From NCBI GenBank assembly GCA_030154225.1, contig JASKKI010000005.1, positions 1 to 61,944 on the forward strand: a stretch of DNA of 61,944 nt, written 5' to 3'. The stretch comes from Clostridia bacterium (GTDB lineage: Bacteria; Bacillota; Peptococcia; Peptococcales; BICA1-8). A program made the position numbers and the translations under genes. Below the pieces are notes generated by a model. That model was not told the DNA's origin. It saw only the letters and a list, made by a program, of their open reading frames with translations, and made no database searches. Every line of letters begins with the position of its first letter. Within the stretch, counting starts at the first letter, position 1. Positions 1 through 61,944 of the stretch are shown here, piece by piece.

Positions 1-105
1 AGTTATCTACCTTGTTTTCTAAGTTATCTACCTTGTTTTCTAAGTTATCTACCTTGTTTTCTAAGTTATCTACCTTGTTTTCTAAGTTATCTACCTTGTG
101 ATTTA
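1..105. repeat. 21-bp perfect tandem repeat (agttatctaccttgttttcta), 4 copies plus a diverged fifth
   Basis: Read directly: units at 1-21, 22-42, 43-63 and 64-84 are identical, and unit 85-105 diverges after 15 nt. Encodes the heptad NKVDNLE on the minus strand. Confidence 0.95.
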
Positions 106-148
106 GATTTTTAATTTCACTCAATATTTCCTTTAACATCGTCTCCAT
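1..148 (-). CDS. coiled-coil heptad-repeat protein, N-terminal part (gene runs off the window start)
   Basis: ATG at 148-146 with a GAGGGGG RBS upstream. Translation is METMLKEILSEIKNLNHKVDNLENKVDNLENKVDN... It is truncated by the window edge, so it is not in the ORF track. Confidence 0.55.
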   Translation of the reverse strand, partial: METMLKEILSEIKNLNHKVDNLENKVDNLENKVDNLENKVDNLENKVDN

Positions 149-318
149 ATATTTCCTACCCCCTCTAAACAAAATTAATTCCAGCCCGTCCATTTTCTAC
201 TTATTATTATTCTAACTTAATTAAATGTAGAAAGCCAACATATAATTTACATTAATAATTAATTCTTAACTTTAAAATGAAAAAAGCTAGGATAGTGTGA
301 ATCCTTAACTCATTACTA

Positions 319-705
319 TTACTTTGTTGCAAAAATCTCTGTTACATACATAGTAGATCCTTTATATGCAATACCAATACCTAGATGGGTATAACCATTA
401 TACAAGATTGTCGCTTTATGAACACTACTACTCATAAAACCTTGATGAGCCTTTGTAACATTTGATGATTTACCTAAATTTTCACCTATCTGGCAAAAAA
501 CTATACCATTATTTCTTAACATATCTTCTACTTTACCATAGGCTGGTGATTCATGGGCAAAGTAATTATTTTTTACCATATCTCGGCTTTTAATTTTGGC
601 CCATTGACTGAGCTTAGGGTCAATCTGTAAAGACTTTAATCCTTTTTTATTCCGTTCTGTATTAATTAAATTGGCCAATTTCTTTTCCAGCTCTGTGATA
701 AACAC
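319..705 (-). CDS. CAP/SCP-domain protein (YkwD-like), domain only, no signal peptide
   Basis: 128 aa, GTG start, AAGGGG upstream. Paralogous to the C-terminal domain of 855..1643 (NNYFAHESP.YG...GENLG...H.GFM.S..H.....YTH.GIG...GS.MYVTEIF). Confidence 0.7.
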   Translation of the reverse strand: MFITELEKKLANLINTERNKKGLKSLQIDPKLSQWAKIKSRDMVKNNYFAHESPAYGKVEDMLRNNGIVFCQIGENLGKSSNVTKAHQGFMSSSVHKATILYNGYTHLGIGIAYKGSTMYVTEIFATK

Positions 706-828
706 TTATCTTTAAACACCCCTTTATTATAGATACAGTTTTATATTATATTTTTATGAAAAACTATGTTTCCTGTTGACACTCCAATCTAGTCATTAAT
801 CCATGTTACCCGAGTCTTGCGGCTAACG

Positions 829-855
829 TAAAAAAAGCTGAGGATGACCTCAGCT
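829..855 (-). terminator. intrinsic terminator after the YkwD-like gene
   Basis: Hairpin AGCTGAGG-atga-CCTCAGCT followed by a T-run on the minus strand. Confidence 0.65.
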
Positions 856-1643
856 TATCTCGCAACAAATATTTCAGTAACATACATAGTAGAACCTTTG
901 TAAACTATACCAATACCAACATGGGTGAAATTACCATTTAAAAGTGTAGCACGGTGAACACTGCTATTCATAAATCCTCTGTGGGCATTAGTAACACTGG
1001 AAGTTTTACCGAGATTCTCTCCTGCATAACGGAAATTAAGACCGGCATTCCTTAACATCTCTGATACATTACCATAAGTTGGTGATTCATGGGCAAAATA
1101 ATTATTATCAACCATATCCTGACTTTTAATTCTAGCCCATTTACTAAGCTCAGGATCAATTTGTAATGGTTTTTTTCCTCTTTGAATACGTTCCTGATTA
1201 ATTAAATCAACTAACTGTTTTTCCTCTGCCGTCATACCTGCATAATCCTGTGTTGAATTTTGTAGTTCCGGTGTTGGTTCCGGACTTGGTGCAGGCTCTG
1301 GAGCTGGTTGTGGTTCCTGTGGTTCTGGTGAAGTTGGCTCAGTTGGTGTAGTTGGTTCACTAGGTGTACTAGGTGTTGATGGCTGATTTTTATAGCGACT
1401 ATTATACCAGTTATTATACAAACTAGTCCAATCAACTGTAGTAGTTGTTTCTTGAGCAGGAGCTTGTGTTGGTTCATTAGGTATACTTGGGGTTGTTGAC
1501 TGGCTATTATTATAGTTGTTCAGGTATAAATCGGCATTTAACCAGGGGACAGCAGCTTTCGCTGGAGTAATACCCAAACCTAAAGATAAGAAACCAAACA
1601 TTAACATAGTAATAATACAAATCTTCATAGTAATTTTTTTCAT
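855..1643 (-). CDS. secreted CAP/SCP-domain protein, YkwD family, with Pro/Thr/Glu-rich linker
   Basis: ATG at 1643 sits 5 nt after AGGAGGGG. Has a signal peptide (MKKITMKICIITMLMFGFLSLGLGITPAKA), a low-complexity PEPT linker and a C-terminal CAP domain. Confidence 0.8.
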   Translation of the reverse strand: MKKITMKICIITMLMFGFLSLGLGITPAKAAVPWLNADLYLNNYNNSQSTTPSIPNEPTQAPAQETTTTVDWTSLYNNWYNSRYKNQPSTPSTPSEPTTPTEPTSPEPQEPQPAPEPAPSPEPTPELQNSTQDYAGMTAEEKQLVDLINQERIQRGKKPLQIDPELSKWARIKSQDMVDNNYFAHESPTYGNVSEMLRNAGLNFRYAGENLGKTSSVTNAHRGFMNSSVHRATLLNGNFTHVGIGIVYKGSTMYVTEIFVAR

Positions 1644-1888
1644 TTTACCCCTCCTAATATTTGCCATTTTTATAAGTTTATCCCAGGGTTAGATATTAAG
1701 AAAAGCTGCCTTAAAATTTAAAACTTACTTAAAGTTCAATAAACTGGCCTGGCAGCCAGTTCATTCTATAACATACTAGTTTTTTTTACAAACTCTATAA
1801 ATTAGTTCTATAAATGACTAATATAGTTATTCACAGGTATACAGCTTTATACGATAGAATGATTATTATTAATGGTTAAACCCTTTTT

Positions 1889-3514
1889 TTACAATCTTTT
1901 TCTAAACAAAGGAAACGGGGTATTTCTCATATTCTGCAATTGTTGTTTAAATTCAGCTTCTTTTTTTTCTAATTGAGAAATAATCGCTCCCTTTTCCGCT
2001 AATTTCCGCCTTAGTTCCTCATTCAAATTCTGAATAGTTTCTAAACTTTGCTTTAACTTTTCATTTTCTTGTTGGAATGTTTTTAATTCCTCTTCATAAA
2101 ATTTTTTTTTGGTTATTTGTTCTTTATTTTTCTCAAGTAAGCTATCTTTCAACTTTTGAATAATTTTTTCTAAACTTTGCTCTTTTTCCTTTTGTTTGAG
2201 TATTTGTTGTTCTTTTTCAAAAATTTCCATTTTTAATTGTTCAATATGCTTCGTTTTTTCTTCAATAGTTTCTTTTAAAGCATCGATCATTTTTATTTCG
2301 TCCATTTCAAAAAGCAGCCTGCGAAAGTTTCCATTTATTTTTTCCAGATATTTATGAAGCTCTTGCCAGGCTTCATTTAACTTTAAATTACTCATACTAG
2401 AATTACTTTCACTGTTTTCTTCTTTTTTTTGAGTGTTACTTACTTTATTATCTTCAACCATTTCAATACCTGCAAATTCCGAAATTGCTAAATAAGCCGA
2501 AGTACTGCCTGGATCAAAAGTTGTTTGATTAAAATAAGGAATCTTATCTGTATCCAGCAAAATATGTTCATACTTAGCCAAATCTTGATATCTTTCCTTA
2601 AGGAATGGTTCAGAAAAATTCAAACCACTATCATTAGAAATGGACTGAAAAATCCCTTCTCTTTGCTGCCAGTAAACTTCCACCCTATTTTCTATAATAT
2701 TTACCACCGGTGAATAGCAATAATCTTTCGGTTCAGATAAATATTGCTCTTTTTGCCAACCACTTACCATCCAGGCTCCTGTAGTTCTAAGTTTACGACG
2801 GTACAGGACCCGTAAATTCATACCCTCGGACCGAACCCATGTCAAATGCATGGTACCCTTTTTATCTATTATTAAATATGGATTTAAATTTATTCCAAGG
2901 GAAGCAGTAATTGGTATTTTTTCACTCCATTGGTTTAGAGAAAAATGTTTTTTTCGGTAAATTAATTGATAATATCCGTTTTTAAAAACTTCATATATTA
3001 AATATATTGTCCCCTCTAAATCCAGAGCAACAGCTCCTTGATTGAGATTTGAACCTAGACCATAATCAATTTCCTCAGGTGGACTCCACAGGCCATCACT
3101 TTTAAAGCAATATTTTATTTTCCAGAAGTCGCCAGACAATTTTTCAGTAAATATAAATAAATTTACATTTCCTTTACTATCAATAAGAATTTTTTGCTGG
3201 TTTATCTTTTCCTGGCTAATCCATTTATGGTCTAATAAGTCAACGGTAATTTTTTGTCCCTGCCAGCAGCAATATTGTATGTTTTCATTGTTATTTTTAC
3301 AAACTATATGTAATTTGTTTTCATCACTAATAGTAAATGAAAATAAACCATTATAATCACTGATTAGCTCCTGCCAATCTAACCAAGTACAGCCTGCATC
3401 CCAAGAATACTTCCCCCATAATTTATTTTCAATAATTTTTAAAACCCAGACATTTTTTTTATTTTTTATAGAAAATATGTGGCGATTAAATACTCCTTCC
3501 CTTTGCTCCTCCAT
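1889..3514 (-). CDS. Asp-box (BNR-like) repeat protein with about 170-aa C-terminal coiled coil
   Basis: ATG at 3514 after GAGGGGGTGG. Exact Asp-box SWDAGCTW (SxDxGxTW) and a weaker SNDSGLNF. The C-terminus is E/K/Q-rich heptad sequence. Confidence 0.6.
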   Translation of the reverse strand: MEEQREGVFNRHIFSIKNKKNVWVLKIIENKLWGKYSWDAGCTWLDWQELISDYNGLFSFTISDENKLHIVCKNNNENIQYCCWQGQKITVDLLDHKWISQEKINQQKILIDSKGNVNLFIFTEKLSGDFWKIKYCFKSDGLWSPPEEIDYGLGSNLNQGAVALDLEGTIYLIYEVFKNGYYQLIYRKKHFSLNQWSEKIPITASLGINLNPYLIIDKKGTMHLTWVRSEGMNLRVLYRRKLRTTGAWMVSGWQKEQYLSEPKDYCYSPVVNIIENRVEVYWQQREGIFQSISNDSGLNFSEPFLKERYQDLAKYEHILLDTDKIPYFNQTTFDPGSTSAYLAISEFAGIEMVEDNKVSNTQKKEENSESNSSMSNLKLNEAWQELHKYLEKINGNFRRLLFEMDEIKMIDALKETIEEKTKHIEQLKMEIFEKEQQILKQKEKEQSLEKIIQKLKDSLLEKNKEQITKKKFYEEELKTFQQENEKLKQSLETIQNLNEELRRKLAEKGAIISQLEKKEAEFKQQLQNMRNTPFPLFRKRL

Positions 3515-3718
3515 GATTATCACCACCCCCTCTAATAAATATTCAAGAGCTTTTAATATATGCTTAAGTATTTCTCATTCTTATTACTAACAGGACCTAG
3601 CTGTAAGATGAATTTTATTTAAATACAATATTTACCATTGCAAAAATTTTGTTTCCTATTTATTTTTTTAGAATATCTTATTAAAAAGGGTAATTTAAGA
3701 ATAAAAAGGAGGCATATT

Positions 3719-4027
3719 ATGAAGATCAAGAAACAGACTTGGCCAACTTTGCCCTGGGATACTAATAAAGATACTAAAAAACCAAACTCTTTTGAAAATA
3801 AAGCACAAAAAGAGACTACCCCTACCAATGGAAAACAATCTACTACAGTAAATGTTTCTCAAAAAGAGGATGATGAATTTATTTTGAAAGACACTTCCTC
3901 CCAAAATATAGCCCTTAATAATGAACAAGAATCTTTTTCGGAAAGTATTGCTGAACAGGAAATCATAACCATTGGTGAAGAACAAACTCCTCCTTTACCT
4001 ACTGGTAGAGGAATTCGGATTTTCTAG
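3719..4027 (+). CDS. small hydrophilic protein ending in ...GRGIRIF
   Basis: ATG at 3719 lies 7 nt after AAAGGAGG. The track ORF start at 3638 has no RBS. 102 aa. Confidence 0.6.
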   Translation: MKIKKQTWPTLPWDTNKDTKKPNSFENKAQKETTPTNGKQSTTVNVSQKEDDEFILKDTSSQNIALNNEQESFSESIAEQEIITIGEEQTPPLPTGRGIRIF

Positions 4028-4080
4028 CTTTCTCACCTCGCCAGAGGCTTGGTGCAAGCAAGCTCTCTATTATGTAAAAA

Positions 4081-4105
4081 GTATCCGGTATTATCCGGAT
4101 ACTTT
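4081..4105 (+). terminator. hairpin terminator
   Basis: GTATCCGG-tattat-CCGGATAC followed by TTT. Confidence 0.45.
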
Positions 4106-4273
4106 ACACAAATTTTAAATTTCTAGATAACTATTTTAAAGGAATAAGCTAAAATAATACATTAAAATTTTAAAGTTTACTTCCTTGACCTTTTTTGTCT
4201 CCAATCTCAAAATTTCGGAATATGTTATTAATGAGAGATATAAGTATTTATCACCTTAGAAAGGAGGCAGAAC

Positions 4274-4840
4274 ATGCCAGTTGGAGATAATGTGGTTTTA
4301 AATGGATATACAATAACCCTGGCGAATATTGATAATAGTAACTGCCCAAACTCACAAACCTGGACCTATACAGTTGTAAGAACTGCTACCCTTGAAAATG
4401 CAATAAGATTTTGGAGCCTCGGCCTAGAACATGAACCACCATTTATCATTCTAGATACCGATAACATGACAAACATAGGTATGGCAGATGTAGACTTTTC
4501 AGACCCGGTTTGTTTAGATTCTCTACCACCTACGAGGCCTGTTATTAAATGGGATATTCCACAACCTACCGACCTATTTGTTACCGGAACATTTTCCTTT
4601 ACACTACAAGGATGTTTTGGTGAACAGCAGAGGGATGTTGCCTTAAATGCCGGAGGTACATGTTTCTTCGGGCAAATAACAGGACCTAGCTGTCAACCAC
4701 TAACTACAACTACTACAAATAATGGAACTACAACTACTACAACATCGACAACCACTACAACTACTACAACTACTACAACATCGACAACCACTACCACAAC
4801 TACCACGACAAGACCTGTTAGAGGAGTTGCTATTTTCTAA
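4274..4840 (+). CDS. Thr-rich (putative O-glycosylated) surface protein ending in ...RPVRGVAIF
   Basis: GAAAGGAGG RBS. 188 aa: a globular Cys-containing N-domain, then about 40 residues that are almost all Thr, then a short C-terminal motif. Confidence 0.7.
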   Translation: MPVGDNVVLNGYTITLANIDNSNCPNSQTWTYTVVRTATLENAIRFWSLGLEHEPPFIILDTDNMTNIGMADVDFSDPVCLDSLPPTRPVIKWDIPQPTDLFVTGTFSFTLQGCFGEQQRDVALNAGGTCFFGQITGPSCQPLTTTTTNNGTTTTTTSTTTTTTTTTTTSTTTTTTTTTRPVRGVAIF

Positions 4841-4850
4841 AAAAGCTAAA

Positions 4851-4888
4851 AGAAGTCTAGGTGTCATAACCACCTAGACTTCTTTTTT
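4851..4888 (+). terminator. intrinsic terminator
   Basis: 13-bp stem AGAAGTCTAGGTG/CACCTAGACTTCT followed by TTTTT. Confidence 0.85.
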
Positions 4889-4983
4889 CACATTTGTCAT
4901 AAGTTATTAACTACATTTATAAAAATTAATAAAACAGAACTATTACTATGAACTATTAACTTAAAAATGTTTAAGGAGGATCC

Positions 4984-6273
4984 ATGAACATGAAAGTTGC
5001 ACTTTTAACTATGTTTAACGGCCTGGATAAAACATATTCACTGGTAAATGTAGTAACAGAACACCTACGTATGCTTCTGGATGCAAACATTCCAACAAAA
5101 GTCCTGGTTAGTCAGGATTGTCCCGATAATGAGAGGACTGGCATATTTAATGATGAAAGGATAGAATGGGTAAAAATTACCAATAGATTGAATGGTAAAC
5201 TAATTAATTGGTACGATTATTCCCAATCCAATGGAAAAGTCCATGATACTTTTTTCGAAGAAGCAGAGGTAATAGCTAAGGATTTGGTTGATAAACTTAG
5301 TGACGTAGATGTATGTATTATGCATGATATACATTACCAGAGTTGGCATTTGGTGCATAATGTGGCAGTAAGAAAAACACAAGAAAAACTTCCCCAGATC
5401 AAATTTATCGCTTTTACCCATTCTGCTCCAGTTAACCGGCCACCCCAACCCAAATGGCCCTTTTCCGCCCGTTTTACCCCGATGCCAAAAACCATCTATG
5501 TCTACCCTACCCAGGCAGGAATACCTGCTCTAGCCAAACAATATGATGTAGCCGAAGGAAAGTGCCGGGTAGTTAATAATAGTTTAGACCTCTTGGCCAA
5601 TATGAGTGATGATCTTAATAAAATTGCCGAACAGGTGGATTTACTTTCACCTGATATCCTGATTATTTATCCAGGTAGATTAACACCTGGCAAAAAATTT
5701 GAAAAAGTTGCTGCTTTTGCCGGCGCGATCAAAAGAAAAGCAGAACGAAAGATAACTATAGTTTTTTGTGATTTTCCATGTATGGATATTAAGCCTGAAA
5801 TATATAAAAATAGAATTAAAGTTGTGGGTAAGGAATTTGGCCTTGGGGAAAATGATTTGCATTTCACTTCCGATCTGGGTTATCCTATGGGATTCCCCAG
5901 ACATGGAGTACTTGAATTGTTTACATTGTCTAACCTTTTTATCTGCCCTTCTTATTCCGAATCTTTTGGTTTAACAGTCTTGGAAGCAGCAAGCAGGGGT
6001 AATTTTCTTGTTTTAAATCAAGCAGTTCCGGCCTTAGAAGAGTTAGGTAAAAAACTGAATGCTTATTTTATGCGTTGGGATGCAAGAAATTTTGGTTTTG
6101 ATACCAAAGAACAGTACCATCCTTCTGAACAGGTTTATTTAGAAGAACATGCAGATATAATAATAAATTTAATGAGAGAAAATCCTGTTATTTATTCCAA
6201 AACTATGGTTAGACAACGTTACAGTCCCCAGTGGGTATGGAAAAACCAGTTAGAGCCTTTACTGGAAACATAA
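4984..6273 (+). CDS. GT-B fold glycosyltransferase (GT4-like)
   Basis: AAGGAGG RBS. C-terminal motif PSYSESFGLTVLEAASRGN is typical of the GT4 E-x7-E region. Confidence 0.75.
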   Translation: MNMKVALLTMFNGLDKTYSLVNVVTEHLRMLLDANIPTKVLVSQDCPDNERTGIFNDERIEWVKITNRLNGKLINWYDYSQSNGKVHDTFFEEAEVIAKDLVDKLSDVDVCIMHDIHYQSWHLVHNVAVRKTQEKLPQIKFIAFTHSAPVNRPPQPKWPFSARFTPMPKTIYVYPTQAGIPALAKQYDVAEGKCRVVNNSLDLLANMSDDLNKIAEQVDLLSPDILIIYPGRLTPGKKFEKVAAFAGAIKRKAERKITIVFCDFPCMDIKPEIYKNRIKVVGKEFGLGENDLHFTSDLGYPMGFPRHGVLELFTLSNLFICPSYSESFGLTVLEAASRGNFLVLNQAVPALEELGKKLNAYFMRWDARNFGFDTKEQYHPSEQVYLEEHADIIINLMRENPVIYSKTMVRQRYSPQWVWKNQLEPLLET

Positions 6274-6306
6274 AAATATTCTGGGTATCAACCCAGAATA
6301 TTTTTA
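6272..6306. terminator. bidirectional terminator between convergent genes
   Basis: 12-bp stem AATATTCTGGGT/ACCCAGAATATT flanked by A- and T-runs. Confidence 0.8.
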
Positions 6307-6504
6307 TGTTTCTCTAATCCATTCCCTAATTTCATCATATGTTCCTAAATCTCTATAAGATCCCGTAGAGAAACAATAACAATATACTTTTTTCTCTTTA
6401 ATCAAGCCTGTAAGAGCATCAGTTAAAACTATCTCTCTTTTTCCATTACTTACTTTGCTTATTAGCGAGAATGAATTTTTGGATTTCTTCAAATTTTCTA
6501 GCAA
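6304..6504 (-). pseudogene. possible C-terminal remnant of a sugar-nucleotidyltransferase
   Basis: The ORF has no RBS and overlaps the 3' end of the GT2 gene in another frame. The segment KKVYCYCFSTGSYRDLGTYDEI resembles the ...V.GY...G.W.DIGT.ED... C-terminus of NTP-transferases. Confidence 0.3.
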
Positions 6505-6955
6505 AGTTTTCTATTTCTTGTATGGAATCAAATCTGATCCCAACATTTTGCGATCCCGTAGCATAAGAAAGAAATGGTACAGCTACACCAACGGAATAAT
6601 CATTTTGTAAAATTTTAGCTATGCCATCAAACCAACCTTCTGGAAAAATTAAATCGTTATTCATAACAGTAATGGTATTCCCTCTACTTTCGGCAAGCCC
6701 AACATTTAAGCCTATTGTATAGCCCATATTTTCATTCAACCGGATATTAATAATTTCGATAGGCCCAGGAGTATACATTTTTATTAATTCTTCAATAGCA
6801 ACACTTGTTTCATCTGTGGACCCATTATCGACAATAATTAGTTCAATCCCTTTTGATTTATATGATGCGCCCAAGGATTTAATTAAAGAAGTAATTGCTT
6901 GTTGAGAGAGATGCCAATTATTGTAACACACCATAATAAAACTAAAATAAGGCAT
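6446..6955 (-). CDS. family 2 glycosyltransferase, apparently truncated (169 aa)
   Basis: N-terminus FSFIMVCYNN...IIVDNGSTDET...NNDLIF is a classic GT2 GT-A fold. The protein stops before the usual C-terminal acceptor region. Confidence 0.65.
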   Translation of the reverse strand: MPYFSFIMVCYNNWHLSQQAITSLIKSLGASYKSKGIELIIVDNGSTDETSVAIEELIKMYTPGPIEIINIRLNENMGYTIGLNVGLAESRGNTITVMNNDLIFPEGWFDGIAKILQNDYSVGVAVPFLSYATGSQNVGIRFDSIQEIENFARKFEEIQKFILANKQSK

Positions 6956-6958
6956 TTT

Positions 6959-7564
6959 TTATTCGCTCCCTTTAAATTTAAGTGAATCCAGCCACCACAG
7001 AGCGAGGGATTTATCAGCATAGGGCTTTTCTTTAATAATGTAAAGTGGTTTAGGAAAAATAAAAGGCTCTTTTTGTAAGTTTAAATGACGCCAATCTCCT
7101 GTTTTAATATCTTTATTAGTTGGATGTTCCGTAAAAGTAGTTGTTAAAAGATATTTAGAAGAGCTTCTTTTAAAATTATTTAATGTCTGCCAAATATTCT
7201 GGAAGGAAAAATGAACTAAACAATCTCGACAAATAATTAAATCCACTGCTGGCAAAGGCTCACTGGTAATATCTAAATAAAGAAACTTTCTTTGGTGATT
7301 TGAGTAATAATGGTTGTTCTTTTCAATCAGCTCTGACACAATATCAACACCAAAGTATTGTTCTATATCCAGGTTAACAAGTTTCATCCAATTAAAATCT
7401 CCACAAGGGGCATCTAAAACTGTTTTTATATGAAAACTTTTAATTAATATTGGAAGTTTCTTGATAATTTCTTCTGTTGCCTCAACACTTGAACCAGGTC
7501 CCGAAACTGATTCTGTTCCTCCCCACATGTTGCCTTCATATATTTGCTGAAAAATATCTTTCAA
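6959..7564 (-). CDS. class I SAM-dependent methyltransferase
   Basis: Motif I VLDAPCGDFNWM and an N-terminal SGPGSS motif. The stop lies 3 nt before the GT2 start, suggesting an operon. Confidence 0.7.
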   Translation of the reverse strand: MKDIFQQIYEGNMWGGTESVSGPGSSVEATEEIIKKLPILIKSFHIKTVLDAPCGDFNWMKLVNLDIEQYFGVDIVSELIEKNNHYYSNHQRKFLYLDITSEPLPAVDLIICRDCLVHFSFQNIWQTLNNFKRSSSKYLLTTTFTEHPTNKDIKTGDWRHLNLQKEPFIFPKPLYIIKEKPYADKSLALWWLDSLKFKGSE

Positions 7565-7676
7565 TCTAAGATCAACCCTTCGTCTTAATTTGTATTTCTA
7601 TTTCTAATATATGACTTAAATGTCAGAAATGCTTATTACAGTATTCAAGACATAAATACCCTAGTCTAAGTTTAAG

Positions 7677-7710
7677 GCAAAAATTAACCACCCGCAAAGG
7701 GGGTGGTTAA
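7677..7710 (-). terminator. intrinsic terminator after the C11 peptidase gene
   Basis: Stem TTAACCACCC/GGGTGGTTAA with runs on both sides. Confidence 0.8.
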
Positions 7711-7714
7711 TTTT

Positions 7715-8968
7715 TTATCTTAATTTAAAATTAGTATGCTGTTCCCATTTTTTATACTCCAGTAACCTCCGAACAATTTTTTCCAACTGTTCTTGTTCGG
7801 CATTAGGATTCATTATAGATATTAGGGTTACCAGGGCCTGAAATGGTAAAATTGTAGGTTTCAATTGCCTACCTTCTTCTAAAGTTCTACTTTCTTCCCA
7901 AAATAACTTTCCTAACAATTTAGGCCAGTGATTATTGTTAGCAAAGCCTAATTTTAAATAACATACTGCCAGTTTATTACCTGTAGTTTTATGGGCAATA
8001 TCTATTAGATTACTTTTAAAATTTGTAATCCTCTGAGAATAAATGATTAATGATAACAAACTTTTTTTTAAATCTTTTACATATGATAACAAGGGGTCCG
8101 AGCCATCATTAATTTCTAATAATTGGGAAAGATTTATAGTACTTCTCTGTTCAGTTTTTAATAATAATTGTGCTAAGTCATTTGCTGTTCTTTTGATTTT
8201 TTCCAGTTTTTTGTAATTTATGTTAAATGCTACTAGATCCAGGTTTATTCCTTCAATTATATTTTTAACTAAAAGGTTTAGATCAACTAAGTTATGGTTT
8301 TTTTCAACAATACTAATTAATTTATCAAGGGGGAGACCAGCAATAGGTCCATATTCAATATAGGTAAGAACATTTTTTACCGTATGGCTTTTCTCTTTCG
8401 CTAATTCGTATAGTATTTCAACCATATTCATATAACAGGTATCTAAAACTAATAAGTCTATACCTATCCCCTTAGTTTTTTGCACTAAACTTAGTGCTTT
8501 ACACATCTCGGGAATGCCCATTATATAAGGAAGATTTTGACTGTAATCTGTTAATGTTCCTAAATACTCGAAACTATGGCCACCTAATATTAGCATAAAT
8601 TTTTTTGCCGGATAATTTTCCATCCCCCAGGTAATAAATTCATACAGAACTTTAGGATCTGCCATATTCTGAAAACCCAAATCTTTAATTACTGGAGAAG
8701 ACAAATTTTCACGGGAATTACCTGTATTTTTTGTAACATAGTATCTTCTTACACCTGTCCATGTATCACCGGTATCAGTAAGAACATCTGATGGTCTAAG
8801 TATTTTGGCTAAAGTCCTTTCCATTCTACCCAATTGAACTAGAACATTAACACTTTTACTGGAACCTATTTTTTCTGCCGCCAAGACCGATTGATACATC
8901 TCTGGCTCGAATTCATTATTCCCATTGGCATAAATAAGGATAGTCCAACTTTTCTTAACATCTCTCAA
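7715..8968 (-). CDS. clostripain-like cysteine peptidase (family C11)
   Basis: N-terminus WTILIYANGNNEFE. Candidate His (LILGGHSFE) and Cys (LVLDTCYMN) dyad in the usual order. Confidence 0.7.
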   Translation of the reverse strand: MRDVKKSWTILIYANGNNEFEPEMYQSVLAAEKIGSSKSVNVLVQLGRMERTLAKILRPSDVLTDTGDTWTGVRRYYVTKNTGNSRENLSSPVIKDLGFQNMADPKVLYEFITWGMENYPAKKFMLILGGHSFEYLGTLTDYSQNLPYIMGIPEMCKALSLVQKTKGIGIDLLVLDTCYMNMVEILYELAKEKSHTVKNVLTYIEYGPIAGLPLDKLISIVEKNHNLVDLNLLVKNIIEGINLDLVAFNINYKKLEKIKRTANDLAQLLLKTEQRSTINLSQLLEINDGSDPLLSYVKDLKKSLLSLIIYSQRITNFKSNLIDIAHKTTGNKLAVCYLKLGFANNNHWPKLLGKLFWEESRTLEEGRQLKPTILPFQALVTLISIMNPNAEQEQLEKIVRRLLEYKKWEQHTNFKLR

Positions 8969-9202
8969 AGCAAATCACCCGATATTATCAGTATATATAG
9001 CTAGGGTATTCCCGTTTAAGTAAAATAGTGAAATAATCAAAGAAAGCTTTATGGAAAAAGATGTGTAGGAGTAGATATGACCCATATACCCTCGCTTCTT
9101 TAAGAGTTGTAAAAGTTGCATAAAGCAAGACTTTAATAATGTTTGGAGCTTATTACTATATATTCTCGTTACATCAGTGTATTACCATTTAGATTTAGGA
9201 AA

Positions 9203-9232
9203 CTTAAAACCGAGCATAGCTCGGTTTAAGTT
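9203..9232 (-). terminator. intrinsic terminator
   Basis: AAACCGAGC-ata-GCTCGGTTT. Confidence 0.7.
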
Positions 9233-9266
9233 ACTTGATATGTATTAAGAATTTAGGGTGCCAAAA

Positions 9267-9710
9267 CTATTGAGCAACAATTTTTTTTAGAATTTTTACA
9301 TCTGTTTCTAATTTATCAAGTCTTTCATTGGTTTTAGTTTTAAACTCTAACAAACCTGCTGTTTCCTCAAAAATACTATCCACCTTACGTTGTAGCTCTA
9401 TTATAACAGTTTTTAGTTCTCTTTGTCCTTTTTCTAATTCGGCTTGTCCTTTTTCAAGTTTGGTCAATACATTTTCTAATTCGTCTTGCCGTTTTTCCAA
9501 ATTTGTCAGCCGTTTTTCCAAATTAGTCTGCCCATTTTCCAAATTTGTCAGCCGTTTTTCTAAATTAGCCTGCCCATTTTCCAAATTTGTCAGCCGTTTT
9601 TCTAAATTAGCCTGCCCATTTTCCAAATTAGCCTGCCCTTTTTCTAAGCTTTCAAGTTTATCTAAAATCTGTAGGAGTATTTTTTCACTCAAATCTATTA
9701 CCTCCTCCAT
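9267..9710 (-). CDS. coiled-coil repeat protein (LEKRLTNLENGQAN repeats)
   Basis: GGAGG RBS, 147 aa. The N-terminus resembles the partial gene at 1..148. The central part is built from 14-aa repeats. Confidence 0.7.
   Translation of the reverse strand: MEEVIDLSEKILLQILDKLESLEKGQANLENGQANLEKRLTNLENGQANLEKRLTNLENGQTNLEKRLTNLEKRQDELENVLTKLEKGQAELEKGQRELKTVIIELQRKVDSIFEETAGLLEFKTKTNERLDKLETDVKILKKIVAQ
9497..9645. repeat. 42-bp tandem repeat, 3 near-perfect copies plus a partial copy
   Basis: Units at 9497-9538, 9539-9580 and 9581-9622 (ccaaatttgtcagccgtttttctaaattagcctgcccatttt). The last two are identical. Confidence 0.9.
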
Positions 9711-9764
9711 ATCAACTTATCTATAATTATAGCATGAAAAATGAGCTGGAGTGAGATACTTCTT

Positions 9765-9913
9765 GCCTAATTTTAATAACATTAAGCCAGTTTATTACTT
9801 GTAGTTTTATGAGCAATATCAATTAGATTATTTTAATATTTGCAACCCTCTGCGAATATATAATTAATAAAGTCAAACTTTTTAAATCTTTTACAAATCA
9901 AAAAAGGGATCTG
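9765..9913 (-). pseudogene. degraded fragment of a second C11 peptidase gene
   Basis: About 150 bp aligns by eye with 7947-8100 inside the C11 gene. Translation gives FVKDLKSLTLLIIYSQRVANIK and IDIAHKTTSNKLA in two different frames with stops. Confidence 0.75.
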
Positions 9914-9927
9914 GAATTATTCTATTC

Positions 9928-9954
9928 ACATTTTATAAACCTTTTCATAAAATA
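9928..9954 (+). promoter_or_regulatory. mother-cell-type (sigma-K-like) promoter
   Basis: tCACATTTTAT-N-CATAAAATA: AC, 16 nt, then CATAnnnTA. Confidence 0.45.
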
Positions 9955-10006
9955 ATGTAGGTTATTTGCGAGTAGGTTAAAAATCTAATTAAAGGAGTGT
10001 GAACGA

Positions 10007-10666
10007 ATGCCCCGTTATAGAAAAATCAGTCCTGTTAATATTGAAGAATTTAAAAAGATTGCTAGTGAAAAAAAGCATCTCATAAATGATAGTAACCTGG
10101 GGGAAAAAGAAAATGTTACGAACAATTACCAGGAAGCCGAGAGAAATAATAATTCTTTATTTAAAAGAAAAAAACCATTGAGAAAGACTAGTCAAAACCG
10201 GAGTATTCAGGAAATTGTTTCATCCACCTGTGGTAATCTTAGAGGATTATGCGGAAATATCCGCGCATTTGCTGATAATTTAGATAATTTGCTCAATTCT
10301 GTAGAAACATTAGTACCTGTGGTTAATACACTAGCAAGCGAATATTCCCGCTCTTTTAAATATTTACAAGAAAAACAAAAAGAAACTGAAAATACGAATT
10401 CTACTAATAATAACAGTGAGGAAATTGATAATAATACTGACCAGACTATTGTTAATAACACTAATGAAAATACCGAGTCAGACTCAAAGATTCCCTCTTC
10501 CAATGTAAATAGTAATATTAATAATCAAGATAATATTAATTTAAACCGGAAACAAAATTATACTCCTAAAATGCCATCAGAGGCGGAGCTAAAACAGTTT
10601 TTAAATAATCCTTTAGTTAAGTCATTAATGCAAGCTCTTCTCCAGCAGATGAAACCACAGAAGTAA
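10007..10666 (+). CDS. Asn-rich hypothetical protein (putative late sporulation protein)
   Basis: AAAGGAG RBS, 219 aa. Shares the motif N.R.F.D....LL.SVE..P with 12501..12761. Confidence 0.65.
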   Translation: MPRYRKISPVNIEEFKKIASEKKHLINDSNLGEKENVTNNYQEAERNNNSLFKRKKPLRKTSQNRSIQEIVSSTCGNLRGLCGNIRAFADNLDNLLNSVETLVPVVNTLASEYSRSFKYLQEKQKETENTNSTNNNSEEIDNNTDQTIVNNTNENTESDSKIPSSNVNSNINNQDNINLNRKQNYTPKMPSEAELKQFLNNPLVKSLMQALLQQMKPQK

Positions 10667-10670
10667 GCCT

Positions 10671-10700
10671 TAAAAAAATAGCCCTGGTCGGGCTATTTTT
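10671..10700. terminator. bidirectional terminator
   Basis: TAGCCC-tggtc-GGGCTA flanked by A7 and T6. Confidence 0.75.
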
Positions 10701-10894
10701 TATGGTTGTATTCCCATGCTAGTAGCTATTTTTTGCATTAGTTGTTCCAATTTTTCTTTATTCTCACCTTTACTTTCAATTTCATATATAATCTTTTTAA
10801 TAACCGTACGATTTTCCTCCGGGAGAAGGGCTTCGAATTTTTCAGCTAAAGCTTTGAGCTCTTCAAAGGATTTGGGGAATTTAAATTCATTCAT
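10700..10894 (-). CDS. small helical protein, paralogue of 10927..11136
   Basis: ATG at 10894 lies 8 nt after GGAGG. The sequence ...PKSFEELKALAEKFEALLPEENRTVIKKIIYEIESKG aligns with its neighbour. Confidence 0.6.
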   Translation of the reverse strand: MNEFKFPKSFEELKALAEKFEALLPEENRTVIKKIIYEIESKGENKEKLEQLMQKIATSMGIQP

Positions 10895-10926
10895 GGTTTC
10901 TACCTCCGGCATCTAATATCAACAAT

Positions 10927-11136
10927 TTATTTAAAATTCATCCCGAGTTTACTAATTAAATTTGTAATCAACTGCTCTATATGCTCTTTATCGACATTTT
11001 TCCCTTTAGCTTCAATTTCAGCTAAAATTTCTCTAATTATTTTGCGATTTTCTTCTGGCAAAAAAACTTCAAATTGTTCAAATAATGCTTTAATATCTTC
11101 AAAAGACCTTGGGGGCTGAAACCCATTCATATTCAT
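10927..11136 (-). CDS. small helical protein, paralogue of 10700..10894
   Basis: GGAGG RBS. Sequence ...PRSFEDIKALFEQFEVFLPEENRKIIREILAEIEAKG. Confidence 0.6.
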   Translation of the reverse strand: MNMNGFQPPRSFEDIKALFEQFEVFLPEENRKIIREILAEIEAKGKNVDKEHIEQLITNLISKLGMNFK

Positions 11137-11168
11137 ACTTTTACCTCCATTATTATTTCAAAATGTAA

Positions 11169-11477
11169 CTAATTCGCAGGTCCTAAAGACCTTGTATAAA
11201 GAATACGGTATTCTTCTTCGGGTTTTTCAGTTGCAGAAGCTTCCAGGATAAGTTTTGTTTCAAGAGCACTTTCTTTTTTACCTAAAGATCTGGTATAAAG
11301 GACTCGCATTTCTTTATTAGCCTCCCCATCTTTCACTTTCGCCTTCTTATTAGATCCTAAAAGAGCCAATAATCCTGGTTTACCGGGATTAGAGAAAAAA
11401 TACCGAACAAAATAGAGGACGATAATTATAAGAATTAAGCTAAAAACCTGATTGTTCTTATAAAAATCCCTAATCAT
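11169..11477 (-). CDS. membrane-anchored protein with internal (V/I)LYTRSLG repeat
   Basis: AGGAGGGGAG RBS, N-terminal TM helix, and two copies of R(V/I)LYTRSLG about 35 aa apart. Confidence 0.6.
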   Translation of the reverse strand: MIRDFYKNNQVFSLILIIIVLYFVRYFFSNPGKPGLLALLGSNKKAKVKDGEANKEMRVLYTRSLGKKESALETKLILEASATEKPEEEYRILYTRSLGPAN

Positions 11478-11630
11478 TTAGATACTCCCCTCCTTTTCTC
11501 CTTATAAGTCAATTTATAATATGTCGCTCAGCCTTATTTGTGATAGATACTTTTTAAAAAAATATTTTTACTAACACTAGCCACCAGCAACTAATATCTT
11601 ATTTTTGAAATAGGGTAAAAATGTATTGTG

Positions 11631-11658
11631 ACACAAAACATGTAGTATTCATATTATG
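11631..11658 (+). promoter_or_regulatory. mother-cell-type promoter candidate for peptide gene P1
   Basis: ACAC-N15-17-CATATTATG. The -10 element is a near match. Confidence 0.35.
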
Positions 11659-11707
11659 TTAGTGTGAAGAATCTTTTAATTATTTGATTAGCGAGGGGGC
11701 TTTAATA

Positions 11708-11845
11708 ATGACTGATAATATTGCTGGCAATCCTGGTTTTGGAACATTCTTTACAAATCCATTTTTCGTGAATCTTTTGCAAGTGATTATCATTTATTTC
11801 CTTTTAATGTGGTTGTTCGGATTCCCATTTGGCTTTGCTTACTAA
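11708..11845 (+). CDS. tiny hydrophobic peptide P1 (45 aa), subfamily A
   Basis: GAGGGGG RBS. Sequence MTDNIAGNPGFGTFFTNPFFVNLLQVIIIYFLLMWLFGFPFGFAY. Paralogous to P2 and P3. Confidence 0.7.
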   Translation: MTDNIAGNPGFGTFFTNPFFVNLLQVIIIYFLLMWLFGFPFGFAY

Positions 11846-11865
11846 AATCAAGTGCATACTTATGG

Positions 11866-11905
11866 AAGGGTAAAGCTGAATGGCTTCAGTTTTACCCTTG
11901 CTCTT
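11866..11905 (+). terminator. hairpin after P1
   Basis: AAGGGTAAAGCTGAA/TTCAGTTTTACCCTT with a weak T-run. The stem sequence recurs after P3 and P8. Confidence 0.45.
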
Positions 11906-11945
11906 ATGCATAGACTAAAAAAAAGTAACTGAAAGGAGGAAAATC

Positions 11946-12464
11946 ATGCCCGAATTCAATGAAAGCAGGCCTTACAAAGGTGAAAATAACACGAATGAAA
12001 ATTTAGAAAATAATCTTGAAGAAATTGATTCTCTAGGAGAGGAAACTATAGAAGAAAGTGAAACTTCGTATATTACAAAATCCGAATGGGAAGATCATAG
12101 ACCAGTGAACCCCTTGGATCAAATGGTTTTAGGTATTAAAAACTTTGTAATAAATTTACCAAAATTCCTTTTTCCAGCCCCACCACCTAATTCTCCAAAT
12201 AAACCGGTAAAAATTTTGCTAAAACCCCCTATCAGTCCTGGCAAGAAACCCGGTCCAATTTTACCAAAATTTCCTGTCATTCCCAGTAAAAAACCAGATG
12301 TGTTTTTACCCAAGCCAGCTTCAAAAACTATTACTGCCCCTGTAGGTTTAGGTGGTTATAGCGGAATATTTAACAATTTCTGGTTCGTAACTCTCCTACA
12401 GGTTATTATCATTTTATTCTTTATATTATGGCTCTTTAGTTTTACACGTCCGTACAAATTTTAG
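11946..12464 (+). CDS. acidic/Pro-rich protein carrying the subfamily-A hydrophobic module at its C-terminus
   Basis: AAAGGAGGAAAA RBS, 172 aa. The C-terminus GGYSGIFNNFWFVTLLQVIIILFFILWLFSF aligns with P1-P4. Confidence 0.7.
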   Translation: MPEFNESRPYKGENNTNENLENNLEEIDSLGEETIEESETSYITKSEWEDHRPVNPLDQMVLGIKNFVINLPKFLFPAPPPNSPNKPVKILLKPPISPGKKPGPILPKFPVIPSKKPDVFLPKPASKTITAPVGLGGYSGIFNNFWFVTLLQVIIILFFILWLFSFTRPYKF

Positions 12465-12500
12465 TTTAATATATCCCCAGCAAAAGAGAGGAGGATTAAA

Positions 12501-12761
12501 GTGTCTCAAACTGGAGAAGGAGATGTTCTGCAAAACAAACCAACTCCTAATTTTAAACAGTCCAAAGCAGAAAATTATAGTATTTCAGCTCCTATAATTC
12601 AAACAGTATCTAGCATTAAAGAATTTACCAATAATGTACGTACATTTGTCGATAGTTTTGAACAATTACTAGACTCTGTTGAAAATTTTGCACCATCATT
12701 GGAAAAGGTAGCTAAGGGGACCAGTCAGCTTACCAGAAAGCTAAGACCCCCGGGACGGTGA
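12501..12761 (+). CDS. small hydrophilic protein sharing a motif with 10007..10666
   Basis: GTG start 7 nt after GAGGAGGA. Carries the motif NNVRTFVDSFEQLLDSVENFAP. Confidence 0.55.
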   Translation: MSQTGEGDVLQNKPTPNFKQSKAENYSISAPIIQTVSSIKEFTNNVRTFVDSFEQLLDSVENFAPSLEKVAKGTSQLTRKLRPPGR

Positions 12762-12797
12762 TAAAAACCATTCTTGAAAGTTAAATGCTAACTTCGC

Positions 12798-12824
12798 ACA
12801 TTTTATGTGATTTCACATAGGATA
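12798..12824 (+). promoter_or_regulatory. mother-cell-type (sigma-K-like) promoter for P2
   Basis: gCACATTTTAT-N-CATAGGATA. Confidence 0.45.
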
Positions 12825-12867
12825 TAATGTGATTTAAAACGTTGCACAAGAAGGGGGGTTCTTTAAA

Positions 12868-13008
12868 ATGGCCGATAAAGTTGCCGGTGTAGATGGTTTG
12901 TTCGGAAGTTTCTTTACAAATCCTTTTTTTGTGAATCTTCTACAGGTGATTATCATTTACTTCCTCTTAATGTGGCTCTTTGGTTTCCCATTCGGTTATG
13001 CCTATTAA
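12868..13008 (+). CDS. tiny hydrophobic peptide P2 (46 aa), subfamily A
   Basis: AAGGGGGG RBS. Sequence MADKVAGVDGLFGSFFTNPFFVNLLQVIIIYFLLMWLFGFPFGYAY. Confidence 0.75.
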   Translation: MADKVAGVDGLFGSFFTNPFFVNLLQVIIIYFLLMWLFGFPFGYAY

Positions 13009-13024
13009 ATGAAAAATAAGTAGC

Positions 13025-13050
13025 ACATTTAAATCAAATTTCATAAGATA
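13025..13050 (+). promoter_or_regulatory. mother-cell-type (sigma-K-like) promoter for P3
   Basis: gCACATTTAAA-N-CATAAGATA. Confidence 0.45.
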
Positions 13051-13089
13051 TTTTGCAGAAAAATTTTAAAATTGAAAGGGGGCTTTTTA

Positions 13090-13230
13090 ATGGCTGACAA
13101 AGTTGCTGGTGTAGATGGTTTATTCGGAAGTTTCTTTACAAATCCATTCTTTGTAAACCTTCTACAAGTGATAATCATCTATTTCCTCTTAATGTGGCTC
13201 TTTGGTTTCCCATTTTACGGTTACTGTTAA
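13090..13230 (+). CDS. tiny hydrophobic peptide P3 (46 aa), subfamily A
   Basis: AAAGGGGG RBS. Sequence MADKVAGVDGLFGSFFTNPFFVNLLQVIIIYFLLMWLFGFPFYGYC. There are 13 differences from P2 in codons 1-42 and all are synonymous. Confidence 0.75.
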   Translation: MADKVAGVDGLFGSFFTNPFFVNLLQVIIIYFLLMWLFGFPFYGYC

Positions 13231-13249
13231 AGTTCCGAGATAATTATGA

Positions 13250-13283
13250 GGGTAAAGCTGGTATATCCTGCTTTACCTTTTTA
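13250..13283 (+). terminator. intrinsic terminator after P3
   Basis: GGTAAAGC...GCTTTACC followed by TTTTT. Confidence 0.7.
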
Positions 13284-13334
13284 TAATTAATAGGACCATT
13301 TGTTCATTATCCATTTTTAATAAAATCATATATC

Positions 13335-13361
13335 ACATTTAATTAATTTTTTCATACCATA
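13335..13361 (+). promoter_or_regulatory. mother-cell-type promoter for P4-P5
   Basis: tCACATTTAAT-N-CATACCATA. Confidence 0.45.
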
Positions 13362-13416
13362 TAGTACGAAAGTACGAAAAAATTAATTAAATAACATTGA
13401 AGGGAGGACTTTATTG

Positions 13417-13563
13417 ATGACTGAAGCAACAGAAACAAATGTTAGCGGATTTGGATTTGGTTTTGGTACTCCATTTTTCTGGTTTATAACTCTTCTTCAG
13501 GTGGTAGTAATTCTATTCCTTCTTTGCTGGTTGTTTAGTGTATGTTTCTATGGTTATTATTAA
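13417..13563 (+). CDS. tiny hydrophobic peptide P4 (48 aa), divergent subfamily A
   Basis: GAAGGGAGGA RBS. Sequence MTEATETNVSGFGFGFGTPFFWFITLLQVVVILFLLCWLFSVCFYGYY. Confidence 0.65.
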   Translation: MTEATETNVSGFGFGFGTPFFWFITLLQVVVILFLLCWLFSVCFYGYY

Positions 13564-13623
13564 ACTTTTAATTTATTGTATTTAGTTAAATAATCAAAGT
13601 AAAATTGAAAGGTGGAAAATCTA

Positions 13624-13740
13624 ATGACTGATAATACTGCTGGTCAATATGGCTATGGTTTTGGTTATTACTGGTGGATCTGGATAATTATCATTGGGAT
13701 AATTGTTTTCTTTTTCTTTTGTAGACCCTATTATTATTAA
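13624..13740 (+). CDS. tiny hydrophobic peptide P5 (38 aa), subfamily B
   Basis: AAAGGTGGAAAA RBS. Sequence MTDNTAGQYGYGFGYYWWIWIIIIGIIVFFFFCRPYYY. No promoter lies between P4 and P5. Confidence 0.7.
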   Translation: MTDNTAGQYGYGFGYYWWIWIIIIGIIVFFFFCRPYYY

Positions 13741-13764
13741 TATTCAAGTTTAAGCCAATAATTA

Positions 13765-13808
13765 AGCGGTAATAGTTGGTATTTTTATACTAACTTTACC
13801 GCTTTTTA
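13765..13808 (+). terminator. intrinsic terminator after P5
   Basis: AGCGGTAA...TTACCGCT followed by TTTTT. Confidence 0.7.
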
Positions 13809-13829
13809 ATTATATTGATTAGCTACTGA

Positions 13830-13857
13830 ACAGTTTTCTAATTATATTCATAAAATA
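13830..13857 (+). promoter_or_regulatory. mother-cell-type promoter for P6
   Basis: AC, 17 nt, then CATAAAATA. Confidence 0.4.
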
Positions 13858-13905
13858 TTAATGTAAGGGGCTATCAAAATCAATAACCGAAAGGGGGTTA
13901 AATTA

Positions 13906-14022
13906 ATGGCTGACACCGTTGACCAATATGGATATGGCTATGGCTTTGGTAATTGGTGGTGGATCTGGATAATTATCATCGCGATAATTATCATCTTCTG
14001 CTTCTCCCGACCCTATTATTAA
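13906..14022 (+). CDS. tiny hydrophobic peptide P6 (38 aa), subfamily B
   Basis: AAAGGGGG RBS. Sequence MADTVDQYGYGYGFGNWWWIWIIIIAIIIIFCFSRPYY. Confidence 0.7.
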   Translation: MADTVDQYGYGYGFGNWWWIWIIIIAIIIIFCFSRPYY

Positions 14023-14042
14023 AATAAATAGATAATATCCTG

Positions 14043-14087
14043 AAGCGGCAAAGTTGGTTTTCTAAACCCTCCTTGTCGCTTTTTTTA
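14043..14087 (+). terminator. intrinsic terminator after P6
   Basis: Imperfect stem AGCGGCAAAG/CCTTGTCGCT followed by T7. Confidence 0.55.
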
Positions 14088-14111
14088 ATTAAAAGTTTTG
14101 GTATTTAAGGA

Positions 14112-14138
14112 ACACTCTTAATTACTTTTCATACTATG
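14112..14138 (+). promoter_or_regulatory. mother-cell-type promoter candidate for P7
   Basis: ACAC-N-CATACTATG. The -10 element is also sigma-E-like. Confidence 0.35.
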
Positions 14139-14177
14139 TAATGTAAAAAAACATTACTAAAGAAAGGGGTTTGTTAA

Positions 14178-14309
14178 ATGGCTGATAATACTGCTGGTCA
14201 ATATGGTTATGGTTTTGGTTATTACTGGTGGATCTGGATAATTATCATTGCGGTAATTATTTTCTTCTTCTGCTTTAGAGGGTGTGGCTTTGGCCCTTGC
14301 AATGTTTAG
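14178..14309 (+). CDS. tiny hydrophobic peptide P7 (43 aa), subfamily B with Cys/Gly tail
   Basis: AAAGGGG RBS. Sequence MADNTAGQYGYGFGYYWWIWIIIIAVIIFFFCFRGCGFGPCNV. Confidence 0.7.
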   Translation: MADNTAGQYGYGFGYYWWIWIIIIAVIIFFFCFRGCGFGPCNV

Positions 14310-14351
14310 AGCTTTAAAAAATCAACCTCAAACTTATCTAATCAACTAAAC

Positions 14352-14378
14352 ACATTTTAAAAGTATTTTCATAAGATA
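14352..14378 (+). promoter_or_regulatory. mother-cell-type (sigma-K-like) promoter for P8
   Basis: aCACATTTTAA-N-CATAAGATA. Confidence 0.45.
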
Positions 14379-14426
14379 TTAATGGGAGAAAAACCTCAGG
14401 CTAATAGTGAAAGGAGGCTTAAAAAA

Positions 14427-14552
14427 ATGGCTGATAAAGTTGCAGGTGTAGATGGATATGGTTTTGGCTTTGGCGGCATTTGGCTAGTTTGGGTAGCTTT
14501 TATTGCCTTGTTAATCTTCCTCTTCTGTGGATTTGGGTTTTTCCCATACTAA
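14427..14552 (+). CDS. tiny hydrophobic peptide P8 (41 aa), A/B hybrid
   Basis: AAAGGAGG RBS. Sequence MADKVAGVDGYGFGFGGIWLVWVAFIALLIFLFCGFGFFPY. Confidence 0.7.
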   Translation: MADKVAGVDGYGFGFGGIWLVWVAFIALLIFLFCGFGFFPY

Positions 14553-14569
14553 AGTTCAGTCTCTGAAAA

Positions 14570-14611
14570 AGGGTAAAGCAGGTAATTCATACCAGCTTTA
14601 CCCCTTTTTTT
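14570..14611 (+). terminator. intrinsic terminator closing the peptide array
   Basis: GGGTAAAGC...GCTTTACCC followed by T8. Confidence 0.8.
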
Positions 14612-14685
14612 AAATTAAAAATTATTCTTTTTTCTCTCAACCTTAGCCTTAACCTCAACCTTAAAACCGGCGTAGCCAGTTTTCC

Positions 14686-15045
14686 TTAGTCATTGATAAC
14701 TAATTTTGCGCTTTGCAGATCATCAACAATGGTAAATATCTGATCTAGTTTAGCAAAACCAATGATCTTTTTAACATAGTCGGTCATTCCAACATAAACA
14801 ATTTTCCCCTGTTGTTGATTAATATATTTAAATAAAGCTATGAGCATCCCCAGCCCCGAAGAATCTAATAACGGTACCTGAGAAAGATCTATTATTAACT
14901 GATTAGTATTGCATTTAACCAGTTCTTCTTTAATTTTTTCTTTTAATTCATTGGATTGTAATAAATTCACTTCACCTACCAGTGTTACTTGTAAAATTCC
15001 TTCTTCAAAATTTAATACTAATTCTGCCATTCTCATTAACCTCAC
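14686..15045 (-). CDS. STAS-domain anti-sigma-factor antagonist (SpoIIAA/RsbV-like)
   Basis: Motif LDSSGLGMLIALFK and matching overall length. The true start is probably the ATG at 15030 or 15036, after GTGAGG. Confidence 0.7.
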   Translation of the reverse strand: MRLMRMAELVLNFEEGILQVTLVGEVNLLQSNELKEKIKEELVKCNTNQLIIDLSQVPLLDSSGLGMLIALFKYINQQQGKIVYVGMTDYVKKIIGFAKLDQIFTIVDDLQSAKLVIND

Positions 15046-15193
15046 TTTCCTTAAACATTTTTATTTAATTCTTTTTACTATAATTAAATTGAACCTCATC
15101 CAATTCTCCTGTATCTACTTCTATCAATTATAAACTATTTATATCTTAACTTTTAGTTATCTTTTCGCCAAAATTTAGAAAAATCCTTTAATT

Positions 15194-15412
15194 CTACATA
15201 TTTCTCCAGAATTTTAAGTACTTTACAAGAAACTCTATCCCTTTTATCGGACTGGGTATTTTAATACCTATTACTTGTAAAAAACTTAAGATAAATGCTA
15301 ATAATAATAAAATCAAAAAAAATATAAGTTCACGCCAGTATTTTCTTTGAATAAGACCAGGCACTTCAAATAAAGCTATACCGATAAAAGCTATAATTAA
15401 CAAAATTTTCAT
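15194..15412 (-). CDS. small two-TM membrane protein
   Basis: ATG at 15412 after GGAGAAGGAAA. Sequence MKILLIIAFIGIALFEV... Confidence 0.5.
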   Translation of the reverse strand: MKILLIIAFIGIALFEVPGLIQRKYWRELIFFLILLLLAFILSFLQVIGIKIPSPIKGIEFLVKYLKFWRNM

Positions 15413-15470
15413 TTTCCTTCTCCTTTGTACGTATAATCTGATTGAGGCATCCACTATAAGGTCTAGCTTA

Positions 15471-15652
15471 AATGATGCATCAGACTGAGTAGCTTAAAGT
15501 AGATACATTTCTAAAGCTTAACTTTCACCGGATGCATCATGCTGAATAACCCATAAGGAAATGCGTCCTTTAAGTTTACGGTCATCGGATGCAGACCCAC
15601 AATCTTCAGCCAGAAGTAATTGTCAGACGCACAAGCTTGACCCTTAAATATT
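15471..15652. repeat. array of about 6 degenerate 29-32-bp units (GTCWGAC-type core ... CTTnAC ... TAAGTA)
   Basis: Read by eye. The best unit is ttgtcagacgcacaagcttgacccttaaata (core 15622-15628), and weaker units lie upstream of it at about 30-bp steps. Confidence 0.55.
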
Positions 15653-16774
15653 ATCAACGGAATCCTGCTTCCTGTTTCCTTTTTCCTCCTCCTGTTTCGG
15701 TATCCCCCGTATAATTGCAATAATTAGAGAAAGCAGGGGAAATCCAACTTCAAAAGGAAGGCTGTAATAAGGGTAGATTTCAAAGGCAAAAAAGATATTT
15801 TCAATAACACTATCAAACTGCAGGATACTTAAGCTAACCATAAGAACACCAACGGGAAATACCAGGGGTAAATAAGAACGTAAATTTAATAACTGGGCTA
15901 AACCCAAGACCGTTGCATAATAACAAACAGAAATTTTCAAAAAACCCATCGTTAATAGATTAACGGCTACTATAATTTCCAGCCTTGTTAATATTTTTGC
16001 TATTTTTATTAAACGTATAACTTGATAAGAAGGATAAACATGGATGCCTTCAGTAACTCCGAGGACGGCTGTATTACGTAACAAAGATAGTACCAGAAGC
16101 AAACCAGCAACAATTAAAGCCGTTAGGGTAGAAATTTTGGCTTGTTTAACATTATCTAAAAAGGCAATAACCATTAGAAAAACCACTGTTTCCCCAAAGG
16201 GAAAGGTAGCCGCAGAATGACTGGCTTTAATAAACTCCTTTAAGGGAAGGTCAAGGACAGGTAATAAGTTAGTAAACTTCATATCCTGCGCCAGTAAAAT
16301 TATAGTGCCCAGTACAGAAAAAACCGTAAATACTACCAATATTAAACTACACCGGGTTATTACTTCTATCCCGTTGCGTACCGCTGAAGCACAAACTAAG
16401 GTAGTGAGAATAATAAATACCGCTATCGGAGTCTCCGGGTAGATCATACTTGTTAAAAAATCGCCAAAATTTCTTAAAACTAAACTGCCGAGATGGAAAA
16501 AAAACCACAGGTACCCCAGGGAAATGACCTTGCCTAAATAAGGACCAAAGATAATATCATTGTACTGTACTAAGGTTTTGCCAGGAAAGCGCATAGCCAG
16601 GGTTAAATAAATAAGAGTAAAGACCAGGCCTTCACCCAATCCGACAAGAACAGCGAGCCAGGCATCATGTTTGGCAGCCATCCCGGGCGAGAGAATTAAG
16701 CTTGACCCTAATATAAAACCAACTATTAAAAAGGTTAAATGAGAACTGGATATTTTACCACCTTCAAGCTTCAC
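15644..16774 (-). CDS. spore germination protein, GerAB/GerKB (permease-like) family
   Basis: GTG start after GGGAGGGAGG. About 10 TM segments. Adjacent to GerC- and GerA-family genes. Confidence 0.8.
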   Translation of the reverse strand: MKLEGGKISSSHLTFLIVGFILGSSLILSPGMAAKHDAWLAVLVGLGEGLVFTLIYLTLAMRFPGKTLVQYNDIIFGPYLGKVISLGYLWFFFHLGSLVLRNFGDFLTSMIYPETPIAVFIILTTLVCASAVRNGIEVITRCSLILVVFTVFSVLGTIILLAQDMKFTNLLPVLDLPLKEFIKASHSAATFPFGETVVFLMVIAFLDNVKQAKISTLTALIVAGLLLVLSLLRNTAVLGVTEGIHVYPSYQVIRLIKIAKILTRLEIIVAVNLLTMGFLKISVCYYATVLGLAQLLNLRSYLPLVFPVGVLMVSLSILQFDSVIENIFFAFEIYPYYSLPFEVGFPLLSLIIAIIRGIPKQEEEKGNRKQDSVDNI

Positions 16775-16854
16775 AAAGATCCTCCCTCCCTGGCATTTTC
16801 TACTATAGGGTTATTTTTTGGAACAGCACAAAAGTTTATAGGTTTAGCTAACTG

Positions 16855-17082
16855 GTCAGCCTACAGCTTATAAGTTATTTCTTTGGTCAGACAATACTAC
16901 CAGGTTAATTTTGGGGTCTGACAAATAATCTCGCCCTTTAGCTAATGTCTGACTAACTATGTTCATCTAAAAGTAATTGTCAGACGCTCAAGCTTAACCA
17001 TTAACTATTGTCCTTCCAATGAACTTGACCCATAAGCAGTTGTCTGACACAATTGCTTAACCCTAAAGCCATTATGTCCTCA
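16855..17082. repeat. phased array of 7-8 units, period 30-32 bp, core GTCWGAC
   Basis: Cores at 16855 (GTCAGCC), 16886, 16916, 16947, 16979, 17010 (GTCCTTC) and 17042. Confidence 0.75.
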
Positions 17083-18252
17083 TTCCGGCTTAGCCGGCTT
17101 AGTGATCATACCAGACCGTCGTAATTTTGCTTTGACAATTACCGTCACTTCCAGGCTTGGAAAAAAATCATCCCATTGGCTTTCTATATATTTCCATAAT
17201 TTGGGATATTTCCTGTGGACAGCATCACCAAAACCAAAAATATCTGTGTTCCATTCCTGGGCCTTTTTTAATGCAGCCATTACTTCCTTACGGATAACAA
17301 CAGCTTTCCGTCTTTCTATAGACATCCAGACTTCAGGTTTTGATAAATCTACTGAACACATTTCTTCACCCAAATTTCCTTCTTCATTGATTTCCACCTT
17401 AATATGTAAGGTATCATCCTTTATTTCGGGGGTAATTTTACTGTTGGCCCGGATAATTTCCAGACTGGCTTTACCCTTACCATTGGGACAATCTACAACA
17501 ATAATACCGCTTTTCACTTCACCAATAACCCATTGTAGGCCCCGGGTTTCTTCCCTGCCCAAAAAACCAGCCAGTTTATCCTTTTTAAAAACTGCCGTTC
17601 CCATAAGTAGAGCTGTTTTTTCTTTACCTACTACTTCAATAAGAGAGGCTATAGGTGCAGTGGTTTTGCTCATCAAACGGTTCATAAACTCCTGTAGATT
17701 AACTGCACTTGATTCCGAGGTAGCATCCCGGACTTCAATTAACTGGGAAATACTTATTGCCGGTATTTGTTCTAATTCTGTTTTAGACTCTAAAATTTCA
17801 CTTGCTTTACCTTTACTAACCAGAACATAAATCAGGCGGCGCAGTTCGTGGTCGCGGATAATAAAATCCATATATTTTTGTATCCCTTCTTTAGCAATAT
17901 CCTCGCTAAAGATGACTATTTCATTATGGGGTAAAAAAAGCCTCCGGTTAGACTTATGGGTAAGAGCTCTTATTGTCTCAAAAACAGTATTCCCTGTCTC
18001 TGTCAGATTCCAGTAAGGTCTTTCAGCTCTTCCACCGTCTCCGGCTCCACCTGCAGCGGCGATGGATAAATTCCCCGGTTTAAGAATTTGGGCTGTTAGT
18101 TGTATTTTCTCGGATTCCTCCGCTTTGTCAATGGCAAGACCGGATACAATAGCTAGATTATCCAGCTCCCTACGGTTCCAGCAACCAGCAATGCTCAGTA
18201 GTACCATTAAAAGAATTAATAGTTTTATAAAAAAGCGACCGACTTTCATCAT
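17080..18252 (-). CDS. spore germination lipoprotein, Ger(x)C family
   Basis: Lipobox LSIAGC followed by WNRRELDNLAIVSGLAIDK. ATG at 18252 after GAGGGG. Confidence 0.85.
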   Translation of the reverse strand: MMKVGRFFIKLLILLMVLLSIAGCWNRRELDNLAIVSGLAIDKAEESEKIQLTAQILKPGNLSIAAAGGAGDGGRAERPYWNLTETGNTVFETIRALTHKSNRRLFLPHNEIVIFSEDIAKEGIQKYMDFIIRDHELRRLIYVLVSKGKASEILESKTELEQIPAISISQLIEVRDATSESSAVNLQEFMNRLMSKTTAPIASLIEVVGKEKTALLMGTAVFKKDKLAGFLGREETRGLQWVIGEVKSGIIVVDCPNGKGKASLEIIRANSKITPEIKDDTLHIKVEINEEGNLGEEMCSVDLSKPEVWMSIERRKAVVIRKEVMAALKKAQEWNTDIFGFGDAVHRKYPKLWKYIESQWDDFFPSLEVTVIVKAKLRRSGMITKPAKPE

Positions 18253-18287
18253 TTTCACCCCTCTTATAACTTATGGGTTAATTTTTT

Positions 18288-18380
18288 GTCAGACCCTCAA
18301 GCTTTAACCTTTAAGTATGTCAGACCAGCGATGTTCACACTTAAGTACGTCTGACCAATAAACTTTCACCCTCAAGTATC
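18288..18380. repeat. phased array of 3 units, period 30-31 bp, core GTCWGAC
   Basis: Cores at 18288, 18319 and 18349, each preceded by TTAAGTA. Confidence 0.7.
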
Positions 18381-20078
18381 TTTATTGCCGATTTTCCGCG
18401 GTCGTTTAAGCCCCTGCACCCCCGTCTGTGATTTCATATTACTGTTATTTTCCGGTTCACCTTGTGGCTGTTCCACTTTTTCACTATCCTGCGGTGGCGC
18501 TGGTATTTGTCTAAATTCCTGCCGCTGGGGATCATGCCAGCCGATAGTCCTGGGGCGGGTAAACATAGCCCAAATAGGTAATCTAATAAATACGTCTTTT
18601 AGATCCCTAAAACTTAAGGGAGCCAAAGGTGAAAAATAGGGAGTTCCAAAAGACCTTAAAGTACATAAATGAATTAATCCTGCCAGTAAAATAATTATAA
18701 TGCCAAAAGCCCCCAAAGCTCCGGCAGAAATAGTTATAATAACACGTCCAAGGGCCGCAGTATCAGACTGGGCCGGAACCACAAAAGAAGAAATAGCGGT
18801 AAGAGCTACTACAATAACCACAGGAGCACCAATAAGTCCCGCGGATACGGCTGCCTCACCGATTACCAGTGCTCCTACAATACTTATAGCTGAACCAACA
18901 GGGCGGGGCAGCCGGATTCCAGCTTCCCGAAGAATTTCATATACAATTCCCATGACAATAGCTTCAACTACCGCCGGAAAGGGGGTCCCTTCCCTGGCTG
19001 CAGCCATGGTGATTAGTAAGGGAGTGGGAATAAATTCCTGATGAAAAGTTGTTAAAGCAACATAAACTCCCGGAGCCAGAATGGTTATAAAAAAGGATAT
19101 AAATCTAAGGGTTCGAAGAATACTGGTATAAAAAGGTCGGGAATAATAGTCTTCAGATGTTTGAAAACTCTCTATAAAAACCATTGGGACCGTAAGTACC
19201 ATAGGAGTACCGTCAACCAGGATGGCTACCCGCCCTTCTAAAAGTTTTCCAGCAATAACATCGGGTTTTTCACTGTTAGCAATGGTAGCAAAGGGAGAAA
19301 AAGGAGCATCTTCAATAAACTGCTCAATATAACCCGATTCCAGGATGGCATCGGTATTAATTTTTTTTAGACGGTACTTGACCTCCTCTACAAGCTTGGG
19401 ATTGACTACTCCTTTTAAATAAGCGATACAAATATCGGTTTTGGTCCTTTGACCTAATTGCATATTTTCCAGGATAAAATCTGGATTGCGAATTTTACGA
19501 CGTAACAGACTGGTATTGGAACGTAAAGTTTCGGTAAAACCTTCCCGGGGCCCCCGTACTACAGCTTCTGTTTTAGGTTCTTGAATACCCCGGGATTCCC
19601 AACCCCGGGAACTGATAACCAGGGCCTGATCGGAACCATTTATTAATAAAACTGTATCTCCAGATAAACAACCATCAATTACATCATCAAGGGAAGTAAC
19701 TATTTTTACATCTCCTACCGAGAGCATGGATTTTTGGATAATATCAATATTATTAGTAGTAAGTAATTCTCTGGAATCAAATAAGTGGGTATCATACATT
19801 AAAGGCTTGATTATGCTTTCATTAATAGTCATTCTATCTGTTAATCCATCTACAAAGATAATAGAGGCATTAATTTTCTCATCATAACCAAAGCTGAATT
19901 CACGGATAACAATATCATTACTTGTACCTAAAATACTTTTTAAAACTTTCAGGTTCTCCTTAAGATCACGGGAAAGGCTAGTTTGAGAAGATTTTTGCCA
20001 GTTGCCATTCTGTTTACCAGAATTTCGTTGATTGAGTAGCTGCCAAAATTGCAATTTCTTAAATAGAAAACCAAACAT
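18372..20078 (-). CDS. spore germination protein, GerA/GerKA family
   Basis: Conserved VDGTPMVLTVPMVFIESFQTSEDYY and C-terminal TM segments. 568 aa. Confidence 0.85.
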   Translation of the reverse strand: MFGFLFKKLQFWQLLNQRNSGKQNGNWQKSSQTSLSRDLKENLKVLKSILGTSNDIVIREFSFGYDEKINASIIFVDGLTDRMTINESIIKPLMYDTHLFDSRELLTTNNIDIIQKSMLSVGDVKIVTSLDDVIDGCLSGDTVLLINGSDQALVISSRGWESRGIQEPKTEAVVRGPREGFTETLRSNTSLLRRKIRNPDFILENMQLGQRTKTDICIAYLKGVVNPKLVEEVKYRLKKINTDAILESGYIEQFIEDAPFSPFATIANSEKPDVIAGKLLEGRVAILVDGTPMVLTVPMVFIESFQTSEDYYSRPFYTSILRTLRFISFFITILAPGVYVALTTFHQEFIPTPLLITMAAAREGTPFPAVVEAIVMGIVYEILREAGIRLPRPVGSAISIVGALVIGEAAVSAGLIGAPVVIVVALTAISSFVVPAQSDTAALGRVIITISAGALGAFGIIIILLAGLIHLCTLRSFGTPYFSPLAPLSFRDLKDVFIRLPIWAMFTRPRTIGWHDPQRQEFRQIPAPPQDSEKVEQPQGEPENNSNMKSQTGVQGLKRPRKIGNKDT

Positions 20079-20144
20079 AACCTTTCCCCTTTTCCAGCAA
20101 TTCTACCTTTTAGATAGTTTTGCTAAAAATAGATGGAAATATGC

Positions 20145-20176
20145 TTTAAAAGCCGAGCAATTGCTCGGCTTTTAAA
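20145..20176. terminator. bidirectional terminator (perfect palindrome)
   Basis: TTTAAAAGCCGAGCAATTGCTCGGCTTTTAAA. Confidence 0.8.
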
Positions 20177-20231
20177 GTTCATTTTATTAAACTAAAATTT
20201 CACTTCATTCGACTCACTCAACCTCAAATAG

Positions 20232-20633
20232 CTACTCTTTCACTAACTTAATTGCTTCTTTAATTAACTCATTTAACGGTCTATTTTCGAAACCTACCAA
20301 TTCTACATGGGGCTGATGTACAGGTAAAAGAATTTTCCGGCAACTAAGTGAGGCAATAATTTCAGCCAGACTGGGAGTTATTTCTCCCATTAAAGCATTG
20401 GGGACTATGATACCTAATGGTCCCATCACTATATCTACATCTCTAGTACTGATCCTTATGGCGTTCTCTCCCGTCGCCCCTTTCTTGGCTCCGGCCTTAA
20501 CCATAGCGGCAGTAGCGATAGCATTTGTTCCTAAAGCCCATATTTCTACGTTGCCTCCAAACTCTTTTACAATCCCCTGAACAATTTGGGCCCCCATACC
20601 TCCACCCATTCCGTCAATTACAGCTATTCTCAT
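20232..20633 (-). CDS. DUF3842-like protein
   Basis: N-terminus MRIAVIDGMGGGMGAQIV, recalled as typical of DUF3842. 133 aa. Confidence 0.55.
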   Translation of the reverse strand: MRIAVIDGMGGGMGAQIVQGIVKEFGGNVEIWALGTNAIATAAMVKAGAKKGATGENAIRISTRDVDIVMGPLGIIVPNALMGEITPSLAEIIASLSCRKILLPVHQPHVELVGFENRPLNELIKEAIKLVKE

Positions 20634-20765
20634 CTTTATCTAGCTCCTTTTGTAAGTTGATACTTCATAGACATTAGTTTCTAGTTAAATTTTAGATGAA
20701 GTTTTGAGGTTAGACAATACTTTAATAGCTCATACCTAAGACCAATAATGTTCGCCCATAAGTTA

Positions 20766-22166
20766 TTAAGTATTATCATTTTCAGAACTCCCGGCAAATT
20801 CTGTTTTGACTAGTTCTTTTTTGTTTTTGATTTTTTTAACCTTATTAGGTTTTTGAACTGGTTTAATAAGGATTCTACCTAAAGAATTGCGTAAAGTTAT
20901 GGTCTCAAAAACAACTTCTCCCCAGGTAGGATAATGAATTTGTTCTTCACTATTTTGATCCTCACCCTGAGTCTCAACAAACTCCTGTTTGATAGCAAAT
21001 ACAGCTAGTCCAGATGCAAGTAGGGTTAAACCGCCTGTAGTACCAAAAGTTAAAAAATTGCTTTTTTCCATTAATATTCCAAATACTGGGGGACCAATGG
21101 CCACTCCAAAAAATCTTACTGCTCCATAAAGGGATGTTATCATCCCCCTTTCTTCCATTGTTACTGAACTGGTTATTATTGTATTTAAACAAGTTAATAC
21201 TAAACCGCCGCCAATCCCGCCAATAACCAAGGCTGTAATAAAAATATAAGTATTATTTATAAAAAAAGGAATAATAAAATTGGATGTTGCCAGTAATATT
21301 AAGCCAGCTACAACTAATATTTTATAATTGCTGTTTTTCCTCTGGGTAACAATACCTGTAATTAATGAAGTTGCTGAAACGGCTAATACCGGTATGGCCA
21401 AAACTAAGCCTTTTGTTACACCTTCCAAGCCATAACGTTTTTCCAGATAATCCGATAAATAAAATAAGGTACCAAAAAGAGCAAATAACGACACCGAACC
21501 TGCTACAAAAGCACTTAATAAATGAACACCTTTTTCTCCAGAGATTTTTTTTAAAGCCTGTAAATATTCTTTAACCCTTTGACCTTTTTTATTGGTAGTA
21601 GGATCTTTTACTAAAAACCAGACTGCTAGAGCAATTGGAATACAAAGTACCGGAAAAACAAAAAACGTTGCATACCAGGCTATAAGTCCAACCAGGGAGC
21701 CTAATATAGGACTAACAACCTTGCCCAGACCATTTGAAGCCTCCAAAAGGCCTAATGCCTTACTCCTTTCACCTGTTACAAATATATCACTGGATAAAGC
21801 CATAGCGATAGGCGCCGTTCCGGCAGCTCCAATTCCCTGTAGTATTCTCCCTGCCATTATTACCAAATAGGAATTATTTAAAAACAGAATTCCTAATAAA
21901 GTTACAACCCCACCTAAACCATAAAGAATTAGTGAGGGAACAATTATCAGTTTCCTACTTATTCTATCTGATAAAAATCCGGCAAAAGGAATTACTAAAC
22001 CCGCTGGTACGGAAAATAAGGTTATAACCAGGCTTACCTTAAACTGTGATATATTTAATGCTGATTTCATTTGGGGTAAAACGGGAATCAGCATAGAATT
22101 ACCTAAAACCATAATTAACGGCACTCCAGCTAAGGCCGCTAAAGTAATTTTACTTTTTGTTTTCAA
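20766..22166 (-). CDS. MFS transporter with hydrophilic C-terminal tail
   Basis: 12 predicted TM segments and an MFS-like loop DRISRK. TTG start after GAGGAG. Confidence 0.75.
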   Translation of the reverse strand: MKTKSKITLAALAGVPLIMVLGNSMLIPVLPQMKSALNISQFKVSLVITLFSVPAGLVIPFAGFLSDRISRKLIIVPSLILYGLGGVVTLLGILFLNNSYLVIMAGRILQGIGAAGTAPIAMALSSDIFVTGERSKALGLLEASNGLGKVVSPILGSLVGLIAWYATFFVFPVLCIPIALAVWFLVKDPTTNKKGQRVKEYLQALKKISGEKGVHLLSAFVAGSVSLFALFGTLFYLSDYLEKRYGLEGVTKGLVLAIPVLAVSATSLITGIVTQRKNSNYKILVVAGLILLATSNFIIPFFINNTYIFITALVIGGIGGGLVLTCLNTIITSSVTMEERGMITSLYGAVRFFGVAIGPPVFGILMEKSNFLTFGTTGGLTLLASGLAVFAIKQEFVETQGEDQNSEEQIHYPTWGEVVFETITLRNSLGRILIKPVQKPNKVKKIKNKKELVKTEFAGSSENDNT

Positions 22167-22221
22167 TAAAAATCACTCCTCATCTTTATCAACACCAAAG
22201 GTATTTTGCCCTAAAATAATC

Positions 22222-22248
22222 AAAAAAATCACCTGATGGTGATTTTTA
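22222..22248. terminator. hairpin terminator
   Basis: ATCACC-tgat-GGTGAT flanked by A- and T-runs. Confidence 0.55.
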
Positions 22249-22287
22249 TCGACGAATTAAAAATATGATGATTTTTCCTTCGGAGAT

Positions 22288-22752
22288 TTAATTTAAAAAT
22301 AACTCAATAAATTTTATAAAAATAGCTGCTAATCCAGCTGCCATTAAAGGTCCAACAGGAATACCTTTAAAAATAACGATACCAATAATTGCCCCCACAA
22401 CTAAACCTGACATTAATTCCGGTTGTAATTTTAGCATATTTAAGCCGGCCCCATTCATATATGTAGCTAAAGCACCGCCTAAGGCACACATCAATCCCTG
22501 CCAGCTGAAAATTCCTTTCATTAGATCTTTTAAGGTCATTTGTTCACTTGCAAAGGGAACTAGAACAGATAATAGTAAAAATAATAATCCTATTTCCAAA
22601 CCTCTTCTTTCTATTAAAGGAAAATAATGTTGCAGCCTAGTTAATTTTAATACTAATAAAATACAAGCTGAAGTTGCTAGTAAACTGGATTGTCCTAAAA
22701 TACCTATAAGTATTAAAACTAATAAAAGTCCTTCGCCCCACATAATATCCAC
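22288..22752 (-). CDS. DUF441/UPF0756 membrane protein (YtwI-like)
   Basis: 154 aa, 4-5 TM segments. The C-terminal pattern GLVVGAIIGIVIFKGIPVGPLMAAGLA matches the family as recalled. Confidence 0.6.
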   Translation of the reverse strand: MDIMWGEGLLLVLILIGILGQSSLLATSACILLVLKLTRLQHYFPLIERRGLEIGLLFLLLSVLVPFASEQMTLKDLMKGIFSWQGLMCALGGALATYMNGAGLNMLKLQPELMSGLVVGAIIGIVIFKGIPVGPLMAAGLAAIFIKFIELFLN

Positions 22753-23049
22753 CCCATAAGAAAGACTGGCATCGCCAGTCTTTCTGTACTAAGTGCGATA
22801 ATGCTAACCTACAATTACTTTACTAATTACCAAAGACAAAGCACTACACACTTTATAGTTAATACTATTCACCACCATATATTTGTATTCCTTAAAACAT
22901 AATAATTAATTTTAAAAGTAGACTAGATACGACCCTAATTATTAATCTTTTGTTTTAATCAAAATTGCTATTAGAAAAATCATCCATTTCTAAAACGTAT
23001 TTTTTTGAATAATAATAACTATGAGCTATTTTTTAAGGTGGATATCAAT

Positions 23050-23313
23050 ATGTTGAAAATAGTTTTAGGTATGAGCATCTTAAGAATTATTTCCGGGCTC
23101 ATTGAATTATCAGCTGCTTTTTTGATGCTCTATTTTAATAGAGTGGAGACTGCATTTAAAATAAACGCTTGCCTGGCCGTTATTGGTCCAATAATTATGA
23201 TTTCTGTAACATCATTAGGTTTGATTGGTCTCGCTGATAAAATATCATTAAAACAGATGTTTATAATTTTCTCAGGTGTTTCTCTAATATTTATTGGTTT
23301 AAACAAAATTTAA
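23050..23313 (+). CDS. DUF2619 (YqhV-like) membrane protein
   Basis: ATG at 23050 after AAGGTGGA. The sequence LRIISGLIELSAAFLMLYFN resembles YqhV. Confidence 0.5.
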   Translation: MLKIVLGMSILRIISGLIELSAAFLMLYFNRVETAFKINACLAVIGPIIMISVTSLGLIGLADKISLKQMFIIFSGVSLIFIGLNKI

Positions 23314-23399
23314 AAAAATTTCTAATCATAAAAATTCTCCTTTTGAGCAAACTAAAGATGTATTAAAATTCATAAAAAATTAAAGGAGGAAAATCATTT

Positions 23400-23657
23400 A
23401 TGACTATTGGAAACAAAATGCACCAAACATTAGCCAGTTTAGAAGGTGCTAAAGCCAATATGAAAACCTTTGCTTTAGAAACTGAAGATAAGACAGCAAA
23501 ACAAATGTTTGCTCAATATGCTCAACAATTAGATAGTATTTGTCAGGGAATATCCTCCCGTTGCAATTATATTGAGCAACAAGAACCTCAATACAAAGTT
23601 TTTCAAAATATGATGCAACCTCAACAACAACAGCAGCAACAACAAAAACAAAAATAA
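23400..23657 (+). CDS. DUF1657-family protein with poly-Gln tail
   Basis: AAAGGAGGAAAA RBS. The sequence LASLEGAKANMKTFALETEDKTAKQMF...EQQEPQY is typical of DUF1657. Confidence 0.6.
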   Translation: MTIGNKMHQTLASLEGAKANMKTFALETEDKTAKQMFAQYAQQLDSICQGISSRCNYIEQQEPQYKVFQNMMQPQQQQQQQQKQK

Positions 23658-23694
23658 ATAACCTGTTTATCTTCTAATAATTTCCCTCCCCAAA

Positions 23695-23731
23695 AAGGAG
23701 CGTCTAATAAAAATGACGCTCCCTTTTTTTT
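23695..23731 (+). terminator. intrinsic terminator
   Basis: GGAGCGTC...GACGCTCC followed by T8. Confidence 0.85.
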
Positions 23732-23807
23732 ATCTCACTTAACTCGCAACAAAAAAAATTGGTTATTTTTATCTTATTTTAAAATTTACGCAGTTAGACG
23801 TAGTTTT

Positions 23808-24323
23808 TCAACAGCCCTTTTTCTTTTTAAAAAGTTTTACACCTAATATCTCCCCCAATCCATAAATAAGAATATATATAAAAATTACTATAATATTTAC
23901 AAGAGCCGCCAGCCTTAAATCCTGGTCAGTAAAAACTGTTATATTATAAATAGATTGAATAAACATAATACTTAGTATGAAAAGAAAAATTAACATAGTA
24001 GCGAATATTAACAAAGTTTGACCAGGAGAAAATTTTTTTAACGGTAACTTTTCCAATAAAGTATTTATTAACTGAAATATATTGATACTACTTAAAATAT
24101 TATTATCCTTATTCCTTATCTTACTGTTTAAATCTAAACGGTTTTTAACCTGCCAATATCTTTTATCATTGATAATTGCCTCTAAACCTGTCAGGAATAA
24201 AATACTGCCTATTATGGCCGGTAAAATTGAAATTATTTTTAATGAACCTAGTATTAAGAAAATACAAAACCCGCATCCCGATAAAAAAGAGGAATAAGTA
24301 AAAAATATTAAACTTTTTTTCAT
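23808..24323 (-). CDS. polytopic membrane protein, unknown function
   Basis: GGTAAGGAAA RBS, 171 aa, about 4 TM segments. Starts 10 nt after the upstream gene's stop. Confidence 0.55.
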   Translation of the reverse strand: MKKSLIFFTYSSFLSGCGFCIFLILGSLKIISILPAIIGSILFLTGLEAIINDKRYWQVKNRLDLNSKIRNKDNNILSSINIFQLINTLLEKLPLKKFSPGQTLLIFATMLIFLFILSIMFIQSIYNITVFTDQDLRLAALVNIIVIFIYILIYGLGEILGVKLFKKKKGC

Positions 24324-24332
24324 TTTCCTTAC

Positions 24333-24590
24333 CTATTTATTTACATTTTCCATTAAAATATTTTCATCATAAGTACTAATATTATATTCCTCATTAATTT
24401 CATCTTTTAAATTTTTAGGAGACCAGTATAAAATTAACTCATCTATATACTCAAATTGAGGTTTAGTTGAATACTGGCACAATTCCTCTAAAATAGCTAT
24501 TTTTCTTTCTTCCTTACTCTTAATAAAACCCTTAATTCTAAATAATTTATCTTTATTTTTTTTAGACATTACTATTGCACCGTTTCGCAT
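24333..24590 (-). CDS. small cytoplasmic protein, unknown function
   Basis: GGGGG RBS 7 nt upstream of the ATG. 85 aa. Confidence 0.5.
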   Translation of the reverse strand: MRNGAIVMSKKNKDKLFRIKGFIKSKEERKIAILEELCQYSTKPQFEYIDELILYWSPKNLKDEINEEYNISTYDENILMENVNK

Positions 24591-24682
24591 ATTTTTGCCC
24601 CCTTAAATAAACTGTTATTAGTATAATCTATGATTCAATAAAGCTTTCTGTAACTAAGAAATATAAATACAAAAAATTCCAG

Positions 24683-25639
24683 TCACCTTATCTGATCATT
24701 CCATTGGGTAAAAATCTTTTTTTGTTTATTATTAAAAGTGCTTATAACACCAATAATACCTAACATATATAAAACTAGAGCACCTGTATAGTAAAAATAT
24801 TTTATATGCGAATTAATTATTATGCTTAAAATTAATAAAACTGAACCATACAGAAAATAAGGTAAAATTCTAGGTTTATCAAAAAGTTTTTCCCTAGCCT
24901 CCTGCCAAAGGCGTTCATTATGCTCAATTTTTCTGAGAATTAAATTATTTACCTCGTCCTCTTTAAGAAATTTACCAGCATCTTTCACCATTTGTACAAA
25001 GAATTTCTTATCTAATAATTTAATTTCTCTTTTATCTTTAATTAAATTACAAAATTCTTTCGTTTCATTTCTAAAATCAGTGGTAGAAATAATAATTCCC
25101 TTTTTGTATTTTCTTCTACTCATTGCCCTTGATAATTCACGGGCTGATCTGGCTTCTACAGCATTATCATCATCTAATAGATGACATTGGACTGCTATTA
25201 ATTCTTCTTTATATTTACAAATTATATTAATTCCTTCACTTTCCAAATGATCGGTTATTTCAATTTCTGAAAAACCAGGTAAATTAGATAAAATTTCTTT
25301 AACAAAGAATACAAAACTATCTTTTTCCATACTTTTTATCCTTTTCCAAAACTCTTCTGTAGCTAACTTTTCATTAACCTGTTCAATTGTCAATTGTAAC
25401 CTTTTTTGTTCGATTAATTTAACTATTATATGATAGATAATCAAAACTGAAAAACTGCTAGCAAAAGAAGCCAAAAAACGACCTTCACTAAAATAGAAAA
25501 AAACTAAAAATGAAATTAATAAAATTAATACCCGATATATAAAATATTTTAAAATTCGTGAATGATAAGACTGATGACAATATAAATGGTTTAAATAATA
25601 AAGTGTAATACGCTTTTGTTTAATTCGAGATTTTTTCAT
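24683..25639 (-). CDS. membrane-embedded Mrr-like (PD-(D/E)xK restriction endonuclease fold) protein
   Basis: Two N-terminal and two C-terminal TM helices flank ...SEGINIICKYKEELIAVQCH...ARELSRAM...KKGIIISTTDF, which has the Mrr_cat layout. Confidence 0.6.
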   Translation of the reverse strand: MKKSRIKQKRITLYYLNHLYCHQSYHSRILKYFIYRVLILLISFLVFFYFSEGRFLASFASSFSVLIIYHIIVKLIEQKRLQLTIEQVNEKLATEEFWKRIKSMEKDSFVFFVKEILSNLPGFSEIEITDHLESEGINIICKYKEELIAVQCHLLDDDNAVEARSARELSRAMSRRKYKKGIIISTTDFRNETKEFCNLIKDKREIKLLDKKFFVQMVKDAGKFLKEDEVNNLILRKIEHNERLWQEAREKLFDKPRILPYFLYGSVLLILSIIINSHIKYFYYTGALVLYMLGIIGVISTFNNKQKKIFTQWNDQIR

Positions 25640-25818
25640 TAGTTATTTCCCTTCATTTTATTTTGTCTATCTATTTAAAGCATAGCCAAAAAATTATCCT
25701 AATAATCTAAAAGGTAAAAAAAAAAGATTATTATTTAACCAAAGACAAGCTTATCTTGACTCTTGGCAACTTATGAAATAAAATTAAGTTGTCTGGAATT
25801 TTAAGGAGGTGTGCTCTT

Positions 25819-26598
25819 ATGTTAAGGTTAGGTATTAGTGGTTTAGGACGAACCGGGTTGCAAACAGCCCGTTATTTACTTAATCAACCTGATATCAAAC
25901 TAGTCTGCGGCTTTTGCAGTCCAAACAGTAATAAAAAACACAAAGATTTAGGCCAATTATTAGGTTTACAAAAAGTGGGAATTCCCATTATTTCTTCTGA
26001 TGAACTATCACTACTTAAAGTATTACCCCAGGTAATTATTGATTTTTCACCACATGAAGCCGCCTTGACCAATGCACCTATTTTTTTTGAAAACAGGATT
26101 AATTTAGTAGTAGCTAGTACTGGTTTTAATGAAATAGAATTAAAAAAATTAACTAATCTAGCCCTTAAAGCTAATAGAGGTATTGTTATTGCCCCCAATA
26201 TAACACAGGGAGTTAATGTATTAATGTTACTTTCTCAAATTGCCGCTGATATTTTAAATTCTTATGACATAGAGATTATTGAACACCATCATAACAAAAA
26301 ATTAGATATTCCTTCCGGCACTGCTTTAAAATTGGCTGATCAATTACCTGGCGAACCGACAATACATGCTATCCGGGCAGGTGGAATTATTGGCTTTCAT
26401 AAAACTATGTTTGTAGGCAAAAATGACAAAATAGAAATTTCTCATGAATCTATTACCCGGGAAGCCTTTGCAGAAGGGGCTTTAAGAGCAGCCAAATGGG
26501 TCCAAAATAAATCCGGTGTTTTTGAAATGAATCATGTTTTAGATTTAAATAATGTATTGAGTAAATATTTGGCTGGCGTAGGTACTAACGCAGTTTAA
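25819..26598 (+). CDS. dapB: 4-hydroxy-tetrahydrodipicolinate reductase-like protein (divergent DapB)
   Basis: ATG at 25819 after AAGGAGG. Carries the EHHHNKKLDIPSGTA motif (E-HH--K-DAPSGTA in DapB). The N-terminal GxxGxxG is atypical and the C-terminal domain is short. Confidence 0.6.
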   Translation: MLRLGISGLGRTGLQTARYLLNQPDIKLVCGFCSPNSNKKHKDLGQLLGLQKVGIPIISSDELSLLKVLPQVIIDFSPHEAALTNAPIFFENRINLVVASTGFNEIELKKLTNLALKANRGIVIAPNITQGVNVLMLLSQIAADILNSYDIEIIEHHHNKKLDIPSGTALKLADQLPGEPTIHAIRAGGIIGFHKTMFVGKNDKIEISHESITREAFAEGALRAAKWVQNKSGVFEMNHVLDLNNVLSKYLAGVGTNAV

Positions 26599-26621
26599 AG
26601 GGTTTTTTAAACATAATAAAT

Positions 26622-26654
26622 AATGGCATCATCAGATGCCATTTTTATTTTTTT
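26622..26654 (+). terminator. intrinsic terminator
   Basis: AATGGCATC-atca-GATGCCATT followed by a T-run. Confidence 0.85.
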
Positions 26655-26718
26655 ATTAAGCTTTTTTCTCCTTGTCATCAATGATAATGTAAATGAATAT
26701 TGGATAAAAACAAACAGT

Positions 26719-27468
26719 TTAACCCTTCTTCCCTACATGAACGGTGACTGCTCCTCCACCCAAGCCGAAGTATTTTACCTGCTCTAACCCTGCGGCCCAG
26801 AAGATAGCTTTTAATTTTTCCTGATCAGGAAAGTTTTTTAGTGATTCGGGTAACCAGGTATAAGCAGGATATTTATTATCAATAGCTTTCCCTTTATCAA
26901 CTAATCGCCCAATAATGGGTACAATTTTAAAGAAATATAAATTAAAACCAAGCCTAAGGATAGGATTAAATGGCCGGGATACCTCCAGACATACTACCCT
27001 ACCTCCGGGTTTAACAACCCGTGTCATTTCCAGAATAGCTTTAGAAATATCTACTACATTTCTCAGAGCAAAACCATTGGTGACAACAGTAAAAGTATTA
27101 TCTTCAAAAGGTAGCTTAAGAGCATCCCCCTTAATAAAGTTAACATTGTTATATCCTAAATTCTTAACTTTGGCCTGGGCAACTTCCAGCATCTTTTCCG
27201 AAAAATCCAAGCCCCATATTTTACCTTGATTACCTACCATTTCCCTCATCTTTATAGCCAATTCGCCGGTTCCGCAACAAACATCTAAAGCAATATCCCC
27301 TGACTTAAGTTCCGTTTTGTTTAACATAAACTTCTGCCACCGGGGTAACATACCCCAAGTCATTACTAAATTCATCATATCATAGTTACCTGCTATAGAA
27401 TTAAAAAGATTTTTTACATATTGATCTTTATCAGATAATTGACTCAAAATATACTCTCTCCTCTCCAA
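26719..27468 (-). CDS. ubiE: demethylmenaquinone/ubiquinone C-methyltransferase (UbiE/MenG)
   Basis: Motifs YDMMN and DVCCGTG. The start is uncertain: TTG at 27468 or at 27447. Confidence 0.8.
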   Translation of the reverse strand: MERREYILSQLSDKDQYVKNLFNSIAGNYDMMNLVMTWGMLPRWQKFMLNKTELKSGDIALDVCCGTGELAIKMREMVGNQGKIWGLDFSEKMLEVAQAKVKNLGYNNVNFIKGDALKLPFEDNTFTVVTNGFALRNVVDISKAILEMTRVVKPGGRVVCLEVSRPFNPILRLGFNLYFFKIVPIIGRLVDKGKAIDNKYPAYTWLPESLKNFPDQEKLKAIFWAAGLEQVKYFGLGGGAVTVHVGKKG

Positions 27469-28055
27469 GGAGTAAATAAATTATGTTCTATTTGTAAGAG
27501 ATTTAAAATCTTACCTACTATAAAGTTTACCAAATCATCAATGGATTGTGGTTTATGGTAAAAAGCTGGCATAGCCGGTACTATATCCACCTGCATTTCT
27601 GATAACGCTAGCATATTTCTGAAGTGAATAGTACTTAAAGGTGTTTCCCGCGGTACAAGAATTAATCGGCGTTTTTCCTTAAGCATTACATCAGCGGCCC
27701 TTTCTAAAAGATTATCCGAGGAACCGGTAGCAATAGCTGCAATAGTACCCATAGTACAGGGTACAACTACCATAGCTTTTGCATTGACAGAACCACTGGC
27801 AATATCTGCAGTTAGGTTAGTAATTTCCCGATAACGCAACTTACCTTCACAAATGTAACCAAAATAATCCTCTAAGGTCTTACTTATATCATCTGAGTTT
27901 ATTAAATCCAATCCTATTTCGTGCTTTATAACTTCTTTACCGGCATCAGTGACCAGTAAGTCCACTTGATATGATTTTTTTAATAAAAATTCCACTAAAC
28001 GTTTAGCATAAATAGATCCACTTGCACCAGTAATGGCTACAATAATGCGCTCCAT
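27444..28055 (-). CDS. ubiX: flavin prenyltransferase UbiX
   Basis: ATG at 28055 lies 8 nt after GGAGG. N-terminus MERIIVAITGASGSIYA. Confidence 0.85.
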   Translation of the reverse strand: MERIIVAITGASGSIYAKRLVEFLLKKSYQVDLLVTDAGKEVIKHEIGLDLINSDDISKTLEDYFGYICEGKLRYREITNLTADIASGSVNAKAMVVVPCTMGTIAAIATGSSDNLLERAADVMLKEKRRLILVPRETPLSTIHFRNMLALSEMQVDIVPAMPAFYHKPQSIDDLVNFIVGKILNLLQIEHNLFTPWRGESIF

Positions 28056-28112
28056 GGTTAATACCTCCACTTAAAACAAGTACAATAGTTTTACCTTCCC
28101 CCAATATTCACT

Positions 28113-28970
28113 TCATAGATATATATCTAATAATGTAAAGATAAACAAGAGAATACTAATTACTCCGTTAATATTAAAAAAGGCTACATTTACTTTTGAT
28201 AGATCATGGGCCGAAACTAAAGAATGTTCATAAATCAATAGTATAGCTGTTACGCTAATTCCTACTAAAAAAAGTCGGCCTAAAGGTAAGTATAGATAAA
28301 GAATTACTAAAAGGATAATTACTACTAGGTGCAGACCTTGGGAAATTAATAATCCTTTCTCTAATCCAAACCTGACTGGAATAGAGTGCAGACCTGTTTT
28401 TTTATCAAAATCATAATCCTGAGTAGCATAAATTATATCAAACCCGGCAATCCAACACGCTACAATTCCTGCTAGAAGGAAAGCAGGTTTGGACATCTCC
28501 CCGGTTACGGCAATCCAGCCTCCCAAAGGAGCAAAGGAAATTGCAATACCCAGTACAAGGTGACAAGCCCAAGTAAATCTTTTTGTATAGGAATAGCCTA
28601 CTAAAATGGCCAGTATTATAGGAAGATAAATGACATGCCATGGACTTAATTTATAAGTAGCCCAGACTAGCAGCCCAAAGGCCAATATACTCAATATAAC
28701 CACTTCAGATGACTTCATTTTACCTTGAGGTAAAGGTCTACCATTAGTGCGGGGATTAGCTGCATCAATAAACCGATCAATTACTCTATTAAAACCCATG
28801 GCGGAACTCCTTGCTCCAAACATAGCCAGGGTAATCCAAATAAACTCATACCATCCTGGCCAACCCCATTTACCTAAAAATGCCCCTAAATAAGCAAAAG
28901 GCAGGGCAAAAATGGTATGCTCAAATTTTACCAGTTCGGCAAAAGTTTTAACTTTCTTAAGTACCACCAT
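28113..28970 (-). CDS. ubiA: UbiA-family aromatic prenyltransferase (4-hydroxybenzoate polyprenyltransferase-like)
   Basis: Motif NRVIDRFIDAANPRTNGRPLP and about 8 TM segments. Confidence 0.8.
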   Translation of the reverse strand: MVVLKKVKTFAELVKFEHTIFALPFAYLGAFLGKWGWPGWYEFIWITLAMFGARSSAMGFNRVIDRFIDAANPRTNGRPLPQGKMKSSEVVILSILAFGLLVWATYKLSPWHVIYLPIILAILVGYSYTKRFTWACHLVLGIAISFAPLGGWIAVTGEMSKPAFLLAGIVACWIAGFDIIYATQDYDFDKKTGLHSIPVRFGLEKGLLISQGLHLVVIILLVILYLYLPLGRLFLVGISVTAILLIYEHSLVSAHDLSKVNVAFFNINGVISILLFIFTLLDIYL

Positions 28971-29207
28971 ATATTCACCACCATAATAACTTTAGTCAGT
29001 AGTAACAATCACTATTAAGAGTTTACCATTATTAAAATTATCAGTCTATGGGCAAGCTAAAATTGATAAAAACTGACTAAGTCAGTTTTAGGTTTCACTG
29101 CACTAGATAAGTTTAGATTTAGATTAAAATAATTCGTCCTAATCCTGTTATTTCTAACACTGATAAATGGGTTACTGGATACTTAAAGGGAAAAGGTGGT
29201 TTTACTA

Positions 29208-29372
29208 ATGAAAGTTATATTAGCTGGTGGCATAGCTTTAGTCTTTCTTGGAGTTATCTATTATTTACCTTTGGGCACCTCATTAATTAAAAATAAAACC
29301 CTGCCTAAAGTGACAGGGATATTTTTGGTTGTATTAGGTGTTTATTTAATTTTTAGGGCTCTAACTCTTTAG
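29208..29372 (+). CDS. small two-TM membrane protein (54 aa)
   Basis: AAAGGTGG RBS. Sequence MKVILAGGIALVFLGVIYYL... Below the track cutoff. Its 3' end overlaps the convergent kinase gene by 20 nt. Confidence 0.4.
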   Translation: MKVILAGGIALVFLGVIYYLPLGTSLIKNKTLPKVTGIFLVVLGVYLIFRALTL

Positions 29373-30984
29373 TAGGACATTTAGGAAATGTTACTGTAAC
29401 TGTTGTTCCAATACCCTTCTTACTATTCATTACAATTGTTGCTCCATGGCTTTCTGCAATTTGATAACAAACAGAAAGACCAAGCCCTGTACCATTTTGT
29501 TTGGTTGTAACAAAAGGTGTGCTAACTTTGTCTAAAATTTCCTCTGGTATTCCCTCACCTTCATCCTCTATTTGGAGAATGATATTCTTTGGATTATTTT
29601 TTAACCTGATATAAAGATTTCCACCTTTCGGCATAGCCTCTATTGCATTATGAGTTAAATTAAGAATTAGCTGTTTAATTTCATTTTCATTACAAAATAG
29701 CTGAGCTTCATCAATTTCCAGGCGTAAATATACGTTTGATAAAAGGGCCTCTCTTTCTATTAATATTAATTGTTTTTCCAGAATATTTTTTAGATCACAT
29801 TTAACTAAAGTTCTGGAAGATTTTTTAGAAATGGATAAAAAGTCGATAATAATGGCATTACATCTTTCGATTTCAGAAATCAATAAATCCAATTGGGAGT
29901 CTGTTAATTTTTCTTTTGATCTTTGGGCAAGCTGAAGAAACCCTTTAATAGTAGTTAATGGATTTTTTATTTCATGAGCAATGCTGGCACCCATTTGTCC
30001 AACCAAATTTAATCTTTCCAGATTTTTTATTCTTTCATTAATTAATTCTTCAGATGTTACATCATAAAAGATTGCCATTGCATAAATAATGCTATCTCGC
30101 TGATCATAAATGGGTTGGGAAATAAATTCTATAAGTTTATTATTACGGATTATTTTCTCTTTAAAATAACTTTTACCATTGTGTAAGGTGTCTAGAATTA
30201 ATAAATCAGCAAAATTAAAACTGGGAAAAAGCTTATTAATGTATTGTTTTAAGGGAAAACCAATATAATTTTCCGGGGTTTCATTTTTTATATTGGCATA
30301 ATCCAAAGCTACCTGATTAATATGCACAATATTTTCTTGTTTATCTATGACCAAAATACAAAGGGGCATTTCATTAATTAAGTTTTGTAAGAGAGAGCTT
30401 TGTTTAATAAGTTTCTCTTGTGTTTTATATAGGTTATTTCTAACAGTATCTTCAATTTTAACAAAGATACCTAATAACCAACTAATAATAACATAAATTA
30501 CTGCAAACATTAAATCTGTCTCAATAGTATAACCTAGTGGTAAGTGATCAACAACTAAAAGATCTAATAACAAGTTTACTATACCAATTATTGCTGAAAA
30601 GGTAACACTGATTCTTAAATTAAACTTAATAGCAGAAATTATTATGGGAATTAAATATAAAAATCTTAGTTCAAAATAACTGGTATTTACAAATAAAAAA
30701 GTAATTAATAAAAAATTTAATAAAATTATAGCAAAATCCAGATGATAATTCTGTTTACCAAGATATATACTTAAATAACCTATGCTAATCAAGAATACGA
30801 TAATTAAAAAAGTTACTATAAATGCCTGAAAAAAATTATAACTTTCAAAACCAAAATATTTAAATATTATTATTAAAGACATTAAACTAAATAAAACTTG
30901 AACAGTAAATATGTAATTATTTATTATTTCTTCTCTGGTTTTTTTGTGCATTAAACTAAGCACATCCTTCGGGAAAATATACAA
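29353..30984 (-). CDS. orphan sensor histidine kinase (multi-TM sensor, PAS, HisKA, HATPase)
   Basis: H-box ASIAHEIKNPLTTIKGFLQLA plus N, G1 and G2 boxes. No response regulator is adjacent. The start may be the ATG at 30951. Confidence 0.8.
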   Translation of the reverse strand: MYIFPKDVLSLMHKKTREEIINNYIFTVQVLFSLMSLIIIFKYFGFESYNFFQAFIVTFLIIVFLISIGYLSIYLGKQNYHLDFAIILLNFLLITFLFVNTSYFELRFLYLIPIIISAIKFNLRISVTFSAIIGIVNLLLDLLVVDHLPLGYTIETDLMFAVIYVIISWLLGIFVKIEDTVRNNLYKTQEKLIKQSSLLQNLINEMPLCILVIDKQENIVHINQVALDYANIKNETPENYIGFPLKQYINKLFPSFNFADLLILDTLHNGKSYFKEKIIRNNKLIEFISQPIYDQRDSIIYAMAIFYDVTSEELINERIKNLERLNLVGQMGASIAHEIKNPLTTIKGFLQLAQRSKEKLTDSQLDLLISEIERCNAIIIDFLSISKKSSRTLVKCDLKNILEKQLILIEREALLSNVYLRLEIDEAQLFCNENEIKQLILNLTHNAIEAMPKGGNLYIRLKNNPKNIILQIEDEGEGIPEEILDKVSTPFVTTKQNGTGLGLSVCYQIAESHGATIVMNSKKGIGTTVTVTFPKCPTKELEP

Positions 30985-31167
30985 GCCACTCAGGTTAAGT
31001 CAAGTTAATATATCGTTTTAATATAATATTCACAAATATTATTTCGATATAAAAAACAGTTTTCCTGTTTTTATAATAATTATGAAATTCGGTTCAATTA
31101 TATTATTTTATATGCATATTTTTTTCCTAAAATGTTTATGCTTTTCACTGAAAGGAAGGAGATTAAA

Positions 31168-31809
31168 ATGCGCAAATTATTTATTTCTTTAAGCTGGGTT
31201 ACAGGCCTCTTAATCTTTTTAGTTATTTTATCTTTTTTAGCTACACCCGGTTCACTTAAAAAATATGAAAGCACATATCTTGATTTTTCCTATCCCCTTT
31301 CCTGGGAGATAACAGAATTTAAGGCCAAATTTCCAGGTGTTTTAGCTACAGGACAAATTGTATCGGAAAAACTTTTCGAACCTTTTATTGATAATGAAAA
31401 CCTTATACAATTTAATTTTCCGGTAAAATGGCTGATTGAACAGGAAAGTTTCCCAGGAAATGAAATAGTAAAACACATTCAATTAATCTCTCCTGATAAA
31501 AAAAATGTTTGTTTAATCCAAATCTGGCATTATAATAAACCCTTAAGACAATTTATAAATGATATAAAAGCTGCTCCGATTAAAGGGGACCAGGTTCAAA
31601 ATTTCCTGGTTACAGAAACCAATATTAAAGGCCGTAAAGGTTATCTAGTAGAATATAAGCACGGCAAAGTCATTTGCAAAGAATTTTATTTCCTGCATCA
31701 AAATTATGTATATCGTATAAGTTATCTTTATGCAGGCTCCAAATGGACACAAGAACAAGAAAGTAATTTTCATACTATATTACAATCAATTATTGTCAAA
31801 AATAATTAA
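31168..31809 (+). CDS. membrane-anchored hypothetical protein
   Basis: ATG at 31168 after GGAAGGAG, followed by an N-terminal TM helix. Confidence 0.55.
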   Translation: MRKLFISLSWVTGLLIFLVILSFLATPGSLKKYESTYLDFSYPLSWEITEFKAKFPGVLATGQIVSEKLFEPFIDNENLIQFNFPVKWLIEQESFPGNEIVKHIQLISPDKKNVCLIQIWHYNKPLRQFINDIKAAPIKGDQVQNFLVTETNIKGRKGYLVEYKHGKVICKEFYFLHQNYVYRISYLYAGSKWTQEQESNFHTILQSIIVKNN

Positions 31810-31982
31810 ATAACTATCTAAGACTATATTATTAAATATAAACCATGGGTATAAAGAAAAAGACTTACCTTCCCGTGGTAAGTCAACAGCAAAGGCAACA
31901 TTTATGTGTAAAAGAAATTGAGAGAGCTATTATTAAAAGCTCTCTCCGTTAATTTCTTCGTCTTAACCTTTATCTTAGAACC

Positions 31983-32924
31983 TTAACTTATTTCGATTTT
32001 ATTTTCTAAGTTGTACGGCTGAAATAATGCCTTCTCTACTTTATAATCATTTGTATCCACTATTACTGTAGCGTGATGTAAAAAACTATTTCTTACAAAA
32101 TAACGCATATCAATAAAAATACCAATTAACTTATTATCTTCAATCTTATAGTCTACATGAAAAAAAGGAGTAAACTCTTTAAATATTTTACCCATTTTGG
32201 TTTTTTCCAATTTTCCTTTTATTTCTTCAGAGATAAGTTTAAGTTTTTTATGAATTACAATTTTACAGGAAAGAAGGTTTATCTGACCTACAATATTCTT
32301 TTTGTTTACTCTAACTATAAAATCCCATCTAACTAAACCAATAAAGGCAGGCATTACTACTAATTTTTCCAAATATTCTGCATAATACTCTTTGATTAAA
32401 GCCTCTGCCCTTCTTCGCATCAAAAATCTTAATAATAAATAACTTAACCCCAATACGAAACTTGGATAGATCCAAAAATGATCTCTATAACCTGAATATA
32501 AAATAAATAAACTACAGCCTAATAAAACCGGGTCGGAAATCATTAGTAAATTAAGGGTGTATTTTTTCCTATTAAAGGGATAAAGAAGCATAACTCCATA
32601 GGAATTGAGTAAGTCTAAAAAGGTATGACTTAAAGCACCTAAAAAAGCCCAGAAAAAAAGAACCCAAAATCCGACCTGTGGAAAAATAAAATTCAAGCTG
32701 CCACCAACTAAGGCTGCAAAACCTAATAATCCCGGCAACGAATGGGAAATTCCCCGGTGGTGCTTTAAATATATATAATCTCCCCAGTATTGAAAAACAA
32801 TATCCAGGTCAGGAGAAACAGCTCCCAGGGTAACGGCTATCAACTCAGGACTGGTAAATGAGACCTCTGCTCCACCAGCAACAGCAACTGCAGCTCCTAC
32901 AATGGCATGGGTAAGTGGATCCAT
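31983..32924 (-). CDS. membrane-bound metal-dependent hydrolase (YdjM/DUF457-like)
   Basis: ATG at 32924 after AAGGAGG. N-terminus MDPLTHAIVGAAVA and the motif HRGISHS. Confidence 0.6.
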   Translation of the reverse strand: MDPLTHAIVGAAVAVAGGAEVSFTSPELIAVTLGAVSPDLDIVFQYWGDYIYLKHHRGISHSLPGLLGFAALVGGSLNFIFPQVGFWVLFFWAFLGALSHTFLDLLNSYGVMLLYPFNRKKYTLNLLMISDPVLLGCSLFILYSGYRDHFWIYPSFVLGLSYLLLRFLMRRRAEALIKEYYAEYLEKLVVMPAFIGLVRWDFIVRVNKKNIVGQINLLSCKIVIHKKLKLISEEIKGKLEKTKMGKIFKEFTPFFHVDYKIEDNKLIGIFIDMRYFVRNSFLHHATVIVDTNDYKVEKALFQPYNLENKIEIS

Positions 32925-33057
32925 TTCTCCCACCTCCTTAATTCGACATTTTTTGACATTTACCAGTATAACATAGATTTTTTTACTTTTTGTTAAGTAA
33001 TTTATGGCAAAAAAAACTGGCCTACGCCAGTTTTTCCAACTTACAATAGTTTTAGTT

Positions 33058-33240
33058 CTACTGTGCTACAGAAAACCCAACCTCCACAGGATACTCAAAA
33101 ACCTGAAGTTCCCATAATTTATTATTTTTCTCCTGTTCTTTAACATATAATTCGGCATCTTTTCTATTTGAAAATATCTTATCAATAGAATTAACTCCAT
33201 TAGTATCTATAATCTTAACTACAAATACTTTCATAAGCAT
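33058..33240 (-). CDS. small hypothetical protein
   Basis: GAGGAGG RBS, 60 aa. Confidence 0.4.
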   Translation of the reverse strand: MLMKVFVVKIIDTNGVNSIDKIFSNRKDAELYVKEQEKNNKLWELQVFEYPVEVGFSVAQ

Positions 33241-33363
33241 CCTCCTCGCAAAGATATTTTTTAATTCAATTTCAGCATATATTAAACAATATGTACTGTA
33301 TATGTCACCTATTACAAAAATTCAGACCTGGATTATAAACTTTGCATAGAAATTTTTTATTCC

Positions 33364-33406
33364 ATAAAAAAACAAACCCATCTTCGTCTAGGGTTTGTTT
33401 TTTAAA
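33364..33406. terminator. terminator of the TRAP operon (bidirectional shape)
   Basis: AAACAAACCC...GGGTTTGTTT flanked by A- and T-runs. Confidence 0.75.
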
Positions 33407-33456
33407 CTATTTGGCAAATAGAAGCTTGTAGCCAAAAAGCTTTTTATCAGCTTTTA

Positions 33457-34731
33457 TCAATAGGCGAGGTTGGGGAGGAACAATGATATTTCGGGTATAT
33501 AAGTAATTAACAATAAAGCAATTATACTAACTAGAACAAAGCTTAAAACACCAGAGGATAGTTTTCCTATAGGCAGACCAGTTATTCCATTGGCAACAAA
33601 TAGGTTTAACCCAAAGGGTGGAGTAAACTGCCCGATACACAGGTTGGTGACAACTACGACCCCAAAATGGACAGGATCAATGCCCAGCTTATTAGCTAAG
33701 GGGTATAAAAGAGGCGCCAAAATGATTATTGAAGCTACCCCATCCATAAACATTCCAGCAATCAAAAGGATTATATTTACCAAGAGTAAAAAGGCAATTG
33801 GGGTAGAAGCATAGGAGATTATACTCTGGGCTAACATTTGAGGAACCTGGCCTACAGTAAGTATCCAACCAAATGCCTGGGCAGCAGCAACAACAATCAA
33901 AACTTGGGCACTGGTGGTAGCAGATTTGATGCAAACAGTAGCTAAGCGCTTTAAGTTCAGTTCTTTATATACAACCAAACCGACAAACATGGCATATATG
34001 GCCGAAAAACCGGCGGCTTCAGTGGGAGTAAGTATACCTAAATAAATACCTCCCAGAATAATTACCGGTATCATCAAAGACCAGCTAGCATCTTTAGTAG
34101 CTGTTAATAATTCCTTAAAAGAAGCCCTTTTATCCCGTGGTAAATTGTGCTTGCGAGCAAAGAAATAAATATAGACTAAACTGGCCAATCCGTAAACCAG
34201 CCCCGCTCCGATTCCTGCTAGAAATAAGGAACTTACGGATACTCCTGTTACAGTTGCATAAATTATCAAAGTTATACTAGGAGGAATCAAAAGGGCTACA
34301 GAACCTGAAGATACAATTAAGCCGGTAGCAAACTTTCCCGGGTATTTTTGCTTCACTAGTTCAGGATACATAAGTTTTCCTACAGCGATAACCGTTGCTG
34401 GACTGGAACCGGACAAAGCTCCAAAAAACATACAGGCAACCTGGGTAGCCATTCCTAATCCACCATGTAAGTGTCCAACTAGGATTCTGGCCCACCGCAA
34501 AATTCTTTCCGATAATCCTCCAAAATCCATTAAGTCAGCAGCCAGAATAAAAAATGGCAGTGACATAAGGGCAAATTTATCCATCCCTCCAAATAACCTT
34601 TGAACCATGATCATAGGCGGGATGTTGGTAAAAAACATAATAGCTATAAGAGATGAAAAAGTTAAAGCCACAAAAATAGGCATACTGGAAAACAAAAAAA
34701 TAAATAGCGTTAATGCTAAAACTGTAAGCAA
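33457..34731 (-). CDS. dctM: TRAP transporter large permease (DctM family)
   Basis: 424 aa polytopic protein. TTG start after GGGGGGA. Gene order is P-Q-M. Confidence 0.8.
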   Translation of the reverse strand: MLTVLALTLFIFLFSSMPIFVALTFSSLIAIMFFTNIPPMIMVQRLFGGMDKFALMSLPFFILAADLMDFGGLSERILRWARILVGHLHGGLGMATQVACMFFGALSGSSPATVIAVGKLMYPELVKQKYPGKFATGLIVSSGSVALLIPPSITLIIYATVTGVSVSSLFLAGIGAGLVYGLASLVYIYFFARKHNLPRDKRASFKELLTATKDASWSLMIPVIILGGIYLGILTPTEAAGFSAIYAMFVGLVVYKELNLKRLATVCIKSATTSAQVLIVVAAAQAFGWILTVGQVPQMLAQSIISYASTPIAFLLLVNIILLIAGMFMDGVASIIILAPLLYPLANKLGIDPVHFGVVVVTNLCIGQFTPPFGLNLFVANGITGLPIGKLSSGVLSFVLVSIIALLLITYIPEISLFLPNLAY

Positions 34732-34786
34732 TTCTTATCCCCCCGTAAATAAAATCCTCTGGGACCATTTTAAGTGACTATATACA

Positions 34787-35257
34787 CTAACTAATATGAG
34801 GTCTAAAAACCCCTTGGAAAAACCTAATAGTCATTAAGAAAAATCCTAAAGGTGCAGCCAAATATGGTAAATACATAGGTATTCCCAGTGCTGGGGTAAC
34901 CTGACCTGTGGACATATTAAATTTCACAAGCTCCCAGGCATAGTAAGTCATTATAATACAAAAAATCCCACAAATAAAATTGGTAATACTGGCAACCACA
35001 CGTTTCCCATCGCTATTCACAAATTGTAAAAAGAAATCTATCCCCACATGAATACCTTTCCTTATACAAATGCTTCCACCTATGAATGCTGTCCAGACCA
35101 TTAAATAACGAATTACTTCTTCAGCCCAGGTTGTACTAGCCTTAAAAATATAACGCAAAACAACATTTATAAACAGAATTACCAGGGTGGAAAACAAAGC
35201 CAAGCCGCAAAAATACTCTTCTATATTATTAATTAGGCTGTTAATCCTGTTTTTCAT
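34787..35257 (-). CDS. dctQ: TRAP transporter small permease (DctQ family)
   Basis: 156 aa, 4 TM segments, located between the P and M components. Confidence 0.75.
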   Translation of the reverse strand: MKNRINSLINNIEEYFCGLALFSTLVILFINVVLRYIFKASTTWAEEVIRYLMVWTAFIGGSICIRKGIHVGIDFFLQFVNSDGKRVVASITNFICGIFCIIMTYYAWELVKFNMSTGQVTPALGIPMYLPYLAAPLGFFLMTIRFFQGVFRPHIS

Positions 35258-35331
35258 AATGAAGCATAACCTCCAATATTAATGGGTGCATAAACCCTTA
35301 AACCAGGATTTATGCACCATTTGATTATAAC

Positions 35332-36384
35332 TTATTTTAACTTATCAACAGCATCATAAATTTTTTGCAGTAAAGCTTTTTGTTTTTCAGTTTTAGAGAA
35401 TTCTTCGTGTACTGGAAGGGATGCTTCCCTGAATTTGGCTTTTTCTTCCGGATTTAATTCATAAACTTTTATACCAGAATTCTTGATTTGTTCTAAGAAT
35501 TTCACTTCATTTTCAGCAACAAGCTTACTTTCTTCCAGACTAGCTTCTTTATTGATATCTCTTAATAACTTTTGTAAATCCTGGGGCAATTTATCAAACC
35601 AGGTTTTATTGGCAACCATGATATAGGTCATATAACCATGACCACTTAAAATCATGGTGTTTTGTACTTCATAGAACTTATTAAGAGCGATAGTTTGAAG
35701 TGGGTTTTCTTGCCCCTCAACTACCCCCTGCTGTAAAGCATTGTATAATTCTGCATATTCAATAGGGATGGGATTTGCTCCCCAGGCTTTATACTGGGCA
35801 ATTAAAAGGGGTGAAGGCATAACCCTCATTTTAACACCTTTAAAATCTTCTGGAACGTGAATTTCTTTATTATTAGTAGTAAAATGTTTGGCTCCACCGT
35901 TCCAGAATCCCAAGCCTACCATGTTCTTTTCAACCATGGAAGCCAGAATCTCATCACCTACTTTACTATTGGCTACCTTTAAAAGGATATCACTTGTGGG
36001 GAATAACCATGGTAAATCCATTAACTGCACATCTGGGGTAAAAGGAGTTAATACGGCAACGGGCTGTAAGGTCATCTCCATAGAACCTATTTGTACACCC
36101 TCCGCCTGCTCCCTCATTGATCCCAGTTGCATTGACGGAAAAATCTGTACTTCAAACCTACCATTGGACTGTTCCTCCAATTTTTTCTTAAATATTTCAC
36201 AACCTTTATATTCGGGACTTTCAATAGGTTGGTTTATTCCTAAACGGATAACATACTTTTCTTGTTTTTCTTGAGCTGGTTGTTCCGTTTGTTGCTTATT
36301 ATCTTCGGTCTTTTTAGCACAACCCGTAAAAGTTAAACTTAAAAGCAGCAAACCAATTAATAAACATAAACCTAGCTTTCTCAT
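35332..36384 (-). CDS. dctP: TRAP transporter substrate-binding lipoprotein (DctP family)
   Basis: Lipobox LTFTGC and DctP-like length and motifs. Confidence 0.8.
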   Translation of the reverse strand: MRKLGLCLLIGLLLLSLTFTGCAKKTEDNKQQTEQPAQEKQEKYVIRLGINQPIESPEYKGCEIFKKKLEEQSNGRFEVQIFPSMQLGSMREQAEGVQIGSMEMTLQPVAVLTPFTPDVQLMDLPWLFPTSDILLKVANSKVGDEILASMVEKNMVGLGFWNGGAKHFTTNNKEIHVPEDFKGVKMRVMPSPLLIAQYKAWGANPIPIEYAELYNALQQGVVEGQENPLQTIALNKFYEVQNTMILSGHGYMTYIMVANKTWFDKLPQDLQKLLRDINKEASLEESKLVAENEVKFLEQIKNSGIKVYELNPEEKAKFREASLPVHEEFSKTEKQKALLQKIYDAVDKLK

Positions 36385-36420
36385 AAAATTTTTCCTCCTT
36401 TTTTAATTAAAAATTAATAT

Positions 36421-37332
36421 TTAGGCTTTGAGAGCCCCTACAAGCTCTCTAATATCTTTTATTCCTTCTTTATCTAACCATTCTTCCAGCCCTGTAATTA
36501 CCTCTAAAGGTGTGAAAGGATTAACAAAGTTTCCGGCTCCGATTGCCACAGCCGAAGCTCCTGCAAGCATAAATTCTATAGCGTCTTCAAAACTTGTTAT
36601 CCCCCCCATCCCTATAATGGGAACTTTTACCGCTTTAGAGACCTGATATACCATTCTGACGGCTACAGGCTTTACTGCCGGTCCCGATAAGCCCCCCAAT
36701 ACGTTAGCCAAAACAGGGCGACGATTTTTAATATCAATAGCCATACCTAAAATTGTATTGATTAATGATACGGCATCAGCCCCTTCACTCTCTACAGCCC
36801 TGGCAATTTCTGTTATGTCAGTAACATTGGGAGATAATTTGACAATAAGGGGTAATTTGGTCTTGGCCCTGACCCTTTTGACCACCAAGGCAGCAGTATT
36901 AGGATCTGTTCCAAAGGCCATACCCCCTCCTTTAACATTAGGACAAGAAATATTGATTTCCAAGGCATCAACACCTGGTACCCCATCCAGGCGGGTAGCC
37001 ATTTCTTCAAATTCATCAAAGGAATAACCGGAAATATTAGCGATGATAGCTACATCAAATTGTCGCAGCCAGGGAATTTCCTCTTCAATAACTCTGTCTA
37101 TACCTGGGTTTTGCAATCCTATGCTGTTTAGTATTCCTGCCGGTGTTTCAGCAAGGCGGGGTGTAGGATTACCAAGCCTGGGTTCTAATGTTGTCCCCTT
37201 GGTCATAATTCCACCCAGCCGGCTTATATCATAAAGCCGGTTATATTCCTGTCCAAACCCATAACATCCAGAAGCAGTAAGAACAGGATTTTTTAATTTT
37301 ATTCCAGCAACTTCTACTGCTAAATTAGTCAT
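36421..37332 (-). CDS. pyrD: dihydroorotate dehydrogenase B, catalytic subunit
   Basis: ATG at 37332 overlaps the pyrK stop (ATGACTAA). Contains [15 protein letters not shown] and class 1B features. Confidence 0.9.
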
Positions 37333-38116
37333 CAATAATCACCTCACTGCTGGTAAAGACCGGGCCATCATGACAAACCTTTTTATAGGTAATAGTACCA
37401 TCTTCATTACGAACTTTACAAGCACAGCCCAAGCAAGCCCCAATTCCACAAGCCATACGTTCTTCCAGAGAAACCTGGCAGGGAATCAAATTTTCCTTGG
37501 TTAATTTAATTACCCCTTTGGTCATGGGTAAAGGTCCACAACAATATACCTGATCAATTTTTGTATTAAGAATAAACTCCTGCAAAATTTCAGTTACAAA
37601 CCCTTTTGTCCCATACGATCCATCATCTGTGGTTACCTGAACTTTACATCCCAATTGCTGGAAATCGGCTACACATAATAACTTTTCTCGGGTCTGGGCT
37701 CCTAGTAAAACATAAACTTCTTTACCGTCCTTAACCAGTTCTTCAGCTAAAGCCGGTAAAGGTGCAATACCACATCCTCCACCAACAATAGCTACTTTTT
37801 TATAATCTTTTTTCCAGTAAAAACCATTTCCTAGAGGACCCATGACTTCAAGCTCACCCTGGGTTATCTGGCTTAATAAATTAGTACCTCTACCAATAAC
37901 TTGATAAACCAGTGCTATGGTACCTTCAGCCTTATTAATCCTGTGTATACTTATAGGACGTTTTAATAATGGATCTAAAGTATTTGAAGTCTTTAACATC
38001 ACAAACTGCCCAGGTTCTGCTTCCCTGGCTATGGAAGGTACAGCTAACACCATGCGATAAAAATCAGGTAAAATTTTCTGATTCTCTAAAATTATAGCCT
38101 TAATTGAGAATACCAT
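37325..38116 (-). CDS. pyrK: dihydroorotate dehydrogenase B, electron-transfer subunit
   Basis: ATG at 38116 after AGGGGGGAA. C-terminal Cys cluster C-x5-C-x2-C...C for a 2Fe-2S centre. Confidence 0.85.
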
Positions 38117-39422
38117 CACTAATTCCCCCCTTTTTCCAATCCTCGCCCATCCAAACAATTTTTCCTCCTACCATGGTCAAAACAGCTTTCCCTTTAAGCT
38201 GCCAGCCGTTAAATGGCGTATTCTTTCCTTTGGAATAAAACTGGTTGGAATCCACAACCCACTCTTTTTCTAAGTCAAGTATGGTAATATCGGCATCATA
38301 CCCAATAGCTAATCTACCTTTGTTTTTCAATCCGAATATTTCCGCCGGCCTGATGGTCCAGGCTCTAATAGCTTCATTTAATGTAATTATATCCTTATCA
38401 ACTAAATGAGTAAGTACCAGTCCCACTCCTGTTTCTAAGCCAACAATCCCGTTAGCGGCATTGGTTAAATTAACCTCTTTTTCTTCTAAACTATGGGGTG
38501 CATGGTCTGTGGCTATACAATCAATAGTGCCATCCCTGAGGGCTTCCCTTAAAGCCTCAACATCCTTTTTTGTTCGTAAAGGAGGCCGCATTTTACCATT
38601 TGAACCAACTTTTAAAACATCTTCCTCGGTTAAAATCAAATGATGGGGAGTTACCTCAGCAGTAACCCTAATACCTTGTTCTTTTGCCTGTCGAACAAGG
38701 CGGGCTGCTTCGGCGGTACTTATATGACCAATATGAATATGTCCACCGGTACGGGCAGCCAGCAGTATATCCCTGGCTACGATAATGCTTTCCGATACAT
38801 CAGGATCCCCTTTTACCCCCATCCTAAAAGCAATATCTCCATCATTGATGACGGTTCCCGAAGACAAATACATATCTTCGGCATGTTGGCTAATTGGTAA
38901 ACCTAAATCTTTGGATCTTAACAAAGCCCTGTACATTAGCTCCGCATTTTGAACTACCCTGCCGTCATCAGACAGGGCAACCACACCTGCCTCTTTCAAG
39001 GAGTAAAAATCAGTAAGAGCTCTACCCTCGGATTCCAAGGTAATGGCCCCTATGGGATAAACATTGACATAAGCTTCTTTTTGGACTCTATTCATAAAAT
39101 TTTCAATTAGCTCAGGATTATCCAGAACAGGAATGGTATTGGGCATACAGGCAATACTGGTAAAACCCCCTCCGGCTGCAGCCAAGGTACCTGTAGCCAG
39201 CGTTTCTTTATAAGTCAGGCCGGGATCTCGCAAATGTACGTGCAAATCTATAAATCCGGGACAAATAACCTTGCCCCGCCCATCAATTATTTCAACATTT
39301 TCATTAATTGCGATATCTGTATCTAAAGCTTTTATTTTGCGGTTTTCAATAAGAATATCTACTATTTTATCTAGGTTATCTGCCGGATCGATGACCCTAC
39401 CACCTTTGATTAAAATTTTCAT
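38100..39422 (-). CDS. pyrC: dihydroorotase, second copy
   Basis: Motifs DLHVHLRDPG and ATDHAPH. Roughly half the residues are identical to the copy at 59108..60394, judged by eye. Confidence 0.85.
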   Translation of the reverse strand: MKILIKGGRVIDPADNLDKIVDILIENRKIKALDTDIAINENVEIIDGRGKVICPGFIDLHVHLRDPGLTYKETLATGTLAAAGGGFTSIACMPNTIPVLDNPELIENFMNRVQKEAYVNVYPIGAITLESEGRALTDFYSLKEAGVVALSDDGRVVQNAELMYRALLRSKDLGLPISQHAEDMYLSSGTVINDGDIAFRMGVKGDPDVSESIIVARDILLAARTGGHIHIGHISTAEAARLVRQAKEQGIRVTAEVTPHHLILTEEDVLKVGSNGKMRPPLRTKKDVEALREALRDGTIDCIATDHAPHSLEEKEVNLTNAANGIVGLETGVGLVLTHLVDKDIITLNEAIRAWTIRPAEIFGLKNKGRLAIGYDADITILDLEKEWVVDSNQFYSKGKNTPFNGWQLKGKAVLTMVGGKIVWMGEDWKKGGISDGILN

Positions 39423-39563
39423 CAATACCGCTCCTATTTGATAGAGTAATGTGACTTTTAAGATATAGTGTTATATAATAGTTCAAGATTTTTTTTCGCA
39501 AACCTTTGCATTAATTGGCTAAACATAATGGCGGCCATTTATCTAAATGTGATAACTTATTTT

Positions 39564-40775
39564 CTATTTTCTTTTTTCATTTACTTCTAAAATCTTGAGG
39601 CTCAGGAAAAGAATTAACCTGGCTTCACCTGAATCCAAATCCATTCCTGTAATTTCACTTATTCTTTTTAAGCGGTATTGAAGTGTCTTATAATGGACAT
39701 ATAATTCATTGGCCGTTTTCTGGCTGTTTCCGGCATTTTTTAAATAACATTTTAAAGTTTTTACCAGTTCTGTACCTTGTTCCCGGTCATAGTCCAGTAA
39801 ATTTCTTAAACCTTTGGGTATATAATCCCAAACATTATCTTGAAGGGCAAATTTATGGATTAACCTGTATACTCCGATATCAGAAAAAAATGTGCAGGAG
39901 TTTTCCCCCCAGTATTTAAGTCCGAATTCCACGGCTTCTTCAGCCTGCAGGTAACTTTTTCTGGCCTCTAAAAGATTGGAAAAACTTTCTCCAATACCTA
40001 TACAAACAGGCTTTTTAAATACTGTAGAAAAAACACCTTTTAAATGAACAAAAAAGTCACGTAAATAAAAATCATCATTACCTTCTAAATCTATCAAGAG
40101 GACAATACGATTATTGGCTATGGTCGCTATTATACTGTACCCTTCTTTAAGGAGTCCTTTTTCCAATGGCTTTAGAATTCTGCTAAGCTCATCGGTAACA
40201 ACTTTTTTGATAAGCTGGATAATAGCCATGGTATAATTACTGGAAACGGACAAACCTAATAAACCGATGCGTCTTTTAGCAACAGTCTCTGATTTAATAT
40301 GATTCAAAAGCAAGTCTTCAACAAAATTATCCCGCAGGCTTCTTTCCAGGTCATTTATTATACTGTGTTCTAATGTACGCTCATTTTCCTTTGTAATAAT
40401 CTCAGCCATAATGGGGCGAATTATATCTTTATATGTAACCCCTGGTTCAAATTTAATTAAAGGCAAATTATTACTATTGGCAGCATCCAACATTGCCTGG
40501 GGAATAGTTTTTAAAAATCTCTCGGCTTTTATAGCCAGGGCAGCAATACCTTTAGATGCTAACTGGTTTATCAAATCTTTCTGTTCATCTTCATTTTTTG
40601 GTAGGGCAAAACCACTAGTCAATACCAATTCTTTTCCTTTTAACCACTGGATAATATCTGGAACTTCAAAAACCGTTACGTATTCAATTTCCCTATTTAA
40701 ACCACTAGCCCCGGCTATAACTTTGGCACCCTTTAATCCACCAATTTCTAAGGCTTCCTGCACACTAATTCCCAT
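39564..40775 (-). CDS. PucR-family transcriptional regulator
   Basis: C-terminal HTH region NSQKTANELYVHYKTLQYRLKRISEITG. Confidence 0.75.
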   Translation of the reverse strand: MGISVQEALEIGGLKGAKVIAGASGLNREIEYVTVFEVPDIIQWLKGKELVLTSGFALPKNEDEQKDLINQLASKGIAALAIKAERFLKTIPQAMLDAANSNNLPLIKFEPGVTYKDIIRPIMAEIITKENERTLEHSIINDLERSLRDNFVEDLLLNHIKSETVAKRRIGLLGLSVSSNYTMAIIQLIKKVVTDELSRILKPLEKGLLKEGYSIIATIANNRIVLLIDLEGNDDFYLRDFFVHLKGVFSTVFKKPVCIGIGESFSNLLEARKSYLQAEEAVEFGLKYWGENSCTFFSDIGVYRLIHKFALQDNVWDYIPKGLRNLLDYDREQGTELVKTLKCYLKNAGNSQKTANELYVHYKTLQYRLKRISEITGMDLDSGEARLILFLSLKILEVNEKRK

Positions 40776-41163
40776 AATACTACCCCCAAAATTCGGAAAA
40801 CAAAAATTATTTTCCCTGATTCCTTGGTATTAAGTTCTGATAGGTAAAAGTGTTCCTACTAAAGACAAGTATTCTCTCCTGATAGAGGCTGTTCATGTCA
40901 TTGCTTAATACGTTCATGTTATAAAAAGCAGTAAAAGAAATTCCTCCGATTCATTTCATTCCCCTCCCTGTAGTTATATAATTCTCTTTAGAGTTAATGA
41001 TCAGGTTGATTATGCCCTCCATATATTCAATTATATGGGGAATTCTTATAGGCTTGCGCCCCTGCCTTTTGACAGGTTTGCCTTTTGCAATACTGATTTT
41101 TATAGCTTTTTGTAGGACTGTGATTCTAATACTTTAATCCTATTGTAATATTATACTGTCTTT

Positions 41164-41298
41164 TCAACAACTTTTTGGGTTTTTTGTCTTCAAAACAAAC
41201 ACCACTTCTACCAACGATACTACCCTGAGACACTCCACCAGCCCCGCAAATAATTTTTCATCAAATTCCTCCACCATATCACCTTCCCATAGAACTTT
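41164..41298 (-). pseudogene. possible relic of a large serine recombinase C-terminus
   Basis: Short frame KVLWEGDMVEEFDEKLFAGLVECLRVVSLVEVVFVLKTKNPKSC. It resembles the ...FDE.LF..L.E...V.S...V.FVFK... tail of clostridial recombinases as recalled. Confidence 0.25.
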
Positions 41299-41362
41299 TC
41301 AATCTACTCCACCCTTTAGGTTTCTAAAATTCTAATTAATTGGCAACAACTTAACTATAAGG

Positions 41363-41388
41363 AAAAAAATTAGGGGAAAAGCCCCCCT
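41363..41388 (-). terminator. terminator at the end of the nif cluster
   Basis: On the minus strand, a GGGG...CCCC stem followed by AATTTTTTT. Confidence 0.5.
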
Positions 41389-42217
41389 ATACCACCTTTA
41401 TAAATGAGTTCGGACCTTTACCATTAATAATACTGGTTATTTCACTTATCAATTGTTTAATGATTTTCTGGTCAGTATGGGGTCGTAAATTAAATATACC
41501 TTCTAACCCCTGTAAAAATTTTAAATAATCACAGTTTCCCGCTCTTTCACCAATTCCACCTATTGTACAGTCTATATACCCAACTCCTACAGCTACCGCA
41601 CCAAGAGAATTTGCCACCGCCATTCCAAAGTCATTATGGGTATGAATACCTAGGTAAGTATTAATATTGCTAACCAGAACAGGAAATTCACGGTAAACCC
41701 TTTGGGGGTGTAAAACTCCTACAGTATCGGCATATCTTACCATTTGGACTCCTTCTCTTGCAGCTATTTTTCCTATTTCAATTAAGAAATCTAGATCAGC
41801 TCTTGAAGCATCTTCTAAACCTATGTTAACTTCAAACCCTTTTTTCCTAGCAAAATATATACATTTTTGCATTTCATTCATAACCCATTTTCTATCTTTG
41901 TTAAGCTTGAAATAGATTTGAAAATCTGAGGCAGGTACTGAGATATGGATTATATCCGCCCAACAGTCCACAGCGTGTTTGATATCCTTAAGATTCATTC
42001 TATTCCAGGTTGATATTTTACTTTTTAGATTTAATTCTACTATTTTTTCTATACTCTTTTTTTCTTGTCCTCCCATGGCAGGAGTTCCCGCTTCAATCTG
42101 GTCAATACCGATTTTGGAAAGTAGTTTAGCGATCTCTATTTTTTCTCTGATACCTAGAGCTATACCAGGCCTTTGCTCTCCATCACGCAATGTAGTATCA
42201 ATTATTTTTACCTGCAT
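41387..42217 (-). CDS. nifV: homocitrate synthase, alpha-type catalytic subunit
   Basis: MQVKIIDTTLRDGEQ starts at the ATG at 42217, after GAAGGGA. The track ORF extends to a TTG at 42382 without family-like sequence. Confidence 0.75.
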   Translation of the reverse strand: MQVKIIDTTLRDGEQRPGIALGIREKIEIAKLLSKIGIDQIEAGTPAMGGQEKKSIEKIVELNLKSKISTWNRMNLKDIKHAVDCWADIIHISVPASDFQIYFKLNKDRKWVMNEMQKCIYFARKKGFEVNIGLEDASRADLDFLIEIGKIAAREGVQMVRYADTVGVLHPQRVYREFPVLVSNINTYLGIHTHNDFGMAVANSLGAVAVGVGYIDCTIGGIGERAGNCDYLKFLQGLEGIFNLRPHTDQKIIKQLISEITSIINGKGPNSFIKVV

Positions 42218-42372
42218 ATTTATCCCTTCTTTGAACAATCGTCCTTCGGACGACTTGTAATGACTAGTGACTGATACATGGCTTTTATCATATCTTCTAG
42301 TATGTTGTACAACGTATTTCTTGCTGAAAGTTAGGCGCACTTTTTCTTTCATCTTCTTCCCGTTTTTAGTGG

Positions 42373-43413
42373 CTAGTGGCAAAGATTTGCAAGTTCATGG
42401 TCAGATATTTCCCGCTTTAGAATAATACTCATTTTTTTAATTTTATTTAAAATTTCAGGAATATCTTTTTCATCATAAGTAATTTTAAGCTCCTTTAATT
42501 TACAAATTACTGCTTTTTTCCCTGAATGCTTTCCGATTACCAGCTTTCGTTCAAGCCCCACCATTTCCGGCTGATATGGTTCATAAGTCATTGAATTTTT
42601 TTCTATACCATCAGCGTGAATACCGGACTCGTATTTAAAAATGTTCTTACCTATAACCGGCTTATCATTGGCAATTGTTTCTCCCACTAAATCTTCAAAT
42701 TTCCTTTTCAAACTCTGCAAAAGACTAAAATCAGCCGAAATCTCATATCCTTTAATAACTTTTGCTGCCATTAGTAACTCTTCCAGGGGAGCATAACCAC
42801 CAATCCCATTAAAGCTTGCAGAAATAAAAGAAATACCGGTTATGGTGCCCGGCAAATCCAAAGCTATAGATGTTGCCAGGCAGTATTCATTTTCTGGACA
42901 AATGTCGATTCCAATATCCAATTTTTTTGTAATCTTTTGAATTAAAGTTTGCCAATGGGCTGCCATATACCGGCTTAGCCCCTGTATTCTGAGATAATTA
43001 ATATTGTTAAACTTAAAGTATTTATCTTCTATAAGCTCTTCAAACTGGTCTATTGTATTTCCTTTACATTCCAGAATGATTTTACAATCTTTAAATTTAT
43101 TCTTTTTTTGTTTGAATTCCTTTAATAGGTTTTCCCCTACGGTTAATACACAAAACTTTACACTTTCTTGCAAAGAGTAAAGTTCTAAATCATCTTCACT
43201 CTCCAGCTGCATGATAAATTCTATATCAGGTGCAAGTACAGCTATTTTTTTCATAATCTTTCCGTTTATTTCAATCAAGTCCACACCTATTTTCTTGAGC
43301 AGCCGGCAAAAAATTAATACTTCCTCTTCTGTAAACTGTTTTTTTATTTTTGACAGCTCAGTAAGGGTCCTGTCAATGATTAAGCAAGGCTTTTTATTAA
43401 TCAATACTGCCAT
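42373..43413 (-). CDS. nifV: homocitrate synthase omega-type subunit (NifV-omega-like)
   Basis: LeuA/NifV-like fold but IIDRTLTE replaces the DGEQ motif. Position matches clostridial nifV-omega/alpha pairs. Confidence 0.6.
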   Translation of the reverse strand: MAVLINKKPCLIIDRTLTELSKIKKQFTEEEVLIFCRLLKKIGVDLIEINGKIMKKIAVLAPDIEFIMQLESEDDLELYSLQESVKFCVLTVGENLLKEFKQKKNKFKDCKIILECKGNTIDQFEELIEDKYFKFNNINYLRIQGLSRYMAAHWQTLIQKITKKLDIGIDICPENEYCLATSIALDLPGTITGISFISASFNGIGGYAPLEELLMAAKVIKGYEISADFSLLQSLKRKFEDLVGETIANDKPVIGKNIFKYESGIHADGIEKNSMTYEPYQPEMVGLERKLVIGKHSGKKAVICKLKELKITYDEKDIPEILNKIKKMSIILKREISDHELANLCH

Positions 43414-44040
43414 TTATACTACCTTCTTTGTGATTAAAACTCTGATTTTACCGGGGGAAGCTTCTAGCTCCTGCATAGCTAGATTAGCACTTAATAAAAA
43501 TCCAGACAGCCAGAGGGGAACATGATTACACTCAATTTCTATAGAACTAAATTCTCCTTTGGCCAGGAAAGGCATTAGAACCTGTTTGGAAGTAACCTTT
43601 GTATTATTTTCTTGAATTTCTTTAAGGGAGACCTTATAATTTCCCCGGGAAATTTCTGTTGGAGTAAATTGCTTTTTATTTTCTGGCTGGTCTAATCTTT
43701 TTAAATTTACTTCCTCTTCCTTTTCTAAAATATAATTTAGAAATTCAAGGGGCTTACCTCTACATTCCCAAACACTGATATTTGCTTTTTCCAGTATATA
43801 ATAAGGAATACCTACTACTGAATACCCTACGAAAGTATTACAATCATCTAAAAAAGATATTATTTCTTCCATCTTTATCCGTAGATATTTAAGAGCTGAT
43901 ATCTGATCCAGATTAAAATTTTTCTCTTTAAGTTCAAGCCACTTGTCCTCTCTTTTTTGATAAATCATAATTTTGCCTTTTTCAGAAAGGTTAGCGGTTT
44001 CACCGTTTTCGCCAACATAAACTGCTATCTTTCGAGGCAT
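43414..44040 (-). CDS. AnfO-like nitrogenase accessory protein
   Basis: ATG at 44040 after GGGGGAG. The N-terminus KIAVYVGENGETANLSEKGKIMIYQK...W resembles the AnfO family as recalled. Confidence 0.45.
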   Translation of the reverse strand: MPRKIAVYVGENGETANLSEKGKIMIYQKREDKWLELKEKNFNLDQISALKYLRIKMEEIISFLDDCNTFVGYSVVGIPYYILEKANISVWECRGKPLEFLNYILEKEEEVNLKRLDQPENKKQFTPTEISRGNYKVSLKEIQENNTKVTSKQVLMPFLAKGEFSSIEIECNHVPLWLSGFLLSANLAMQELEASPGKIRVLITKKVV

Positions 44041-44058
44041 TATTAACACTCCCCCGGA

Positions 44059-44367
44059 TTATATTTCCAACCTTTTAACCACATTACCGCCTTCTATATG
44101 TTCATCCATAATTTCTTCAACATCCTTAGGCTTAACGGAGCCATACCAGACATTATCTGGATAAATAACAACAATAGGCCCTTTATCACAGATAGCAAAA
44201 CAACCGGTATTAGAAACATAAACCTCCCCTTCTAACTCCCGCTCCTCAATTTCCTCCATAAACTTCATTACAATCTCCACACCCGCATTAGAATGGCAGT
44301 ATCCTTTTTGTTGGCCGTTTACCCTGGAACTTGTACAGACAAATATATGATATTTGGGTTTTTTCAT
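44059..44367 (-). CDS. thioredoxin-like [2Fe-2S] ferredoxin
   Basis: 102 aa. Cys pattern HIFVC...C...C..C as in the clostridial 2Fe-2S ferredoxin. Confidence 0.7.
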   Translation of the reverse strand: MKKPKYHIFVCTSSRVNGQQKGYCHSNAGVEIVMKFMEEIEERELEGEVYVSNTGCFAICDKGPIVVIYPDNVWYGSVKPKDVEEIMDEHIEGGNVVKRLEI

Positions 44368-44386
44368 AATTTTTCAACTCCTTTAA

Positions 44387-45280
44387 TCAAACTGCTTTCT
44401 TTCCTTTAAGTTCTTTCCTCAGGCAGAATTCTCTCGATCTATCTTCACCCAATAAACCGACTGCATCTGCCCGGCATTGCTTACAGTGCCGCATTTGCAG
44501 CAAATCAACCTGACAACGATTTCGCATCAGATTAAGTTCTTTCTCATCAGTCTGCGGCAGGTTGGCAAAAGCACTTCCTGGTGCAGGTATTAACGGCATA
44601 ATATTGGTTATATAAGCACCTAGCTCTTTTACTTTTTTTACTATATGGGGAATCTGAATATCATTTATTCCTTTAATCATAACTATATTGACCTTCACCA
44701 CTACTCCCTGCCGGGCTAAAGATTGTATACCCTCCAACTGGTTTTCCAGTAAAATTTTTGCTCCTTCTTTTCCGGTATATTTTTTACCCCGGTAATTAAT
44801 ATACTTATATATTTTGGCTCCTATTTCCGGCTTAATGGAGTTTAAGGTTACGGTTACATGGTTAATCCCCAGTGCAAAAAATTGCTGAAAATAGTCTGGA
44901 AGCAACAAACCATTGGTAGATAAACAAAATATTATTTGCTTATCAACCTTTTTAATTAATTTTATGGTTTCTTTTGTCTTATCCCAATTTGCCAATGCAT
45001 CTCCAGGTCCTGCAATACCTACAACACTTAGATTGTTTAGTCTCTCTTTTACTAAAATGAATCTTTCACACGCTTCTTGGGGTGAAAGAATTTGACTGGT
45101 AACTCCCGGCCTGCTTTCATTGACACAATCAAATTTTCTTCTGCAGTAATTACATTGAATATTACACTTGGGTGCTACAGGTAAATGCATGCGAGCATAA
45201 TGATTATGGGCATCTGCCGAGTAGCAGGGGTGCTTACTGGTTTGTTGGTCTTTATTACCTATACAGGATTGACAACTCAT
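44387..45280 (-). CDS. nifB: nitrogenase cofactor biosynthesis radical SAM protein NifB (stand-alone, no NifX domain)
   Basis: Motif CNIQCNYCRRKFDC. ATG at 45280 lies 6 nt after GAGGTG. Confidence 0.85.
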   Translation of the reverse strand: MSCQSCIGNKDQQTSKHPCYSADAHNHYARMHLPVAPKCNIQCNYCRRKFDCVNESRPGVTSQILSPQEACERFILVKERLNNLSVVGIAGPGDALANWDKTKETIKLIKKVDKQIIFCLSTNGLLLPDYFQQFFALGINHVTVTLNSIKPEIGAKIYKYINYRGKKYTGKEGAKILLENQLEGIQSLARQGVVVKVNIVMIKGINDIQIPHIVKKVKELGAYITNIMPLIPAPGSAFANLPQTDEKELNLMRNRCQVDLLQMRHCKQCRADAVGLLGEDRSREFCLRKELKGKKAV

Positions 45281-45295
45281 TTTAATCACCTCAAT

Positions 45296-46663
45296 TTATT
45301 TGACATCAATACCCTGAAAATATTTTTGATACATACTGCTGCGGTAGTTGGAAAGCTTATACTCCAACAAGGTATTGGTTATCCGGTCAAGAAACATTAT
45401 CGTACCCTGGTATCCGACAGATAATATTCTCTGACCCCCAACTCTATCATGGATAGGAAAACCGATACGAACCAAAGGTATGCCCTCCTTCTCAGTCAGA
45501 TATTTTCCTTCAGAGTTACCTATAGCAAGGTTTACATCCATTTCCTTGCATACCTGGCGAATATGGACAAAATCTGTCTCCGTTAAAACCTTTAAATTTG
45601 AAGATTCCTCTCCAAATAATTGTCCCGATTTAAAATTTTTGCTTCCGGTAGCCAGGACTTTTGGCTTTATACCGTTTTCCAGGCAGGTTTTTGTTACAGC
45701 ATAAACTAGTTCCGGCTCACCAAAAACAACTGCAATTCCTTGAGCATTGTATTTATGGGAATCTATCATACAATCCTGAAGCCTGCCTCTTTCTTTTCTA
45801 AACATTTCCGGCACTTCCTTACCGGAAATGGTTTTTAAAGTTAAAATAAATTTATCTGTATTTTCCAGACCTATAGGCAGCGGCAATCGGTATAAAGGAA
45901 CCCCAAAGCTGTTCTCCAAATATTTCCCGGGAGATAAATGATCCTCTACAGTGATTCCAAGCTCTATAGTAGCCTTCGCCCCCGGCATGTTTCTGATATC
46001 TCCCAGTTTAGTACCACCATTTGGTAATTTCCCAAAATTATTGGTGAATGGTGCATCCATAGTTTCTGAAAAGTCCGGAAGCAAAGTATAAGCAATTTCC
46101 ATGCCCTCAAGTATTCTCTTAATTTCCCTGATATCAGCAGGGGATATATTGGGTATTATAATATTTACTTTTTCATTTTTTTCAGATTTTTGCGCTAATC
46201 TGGTAATTATTCTTTTTACTGCCAGGAAATAACCTTCCGTATGGCTATCACTATAGGCAGGAGTAGGTACTGTTACCAGCGGGAAGTCTTCCATTTCTCT
46301 CTCTTGTAAATATTCCAGGCTTATTCTATCTATATCCTCACCAATGGTTTCAGCCAAACAGGTGGTAAGTATTCCTATCAGTTTAGGATTATAAACCTTC
46401 AGTATATTATCTAAACCTTTTTTTAAATTCTCTTCTCCACCATAAACTGTTCCTTTTTCATTAAGGGCAGAAGAACCTACATCTATGGGTTCATTAAAAT
46501 GTTCAGCCATAAACCTTCTCATATAGGTGCTACAGCCCTGGGAACCGTGAAGAATAACCATAGATTGCTCTAATCCTTTAAAAGGGATAATCCCGCCAAG
46601 CGGCATACACATACTACAGGGATTCTGGCTAACATTACGTAAATTTACAACTTTATTTTTCAT
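45296..46663 (-). CDS. nifN: nitrogenase MoFe cofactor scaffold NifN
   Basis: ATG at 46663 after GGGGAGGG, overlapping the nifE stop by 11 nt. NifK/NifN-like sequence. Confidence 0.85.
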   Translation of the reverse strand: MKNKVVNLRNVSQNPCSMCMPLGGIIPFKGLEQSMVILHGSQGCSTYMRRFMAEHFNEPIDVGSSALNEKGTVYGGEENLKKGLDNILKVYNPKLIGILTTCLAETIGEDIDRISLEYLQEREMEDFPLVTVPTPAYSDSHTEGYFLAVKRIITRLAQKSEKNEKVNIIIPNISPADIREIKRILEGMEIAYTLLPDFSETMDAPFTNNFGKLPNGGTKLGDIRNMPGAKATIELGITVEDHLSPGKYLENSFGVPLYRLPLPIGLENTDKFILTLKTISGKEVPEMFRKERGRLQDCMIDSHKYNAQGIAVVFGEPELVYAVTKTCLENGIKPKVLATGSKNFKSGQLFGEESSNLKVLTETDFVHIRQVCKEMDVNLAIGNSEGKYLTEKEGIPLVRIGFPIHDRVGGQRILSVGYQGTIMFLDRITNTLLEYKLSNYRSSMYQKYFQGIDVK

Positions 46664-48020
46664 GTAATAAACCCTCCCCGTGAACATACTGCCAAACCGG
46701 TGAGCAAACCGTAGAATAAACCTCTTTAGCAAAATTCAAGGCTCCTACAAATCCGCTTAATGGGTGCTTACGATCATGATTATGGTCAATGAATGCTACC
46801 CCCAATTTATAAGCTAAGGGCCGCTCTTTGACACCACCTACCAGCAGGTGCGCTCCTTTCAGGAGCATAAATTCCTCCAATTCGGCCGGATTAGCATCAT
46901 CCAGTACAACAGTTCCATCATCAACCAGATCCTCAATTTCTGCATATTCCTCTTTTCTCCCCGTTTGTGTTCCCACCATGACTACATCTATACCTAGTTC
47001 TCTAAATTGTTTAATTAAAGATATGGCTTTAAATCCACCACCTACATAGACAGCTGCTTTTTTTCCTGTCAGCTTTTCACGATAGCCGGCAATCTGCGGC
47101 CCGTATTTTTCAATTTCATTTTTAATTAAATTTTCCGTTCTTTCCATTAAATCTGGATCATTAAAATATGCAGCCACCTTTCTTAATGATTGGGCTGTAT
47201 CCTCTAATCCCAAAAAAGATACATTAAGGTAGGGGATATTATATTTTTTCTCAATTTCCTGGGCCAGATAGAACATAGAACCTGCACACTGGACAATGTT
47301 CAAACTAGCCTCGATAGCTTTCTTTAACTTAGTAAAGCTGGCATCACCGGTAAAGGTTACATTAACATCAATACCTATTTGTTTAAAGTAATGGGTAATA
47401 ATCCAGGCTTCACCGGCCAGATTAAAATCACCCAGATAATTGATACACTTATTCTTTTTCTCAGGTAAGTGTACGCCAGGCTTGATTAGTTTAAGCACAG
47501 CTTCACAAGCGGCTTTATAGCCGGCAGCTTTATTGCCGATAAATCCACTGGATTGAACGGGATAAATTTCAATATTATGTTTTCTGGCTGCTGCCTTACA
47601 GACAGCCTCAATGTCATCACCTATTACTCCAACAATACAGGTTGAGTATACAAAAATAAGTTGGGGATGATATTTTAAAACTAATTCGTCAATGGCACGG
47701 GACAGCTTTTTTTCCCCCCCAAAAATAACATCATTTTCCTTTAAATCTGTAGAAAAACTGTTACGATATAACTCCGAACCGCTGCTCAGGCTGCCCCGGA
47801 TATCCCAGGTATAACTGGCGCAACCGATAGGCCCGTGAACCAAATGAACAGCATCGGTAATTGGATTTAAGACTACCCTGGCCCCGCAGTAAACACAAGC
47901 CCTTTGACTTACACATCCGGCCAGACTCTCACTTTCACATTTAAGGTGTTTTTTCTTCTTTCCTTTTATATTTATAGACTCCATTCTTTCTTCAATAAAT
48001 TTTCTTTCCATAACTGCCAT
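46653..48020 (-). CDS. nifE: nitrogenase MoFe cofactor scaffold NifE
   Basis: ATG at 48020 after AGGTAGGTG. NifD/NifE-like Cys motifs. Confidence 0.85.
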   Translation of the reverse strand: MAVMERKFIEERMESINIKGKKKKHLKCESESLAGCVSQRACVYCGARVVLNPITDAVHLVHGPIGCASYTWDIRGSLSSGSELYRNSFSTDLKENDVIFGGEKKLSRAIDELVLKYHPQLIFVYSTCIVGVIGDDIEAVCKAAARKHNIEIYPVQSSGFIGNKAAGYKAACEAVLKLIKPGVHLPEKKNKCINYLGDFNLAGEAWIITHYFKQIGIDVNVTFTGDASFTKLKKAIEASLNIVQCAGSMFYLAQEIEKKYNIPYLNVSFLGLEDTAQSLRKVAAYFNDPDLMERTENLIKNEIEKYGPQIAGYREKLTGKKAAVYVGGGFKAISLIKQFRELGIDVVMVGTQTGRKEEYAEIEDLVDDGTVVLDDANPAELEEFMLLKGAHLLVGGVKERPLAYKLGVAFIDHNHDRKHPLSGFVGALNFAKEVYSTVCSPVWQYVHGEGLLHEK

Positions 48021-48084
48021 TTTTTTCACCTACCTAGTTATTTAAATGAGGCGAAATATTTTATTTTCGCCTCATCTAATGTAA

Positions 48085-49449
48085 TTACATAACTAATTCA
48101 AAATCTTCATCAGCAGCATCTCTGTCTGCCCGTTCCAGAAGAGCGTTACTAATCATCTCTATAATTCTCATGGCCCCTTTATATCCCACTACCGGCAAAT
48201 AGGAGTGAACGCTTCTATCCAATATGGGGAAGCCAATTCTAACAAAAGGCAGGTCTTCTGCACGGGCGATATATTTTCCATAAGTATTACCTATGAGTAA
48301 ATCAACAGGTTTATTTTTTATCAATTGGTGTAATTCCATGAGATCCCCTGCCGCTTTAACATTGGCCCTGATACCTGCTTCAAGAAGCATTGCTTTAATT
48401 TCTTTTTCAAAAGCTCCACCCGGTGTACCGGTAAGTACATGAACGGGAATCATACCCAAGCTTAAAATATATTCAGTAAGGGCAATTACTATATCGGGAT
48501 CTCCAAATATGGCAACCGTTTTACCATGGAAGTGGAAATGGGTATCGGTCATGATATCTACCAGCTGTCCCCGTTCCTCTTCCAACTCATAGGGAACTTC
48601 TTTATTAAATTTTTTGATTAGGGACATGATAAGCTCATCAGTAGCTTTGACACCGATAGGAGTTTTTAAGCTTACTTCCGGTACATTACATTTTCTTTTC
48701 AATTCTTTAGCTGCATCACTGGAAGCAAAACTTCCTAAGGCTAGAGTAACTAGTGAATTCCCGGAATCTTTAATTTCTTCAATCTTAGTACCCCCCCTGG
48801 GATACATAGTATATTCTCCAGTCATCGGTGCATCTAACACACCGGAAGTATCGGGTAAAACAATGGAGTCAATTCCCATTATTTTAACAATTCTTTTTAT
48901 TTCCCGCATATCACCTGGATTTACAAAGCCGGGTATGACATTTACCTGTTGTTTCTTTTCTTCTACATCAACCTCAGCAAGATAGGTAATCATTCCCTTG
49001 ACCATGTTAGAAAATCCAGTAACATGTGAGCCTACATAACTGGGAGTATTGGCATGAATTACCAGCTTGCCCTCCGGAATTTCAGCCGATTTAATAATAC
49101 TGGGTATATCATCACCAATTGTTTCTGACAAACATGTTGTATGGATAGCCATAATATCCGGATCATAAATTGTAAAAACGTTTTTGATGGCCGTTTTCAG
49201 GTTGGCAACTCCTCCAAAAACCGAAGCACCTTCAGTAAAAGAACTAGTTGAAGCCATAATTGGATCTCGAAAATGCCTGGTTAAATGCATTCTGTGATAA
49301 GAACAGCAGCCCTGGGAGCCGTGACTATGGGGCAAGCATTTATGAATACCTAAAGCAGCGTACATGGCCCCAATTGGCTGACAAGTTTTAGCAGGGTTAA
49401 TTACCCCTCCACTCCGTTTGACAATCTGTTTAGACGTACTATCTAACAT
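48085..49449 (-). CDS. nifK: nitrogenase MoFe protein beta chain
   Basis: ATG at 49449 lies 9 nt after GAGGAGG and 1 nt after the nifD stop. Confidence 0.9.
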   Translation of the reverse strand: MLDSTSKQIVKRSGGVINPAKTCQPIGAMYAALGIHKCLPHSHGSQGCCSYHRMHLTRHFRDPIMASTSSFTEGASVFGGVANLKTAIKNVFTIYDPDIMAIHTTCLSETIGDDIPSIIKSAEIPEGKLVIHANTPSYVGSHVTGFSNMVKGMITYLAEVDVEEKKQQVNVIPGFVNPGDMREIKRIVKIMGIDSIVLPDTSGVLDAPMTGEYTMYPRGGTKIEEIKDSGNSLVTLALGSFASSDAAKELKRKCNVPEVSLKTPIGVKATDELIMSLIKKFNKEVPYELEEERGQLVDIMTDTHFHFHGKTVAIFGDPDIVIALTEYILSLGMIPVHVLTGTPGGAFEKEIKAMLLEAGIRANVKAAGDLMELHQLIKNKPVDLLIGNTYGKYIARAEDLPFVRIGFPILDRSVHSYLPVVGYKGAMRIIEMISNALLERADRDAADEDFELVM

Positions 49450-49450
49450 A

Positions 49451-51064
49451 TTACGAGGCCTCCTCATCTACAATTTTGCCGTCCAATAATGGTTTATTTT
49501 TCCAGGGTGGAGTAATAAAATTCCAGGTTGGACTGGTAAAAGCCATACTAATATCCTCGGCAAATTTTACTGCACCGTTAAATCCGGCATAAGGCCCGCT
49601 GTAATCATAGGAATGAAGCTGTTTAGAAGGAATCCCCATCTTTTGAACCACATATTTATCTTTGATTCCCGAGGCAAAAATATCCGGTTTAAGAATTTTA
49701 ATAAATTCCTCAGTTTCAAAATGATTTAAGTCGTCAACTATTACATGTCCGTCTTTCATGTCGGAGATCATACCTTTATAATTGCCGAGAGGAATCCTTT
49801 TCTTTAATTCTGCCATTTTCTCGTCAGAAATTTTTAAACGATAACGCCTTTGGTCTGGGGTTACATGTAAATCCGGAATATTTTTGGAATCGGCATCTGA
49901 TTTGATTTCGGGGATAATATCCCGTCCTTCGTAATCATCACGATGGGCAAATTCATAACCAGCTAGAATTGTTTCCACTCCCAGCTCGGCAAAAAGTCCT
50001 TGATAGTGGTGACCTCTAGAACCACCAACAAAGCAAAATGCCGTTTTACCCTCACATATCTTTTTATATTGCGCCATAACCGGTTCAATTCTTGCCGTCT
50101 CCCTGGCGATTACTTCTTCTGTTTTTTGGATTAATTCAGGATCACCAAAATACTGGGCCATGTTCCTTAAAGATTTTATAGTGTTCTCTATACCAATGAA
50201 GTTAACCTTTAACCAGGGAGTCCCATACTTGATTTCCAGCATTTCAGCAATATAGTTAATGGAACGATGACACTGAACCAGATTCAATTCAGCAATATGG
50301 GCATTTTTTAATTCTTCATAAGAACCGTCACCTGTCATAACCGTAACAACATGGTAACCGATATCCTTTAAAACCCGTTCTATTTCCCAGCTGTCTCCAC
50401 CGATGTTATATTCACCTAAGATGTTAATAGAGTATTTGGATGGAGCTTCTTCCAGGTTACCGGCGCCAATTACTTTTTCCATTAAAATATTATTGGCAAT
50501 ATGGTGACCAGCCGATTGGCTAACTCCTTTATATCCTTCACAGTTAAAAGCCAGGACTTGAATACCGTGTCTTTTCTCTGCTGCTTTGGCAACTGCAACT
50601 AAATCATCCCCGATGAGTCCTACAGGACAAGTTGCAGAGACAGAAATTGCTTTAGGATGAAAAATCTCCACAACTTCATCAATCATCTTAGCTAGTTTTT
50701 TTTCTCCTCCAAATACTATGTCACTTTCCTGCATATCTGTTGAAAAACAGTAATTAAGAAAATTCTCTTTCGGGTTTTCCGACTTGGCTTTATTACGCCG
50801 GGTACCCCATGAATAGTAAGCACAACCAACAGGCCCGTGTACTATATGAACCATGTCTTTAAGTGGTCCCACAACAACCCCTTTACAACCTGCAAATGCA
50901 CATCCTCTATTGGTAATAATACCGGGAATTGTTCTGGTATTTGCCTCGATCTCTTGTGCTCCCTTTTCAATATCCCTAATAACTATGTGTTTTTTACGAT
51001 TTCTTTTAACCTTTGCCGGGTACTTATTAAGGATCTGTTCTAACATTTTTTCATCTATTGCCAT
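49451..51064 (-). CDS. nifD: nitrogenase MoFe protein alpha chain (anaerobe type with about 50-aa insertion)
   Basis: 537 aa with the LVQCHRS Cys ligand and the HSYDYSGPY His ligand region. Confidence 0.9.
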   Translation of the reverse strand: MAIDEKMLEQILNKYPAKVKRNRKKHIVIRDIEKGAQEIEANTRTIPGIITNRGCAFAGCKGVVVGPLKDMVHIVHGPVGCAYYSWGTRRNKAKSENPKENFLNYCFSTDMQESDIVFGGEKKLAKMIDEVVEIFHPKAISVSATCPVGLIGDDLVAVAKAAEKRHGIQVLAFNCEGYKGVSQSAGHHIANNILMEKVIGAGNLEEAPSKYSINILGEYNIGGDSWEIERVLKDIGYHVVTVMTGDGSYEELKNAHIAELNLVQCHRSINYIAEMLEIKYGTPWLKVNFIGIENTIKSLRNMAQYFGDPELIQKTEEVIARETARIEPVMAQYKKICEGKTAFCFVGGSRGHHYQGLFAELGVETILAGYEFAHRDDYEGRDIIPEIKSDADSKNIPDLHVTPDQRRYRLKISDEKMAELKKRIPLGNYKGMISDMKDGHVIVDDLNHFETEEFIKILKPDIFASGIKDKYVVQKMGIPSKQLHSYDYSGPYAGFNGAVKFAEDISMAFTSPTWNFITPPWKNKPLLDGKIVDEEAS

Positions 51065-51084
51065 CTCTCATCACCCTCCCTTTA

Positions 51085-51465
51085 CTAAACTGCTTCTTCT
51101 CCGGTTTCTCCGGTACGTACCCTGATAACTTCCTGAAGCGGTAAAACAAAAATTTTACCGTCACCAATTTTTCCTTCTTTGTTAACACTGATAATTGTAT
51201 CTACTGCTTTCTGCACATCCTTGTCTTTAACAATAAGTGTTAACATGCGCTTGGGTATCAGCCTGCCCCCTTTGAGCAGGCTTTCTAACAAAGCATCTCG
51301 TAATTCTATATCTTCTTCCACCTGGGGAACAAGCTTCAGCCCTTTGAGTTTTTTCCCGCGACCTATTACTTTAGCAGCGGTAAGACCGTTAAATCCAGCT
51401 TTGACTAAAGCATCTTTCGTTTTTGCTACCTTGTTCATACGAATAATGGCTATTATTTCTTTCAT
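51085..51465 (-). CDS. nifI2: PII-like nitrogenase regulator NifI2
   Basis: GlnB-like protein, 126 aa, between nifI1 and nifD. Confidence 0.8.
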   Translation of the reverse strand: MKEIIAIIRMNKVAKTKDALVKAGFNGLTAAKVIGRGKKLKGLKLVPQVEEDIELRDALLESLLKGGRLIPKRMLTLIVKDKDVQKAVDTIISVNKEGKIGDGKIFVLPLQEVIRVRTGETGEEAV

Positions 51466-51476
51466 AGTTTCACCCC

Positions 51477-51803
51477 TTAAAGTAGCTTTTCGCCGGTACT
51501 AATGGTATAAACCTCTTCCACAGGGTTAATGAAAATTTTTCCATCACCGAATGAACCATTTTCTCCTGTCTTGGCATGCTTGATGATTATACTAACTACA
51601 TCATCCTTTTCAGCGTCTTCAACTACGATTATGATCATTTCCTTAGGAATCTCATCATAGACAATATTGCCCACCTGAACTCCTCTCTGCTTCCCTCTAC
51701 CAACTACATCCAGTTTTGTCACTGCAGGAAAACCTGCACTGGCCAATTCTTCCAGTATCTCTGTAGATTTTTCCGGTCGAACAATAGCTTTAATCATTAA
51801 CAT
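51477..51803 (-). CDS. nifI1: PII-like nitrogenase regulator NifI1
   Basis: GlnB-like. ATG at 51803 lies 8 nt after GGGAG. Confidence 0.8.
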   Translation of the reverse strand: MLMIKAIVRPEKSTEILEELASAGFPAVTKLDVVGRGKQRGVQVGNIVYDEIPKEMIIIVVEDAEKDDVVSIIIKHAKTGENGSFGDGKIFINPVEEVYTISTGEKLL

Positions 51804-51828
51804 CAGCTTCACTCCCTAGAAAAGTTTT

Positions 51829-52671
<843 letters not shown>

Positions 52672-52739
52672 TTATTTATAAAACAGTACAAACAAAACTT
52701 ACCGAAAATACTTTTTCTTACTTTAGCCACTCCTTTCTT

Positions 52740-52808
52740 TTTAAAGAAAAAGACGCTATTCTATTTACTGTGAAAGCATAAGTTACTGCTTTCAAGAAAT
52801 ATAGCGTC
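52740..52808 (-). terminator. intrinsic-terminator-like hairpin inside the nifH leader (proximal)
   Basis: Minus strand: GACGCTAT...GAAAGCA-loop-TGCTTTC...ATAGCGTC followed by TTTTTCTTT, about 90 nt upstream of the nifH ATG. Confidence 0.55.
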
Positions 52809-52837
52809 ATTGCCAATGATTATTCATTTGTATTTGG

Positions 52838-52911
52838 TAAATAAAAAAATGCTTTTATCTATTGTAAGGAACTACACACACTAATCCGGGTTTATTCCTT
52901 CCGATAAAAGC
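52838..52911 (-). terminator. intrinsic-terminator-like hairpin (distal) upstream of nifH
   Basis: Minus strand: GCTTTTATC...AAGGAA-loop-TTCCTT...GATAAAAGC followed by ATTTTTTTATTT. Confidence 0.55.
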
Positions 52912-52987
52912 ACCTTTGCCAAGTTTATTCATTTATTATATAACAGAGAATAATTCAATATTACTGTTATATTTTTTATATGTTTGA

Positions 52988-53016
52988 ATTATAGTTTTTT
53001 CTTTTTTTTAAGTCAA
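52988..53016 (-). promoter_or_regulatory. consensus sigma-A-type promoter facing nifH
   Basis: Minus strand: TTGACT, a 17-nt spacer, then TATAAT. Confidence 0.55.
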
Positions 53017-53275
53017 TTAGGAAATTAAAAATATTATGTATACATTCAATAGTTAAGAAAAATCTACTTCGTCTATCTTTCAGTACCTACAGTAGCTACA
53101 GTACTACCGTGCTACAGGAAATAAAAGATTAAGATAATAGCTAGCCACTATCAACTAACAACTTAGCCCAAAATTTATACTTTCTTTAAAACTAATAAGT
53201 TCCGGTTAGTGCCATGAGATACGTAGTACCGGTGAGTAAAAGTAAAAGTTATCCATAATTACGAATTTATTTTTC

Positions 53276-53458
53276 CTATACGACAAGAAAGCCTATAGGA
53301 TTAAATAAATCCTGAAAATTAGCCCCAATTTTCAAGGCTTCTTTAAGAAGGTCTCCCGTTTTCAGGAATCTGTTGAAACCCTCCAAGTAGTAAGCAGTAA
53401 TATGGAAATCCATAAAATCCTTCACTTCAAATATTAGTTTATTGTGCATTTTGCACAA
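53276..53458 (-). CDS. doubtful small ORF downstream of pyrE
   Basis: 60-aa track ORF with no recognisable RBS and no family resemblance. Confidence 0.15.
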   Translation of the reverse strand: MCKMHNKLIFEVKDFMDFHITAYYLEGFNRFLKTGDLLKEALKIGANFQDLFNPIGFLVV

Positions 53459-53464
53459 TTTTCT

Positions 53465-54040
53465 TTAGCTTTTTCTACTACCTGGTTTATCTAAAGGTAT
53501 TCCTTGTTTACACAGCGGACATTCTTCAGGGGTATAGTTATTCATAGTTACTTTTACTAAAGCTTGAAAGGGAACAGATAATTTAGCCAGGCCGTTACTT
53601 CTATCTACTATGGCTCCAACTCCGATAACGTGAGCACCATAACTTTCAACTAAATTAACTACTTCCTGAGATGAACCCCCTGTAGTAATAACATCTTCCA
53701 CCACTAATACTTTTTGCCCAGGTTTGATTGTGAACATCCTTCTTAATTTCATTTTCCCGTTTTCTCGCTCTGTAAAGAGCCCAGGAACACCTAGGTGTCT
53801 GGCCACCTCATAAGCTACAATAATACCTCCCAAAGCCGGTCCGATTACCAGATCAGGTTTCTCGTGTCGGAACTTTTCAGCAATTGCCCGACACACCTTT
53901 TCTGATAAGTTAGGTTCTTTTAATAAAAGGGCACATTGAATATATATTTCACTATGCAAACCGGAACTGAAGACAAAATGTCCTTCTTTTAGAGCATCTA
54001 CCTTTTTTAACATATTTAATATCTCTTTACCTTCTAACAT
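53465..54040 (-). CDS. pyrE: orotate phosphoribosyltransferase
   Basis: PRPP motif VLVVEDVITTGGS. Confidence 0.9.
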   Translation of the reverse strand: MLEGKEILNMLKKVDALKEGHFVFSSGLHSEIYIQCALLLKEPNLSEKVCRAIAEKFRHEKPDLVIGPALGGIIVAYEVARHLGVPGLFTERENGKMKLRRMFTIKPGQKVLVVEDVITTGGSSQEVVNLVESYGAHVIGVGAIVDRSNGLAKLSVPFQALVKVTMNNYTPEECPLCKQGIPLDKPGSRKS

Positions 54041-54041
54041 C

Positions 54042-54755
54042 TCACTCTTCTCCTTCCATTTCTTTTATTATTCTTAAAGCAGCTTGACAGGGATTACTAT
54101 TTTTGGTTATAGGCCTACCCACTACCAGGTAGTCAGCACCCATCTTAATGGCTTCCCCAGGTGTAGTAATTCTTTTTTGATCCTGGAGCTCAGTCCAGCA
54201 GGGCCTGACTCCCGGACAAACAGTAATAAATTCATTACCACAAACAGACTTGATATTAGCGGCCTCCCGGGGTGAACATACTACTCCATCTAGTCCTGCC
54301 TTCTGACATAACTGGGACCAGTGCAGCACAGTCTCATCAATGGAATATTTAAAACCTACCTTGTTAAAACTCACTTCATCAAAACTGGTTAAAACCGTTA
54401 CCCCGATAACTAAAGGAGGAGTATATCCATTATTTACAGCAGAGTTTTTCACTGTCTCCATGGTTGTAGCCAGCATTACTTCCCCGCCGGAAGCGTGAAC
54501 ATTAAACATATCTACTCCTAAACCGGCCGCCCATTTGGCCGCCTGGGTTATGGTGTTGGGAATATCATGAAATTTAAGATCTAAAAAAACCTTTTTGTCC
54601 TTAGCTTTTAAAAAATCTAAGACCTCACCCCTGGTATTTAAGAAAAGTTCTAACCCAACTTTATAATAATTAACCGTTTCTCCTAAAGTATTAACCAGCT
54701 CTTGAGCTTTAGCTAGCTCAGGAACATCCAGGGCCACTATCAGTTTGTTTTTCAT
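54042..54755 (-). CDS. pyrF: orotidine 5'-phosphate decarboxylase
   Basis: Motifs LIVALDV and DLKFHDIPNT. Confidence 0.9.
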   Translation of the reverse strand: MKNKLIVALDVPELAKAQELVNTLGETVNYYKVGLELFLNTRGEVLDFLKAKDKKVFLDLKFHDIPNTITQAAKWAAGLGVDMFNVHASGGEVMLATTMETVKNSAVNNGYTPPLVIGVTVLTSFDEVSFNKVGFKYSIDETVLHWSQLCQKAGLDGVVCSPREAANIKSVCGNEFITVCPGVRPCWTELQDQKRITTPGEAIKMGADYLVVGRPITKNSNPCQAALRIIKEMEGEE

Positions 54756-54779
54756 AGTCTTTCTCCTTTCATGTTTATC

Positions 54780-57700
54780 TTAATCCACCTTTCCACTGTA
54801 TTCCTGCAATGGTTTGACTTTACTCATAGATTCTAAGACTTCTACAACAGCCACTACCAGGTCTAAGGAAGTTAGGCAGGGAACATTGAATTCAACTGCT
54901 GCCCGGCGAATTCGAAACCCGTCCCTGGCCGGAATTTTTCCTTTAGTCAGGGTGTTAATTACAAGATCTATTTCTCCCCTTTTGATCACATCTACTACAT
55001 GGGGGCTACCTTCCTTGATTTTATTAACTTCTTCCACCTTTAAGCCTTCTTTTCTTAAAAATTCAGCTGTACCCCTAGTGGCAACTATAGAGAACCCCAG
55101 GCCTTTCAACCTTTTAAGGACAGGTAGAGCTTCTTGTTTATCTTTATTAGCGATAGTAGCCAGGACTTTTCCTCTTCGAGGAATTACATATCCTGCTCCT
55201 ATTAATGCTTTATACAAGGCTTTAGTAGGGTCTTTATCCAGGCCCAGCACTTCCCCTGTTGATTTCATCTCCGGTCCCAGGGAAGTTTCCACATCTATGA
55301 GCTTATTAAAGGAAAAAACGGGCATCTTGACGGCGACCAGGTCCCTGGGTTTAACCAGGCCGGGTTCATAGCCCAGTTCCTCTAAAGTTTTTCCCAGGAT
55401 AACCTGAGTAGCCAGGTAAACCATGGGTATACCCGTAACTTTACTCAAATAGGGAACTGTCCGGCTGGAACGGGGATTTACTTCGATTACGTAAATTTCT
55501 TCTTCATGGATAACATATTGGATATTTAACAAGCCTTTAATATTCAAGGCAACAGCCAGCTCTTTTGTGTACCGAACCAGTTTATCTATTTCTTGCTGTT
55601 CCAGAGATAAAGGTGGATACATGGCAGTACTGTCACCGGAATGGACTCCTGCTCTTTCGATATGCTCCATTATTCCGGGGATTAGGACCTCCTGGCCATC
55701 ACAAATTGCATCCACTTCTACTTCTTTGCCTATCAAATACCTATCCACCAGAACAGGATGGGCTGGTGAAATTTTAACGGCATTAGCCAGGTATTCTTCC
55801 AGTTCTTCTATAGAGTACACTATTTCCATGGCCCTGCCTCCTAAAACATAGGAAGGTCTGACCAATACAGGAAAACCTAAATCTTCGGCAATTTTCTTAG
55901 CTTCTGCCGCTGTCCGAGCCGTTTTCCCCAATGGGCGGGCAATATTTAGTTTTTCTAAAATACTATCAAATTTCTCCCTATCTTCAGCAATATCAATATT
56001 CTCCACCTGGGTACCCAGTATTTTTACTCCTGCATCATGTAGAGGTTTAGCCAGATTTACGGCAGTTTGACCACCGAACTGGACAATTACACCCAGGGGT
56101 TTTTCCTTTTCAATAACATTTAAGACATCTTCTTTAGTTAAGGGCTCAAAATACAAGCGATCAGAGGTATCAAAATCTGTACTAACGGTTTCCGGATTAT
56201 TATTAATTACTATTGATTCCAGCCCGGCCTTTTCTAAAGCCCAGGCACAGTGTACAGAACAGTAATCAAACTCTATACCCTGGCCGATCCTTATCGGCCC
56301 ACTACCCAGAACCAGGACTTTTTCTTTGTTTCCGGACAGGTTTACTTCATCGGTTTCATTATAACTGGAATAATAATAAGGTGTTACTGCTTCAAATTCA
56401 CCGGCACAGGTATCTACCATCCTAAAAACCCCTTGTATCTTCCCCTTTTTCCTTAATTCAGCTACCTCTTCCTCGGAAACACCCCAAATCCCGGCAATCT
56501 GGATATCACTAAAGCCCAGTTCTTTCGCCTTTAATAGTATTTCTCTGTCAAACTTATATTGGGGAAGGATCTCCTTTTCCCATTTGACTAGGTTATTAAA
56601 TTTATTTAAAAAGAACCTGTCGATCTGGGTTAACCGATAAATTTGCTCCACTGTATAACCCCTAGAAAAAGCTTCACCTATTAGATACAGTCTTTCATCA
56701 TCAGGATTAGCTAGTCTTTCTTCCAATTTATCTGTTGGGATATCTGCAAACTGAGGATTTAAAAACCCTCTAACATCCAGTTCCAGAGAACGGATACCCT
56801 TTTGTAATGCTGTTTCCAGGTTTCTACCGATAGCCATAACTTCTCCCGTTGCTTTCATCTGGGAACCTAAACTTCTGTTGCCAGACTGGAACTTATCAAA
56901 GGGCCAGCGGGGTATTTTTACCACTACATAATCTAAAGTTGGTTCAAAGGCGGCCTGAGTTTTACCAGTTACACTATTGGCAATCTCATCCAGATGATAA
57001 CCCAAGGCAATTTTAGCAGCTATTTTGGCAATGGGATAACCTGTTGCTTTAGAAGCCAGGGCACTGGACCTACTGACCCGAGGATTGACCTCAATTACTA
57101 CATATTCAAGCTTATGAGGATTTAAAGCAAATTGTATGTTACAACCACCCTCGATTCCCAAAGCCCTAATGATTTTTATCGAGGCAGTTCTTAACATTTG
57201 ATATTCTACATCAGATAAAGTCTGGCTGGGTGCAACTACGATACTATCTCCTGTGTGTACTCCAACAGGGTCAATATTTTCCATATTACAAATAGTTATA
57301 CAGGTATCATTGGCATCTCTCATTACTTCGTATTCTATTTCTTTCCAGCCTTTAACACTCTTCTCAATCAAAACTTGGTTAATAGCACTATACTTTAGCC
57401 CTTTACTTACTATTTCTTTAAGTTCTGTATCATTAGCAGCAAACCCACCACCAGAACCGCCCAAGGTATAGGCTGGACGTACAATTACCGGATAACCGAT
57501 TTGCTCTGCCAGTGCCTTGGCTTCTTTAATATCACTTACAATTCCACTGTTAGGAACAGGCTCCCCTATTTCTTTTAACAACTCTTTAAACAATTCCCTG
57601 TCTTCCGCCTTTCGAATAGCTTCTAGGGGAGTTCCTAAAAGCTTGACACCAGCTCTTTCCAGGATTCCACTTTCCGCTATTTCTTTAGCCAGATTAAGGC

Positions 57701-57983
57701 CAATCTGACCACCCAGGGTTGCCAAGAGTCCCTGAGGTTGCTCTGTATAAATGATCTCTTCTATGAATTCCTTGGTTAAAGGTTCTATATAAACCCTATC
57801 GGCCATGTTTTCATCAGTCATGATAGTAGCAGGATTACTGTTGACCAGGACCACTTCTATACCTTCTTCTCTTAAAGCCCGGCAGGCCTGGGTGCCGGCA
57901 TAATCAAATTCTGCTGCCTGGCCGATGATAATGGGACCTGAACCGATAACCAGGACCTTTTTGATATCCTGTCTTTTAGGCAT
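54780..57983 (-). CDS. carB: carbamoyl-phosphate synthase large subunit
   Basis: 1067 aa, two ATP-grasp halves, canonical N-terminus [21 protein letters not shown]. Confidence 0.95.
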
Positions 57984-58014
57984 GCTATTTCTCCTTTCAA
58001 GTAAATTTCTCGGG

Positions 58015-59115
58015 TCAGCATCTCATGTATGCAATTCTGCAAGATACATCCAGCCTATGAAGAAATTCTTCAAACAAATACGCCGAGTCCTGGGGGCCTG
58101 GGGCTGCTTCTGGATGGTATTGAACACTGGAAATGGGTAAACTTTTATGACGTAATCCTTCAACTGTATTATCATTGAGATTGATATGGGTAACTTCAAC
58201 GTCCTTGCTCAAACTTTCCGGGTCTACAGCAAACCCGTGGTTTTGAGAAGTAATATAGACCCTTCCTGTTTTTATGTCTTTGACCGGATGATTACCACCC
58301 CGATGACCAAATTTTAATTTATAGGTTTTACCACCCAGGGCTAAACCTAAAAGCTGGTGGCCCATACATATTCCGAAAATGGGTATTTCATGTTGGATTA
58401 GTTCTTTTATAGTTTCCACCGCATAAGGAACATCTTGAGGATCACCAGGTCCATTGGATAAAAGAATTCCGTCAGGTTTATAACCCAGTATTTCAACGGC
58501 ACTAGCCTGAGCCGGTACTACAATAACAGTACAACCATGCTGCTGTAACTTCCTTAAAGAATTGTTTTTTACACCGAAGTCCATAACTACCACTCTGGTA
58601 GGTCCACCGGGTAGGGTATAGGTAAAAGGGGTACTTACTTCTTTTATTAACTGCTGTCCTGATAAAGGAGGAACTGTTTTTACCATCTCCTTTAGTTCCT
58701 CTAAATCAGTACCGTCATTGGCAATAATTCCACCCATTGTACCATGGTAACGGAGATGTTTGGTTACAGCTCTGGTATCTATCCCTTGGATACCCACTAA
58801 TTTATGCTCTTTTAGGAATTCCTGGAGACTTTCACTGGCACGCCAGTTGCTAGGACCTTCGCAACATTCTTTAATAATCAGACCCCGGGCGAAAATATTG
58901 CGACTTTCCCAATCTCCGTTATTAGTCCCATAATTTCCTATTAAGGGATAAGTGAAAGTAATAATTTCTCCGGCATAGGAAGGATCCGTTAAGATTTCCT
59001 GGTAACCTACCATACTGGTATTAAAAACTATCTCTCCCTGGGCTCTCCCTGTCCAACCCAGGCCTTCACCGCAAAAAACTGTACCATCCGTTAATACAAG
59101 GTAAGCTTTAGCCAT
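58015..59115 (-). CDS. carA: carbamoyl-phosphate synthase small subunit
   Basis: ATG at 59115 overlaps the pyrC stop (ATGGCTAA). GATase motif GICMGHQLL. Confidence 0.9.
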
Positions 59116-60394
59116 TAACTTCACCCTTTTTCATTATTATTTTCCCATCTTTAATGGTCATAACTGGCCAACCAGTTAACTCCCAGCCTTTATAAGGTGT
59201 ATTTTTACCTAAAGAATAAAAGTTGTCCGGATTAACTTTTTTTGTTAACCGGGAGTCAATAACCGTAATATCAGCTATTTTACCGACCTGTAAAGAACCC
59301 CTGTCTATATTCAGTATCCTGGCTGGTGCAGTACTTAAAGTATTTACTAGTTGTAAAAGATCTAAATATCCCGCTAAATAAAGCTGCCAGGCTAGGGGTA
59401 CCGCGGTTTCCAGACCTGTTATTCCAAATGGTGCATAAACAAATTCTACTTCCTTTTCTTCCCGGGCATGGGGTGCATGGTCTGTGGCAATACAATCAAT
59501 GGTTCCATCCTGTAAACCTTTAATCAAAGCCTCGACATCCTCTTTTGTTCTAAGGGGTGGGTTTACTTTAGTAGCAGTATCATACCCTGTAACAGCTTCA
59601 TGGTTTAAGGTAAAATGATGGGGTGTAACTTCAGCTGTTACTTTAACCCCCCTTTTTTTGGCCGCGCGGATAATTTCTACACCTCCCCGGGTGGTAACAT
59701 GGGCAATATGGATTCTGCTGTTTGTTAATTCGGCCAGTCTTATATCCCGGTCAATGATAATTTCTTCAGCTTCTTTGGGGATACCCGCTAAGCCTAATTT
59801 GGTACTAACCAGTCCTTCATGCATAACTCCCGAACCACCTAAATCTACATCTTCACAGTGAGTGATTATCAATAGGTCCAGCATTTTGGCATAATCTAGA
59901 GCCCGGCGCATAACACCAGAATTGGTAACAGTGAACCCATCATCAGATAAGGCCACTGCACCACATTCTTTTAATATAGCAAACTCTGTAAGTTCTTTAC
60001 CCTTCTGGCCTTTAGTAATACAGGCTATTGGATATACATTGACCAGGTCATACCTTTTAGCCCTGGCCAAAATCAGCTCTATTACTCCCTCATTATCAGC
60101 CACTGGTTGAGTATTGGGCATACAGGCAATTCCCGTAAAACCTCCTCTGCTGGCAGCCTGACAGCCTGTAAAAATAGTTTCTTTATGTTCATATCCCGGT
60201 TCTCTTAAATGTACATGCATATCAATAAAACCAGGGGCCACTACTTTATCTTTAGCATCAATTATTTCCATTTCTGGAGAGGCAGATATATTTTTATCTA
60301 ATTTGACCACTTTTCCATTTTCAATAAGGATATCCATCTGTTCACAAATATTTTGACTGGGATCAACCAATAAACCACTTTTAAGCAGAAGCAT
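59108..60394 (-). CDS. pyrC: dihydroorotase
   Basis: Motifs [10 protein letters not shown] and ATDHAPH. Overlaps the pyrB stop. Confidence 0.9.
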
Positions 60395-61316
60395 TTATTT
60401 TACCTCCTCCCATTGCGTACAGTAAAGCCATGCGAATTGCCACTCCATTGGTTACCTGTTCCTCTATTACTGACTGGTAGCTTTCAGCAACATCGGCTGT
60501 TATTTCAACCCCTCTATTCATGGGACCCGGATGCATTACTAAAGCATCTTCTTTGGCCAATTTCAGCTTGTTTTTATTTAATCCAAAAAGCTTACTATAT
60601 TCCCGAATAGAAGGGAATAAACCACTTTTCTGTCTTTCCAGCTGAATTCTCAGCATCATAACTACATCAGCATCTTTTAAGGCCTTTTGTATATCCCAGG
60701 TTACATTAACTCCAAGTTTGTCCACCTGAGAAGGCATCAAGGTAGGAGGTCCACAGATCCAGACATCTGCCCCTAAAGCGTTAAGTCCCCAGATATTTGA
60801 GCGGGCTACCCTACTGTGTAAGATATCACCAATTATAGCTACTTTTTTTCCCCTTATTGTTCCCTTGTGTTCTAAGATGGTAAATATGTCCAGTAAGGCT
60901 TGAGTTGGATGCTCGTGAGTTCCGTCCCCGGCATTAATAACCCGAGCCTTTACTGCTTGAGCTAAAATATGGTGGGCGCCACTGGCAGGATGCCGCATAA
61001 CAACTACATCTGCCCCCATACTTTCAATGGTTTTAGCTGTATCTCGTAGGCTTTCACCTTTAGCTACACTGCTAGAACTGGCACTGATGTTGATAACATC
61101 TGCTCCCATGTATTTACCGGCCAATTCAAAAGAACTGCGGGTACGAGTGCTGTTTTCATAAAACAGGTTTATTATTGCTTTTCCCCTTAAAGTGGGAACC
61201 TTTTTTATTTCCCGGTTAATAATCTCTTTCATTGATTTAGCATTAGTGAAAATTTCATGTATTTCCTGAATAGATAAATCCGACAAGCTGATTAGGTCTT
61301 TACTATTTATACCCAT
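60381..61316 (-). CDS. pyrB: aspartate carbamoyltransferase catalytic subunit
   Basis: Motifs STRTRSSFE and HPTQALLD. Confidence 0.95.
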   Translation of the reverse strand: MGINSKDLISLSDLSIQEIHEIFTNAKSMKEIINREIKKVPTLRGKAIINLFYENSTRTRSSFELAGKYMGADVINISASSSSVAKGESLRDTAKTIESMGADVVVMRHPASGAHHILAQAVKARVINAGDGTHEHPTQALLDIFTILEHKGTIRGKKVAIIGDILHSRVARSNIWGLNALGADVWICGPPTLMPSQVDKLGVNVTWDIQKALKDADVVMMLRIQLERQKSGLFPSIREYSKLFGLNKNKLKLAKEDALVMHPGPMNRGVEITADVAESYQSVIEEQVTNGVAIRMALLYAMGGGKINASA

Positions 61317-61352
61317 AGGTTTACCTCCTTTGGTTAGTTATTATCTATATGG

Positions 61353-61383
61353 AACAAAAGCCGGGTCATAAGACCCGGCAAGC
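61353..61383 (-). terminator. attenuator terminator, proximal (pyr leader)
   Basis: Minus strand: GCCGGGTC-ttat-GACCCGGC followed by TTTTGTT. Its 5' flank CTTGCCGG can pair with CCGGTAAG of the binding loop. Confidence 0.7.
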
Positions 61384-61467
61384 AAGTAAGGTTAGTTACA
61401 GATAGGTATAGTTCTTCTTCCTTCTGTAGTACTGTAGCACTATAACACTGTAGCACTACTATTTTAA

Positions 61468-61500
61468 TTCCTTACCGGCCTCACAGGACCAATTTAAAGG
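61468..61500 (-). promoter_or_regulatory. PyrR-binding-loop-like element, proximal
   Basis: Minus strand: CCUUUAAAUUGGUCCUGUGAGGCCGGUAAGGAA. Confidence 0.7.
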
Positions 61501-61604
61501 ATAATATTAAATTAGAATTCCGCTACCTTAGATTAAAATTATATAATGAAAGGGGACACACCTCTCTTTGAAGCCAGACGTGAGGGCAGAGGAATGTCCC
61601 CAAT

Positions 61605-61634
61605 TAATAAAGCCGGATCTCAAGATCCGGCAAG
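61605..61634 (-). terminator. attenuator terminator, distal (pyr leader)
   Basis: Minus strand: GCCGGATC-ttga-GATCCGGC followed by TTTATT. Confidence 0.6.
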
Positions 61635-61718
61635 TAAGTAATACTTATTTACAACTAGAGCTAGTTCTACATCTTTTTTGTAACACTGTAGAACTATAGC
61701 ACTACTACTGTTGTTTAA

Positions 61719-61751
61719 TTCCTTGCCGGCCTCACGGGACCGATTTAAAGG
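61719..61751 (-). promoter_or_regulatory. PyrR-binding-loop-like element, distal
   Basis: Minus strand: CCUUUAAAUCGGUCCCGUGAGGCCGGCAAGGAA. Confidence 0.7.
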
Positions 61752-61944
61752 TAGATATTTATTTTAATAATTATGTTGTATATTTTTAATTATTATAACC
61801 TTCTTTAAAAAAAATAACAAGTTAAATTTACTTAAAATATTTTTAGGTTCATTGTAAAATTAAATGCAACAGGTAAAATGCATGTAAAAAAATAAACAAC
61901 CATAGTGAGAAATCATGTATGATTTAGGTGTCTAGTCCAAACAT

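Follow-up and report, generated by a model that had tools for sequence, protein, structure and literature searches.

We analysed a 61,944-nucleotide stretch (the window; contig JASKKI010000005.1, assembly GCA_030154225.1) from a Clostridia bacterium known solely as a genome assembled from uncultured material. The plus strand of the window carries a nine-member tandem array of micro-protein genes, made up of eight short ORFs (P1-P8) and a 172-aa long form (Table 1). An initial annotation of this DNA had proposed the eight short ORFs, and their coordinates and translations were all reproduced, with lengths of 38-48 aa; it had missed the ninth member, a third subfamily, the sigma-K-type promoter motifs and the recurrence of the array in related genomes. 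Its description of the genes as invisible to ORF calling holds for P1 and P5-P8, which are uncalled in the contig's public record, but not for P2, P3 and P4, which are called there. The Shine-Dalgarno sequences that it reported are present, as a G-rich site precedes all eight ATGs (GAGGGGG, AAGGGGGG, AAAGGGGG, GGGAGG, AGGTGG, AGGGGG, AGGGG and AGGAGG), with a spacing of 7-9 nt as read from the sequences.

Table 1. Features of the micro-protein array and its upstream neighbours (positions in the window).
Feature	Position	Strand	Remarks
Sigma-K-type motif (9928-9954) and 219-aa ORF (orf219)	9928..10666	+	Domain in common with O86; conserved beside array
Two paralogous ~70-aa LPEENR proteins	10700..11136	-	Downstream of 102-aa gene; beside array elsewhere too
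102-aa protein (LYTRSLG), divergent	11169..11541	-	N-terminal hydrophobic helix and two LYTRSLG repeats
Sigma-K-type motif of 102-aa gene	11515..11541	-	Same motif as array
Sigma-K-type motif of P1 (ACACAAAACATGTAGTATTCATATTATG)	11631..11658	+	-10 ends 49 nt before ATG
P1	11708..11845	+	45 aa, subfamily A; family HMM E 6e-25
Hairpin after P1	11866..11899	+	Weak T tail; -29.9 kcal/mol, z -6.1
Long form (ninth member)	11946..12464	+	172 aa; HMM E 2e-12, residues 135-172
O86, partner protein	12501..12761	+	86 aa; conserved SFEQLLDSVENFAP domain
Sigma-K-type motif of P2	12798..12824	+	43 nt before ATG
P2	12868..13008	+	46 aa, subfamily A; family HMM match
Sigma-K-type motif of P3	13025..13050	+	39 nt before ATG
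P3	13090..13230	+	46 aa, subfamily A
Terminator hairpin after P3	13250..13282	+	-23.7 kcal/mol, z -4.8
Sigma-K-type motif of P4	13335..13361	+	55 nt before ATG
P4	13417..13563	+	48 aa, divergent subfamily A; family HMM match
P5	13624..13740	+	38 aa, subfamily B
Terminator hairpin after P5	13757..13811	+	-25.3 kcal/mol, z -5.4
Sigma-K-type motif of P6	13830..13857	+	48 nt before ATG
P6	13906..14022	+	38 aa, subfamily B; family HMM match
Terminator hairpin and T-run after P6	14042..14082	+	-17.4 kcal/mol, z -3.9
Sigma-K-type motif of P7	14112..14138	+	39 nt before ATG
P7	14178..14309	+	43 aa, subfamily B, Cys/Gly tail; family HMM match
Sigma-K-type motif of P8	14352..14378	+	48 nt before ATG
P8	14427..14552	+	41 aa, subfamily C; family HMM match
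Terminator hairpin and T-run after P8, array end	14566..14608	+	-21.3 kcal/mol, z -5.0

The array belongs to a conserved block comprising a C11 peptidase, orf219, LPEENR, LYTRSLG, the array itself, STAS and the gerA operon. L001, L002 and L013 retain both the 102-aa gene and its promoter motif, and O86 lies downstream of the long form in this genome as in others. Glycosyltransferases and a methyltransferase are also encoded near the array. The conserved gene order might merely reflect how narrow the clade is.

AlphaFold2 and hydropathy both bore out the plan that had been ascribed to the peptides, a Gly/aromatic head followed by one very hydrophobic helix and a short aromatic or Cys tail. The best 19-residue Kyte-Doolittle windows score 2.26-2.75, after which only 4-8 residues are left to the C-terminus, and the AlphaFold2 model of P2 places a helix at residues 19-37 with low-confidence ends on either side. 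Many A-type cores contain E and R/K within the hydrophobic stretch, which is atypical of a plain transmembrane helix. All members share the head M-[AT]-D-[NK]-[VT]-A-G-Q-[FY]-G and differ in their cores, which read FFxTLL(Q/M)VIIIxxLLxWLFGF in subfamily A, WWIWIII in B and WLVWVAxIALxIyxFC in C. The earlier division into two subfamilies with P8 as a hybrid was wrong; the family divides into three conserved subfamilies and a tail-anchored long form, with P8 in subfamily C (W-L-V-W-V-A-x-I-A-L), a group that every related array retains. Comparing subfamily with subfamily, hhalign gave probabilities of 95-99% (E 1e-8 to 1e-16), chiefly via the common head. The long form, which has similar counterparts in other genomes (P0019, P0020, L018, L019, L021 and L022), has an acidic N-terminus, a Pro/Lys-rich linker and an A-type hydrophobic module at its extreme C-terminus.

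A search for the sigma-K-type motif AC-N15-17-CATAnnnT[A/G] on both strands of the window detected 18 sites against ~12 expected, and the plus strand of the 3-kb array holds 7 distinct sites where ~0.3 are expected by chance. These sites lie 39-55 nt upstream of the ATGs of P1, P2, P3, P4, P6, P7 and P8, that is, seven of the eight short genes. Given where the P8 motif lies, P8 cannot start at the upstream ATG at 14382. The P4 motif is overlapped by a 21-nt palindrome (13337-13357 / 13372-13392). Scanning the region upstream of P5 revealed no motif of its own and, since P5 starts 60 nt past P4, the two genes are probably co-transcribed. At 12 other loci, holding 70 family ORFs, about half of the ORFs carry the identical motif at equal distance, and most of those that do not are directly downstream of others in operons. 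Conservation extends to positions outside the search pattern: 30 of 33 sites have A at -3, and CATA is preceded by a T-run. The P1 motif overlaps a sigma-70-like match (GTGACA-18-TATTAT), the P6 motif likewise resembles a sigma-70 site, and in some relatives the first genes of the arrays have the -10 element with a deviant -35. Sigma-K and sigma-E promoters of B. subtilis have the -10 in common and differ in the -35 by C versus T (PMC517825); our assignment to sigma-K uses this Bacillus-defined consensus, with sites of the two factors one base apart. The proposal that the peptides are made late in the mother cell is independently backed by the motif upstream of seven of eight genes and of relatives elsewhere, and we consider such late mother-cell expression likely on the strength of these promoter sequences.

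Folding of the downstream regions demonstrated that the hairpins described after P1, P3, P5, P6 and P8 are all stable (-17 to -30 kcal/mol, z -3.9 to -6.1), with none of 200 shuffles folding equally well, while the same test found no hairpin downstream of P2 and P7. The GGGTAAAGC/GCTTTACCC stem is indeed repeated after P1, P3 and P8, and the tail following the P1 stem is poor in T, as had been noted. The P1 hairpin is probably leaky and would let transcription read through into the long form.

Comparison of P2 with P3 showed exactly 13 differing codons in the first 42, all 13 synonymous as first reported (dN 0, dS 0.81), while the 60-nt flanks upstream of the two genes are a mere 40% identical and unalignable. 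Across lineages, median dN/dS is 0.21 for subfamily A, 0.23 for B and 0.18 for C, indicating purifying selection. The small size and biased composition of the peptides, several of which are uncalled in the public record, might be expected of ORFs that arise by chance in AT-rich intergenic DNA or that shadow another feature. However, dN/dS is far below 1, non-synonymous changes would fall on antisense ORFs, and the reading frames are kept in at least 12 non-redundant loci of other genomes, each with Shine-Dalgarno sequence, promoter motif and terminator. The P2/P3 synonymy, dN/dS and frame conservation elsewhere refute the chance reading, to which we assign practically no probability. We hold with high confidence that these are real, selected, single-helix sporulation micro-proteins.

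An exhaustive profile search of 1.84 billion representative proteins returned 15 matches, none of them named. Scanning GTDB species genomes, we found the family in no genomes but those assembled from uncultured material, which carry the labels BRH_c20a, Peptococcaceae, Peptococcales, Clostridia or Bacillota; the scope of Clostridia at large, suggested at the outset, was too broad for a family found only in uncultured BRH_c20a or Peptococcales-like genomes. Nor is an eight-copy array unusual in this clade, in which arrays of 5-10 genes, mostly in the order A, B, C and at the equivalent chromosomal position, are the rule. By these searches the family is previously undescribed, lineage-specific and rare.

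We lean, by a modest measure, towards abundant tail-anchored-type membrane micro-proteins that the mother cell would produce at a late stage and build into the outer spore envelope; a structural role in that envelope we put forward more tentatively, as a suggestion falling a little short of an even chance. The array genes would be turned on in the mother cell late in sporulation, and the multiple cassettes (nine members here and 5-10 in relatives, all preceded by strong Shine-Dalgarno sequences) would raise gene dosage and hence the abundance of the product. Insertion may occur post-translationally, in tail-anchored style, leaving the N-terminal head in the mother-cell cytoplasm, an orientation suggested because the charged 130-aa N-domain of the long form is without a signal peptide. 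Of the membranes accessible from the mother-cell cytoplasm, the outer forespore membrane would be the likeliest target; as this may be coat-covered by late sporulation, the mother-cell membrane would be equally reachable. At the outer forespore membrane, helices of subfamilies A, B and C might pack as homo- or hetero-oligomers, leaving Gly/Tyr/Phe heads and Cys/Tyr tails free to touch the coat and outer layers or to be cross-linked to them (dityrosine, disulfide). O86, orf219, the LYTRSLG protein and the LPEENR proteins are candidate partners that may be built in alongside the peptides, and it counts against the envelope reading that none of them was matched to a known function.

Small, very hydrophobic, single-helix peptides could instead permeabilise membranes in the manner of holins or type I toxins, serving mother-cell lysis and spore release or acting in addiction or killing; promoter motifs of a late mother-cell type would suit the timing of lysis, and the peptides can reach the mother-cell membrane. 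Holins and type I toxins typically bear a charged C-terminal tail, however, and the array peptides have none. They match no phage protein family and have no relative among 2.9 million viral contigs, antisense promoter-like sites are not enriched, no Rfam RNA matches, and a lysin gene is absent next to the array. Moreover, a locus with nine cassettes, a conserved long form and three conserved subfamilies whose order is mostly kept looks more like the source of an abundant structure with several components than like that of a toxin, and permeabilisation seems to us unlikely. With their Cys-rich tails and a motif conserved at the N-terminus, the products of these multiple small tandem ORFs also recall secreted bacteriocins or ribosomally synthesised modified peptides in precursor form, with the head as leader and neighbouring enzymes for maturation, and a clostripain-like C11 peptidase (syntenic in several relatives), a methyltransferase and glycosyltransferases do lie within 7 kb. 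Yet the head lacks a double-glycine leader, conservation peaks in the hydrophobic core beyond any leader, the promoters are of sporulation type, the enzymes are not adjacent in the L002 lineage, and across all loci there is no ABC exporter with C39 peptidase, radical-SAM, lanthipeptide, cyclodehydratase or immunity gene, making such precursors highly improbable.

The initial annotation had remarked that the peptides recall YjcZ but differ in the core, and they might be true, highly diverged YjcZ/tiny_TM_bacill homologues (PF09680, TIGR01732), a Clostridia-side branch of an ancient family. When tested, profile comparison remained at noise level. Scans with the PF09680 and TIGR01732 HMMs gave no match even at E up to 10, and our own YjcZ HMM, run unfiltered on 56 family peptides, scored at most 4.7 bits, below the 10.1 bits reached by shuffled peptides (true members, 44.7-72.5 bits). 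Against 51 real YjcZ proteins, hhalign returned probabilities of 35% for C, 14% for B and 2% for A; the subfamily C alignment spans 22 columns in register (GYG...hydrophobic start), and the subfamily C HMM gets 13 bits on one YjcZ protein. No YjcZ protein was among the matches of the exhaustive profile search, the invariant YjcZ core F-A-L-x-V-V-L-F-I-L-L-I is missing from the array peptides and the defining head MADNVAGQ is missing from YjcZ. Homology thus has some small probability, which we judge to be low.

Among known systems, SpoVM and CmpA of B. subtilis are mother-cell micro-proteins of 26-37 aa that act at the interface of the outer forespore membrane and coat, and the array peptides would share their mother-cell origin. 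SpoVM is single-copy and early (sigma-E), with an amphipathic helix lying on the surface, whereas the array peptides are multi-copy, carry sigma-K-type promoter motifs and have a fully hydrophobic helix of 19-22 residues; Pfam and NCBIfam scans detected no sequence similarity to SpoVM or CmpA. Bacterial tail-anchored proteins, compared here as a class and not as a homologous family, likewise have no signal peptide and a single hydrophobic helix a few residues from the C-terminus, a layout that the long form matches exactly, whereas the short forms, in their predicted topology, have nearly no cytoplasmic domain besides a 15-20-residue head. With YjcZ of Bacillaceae the array peptides share a length below 50 aa, a Gly/Tyr-rich head, a single hydrophobic helix, a short Gly/Tyr/Cys tail and confinement to endospore formers. 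YjcZ genes also occur several per genome, some of them adjacent (PMC8313275), and yjcZ belongs to the sigma-K regulon in B. subtilis (PMC517825), as the motifs of the array would predict for its own genes. The array family differs in its MADNVAGQ(F/Y)G head, its three subfamilies usually ordered A, B, C, its long tail-anchored form, conserved partner genes and conserved chromosomal position, the lack of FALxVVLFILLIIVG or any significant sequence or profile similarity, and its occurrence only in uncultured BRH_c20a/Peptococcales-like genomes, with none in Bacilli. On the envelope reading, the array peptides would correspond in function to the sigma-K-controlled YjcZ peptides of Bacillus, as analogues standing outside the YjcZ family.

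All eight short ORFs of the array (P1-P8) were found exactly at the coordinates that the initial annotation had given. A G-rich ribosome-binding site could be read before every ATG, as had been claimed, at a spacing of 7-9 nt. RNA folding bore out the hairpins described 3' of P1, P3, P5, P6 and P8 (-17 to -30 kcal/mol, z -3.9 to -6.1) and detected none 3' of P2 or P7, and the stem said to recur, GGGTAAAGC/GCTTTACCC, is present 3' of P1, P3 and P8. A generic terminator scan returned 0 sites because the stems and loops of the array exceed its limits; it was folding that revealed the hairpins. P2 and P3 had been reported to differ only synonymously, and indeed 13 of their first 42 codons differ, all of them synonymously (dN 0, dS 0.81), while the 60 nt upstream are only 40% identical. 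Median pairwise dN/dS across lineages, which had been proposed as a further check, was 0.21 for subfamily A (P1-P4), 0.23 for B (P5-P7) and 0.18 for C (P8). Since the ORFs, the hairpins and the P2/P3 pattern all hold, the observation is confirmed and a chance pattern is excluded; chance ORFs are refuted by the P2/P3 values together with the low dN/dS of the subfamilies. The array genes are coding sequences under selection. In addition, we identified a ninth member that the initial annotation lacked, a long form consisting of an acidic N-terminus, a Pro/Lys-rich linker and an A-type module, and its partner ORF, O86. Micro-proteins of less than 50 aa are systematically overlooked, and five of the eight short peptides here are left uncalled in the public record.

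Coordinates of the array genes, their neighbours and two promoter motifs of neighbouring genes
Feature	Coordinates	Strand	Description
Upstream block	1889-8968		BNR-repeat protein with coiled-coil tail, orf188, GT1, GT2, methyltransferase, C11 peptidase
Coiled-coil protein	9267-9710	-	147 aa, 14-residue tandem repeats (LTNLENGQANLEKR)
sigma-K-type motif of orf219	9928-9954		
orf219	10007-10666		219 aa, contains the O86 central domain
LPEENR paralogues	10700-10912 and 10927-11136	-	about 70 aa each, tandem
LYTRSLG protein	11169-11477	-	102 aa, N-terminal hydrophobic helix, own sigma-K-type motif
sigma-K-type motif of LYTRSLG gene	11515-11541	-	divergent gene
P1	11708-11845	+	45 aa
Long form	11946-12464	+	172 aa, C-terminal end GIFNNFWFVTLLQVIIILFFILWLFSFTRPYKF
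O86	12501-12761	+	86 aa, follows the long form
P2	12868-13008	+	46 aa
P3	13090-13230	+	46 aa
P4	13417-13563	+	48 aa
P5	13624-13740	+	38 aa
P6	13906-14022	+	38 aa
P7	14178-14309	+	43 aa
P8	14427-14552	+	41 aa
Orphan STAS gene	14686-15045	-	SpoIIAA-like anti-sigma antagonist, convergent with the array
gerAA-gerAC-gerAB operon and following 86-aa ORF	15194-20078	-	

Alignments gave the cores FFxTLL(Q/M)VIIIxxLLxWLFGF for subfamily A, WWIWIII for B and WLVWVAxIALxIyxFC for C. P8, initially read as an A-type head on a B-like body, proved to be an ordinary C member. The three profiles are mutually related (hhalign probability 95-99%), largely through a common head, M-[AT]-D-[NK]-[VT]-A-G-Q-[FY]-G, and A, B and C make up one family, marked by this conserved head and by a helix of tail-anchor type. 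The best 19-residue window of the peptides has a mean Kyte-Doolittle value of 2.26-2.75 and leaves only 4-8 residues to the C-terminus; 28-39% of the residues in each peptide are aromatic and one to three are charged, and the tails are aromatic, Cys or Gly. For P2, AlphaFold2 run with the family alignment predicted one helix at residues 19-37 (block pLDDT about 80-88) between low-confidence ends, with an overall pLDDT of 68.7. The 24 distinct A-type cores collected from the window, from database loci L001-L023 and from related proteins P0009-P0020 occur in two states, E...M...R/K (16 of 24) and V/T/I/A...Q...C/M (7 of 24), with one intermediate. The E...R/K residues could form a compensated charge pair between packed helices. 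A reading of the two states as covariation was dropped, because they coincide with two clades and the signal is phylogenetically confounded.

Promoters were searched with AC-N15-17-CATAnnnT[A/G], the Bacillus sigma-K-type consensus, and each site reported is a match to that consensus only. Seven of the eight short genes (P1, P2, P3, P4, P6, P7 and P8) carry the motif 39-55 nt before the ATG. On the + strand of the 3-kb array there are seven distinct sites against ~0.3 expected (Poisson estimate ~3e-8); both strands of the 62-kb window hold 18 matches against ~12 expected under a first-order Markov model. P5 is without a motif and lies 60 nt behind P4, therefore P4 and P5 are probably one bicistronic unit. 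With no terminator behind them, P2 and P7 read into P3 and P8, genes that have promoter motifs of their own as well. At P4 a palindrome of 21 nt (13337-13357/13372-13392, 95% complementary) overlaps the sigma-K-type promoter with its first arm and lies in the 5' untranslated region with its second, and may be a regulator-binding site. Of 70 family ORFs in 12 further loci, roughly half also have the motif within 150 nt, in nearly every case at 38-58 nt from the ATG, and those that lack it are mostly directly downstream in operons. The 33 collected sites agree at positions outside the search pattern: 30 of them have A at -3, a T-run precedes CATA, and the base after AC is always A or C.

Both sigma-K and sigma-E are active in the mother cell. 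Their promoters have a common -10 element and differ at -35, C versus T, and the DNA-recognition residues are conserved across endospore formers (Eichenberger et al., PMC517825). All seven window promoters have the -35 C, which favours a sigma-K-type over a sigma-E-type assignment. The motifs of P1 and P6 also resemble sigma-70 sites, and in some relatives' arrays the first genes keep the -10 element with a deviant -35. A scan for sigma-70 promoters showed no enrichment (18 found, 20.1 expected). The rest of the window holds only housekeeping, nif and menaquinone genes, and no known sigma-K regulon gene that could serve as a positive control for the motif. Genes of NifH type, nitrogenase component 1 type and Mrr-type restriction endonuclease type (49451-52650 and 24683-25639) are unrelated to the array.

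The array is embedded in a conserved gene order with other genes bearing the same promoter motif. A clostripain-like C11 peptidase is followed by orf219, one or more LPEENR proteins, the divergent LYTRSLG-repeat membrane protein and the array, and 3' of the array by the orphan STAS gene, the gerA operon, a small ORF and DUF3842. This block recurs in L001, L002, L014 and L020-L023. In the window the gerA operon and its 86-aa ORF are inverted relative to L001, L002, L014, L022 and L023, where both are co-directional with the peptide array. The STAS protein is ~70% identical across lineages, and no anti-sigma kinase or sigma factor gene is adjacent to its gene in the window. The LPEENR genes are kept beside the array in all main loci; the two paralogues are 50% identical, have a conserved SFEELK...LPEENR motif and belong to no known family. 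The LYTRSLG gene, likewise matching no known family and always divergent from the array, encodes two copies of the motif (Y/V)(R)(I/V)LYTRSLG, and two or three in relatives. The coiled-coil gene lies between the C11 peptidase and orf219. Pfam and NCBIfam assigned no family to LPEENR, LYTRSLG, orf219, orf188 or the minus-strand 86-aa ORF.

O86 and orf219 have in common a domain of ~49 aa (N-x-R-x-F-x-D-x-x-x-x-L-L-x-S-V-E), duplicated inside one protein in L002. A word-indexed search of 5.8 billion proteins with O86 returned only one foreign protein, and the domain is specific to this lineage. The long form and O86 of several genomes are part of a second block, next to genes for a BNR-repeat protein, orf188 and a GT1 glycosyltransferase; homologues of these lie 8 kb upstream in the window. 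The upstream block there, parts of which are syntenic with the long form and O86 of other genomes, probably comprises spore-surface or glycosylation genes; its C11 peptidase is without a signal peptide. Between the BNR protein and orf219, where the window has enzymes, the UBA3933-like lineage has thirteen consecutive small genes of 51-117 aa, none of them Pfam-matched (L002 5379-8220, and L003-L007).

The array family is undescribed and unnamed. Its profile found only four foreign proteins in a word-indexed search of 5.8 billion proteins, and among 1.84 billion cluster representatives, searched exhaustively with HMMER, 15 matched at E up to 1e-3, three of them long forms and none a YjcZ protein. 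Cluster members that have a name are all called 'hypothetical protein' and come from assembled genomes of uncultured organisms. Scanning one genome per GTDB species yielded ten loci in six assembled genomes, labelled Clostridiaceae bacterium BRH_c20a or Peptococcaceae, Peptococcales, Clostridia or Bacillota bacterium. A contig of assembly GCA_030446105.1 matches the window itself. When all fetched loci were scanned with an unfiltered family HMM, every lineage had arrays of 5-10 members, usually in the order A, B, C, and the window has no member outside its array. At E up to 10, Pfam and NCBIfam matched the peptides, the long form and O86 only at noise level, to transmembrane segments of unrelated families, and searching PDB sequences with the family profile produced 0 matches at E up to 1.

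We infer the function of the array, whose host is uncultured, from these data. The genes have mother-cell-type promoter motifs, strong ribosome-binding sites and terminators, and would be expressed late, in the mother cell and at high dosage. By sequence the peptides have the layout of the tail-anchored membrane protein class, with no signal peptide and a single C-terminal helix, and the long form has it too. Insertion of the peptides would be post-translational, and the most plausible target among the membranes that face the mother-cell cytoplasm would be the outer forespore membrane. In the long forms the charged N-domain spans ~130 residues and carries no signal peptide, an argument for a topology in which the N-terminal head remains where it is made, in the mother-cell cytoplasm. 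The helices may then oligomerise, and the Gly/Tyr/Phe heads and Cys/Tyr tails may contact or cross-link outer spore layers. Peptides acting instead as lytic or toxin-like agents on the mother-cell membrane would be expected to have the charged C-terminal tails of holins and type I toxins, which are absent here; a whole peptide has one to three charged residues. A PHROGs scan gave nothing meaningful, none of 281 pattern stretches matched in viral contigs was confirmed, and there is no phage or lysin context. An Rfam scan of 10.5-15.5 kb yielded sub-threshold chance matches only, to models of viral and eukaryotic RNAs; no enrichment of antisense promoter-like sites was seen, and the many-component set also speaks against lysis. 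Class II bacteriocins or RiPP precursors, in turn, would have a leader with a processing site and a dedicated maturation or export gene. We found no such combination: C39-ABC exporter, radical-SAM, lanthipeptide and cyclodehydratase genes occur in none of the loci, and the enzymes near the array are not conserved in all lineages.

Within the reading of the array as late mother-cell membrane peptides, a bolder proposal is that A, B and C, the long form and the O86/orf219-domain proteins co-assemble in the outer spore membrane as a dedicated hydrophobic structure rich in protein, a shell or a lattice of channels; we regard this as a long shot. Such a structure would add a layer of a new type to the spore envelope, which could set surface hydrophobicity or gate germinants to the neighbouring GerA receptor, and the E...R/K pair inside many A helices and the mostly conserved A, B, C order would then reflect specific helix-helix packing. 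In Bacillus coats, GerP proteins serve germinant passage. For experiments, the conserved head, the three subfamilies, the tail-anchored long form and the partners provide handles. The BRH-c20a clade, discussed as a CO2-reducing acetogen in bioelectrochemical systems (PMC12980525), gains a marker locus and putative sigma-K promoters while still uncultured.

The initial annotation had likened the peptides to the YjcZ family of Bacillus sporulation peptides (tiny_TM_bacill) with differing cores, and both parts of that statement stand. None of the eight peptides nor the long form matched PF09680/TIGR01732 at E up to 10. YjcZ proteins were gathered with an approximate query; all 120 matches listed carry PF09680, many named 'YjcZ family sporulation protein', and 51 PF09680 proteins were aligned. 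Scored with the resulting HMM without filters, 56 family peptides reached no more than 4.7 bits, compared with 44.7-72.5 bits for true members and up to 10.1 bits for composition-matched shuffles. Against the YjcZ alignment, hhalign probability was 2% for subfamily A and 14% for B; C reached 35%, aligned in register over 22 columns. The YjcZ core F-A-L-x-V-V-L-F-I-L-L-I-I-x-G is invariant in its alignment, and the array cores (FFxTLLQVIII..., WWIWIII..., WLVWVAxIAL...) differ from it. The missing match, the low HMM scores and the low hhalign values therefore place the array outside YjcZ; by both the curated HMM cut-off and the invariant core it does not belong to PF09680/TIGR01732. Descent of both families from an ancient common ancestor, as diverged homologues, is unlikely.

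The array peptides resemble YjcZ in architecture, copy number and host type, and probably in regulation. In both families the peptides are shorter than ~50 aa, and a single hydrophobic helix comes after a Gly/Tyr-rich N-terminus; both families are restricted to endospore formers and occur as multiple paralogues, here as an array beside the gerA operon with nine copies, and 5-10 in relatives. B. subtilis yjcZ is in the sigma-K regulon (Eichenberger et al., PMC517825) and sigma-K-dependent, whereas for the array genes the connection to sigma-K is the consensus motif itself (seven of eight). Three co-occurring subfamilies, a conserved head, a long tail-anchored form and a conserved partner set are features not described for YjcZ. 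The literature on YjcZ-type peptides holds no functional study beyond regulon membership and annotation lists; to our knowledge, no function has been assigned in twenty years to YjcZ and similar tiny membrane peptides of sporulation. The array family is a second, independent example of the YjcZ-like plan and promoter type, which suggests that abundant late mother-cell single-helix peptides are a recurrent spore-envelope solution and not a Bacillus oddity.

Follow-up and report, generated by a model that had tools for sequence, protein, structure and literature searches.

The germinant receptor locus of this Clostridia bacterium raises the question of why an operon that is normally compact has repeat-filled spacers between all of its genes, and whether these repeats control germination. 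In the window (the whole stretch of 61,944 nucleotides analyzed here), the operon lies on the minus strand. It comprises a gerA-type germinant receptor subunit gene (18372-20078; Pfam GerA, E 2.6e-187), a gerC-type lipoprotein subunit gene (17080-18252; Pfam Spore_GerAC_N and Spore_GerAC), a gerB-type permease subunit gene (15644-16774; Pfam Spore_permease, E 1.4e-55), and a fourth gene (15194-15412) encoding a conserved 72-aa membrane protein, assigned by position and identity to relatives. The start codon of gerC (ATG, not GTG) was taken from the gene call on identical Logan contigs. The fourth-gene product had no match in Pfam or NCBIfam; it is 74% identical to its counterpart in one related operon (L250), and a 71-aa gene occupies the equivalent position in four of five related operons (including L125/L126). 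The spacers measure 119 bp (gerA to gerC, A-C), 305 bp (gerC to gerB, C-B), and 231 bp (gerB to the fourth gene). A scan of these spacers for sigma-70 promoters and terminators gave nothing above shuffled sequences, and since no intrinsic terminator was found in them, they should be co-transcribed with the operon. The initial annotation read the spacers as an array of phased palindromic GTCWGAC cores with the geometry of a regulator-binding region. Our analysis indicates that they probably hold a dispersed, lineage-wide family of intergenic repeats resembling REP/BIME or MIRU elements, not a germination-specific control element.

The periodicity on which that reading was built is real. The window contains 11 matches to GTCWGAC, compared with 1.66 ± 1.21 in shuffled sequences (shuffle maximum 5), and nine of the 11 fall in the three ger spacers. 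Autocorrelation peaked at lag 31-32 (z 4.2-4.8) and higher at 61-63 (z 4.9-6.2), in agreement with the 30-32 bp period first proposed. A repeat search of the window returned six copies spaced 31, 32, and 31 bp apart. Tandem Repeats Finder did not report the ger-spacer arrays, owing to the low similarity of the units beyond the core (only about 50-65%). Cores are intact at 15622, 16886, 16916, 16947, 16979, 17042, 18288, 18319, and 18349, and degenerate at 16855 and 17010, where cores had also been placed. Two related units noted near 20708-20770 are true family members (20735-20765, and 20686-20716 on the opposite strand).

Other parts of the first description had to be revised. The units had been taken as head-to-tail throughout, but scoring of the inter-core bodies with a family matrix shows, in each spacer, a run in one orientation followed by a run in the other (on the plus strand, >> then <<<<< in the C-B spacer and > then <<< in the A-C spacer). 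The palindromic W of the core is largely a by-product, as the family-wide core is an asymmetric 10-mer, TGTCAGACGC. Because the period varies among 30, 31, and 32 bp, the cores share one face of the helix only approximately.

The repeating module is oriented and 30-32 bp long. Its R form (TGTCAGACGCaaaAtnTtnaCCcnnaAGtAn; the F form is the reverse complement) opens with the 10-bp core, followed by a semi-variable body with near-invariant positions at A14, T17, C21-C22, A27-G28, and A30. Family-wide, conservation reaches 98% at A14, 96% at C21, and 95-99% in the core, where the W position is A at 88% in a fixed orientation. The core, with G9 at 74% and C10 at 83%, reads GCGTCTGACA on the other strand. 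Successive units are spaced 30 bp apart in 65 cases, 31 bp in 113, and 32 bp in 119. The boxes of Spo0A, SpoIIID, CtsR, and TnrA and the Tn7 TnsB sites were compared with the core, and none appears to fit.

Each ger spacer is occupied by a composite of these modules. The gerA-gerC composite (18259..18385), delimited by matrix unit calls, nhmmer, folding, and strain comparison, has plus-strand R-form units at 18287-18317, 18318-18348, and 18348-18378 and an opposite-strand unit at about 18264-18294. Read in the ger (minus) sense it consists of three F units and then one R unit (F3R1); the first F unit carries the gerA TGA stop codon, and the R unit ends at the gerC ribosome-binding site. The gerC-gerB composite (16800..17082) begins at the gerC stop codon and ends at the gerB ribosome-binding site. 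Its plus-strand R-form units start at 16915, 16946, 16978, 17009 (core degenerate), and 17041, its opposite-strand units lie at 16893-16923, about 16862-16892, and 16832-16862, and an extra degenerate opposite-strand unit at about 16801-16831 was read by eye. The composite between gerB and the fourth gene (15455..15651; matrix, repeat search, autocorrelation, nhmmer, and fold) has two clear units, 15589-15619 and 15621-15651, of which the second contains the gerB TAA stop codon; the remainder is decayed, with a sub-period of 57 bp. A minimal composite with one unit per strand, convergent, was found by nhmmer and matrix in the spacer between an MFS transporter gene and a DUF3842 gene (20686..20765). 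A possible solitary relic on the minus strand (57991..58021), with a TGA stop codon inside its GCTGAC core, lies in the 31-bp carA-carB spacer and is weak (matrix 10.0, nhmmer E 6).

An nhmmer profile of 330 units from other genomes only recovered window units at E 1.8e-6 to 0.05, only in composite-bearing spacers; these hits speak against the possibility that the arrays of other genomes have no sequence relationship to those of the window. The best of these was 15621-15650 (E 1.8e-6); the A-C units scored E 0.015 and 0.03, and the C-B units E 1.2e-4 to 0.7. The four composites lie within 5.3 kb in or beside the ger operon, with none in the other 57 kb, a density greater than the roughly one extra array per 37 kb found elsewhere. 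Units of different ger spacers are 81-95% identical to each other, which suggests that local copying may explain the clustering.

Within the window the unit occurs only at the ger locus, but in other genomes it forms arrays at many loci without ger genes. A scan for three phased cores detected arrays in at least 15 loci of four Bacillota MAGs (at least seven in BRH_c20a, three each in BICA1-8 and Betzabe_MAG005, and two in AS01afH2WH_13), and none of these 15 loci carries ger genes among the matches listed. A stricter pattern returned many more arrays in metagenomes, again among the matches listed. The operon's own copies aside, only one of 51 family loci among the matches listed contains ger genes, and it is the likely orthologous locus (L242). 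In the fetched sequences, 412 of 420 units lie outside long ORFs, which make up 75% of the sequence. The repeat family thus sits almost only in intergenic DNA of the BRH-c20a clade and related Bacillota, and its composites reach from the stop codon of one gene as far as the ribosome-binding site of the following one. The arrays favor no particular gene context (36 of 46 lie between codirectional genes, compared with 82% in the background) and are also found between divergent and between convergent genes.

The arrays follow a strict polarity. Among the matches listed, 69 arrays were found in 56 fetched loci of the four Bacillota MAGs and metagenomes; 37 have an F run followed by an R run, 32 have a single orientation, and none has the R-then-F order. 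Arms contain 1 to 13 units, and the distance across the center of a composite ranges from 12 to 161 bp. At variable positions, units of the same arm are 0.50 alike, while the complementarity of mirror F and R units (0.377) shows no excess over that of non-mirror pairs (0.379) or of units taken from different elements (0.412). The two arms therefore evolve independently. From center to edge, unit quality shows a weak gradient (rho -0.12, p 0.05), which the score threshold biases. Composite centers in other genomes often contain inverted heads (GCGTCTGACACAAGC...GCTTGTGTCAGACGC). Runs of heptamers (CTGGGCA, CTGGTCA) and hexamers (GGTTAA, AACCTT), which are likewise intergenic, border or break up the 31-bp arrays of related genomes.

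Comparison of orthologous loci shows that arrays come and go. If the units belonged to the ger operon they should be conserved with it, but in five related gerA-C-B-D operons, all of them compact, the spacers measure 18-71, 2-14, and -4 to 14 bp and contain no repeat units. In a near-identical strain, with flanks 99.9-100% identical, the A-C spacer holds F3R5 instead of the F3R1 of the window, and its units also stand in a different order. The Logan runs SRR23823819, SRR29026316, and SRR29026320 contain two alleles. Divergence between the two strains begins in the A-C array but stops short of the next array, within gerC at about 17351, and the idea that arrays bound an exchanged cassette was rejected on this ground. 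The carA-carB spacer of BRH_c20a (L074) has an array of four units set in a mosaic of about 240 bp, compared with the 31-bp spacer of the window; the carB DNA of the two genomes is only about 75% identical. At L242, the MFS-DUF3842 spacer has a composite of about 10 units, compared with one unit per strand in the window. Both spacers are rich in units in one genome and almost devoid of them in the other; arrays are gained and lost at orthologous sites. The ger spacers at L242 are also enlarged, mostly by other repeat modules, so some property of the ger locus may favor such repeats.

Because an F run followed by an R run makes an inverted composite, the C-B spacer folds as a single long hairpin (sense RNA -93.2 kcal/mol, z -4.8; antisense -75 kcal/mol, z -3.6). 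The A-C sense RNA is predicted to form a hairpin of -30.2 kcal/mol (z -2.5; antisense -21.9), and the RNA of the spacer between gerB and the fourth gene folds with z -2.4. Predicted hairpins in the ger operon reach about 260 nt and leave the ribosome-binding site unpaired. Pairing of neighboring units in RNA had been offered as an alternative to protein binding. It holds in that the spacers fold into long hairpins, but they do so as inverted composites, and tests of mirror-unit complementarity and of sense against antisense folding show no sign of selection.

These observations bear on several other readings of the locus. A ger-specific operator, in which a dimeric regulator or nucleoid protein binds phased palindromic cores cooperatively, would account for a period close to three helical turns, for the strong over-representation of the core in the spacers, and for units that within the window occur only at the ger locus. 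It is nevertheless very unlikely and is not supported by the comparisons, since the same unit type forms arrays at many non-ger loci of other genomes and related ger operons have no units. Copy number also differs between near-identical strains, the family-wide core is asymmetric and has no dyad, and the units lie between cistrons, downstream of the likely gerA promoter region and not at a promoter. A broader possibility, which we regard as doubtful, is that the modules are functional sites for an abundant protein that binds DNA genome-wide (nucleoid-associated, of gyrase or IHF type, or a domesticated transposase), with the phasing of about 31 bp serving an array or filament. This overlaps with the dispersed-repeat explanation and adds the claim of a host function. 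Isolated near-invariant positions in a variable body, kept between genomes with about 75% identical carB, argue for it, as do the tight unit length, the strict arm polarity, and arms that lack hairpin-like co-variation. Against it are the spacing jitter of ±1 bp, the wide range of center distances, the highly variable copy number, and the dispensability of arrays at orthologous sites, and no candidate protein was found.

If the composites were selected RNA elements, intercistronic hairpins setting the processing, stability, or translation of adjacent cistrons, one would expect what the ger spacers show: folding far better than shuffles, a sense strand more stable than the antisense, composites placed exactly between the stop codon and an unpaired ribosome-binding site, and no intrinsic terminator. 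We consider this unlikely, because the 36 codirectional arrays show no significant gain in stability of the sense strand over the antisense (p 0.14), single-orientation arrays show no strand preference with respect to transcription (12 R and 8 F), mirror units are no more complementary than random pairs, and arrays also occur between divergent and convergent genes. Rfam gave no match to the window at gathering score or to five loci with strong arrays, and a permissive search of 15300-20900 gave chance-level hits only. Mobility as MITE-like miniature non-autonomous transposons is quite unlikely. The ends of Mu, Tn7, and IS21 carry multi-copy transposase-binding sites, and the arms could be such sites; the inverted arms with strict polarity, the TGT with which units begin, and the existence of filled and nearly empty orthologous sites would fit. 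However, arm copy number ranges widely and changes between near-identical strains, TGT points to the center of the composite instead of its outer ends, about half of the arrays are single-armed, no target-site duplication or autonomous partner was seen, and a strong composite had no BLAST match among plasmids or phages. A reading as degenerate CRISPR arrays, or as integron attC sites between gene cassettes, is exceedingly improbable, although the repeats are regular at about 31 bp, form imperfect inverted repeats directly after the stop codons of successive genes, and include cores (GTCAGAC, GTTAGAC) that resemble the integron core GTTRRRY. A CRISPR array was rejected because the units abut, with no unique spacers between them, and no cas domain was present among 38 Pfam-scanned ORFs of the window. 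Integron cassettes were rejected because the conserved four-gene operon is intact and repeat-free in five relatives, so the ger genes are not cassettes, and no integrase was present among the same 38 ORFs; the same repeats also lie inside the carAB operon of a relative.

The explanation that we favor is thus a dispersed intergenic repeat family, modules of which would have entered, or multiplied within, each of the three spacers of a gerA-C-B-D operon that is normally compact. A full element is an F run, a variable center, and an R run, which together form a long imperfect inverted repeat. Unequal recombination or replication slippage may lengthen and shorten the arms one at a time, and local spread may have carried copies from one array to its neighbors. 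The persistence of near-invariant positions in diverged genomes suggests that each module could be the recognition site of a protein that makes, maintains, or binds the repeats genome-wide. In the ger transcript, the composites would fold into long intercistronic hairpins that may uncouple translation of the subunits and could alter transcript processing or stability. Any effect on ger expression would then be a side effect of a generic element and not the work of a dedicated ger regulator. A more specific proposal, which we offer tentatively and think unlikely, is that the 31-bp module is the site of a protein specific to the BRH-c20a-type Bacillota lineage, either a mobilizing enzyme (domesticated or single-copy) or a DNA-binding protein that forms arrays, which builds the strictly polar two-armed arrays between cistrons, and that rapid copy-number changes tune the relative expression of cistrons such as those of the germinant receptor subunits. 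If a module-specific protein does exist, the family would represent a new class of repeat system in bacteria, in which the units are non-palindromic and an F run precedes an R run.

Some REP/BIME sequences in Escherichia coli operons are intercistronic hairpins that act on adjacent cistrons. The present family resembles REP, BIME, and REPIN sequences in being a high-copy, extragenic short repeat that is often placed between operon cistrons just after stop codons, clusters in mosaics with other short motifs, and persists across related genomes. It differs in that a single 31-bp unit is non-palindromic and does not fold (consensus and window units, folded as DNA, reached 0 to -2.7 kcal/mol, no better than shuffles), whereas REP sequences are imperfect palindromes of 20-40 bp able to form stem-loops, and in that same-orientation tandem runs with one switch at most replace the alternating orientation of BIMEs. 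REP sequences usually flank a cognate single-copy RAYT gene, which encodes a Y1/HUH transposase. A search for the HUH...Y motif found no such gene among 487 ORFs (about 480 kb) of the fetched loci, none was present among the 38 Pfam-scanned window ORFs (30 in the first 42 kb and eight around ger), and the 30 ORFs scanned in the first 42 kb of the window include no recombinase. GTAG- and CGTC-tagged REP super-families have been described in Proteobacteria, and a survey of CGTC REPs found repeats in five phyla, with no mention of Firmicutes (PMC3733652). The family consensus contains CGTC (GCGTCTGAC) as its end tetranucleotide; in the window this end is kept by some units only, e.g., 15621 and 16978.

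MIRU/VNTR loci of Mycobacterium consist of intercistronic tandem units of tens of bp with copy number varying between close strains; MIRU units are 40-100 bp, contain short reading frames coupled to neighboring genes, and run in a single direction. The arrays described here share intercistronic tandem units that abut or overlap stop and start signals, and they share strain copy-number polymorphism (F3R1 and F3R5). They differ in having units of 30-32 bp, not set to a multiple of three, and convergent two-arm composites; the coupled short reading frames and single orientation of MIRUs are lacking, and overlap with the upstream stop codon is limited to the first unit. BOX elements of Streptococcus pneumoniae and NIME/dRS3 elements of Neisseria are modular intergenic mosaics with variable module repeats that may form long hairpins. 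Like them, the present family repeats one module variably between distinct end or center modules, but it has no sequence similarity to them, other module sizes, and a strict F-run-then-R-run rule that they lack. Direct repeats with a conserved short core and spacing by whole helical turns recall iterons and phased operators, which are locus-specific at origins or promoters, whereas the present units are dispersed over many non-ger loci, lie between cistrons, vary in copy number, and do not occur in related ger operons. Cyanobacterial STRRs are short tandem heptamer repeats. Intergenic TAACTGA repeats have been reported in Beggiatoaceae (PMC4679880). Both families resemble the heptamer and hexamer runs around the 31-bp arrays, which are similarly intergenic, and both are simple short direct repeats, in contrast to a 31-bp module with a 10-bp conserved core.

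For spore biology the outcome is mostly negative: because the repeats are generic, it would be a mistake to take the ger spacers for a control region dedicated to the germinant receptor. A tightly coupled four-gene operon is nonetheless split by predicted hairpins, and since the arrays vary between near-identical strains, they could change subunit stoichiometry. A limited literature search on the core sequence, on Peptococcaceae repeats, and on repeats of germinant-receptor operons found nothing relevant, and to that extent the initial statement that no such element has been described in ger operons stands. To our knowledge, dispersed REP-like repeat families have rarely been reported in Firmicutes. 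The rules of this family are unusual: its modules are oriented and non-palindromic, single positions within them are near-invariant, the polarity is strictly convergent, the arms are independent, and hexamer and heptamer modules accompany the arrays. The uncultured host clade was linked in 2026 to the reduction of CO2 to acetate in microbial electrosynthesis (PMC12980525). The repeat family could serve for strain typing and probably causes breaks in the assembly of MAGs from this clade.

The spacers of the germinant-receptor (ger) operon are members of a dispersed intergenic repeat family that has a defined architecture, changes rapidly and has no specific link to ger genes. The operon is on the minus strand and includes gerA-type (18372-20078), gerC-type (17080-18252) and gerB-type (15644-16774) genes, identified by Pfam, and a conserved fourth gene (15194-15412) that is kept across related ger operons and encodes a predicted membrane protein of 72 aa. 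No Pfam or NCBIfam family covers this product, which is 74% identical to its counterpart at locus L250; four of five related operons have a gene of 71 aa at the position after gerB, and it is the fourth gene of this ger operon type. Spacer lengths are 119 bp (gerA-gerC, A-C), 305 bp (gerC-gerB, C-B) and 231 bp (gerB-fourth gene, B-D), and a scan of the ger spacers gave no terminator-like site. A palindrome resembling a bidirectional terminator, with a 16-bp stem and T-runs on both sides, lies between the DUF3842 gene and gerA (20143-20178). Just downstream of this hairpin in the ger sense, and upstream of gerA, GCATA-N17-CAAAACTA is a weak match that loosely resembles forespore-type promoters.

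The 61.9-kb window contains 11 matches to the motif GTCWGAC, compared to 1.66 ± 1.21 (largest 5) in dinucleotide-preserving shuffles, and nine of the 11 matches fall in ger spacers, in agreement with the core positions listed in the initial annotation. Autocorrelation of the spacers, which had been described as phased, peaked at lags of 31-32 (z 4.2-4.8), with a still stronger peak at 61-63 (z 4.9-6.2), and a repeat finder returned six copies in the window spaced 31/32/31 bp. Core excess, autocorrelation and repeat-finder copies therefore uphold the raw observation. Tandem Repeats Finder missed the arrays of the ger spacers because their units are too divergent.

Unit orientation was assigned by scoring inter-core bodies with a position matrix from related arrays; R denotes TGTCAGACGC...ACCC..AGTA, and F is its complement. 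The units had been read as uniformly head-to-tail, but each spacer has two runs of opposite orientation in succession (a composite: F run, centre and R run). Taken in the ger sense, the order is F F F R in A-C, four to five F units ahead of three to four R units in C-B, and F F ahead of decayed units in B-D. This switch escaped notice because the GTCWGAC core is palindromic. GTCWGAC is present in the spacers, but the family-wide core is the asymmetric 10-mer TGTCAGACGC, in which the W position is A in 88% of units after orienting. The stop codon of the upstream gene sits inside the first F unit of the window composites, and their last R unit stops a few bases short of the next ribosome-binding site. 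A profile HMM of 330 units, with the window excluded, matched window units at E-values of 1.8e-6, 1.2e-4, 0.015, 0.03, 0.039 and 0.052. Matches were confined to the three ger spacers and the MFS/DUF3842 spacer, and nothing in the rest of the window scored below E = 1. Four composites are packed into 5.3 kb, with none across the other 57 kb, a clustering at the ger locus that we tentatively attribute to local copying.

The repeats are not a constant part of ger operons. Five related operons (L124/125, L127-129, L250, L251 and L252/253; GerC 62-70% identical) are compact, with spacers of 18-71 bp (A-C), 2-14 bp (C-B) and -4 to 14 bp (B-D), and neither a repeat unit nor a GTCWGAC core was found at these loci. 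L250 comes from the BICA1a assembly, which also yielded the BICA1-8 MAG, although not necessarily from the same bin. Because these five operons are compact, the long spacers of the window represent the derived state, and insertion or expansion of repeats in very short spacers explains the exact fit of the composites between stop codon and ribosome-binding site.

The same unit is also not specific to ger loci. A scan for three phased cores in one genome per species gave mostly chance matches and unrelated repeats, but four Bacillota MAGs also had arrays built from this 31-bp unit: Clostridiaceae bacterium BRH_c20a (at least seven loci), Peptococcaceae bacterium BICA1-8 (at least three), Bacillota bacterium Betzabe_MAG005 (at least three) and Clostridia bacterium AS01afH2WH_13 (at least two). 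Among the matches listed, none of these array loci encodes a GerA, GerB or GerC homologue. With a stricter two-unit pattern, metagenome contigs yielded many further arrays, including at least four loci on one long contig. The collected family comprises at least 69 arrays (three or more units each) at 56 or more loci, with 432 units, 342 of them distinct. The organism of the window is a relative of BRH_c20a: the carB region and BRH_c20a locus L074 are syntenic, with a nucleotide identity of approximately 75% and, for the best carB segment after translation, an identity of 85%. The three-core pattern also matched long, unrelated tandem arrays in one MAG each of Nitrospirales (128 phased cores), Cenarchaeum and Nitrosopumilus, together with a repeat family of a Pseudomonadota MAG (bin05); these high-GC or archaeal matches from the genome-contig scan include L021, L065, L080 and L007/L025/L026/L039, among others.

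Family-wide, same-orientation neighbors are spaced 30 bp (n = 65), 31 bp (n = 113) or 32 bp (n = 119) apart. Outside the core, A14 (98%), T17 (81%), C21 (96%), C22 (83%), A27 (90%), G28 (87%) and A30 (82%) are near-invariant, and other body positions are variable. Thirty-seven of the 69 arrays have an F run followed by an R run, 22 have R only and 10 have F only; no array starts with R and switches to F, and none switches more than once. Long ORFs occupy 75% of the sequence, and 412 of 420 units lie outside them. Flanking genes are codirectional for 36 arrays, divergent for seven and convergent for three, which matches background (82% codirectional pairs). Composite centres are 12-161 bp long and in other genomes often carry conserved heads (GCGTCTGACACAAGCxTTG or TTTTATCAGACGC) and heptamer runs (CTGGGCA or CTGGTCA); many arrays are flanked by hexamer runs (GGTTAA or AACCTT). 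In the window, hexamers (AACCTC/AACCTT) and 8-9-mers (CTGTAGCA, CAGTACCTA) form short intergenic runs at 14636-14664, 53081-53117, 61424-61457 and 61680-61700. They resemble the simple-repeat modules located beside or inside arrays of BRH_c20a, BICA1-8 and metagenomes (GGTTAAGGTTAAGG, CAGTGCTACAGTGCTACAG, CTGGGCACTGGGCAC). BRH_c20a locus L018 has two near-identical mosaics of about 200 bp, 1 kb apart (6601-6810 and 7677-7890), each with a unique leader, a head, three R units and heptamers, and with a small ORF downstream (133 and 106 aa, respectively); so whole mosaics can duplicate together with their flanks.

The operon also occurs, as two alleles, in Logan contigs from other samples. One (L001, L003) is exactly the window sequence. 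The other (L002, L123) matches the window at 99.9-100% identity outside the A-C array and the first part of gerC, including gerA, gerB, the fourth gene and the STAS gene; its A-C spacer is F3R5 compared to F3R1 in the window, with a different order of F units, and its gerC is 4.3% divergent over the first ~900 nt, most densely in the signal-peptide region. This divergence ends within gerC near 17351 and begins in the A-C array (window 17351-18348), a pattern suggestive of a recombination tract that has one of its ends there. Some extra units of this allele are 95% identical to C-B units of the window, and the B-D and C-B spacers of the window share a 62-bp stretch at 81% identity; both fit local copying between neighboring arrays. 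Slippage or unequal recombination may reshape the arrays one arm at a time. Orthologous sites differ in array content: between carA and carB, the window has 31 bp and no more than a single weak relic unit, compared to approximately 240 bp and a four-unit array in BRH_c20a. The composite between the MFS and DUF3842 genes consists of one plus one units in the window and of about ten in metagenome contig L242. The L242 ger operon is likely orthologous to that of the window (GerA 71% identical; DUF3842 and MFS neighbors in common), and its spacers are enlarged too, mostly by hexamer and heptamer modules with a single 31-bp unit. It is inverted relative to the DUF3842 and MFS genes compared with the window, and L242 has two tandem gerB-type permease genes (2703-4915), 55% and 49% identical to window GerB.

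As ger-sense RNA, the C-B spacer folds into one long hairpin of nearly full spacer length (-93.2 kcal/mol, z -4.8), and the A-C and B-D spacers fold more stably than shuffles (z -2.5 and -2.4); single units alone do not fold. Sense and antisense transcripts of 36 codirectional arrays did not differ significantly in stability (p 0.14), and single-run arrays had no preferred strand. Units within one arm resemble each other more closely at variable positions (0.50). Complementarity between F and R units was 0.377 for mirror pairs, 0.379 for non-mirror pairs and 0.412 between different composites. Mirror pairs have no excess complementarity; therefore, the arms grow independently and the hairpin rests on consensus positions only. 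In a polycistronic ger transcript, composites are predicted to fold into long hairpins that would uncouple translation, and such hairpins could alter processing or stability.

The near-invariant positions, kept between genomes with approximately 75% coding-DNA identity, suggest that the unit is recognized by a protein, which could be an enzyme that mobilizes or maintains the repeats or a protein that binds them genome-wide. In how it works, the element comes closest to REP/BIME/REPIN elements and MIRU-type minisatellites, but it departs from each in defining features: unlike REP/REPIN, the units are non-palindromic; unlike BIMEs, orientation does not alternate; and unlike MIRU-type minisatellites, unit length is not a multiple of three. 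The core does contain CGTC, the tag of the CGTC REP super-family, which is reported in five phyla, with Firmicutes unmentioned in the survey (PMC3733652). A motif search in the ORFs of the fetched loci revealed no RAYT gene. No match was found in Rfam (window and five strong-array loci) or in plasmid and phage sequences (one strong composite), and limited literature searches likewise gave no description, in line with the initial annotation. We rate the element as belonging with dispersed intergenic mosaic repeats, as a variant set apart by its rules.

Other features of the window include three tandem paralogous genes on the plus strand (13906-14022, 14178-14309 and 14427-14552) encoding 38-43-aa peptides (MAD..GYGYGFG..WWIWIIII..), whose upstream regions are similar and which each have a ribosome-binding site of their own. 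The peptides have no NCBIfam match; they may resemble the small sporulation peptides of the YjcZ type in Bacillus. At its very start (1-99), the window has 4.7 copies of a perfect 21-bp tandem repeat, and a 21/42-bp repeat (about eight and four copies, 9472-9647) lies within a 147-aa coiled-coil ORF (9267-9710). A gene encoding an Mrr-type restriction endonuclease domain (24683-25639, minus strand) has housekeeping neighbors, dapB and menaquinone methyltransferase/prenyltransferase genes.

Follow-up and report, generated by a model that had tools for sequence, protein, structure and literature searches.

How nitrogen fixation genes are switched is far less understood in anaerobic Bacillota than in Proteobacteria with their NifA/sigma-54 circuit. 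The closest described system is that of Geobacter sulfurreducens. In this organism, GnfR, which consists of a receiver and an ANTAR domain, is phosphorylated by GnfK and binds RNA with the sequence CAGGCAANGGCGCC overlapping terminators before nifH (Ueki and Lovley 2010, PMC2995071). Mutants in gnfK or gnfR show premature termination, and one conserved sequence was reported as the GnfR site (PMC2995071). The target of ANTAR proteins was described as hairpins that overlap a terminator and have a hexanucleotide loop with A as its first and G as its fourth nucleotide (A1/G4; Ramesh et al. 2012, PMC3369931). For Desulfotomaculum, Table S2 of that work lists ANTAR RNA hits, some of them in tandem, that precede “nitrogenase subunits; two copies of P-II”, and the nif cluster of D. 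acetoxidans has tandem hits upstream (PMC3369931). In the structural view of Walshe et al. (2022, PMC8934654), G4 flips onto a conserved tyrosine, and the minimal ANTAR binding motif was redefined as a single hexaloop. For EutV, the preceding hairpin P1 is required for antitermination in vivo (PMC3369931, PMC8934654).

We analysed a window of 61,944 nt from a Clostridia metagenome-assembled genome (MAG; contig JASKKI010000005.1). Judged from its sequence, the nifH leader in this window is probably an ANTAR-type two-step antitermination leader, with a sigma-A promoter and an RNA of ~331 nt that holds two attenuators in series. The initial annotation had suggested a non-classical nif control at this locus. 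The proposed mechanism is indeed of a non-NifA type, yet not new, as ANTAR control of nif is documented in Geobacter (2010) and was predicted before nitrogenase/P-II operons of Firmicutes (2012; PMC3369931, Table S2). Hence, we regard the locus as a new example and not as a new mechanism. The points of interest are modest: the combination of a sigma-A promoter with tandem attenuators, and a structured P1 that the nif leaders of Bacillota can apparently do without.

The nifH gene (273 aa; PF00142, E = 8.6e-130) lies at 51829..52650 on the minus strand and opens the controlled operon. It is followed by the P-II family gene nifI1 (51812..51477), then by nifI2 of the same family (51465..51085), and by nifD, nifK, nifE, nifN, nifB, a ferredoxin gene, an anfO-like gene, and two nifV genes down to ~41387, all on the minus strand. 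The upstream neighbour is the operon pyrB-pyrC-carA-carB-pyrF-pyrE (61316..53465, minus strand). An intergenic region of 815 nt separates the end of pyrE at 53465 from nifH.

The host is a low-GC MAG, and its NifH is closest to those of Bacillota. At most 88% identity was reached with any species representative found, the nearest being Propionispora, Methanocella, Desulforamulus, and Pelosinus. The same sequence as the window occurs in contig JASUSL010000010.1 of MAG GCA_030446105.1, and subsurface, shale-gas, and oil-field metagenomes carry it as well. Five further public contigs from this organism carry the leader without a single difference (100% identity). More distant metagenome runs have the coding part of nifH alone in common with the window, and no moderately diverged relative of the leader was found in the loci, contigs, and runs searched. 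Thus, no covariation is obtainable within this leader. The RNA runs that we searched for the leader sequence do not hold it.

Promoter: The minus strand carries a predicted sigma-A promoter with the -35 hexamer TTGACT at 53011..53016, a 17-nt spacer, and the -10 hexamer TATAAT at 52988..52993. This element (53016..52988) faces nifH, as the initial annotation had claimed, and matches 11 of 12 consensus positions. In the whole window, only two sites on both strands score at least 11/12, and the nifH promoter is one of them. From the usual distance of 7 nt to the -10 hexamer, transcription probably starts at ~52981. The leader would then comprise ~331 nt, in good agreement with the ~330 nt proposed before, and as a whole it folds with z = -4.4 against shuffles. 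Translation of nifH is served by the Shine-Dalgarno sequence AAGGAGG at 52660..52666 (minus strand), which was read from the sequence. A small ORF after terminator 2 (GTG at ~52727, 21 codons), read in the same way, was rejected; its sole Shine-Dalgarno-like sequence abuts the start codon with zero spacing.

Other control elements: The initial annotation had noted by eye that a sigma-54 promoter and a TGTNA-N7-TNACA box are lacking, and our searches agree with this. Between 52650 and 53465, no sigma-54 element TGGCAC-N5-TTGCW (the -24/-12 pattern, searched on its own) was found at up to two mismatches and no GlnR/TnrA box TGTNA-N7-TNACA at up to one mismatch. In the whole window, the latter pattern occurs 35 times versus 34.9 expected, which is chance level. 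The classical NifA/sigma-54 circuit and GlnR of Paenibacillus make the same type of operon responsive to nitrogen status. However, both act at initiation via DNA sites, namely a UAS with -24/-12 and the TGTNA-N7-TNACA box, respectively, and neither the -24/-12 element nor the GlnR box is present here. The leader also differs in this respect from that of Geobacter, which is transcribed from a sigma-54 (RpoN) promoter activated by GnfL/GnfM.

Hairpin 1: The first structure of the leader RNA is a hairpin at 52938..52972 (minus strand) with a perfect 9-bp stem, ATATAACAG/CTGTTATAT, and an inner stem of 4 bp that is capped by the loop UUGAAU. It folds with -9.5 kcal/mol (z = -4.6). The hairpin had been recognized before, although its placement at 52976..52941 was ~3–4 nt off. 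It is likely a 5' stabiliser or folding insulator of the RNA. We also considered hairpin 1 as P1, and this assignment is ruled out by its loop, which is not of the A1/G4 type, and by its distance of 17 nt from P2.

Terminators: Both intrinsic terminators that the initial annotation had placed in tandem are present. Terminator 1 (52839..52917, minus strand) has a stem at 52917..52845 that runs into U7-A-UUU at 52849..52839; its free energy is about -23 kcal/mol (-22.7, z = -2.6). Terminator 2 (52743..52808, minus strand) has a stem at 52808..52752 and, at 52751..52743, the U-tract UUUUUCUUU (TTTTTCTTT); it reaches about -23 kcal/mol as well (-22.4, z = -3.6). A simple terminator scanner missed both structures only because their apical parts exceed its loop limit of 3–8 nt. 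The stems of the two units have diverged from each other, unlike the sequences on their 5' sides, which form a near-repeat of the form AAATGAATAA-(4–5 nt)-TTGGCAA[A/T]G[G/A][T/C]GCT.

P2 hairpins: Within this near-repeat, TTGGC[AAAGGT]GCT and TTGGC[AATGAC]GCT abut the 5' sides of the terminators and can form hairpins with a stem of 3–4 bp and a hexaloop. In unit 1, the predicted antiterminator hairpin is GGC[AAAGGT]GCT at 52909..52920, and in unit 2 it is (T)GGC[AATGAC]GCT(A) at 52803..52814, both on the minus strand. Each unit thus provides at least 3 bp and a loop of six nucleotides with A1 and G4. In each unit, P2 and the intrinsic terminator, which begins within P2, also exclude each other. 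The loop and the 3' arm of P2 double as the 5' arm of the terminator, over 9 nt in unit 1 (52917..52909) and 6 nt in unit 2 (52808..52803). ANTAR-domain regulators act on a P2 antiterminator hairpin of just this architecture, which is predicted here. The initial annotation had considered antitermination by a protein at the tandem terminators; the A1/G4 hexaloops overlapping both of them, a feature that it had missed, support this idea.

On its own, P2 reaches only -2.3 kcal/mol in unit 1 and -2.9 kcal/mol in unit 2, which is weak compared to the terminators at about -22 kcal/mol. Termination should hence be the default state. When P2 is enforced in the fold, the residual stem stops 4 nt (unit 1) or ~10 nt (unit 2) before the U-tract, and such a stem cannot act as a terminator.

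To place these hairpins among known sites, we compared them with the experimentally defined GnfR site (PMC2995071). The window's TTGGCAAAGGTGCT and TTGGCAATGACGCT each agree with CAGGCAANGGCGCC at 9 of its 13 specified positions. The mismatches concern the 5' flank, loop positions 5 and 6, and a change from G-C to G.U; the hairpin is kept. As in Geobacter, where the hairpin is GGC[AANGGC]GCC, the hexaloop hairpin stands in the leader of a nif gene and overlaps the 5' side of a terminator (PMC2995071). In contrast to Geobacter, the attenuators here are in tandem, the closing involves G.U (GCU and not GCC), and the 5' flank is TT and not CA. The hairpins also agree with the Firmicutes predictions of Ramesh et al. 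(PMC3369931) in the A1/G4 hexaloop, the stem of at least 3 bp, and the overlap with a terminator. Those hits, however, came from a two-hairpin covariance model (P1, linker, and P2), whereas the present units lack a canonical P1 and belong to another organism and another leader sequence.

Further similarities exist with the eut locus of Enterococcus faecalis, controlled by EutV/EutW. It likewise has several ANTAR attenuators per locus, P2 overlaps the terminator, and termination is the default. In this system, the ANTAR domain recognises G4, which the window units also carry (PMC3369931, PMC8934654). Unlike the nifH leader, EutV needs P1 at 5–12 nt upstream and governs ethanolamine use, and its loop and stem sequences differ. 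NasR/nasF in Klebsiella, AmiR/amiE in Pseudomonas, and NasT are also related, as an ANTAR protein overrides a leader terminator to turn on an operon for a nitrogen source. These systems, unlike the present leader, have a single attenuator, use other sensors (a NIT domain, or AmiC or NasS as partners), and serve other pathways.

The hexaloop-plus-terminator arrangement is rare within the window. We scanned both strands for NNC-A..G..-GNN with complementary outer two pairs, followed by a terminator starting inside the hairpin. The scan of the 62-kb window gave four matches. Two of them are the nifH leader units, and the other two are located within coding sequence. With the scan extended by a further ~19 kb along the contig, the leader units remain the only intergenic matches.

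The conservation of the nifH leader was then examined across other loci. A blastn comparison of the 650-nt upstream region with 80 nifH loci found no leader-level similarity, so that the comparison had to go by motif and structure. In the 450 nt upstream of nifH, we counted 44 hexaloop-plus-terminator units, distributed over 28 of 79 other loci from many lineages. This corresponds to 1.25 units per kb upstream of nifH versus 0.048 per kb elsewhere in those loci, a 26-fold enrichment. From the background of 0.048 per kb, the calculated chance of two matches in one 331-nt leader is ~1e-4. Tandem arrangements are frequent and comprise 2–4 units per leader. Propionispora and Pelosinus, the closest relatives by NifH (86–88% identity), have two tandem AGC[AAWGNN]GCT-terminator units each, in leaders without detectable sequence similarity to that of the window.

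The stem of the hexaloop covaries. Among 55 distinct nifH-leader instances, collected without a pairing filter, 22 have G-C and 21 have A-U as the second pair of the stem. For covariation, the stem scores 0.426; shuffles give 0.215 ± 0.027, with none of 500 reaching the observed value, and slid registers give at most 0.19. Hence, the helix is selected as an RNA structure. The nif-type consensus is G-R-C[A-A/G-W-G-R-N]G-Y-C, which is narrower than that of the eut sites. With the motif enriched and covarying before nifH in other Bacillota and matching the GnfR site, the antitermination reading gains weight; this comparative support is at the level of the motif across distant taxa and not of this particular leader. 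The occurrence of a hexaloop-terminator unit before nifH in these 28 loci supports the view that these organisms commonly regulate nif after initiation, and the unit offers a simple sequence signature for annotating it.

The initial annotation had also offered a separate sRNA of ~140 nt, made from the promoter and terminator 1, as an explanation. Such an RNA could have a trans function of its own, e.g., titrating the regulator as EutX/Rli55 does, which sequesters EutV and shows that ANTAR-sequestering sRNAs exist (PMC8934654). With a strong promoter and a strong terminator 1, an abundant RNA of ~140 nt is in fact expected whenever the regulator is inactive. Short terminated leaders are, however, also the expected by-product of attenuation, and we found nothing that specifically supports an independent sRNA. 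Once the RNA has terminated, the terminator stem hides the nucleotides of the hexaloop. A second copy of the unit follows directly downstream, co-oriented with nifH and with no promoter in between; the presence of the unit in 1–4 copies before nifH in many genomes fits a cis-acting leader, and no sRNA family of Rfam matches. We therefore consider an independent sRNA hardly credible and retain the tandem antitermination leader.

Another explanation starts from the pyr operon. If the terminators were constitutive, they could end read-through from pyrBC-carAB-pyrFE or a short unrelated transcript, and the true nifH promoter would lie downstream of them. The pyr operon ends on the same strand at 53465 with no convincing terminator before the nif promoter: a hairpin at 53459..53441 lacks a U-tract on the minus strand, and shuffles fold as well as 53150..53040 does. 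Against this stand the minus strand at 52743..52650, which holds no promoter-like site, and the position of the region's best promoter upstream of the terminators. Moreover, constitutive terminators leave both the hexaloop at the 5' base of each terminator and the 26-fold enrichment before nifH unexplained. This makes a purely constitutive function very improbable. Insulation of nif from pyr read-through, with pyr lacking a clear terminator, may well be a secondary benefit of the regulated terminators. A CTGTAG-rich patch at 53117..53080 was also inspected as a candidate pyr-operon terminator and was discarded, as its fold is no better than that of shuffles.

For the ANTAR-type leader, we propose the following mode of action. 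The sigma-A promoter would transcribe nifH-nifI1-nifI2-nifDKENB, and hairpin 1 would form at the 5' end of the RNA. When fixed nitrogen is present, the regulator would be inactive and both terminators would form, leaving only leader fragments of ~140 nt and ~240 nt. If nitrogen is limiting, a dimeric ANTAR regulator, encoded elsewhere in the genome, would become active and capture each nascent GGC[A..G..]GCU hairpin. A captured P2 would withhold the 6–9 nt that are needed for the base of the terminator stem beside the U-tract, and polymerase would enter nifH. Two attenuators in series may multiply the tightness of the off-state and sharpen the response to the regulator concentration. Nitrogen as the signal for this leader and the benefit of the tandem arrangement are inferred.

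P1: A canonical P1 hexaloop hairpin of at least 3 bp upstream of P2 is absent from both units. What precedes P2 is a conserved 5' flank, AAATGAATAA, located at 52925..52934 in unit 1 and, with identical sequence, at 52820..52829 in unit 2 (both minus strand). The stretch AAAUGAAUAA is common to both units and holds the A1/G4 hexamer AAUGAA, which can be closed by 2 bp in unit 1 and by 1 bp in unit 2. In unit 1, the flank closes merely a 2-bp UA[AAUGAA]UA hexaloop, 5 nt upstream of P2, and this flank is possibly a degenerate P1 or recruitment element. Across nifH leaders, a canonical P1 accompanies 7 of 44 units, compared to 2.8 ± 1.6 in shuffles; when P1 is relaxed to 2 bp, the count is 14 of 44 versus 7.0 ± 2.3. 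As only 7 of the 44 units have a canonical P1, nif-type sites may generally rely on P2 alone. A search of metagenome contigs with the pattern AATGAA-N3-7-TTGGCAAWGRYGCY returned, among the matches listed, mostly coding-sequence noise and none from samples of this organism.

A tentative and rather doubtful extension is that the nif-type ANTAR attenuators of Bacillota, including the two described here, need no structured P1 and instead employ one G-R-C[A-A/G-W-G-R-N]G-Y-C hexaloop each, here together with a single-stranded AAAUGAAUAA flank. If true, this would be a mechanistic variant departing from the dual-hairpin requirement of EutV, and nif-type sites would form a distinct “nitrogen” subclass of ANTAR sites. 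Tandem copies would then make up for weaker recruitment at sites without P1.

ANTAR genes: In the window, no ANTAR domain (PF03861) was detected with a local HMM and phmmer on all ORFs of at least 80 aa and with Pfam on 45 ORFs. The ±10 kb around the window, available from a 156-kb metagenome contig, hold no ANTAR gene either, so that ~82 kb are covered in total. In Geobacter, the gnfR gene is likewise not described as adjoining nif (PMC2995071). A profile search of a set of 5.8 billion proteins retrieved 1161 ANTAR proteins; the two candidates selected from them, P0061 and P0042, come from other organisms, and the homologue search identified no ANTAR protein of this organism. We infer that an ANTAR protein exists in it and binds the P2 hairpins. 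In this subsurface/shale MAG, the model expects the ANTAR regulator to be unlinked to nif and the nitrogen regulon to be wider.

The negative search around the locus gives room for the idea that the same attenuator layout is read by another trans factor, such as a non-ANTAR RNA-binding protein or a small-molecule or tRNA sensor. The absence of a canonical P1 and the 10-nt AAATGAATAA that both units share outside the published ANTAR motif point in the same direction as the lack of an ANTAR gene in ~82 kb around the locus. An RNA sensor of nitrogen status (riboswitch, T-box) had also been suggested by the initial annotation, together with a search of Rfam covariance models. That search lends it no support: the whole window matches no family at the gathering score, and at E ≤ 10 over 52000..54000, only two chance-level eukaryotic matches appear, neither inside the nifH leader and neither a riboswitch nor a T-box. 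Against any factor of another kind, it is precisely the A1/G4 hexaloop of ANTAR targets, with its C-G closing pair, that is conserved and covaries; this element matches the GnfR site, and other nif loci have ANTAR genes in physical linkage with it. A different trans factor is therefore improbable, and an ANTAR regulator is the preferred reader of the two hairpins.

The initial annotation had advised looking for ANTAR-type antiterminators in the genome; while the covered ~82 kb gave none, several other loci have such genes near nifH. Among the 80 loci, five (L016, L038, L053, L055, and L064) carry a Pfam-confirmed PF03861 gene that shares the strand of nifH and lies at most ~6 kb upstream of it. 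Two more loci came from the profile search. In L211, the ANTAR gene stands directly before nifH-nifI1-nifI2-nifDK, and in L214, ANTAR genes adjoin glnB-amtB and glnA. The neighbourhoods of P0061 and P0042 show ANTAR-nifH and ANTAR-glnB-amtB/glnA arrangements. The ANTAR genes of L038, L055, L064, and L211 have their own hexaloop-plus-terminator upstream. Sometimes, an ANTAR gene with this sign of autoregulation is part of the nifH operon itself. As several ANTAR genes are preceded by AGC[AUAGNN]GCU and a terminator, autoregulation is indicated.

The ANTAR domain (PF03861) is an RNA-binding antiterminator domain, and genes encoding it are found close to nitrogen genes at the following five loci. 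At L038 (4249) and L211 (7846), the ANTAR gene lies directly 5' of nifH-nifI1-nifI2; at L055 (2532) and L064 (4665), it is found about 1 kb or less upstream of nifH; and at L214 (7921), it is located directly 5' of glnB-amtB. In all five cases, the ANTAR gene is itself preceded by the hexaloop and terminator unit, a small hairpin overlapping an intrinsic terminator. The hexaloop reads AGC[AUAGNN]GCU (loop in brackets) or a close variant, such as GGC[AUCGAA]GCU in L214. These arrangements have the look of autoregulated ANTAR-nif and ANTAR-amtB operons. Many ANTAR proteins of this set gave no match to the Pfam receiver domain.

For the nif leader of the window, the ANTAR regulator is proposed to be unlinked. 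A possible partner of such an ANTAR response regulator is the histidine kinase at 29353..30984 (-), which has HisKA and HATPase_c domain matches. Its N-terminal ~320 aa match nothing, and no response regulator adjoins the gene.

Some nifH leaders carry GGC[GAGGGC]GCC, GGC[CAGGGC]GCC or GGC[TCAGAC]GCC overlapping a terminator, at ~-165 and -83 relative to nifH in L004 (Desulforamulus), ~-47 in L053 and ~-78 in L064. These sequences keep the stem of the hexaloop unit and lack the A at loop position 1. The ANTAR loop rule may have a variant of this kind, or these sites may use another register. Within the window, two further hexaloop-plus-terminator-like matches were detected, at 21714..21725 (-) and 61080..61091 (+). 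Both fall within coding sequence and are probably due to chance.

The regions 5' of the nif leaders of Propionispora (L001), Pelosinus (L006) and Desulforamulus (L004) have the decamer AATATTGCGA in common, at ~-430, ~-415 and ~-285 relative to nifH, respectively. The window lacks this decamer, which may serve as a promoter or operator element. In the window, a patch with many CTGTAG/GTAC repeats, CCTGTAGCACGGTAGTACTGTAGCTACTGTAGGTACTG, is located at 53080..53117 (-), ~70-100 nt 5' of the -35 hexamer of the predicted nif promoter. Folded as RNA, the patch was not better than shuffles; as DNA, it could be bound by a protein that activates or represses this promoter.

Further upstream, a perfect 8-bp hairpin, ATTGTGCA-TTT-TGCACAAT (53441..53459), is located at the pyrE stop codon. 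Its T-run is on the + strand only, so that on the strand of the pyr operon no terminator is evident between this operon and the nif promoter. Directly 3' of pyrE, an ORF of 57-60 aa (MHNKLIFEVKDFMDFHITAYYLEGFNRFLKTGDLLKEALKIGANFQDLFNPIGFLVV) occupies 53276..53458 (-); it is annotated as a gene in public contigs, and a Pfam search with its product gave no match.

Inside carA of the same operon and antisense to it, TGGCACGCCAGTTGCT at 58836..58851 (+) matches the sigma-54 consensus exactly, with an estimated ~0.06 such matches expected by chance in the window. No obvious gene follows on the + strand.

The nif cluster is followed immediately, at 36421..40775 (-), by genes for a PucR-family regulator (39564..40775) and a TRAP transporter, together with a second dihydroorotase-like gene and genes resembling pyrK and pyrD. 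They make up another pyrimidine-related set, distinct from the pyr operon 5' of nif.
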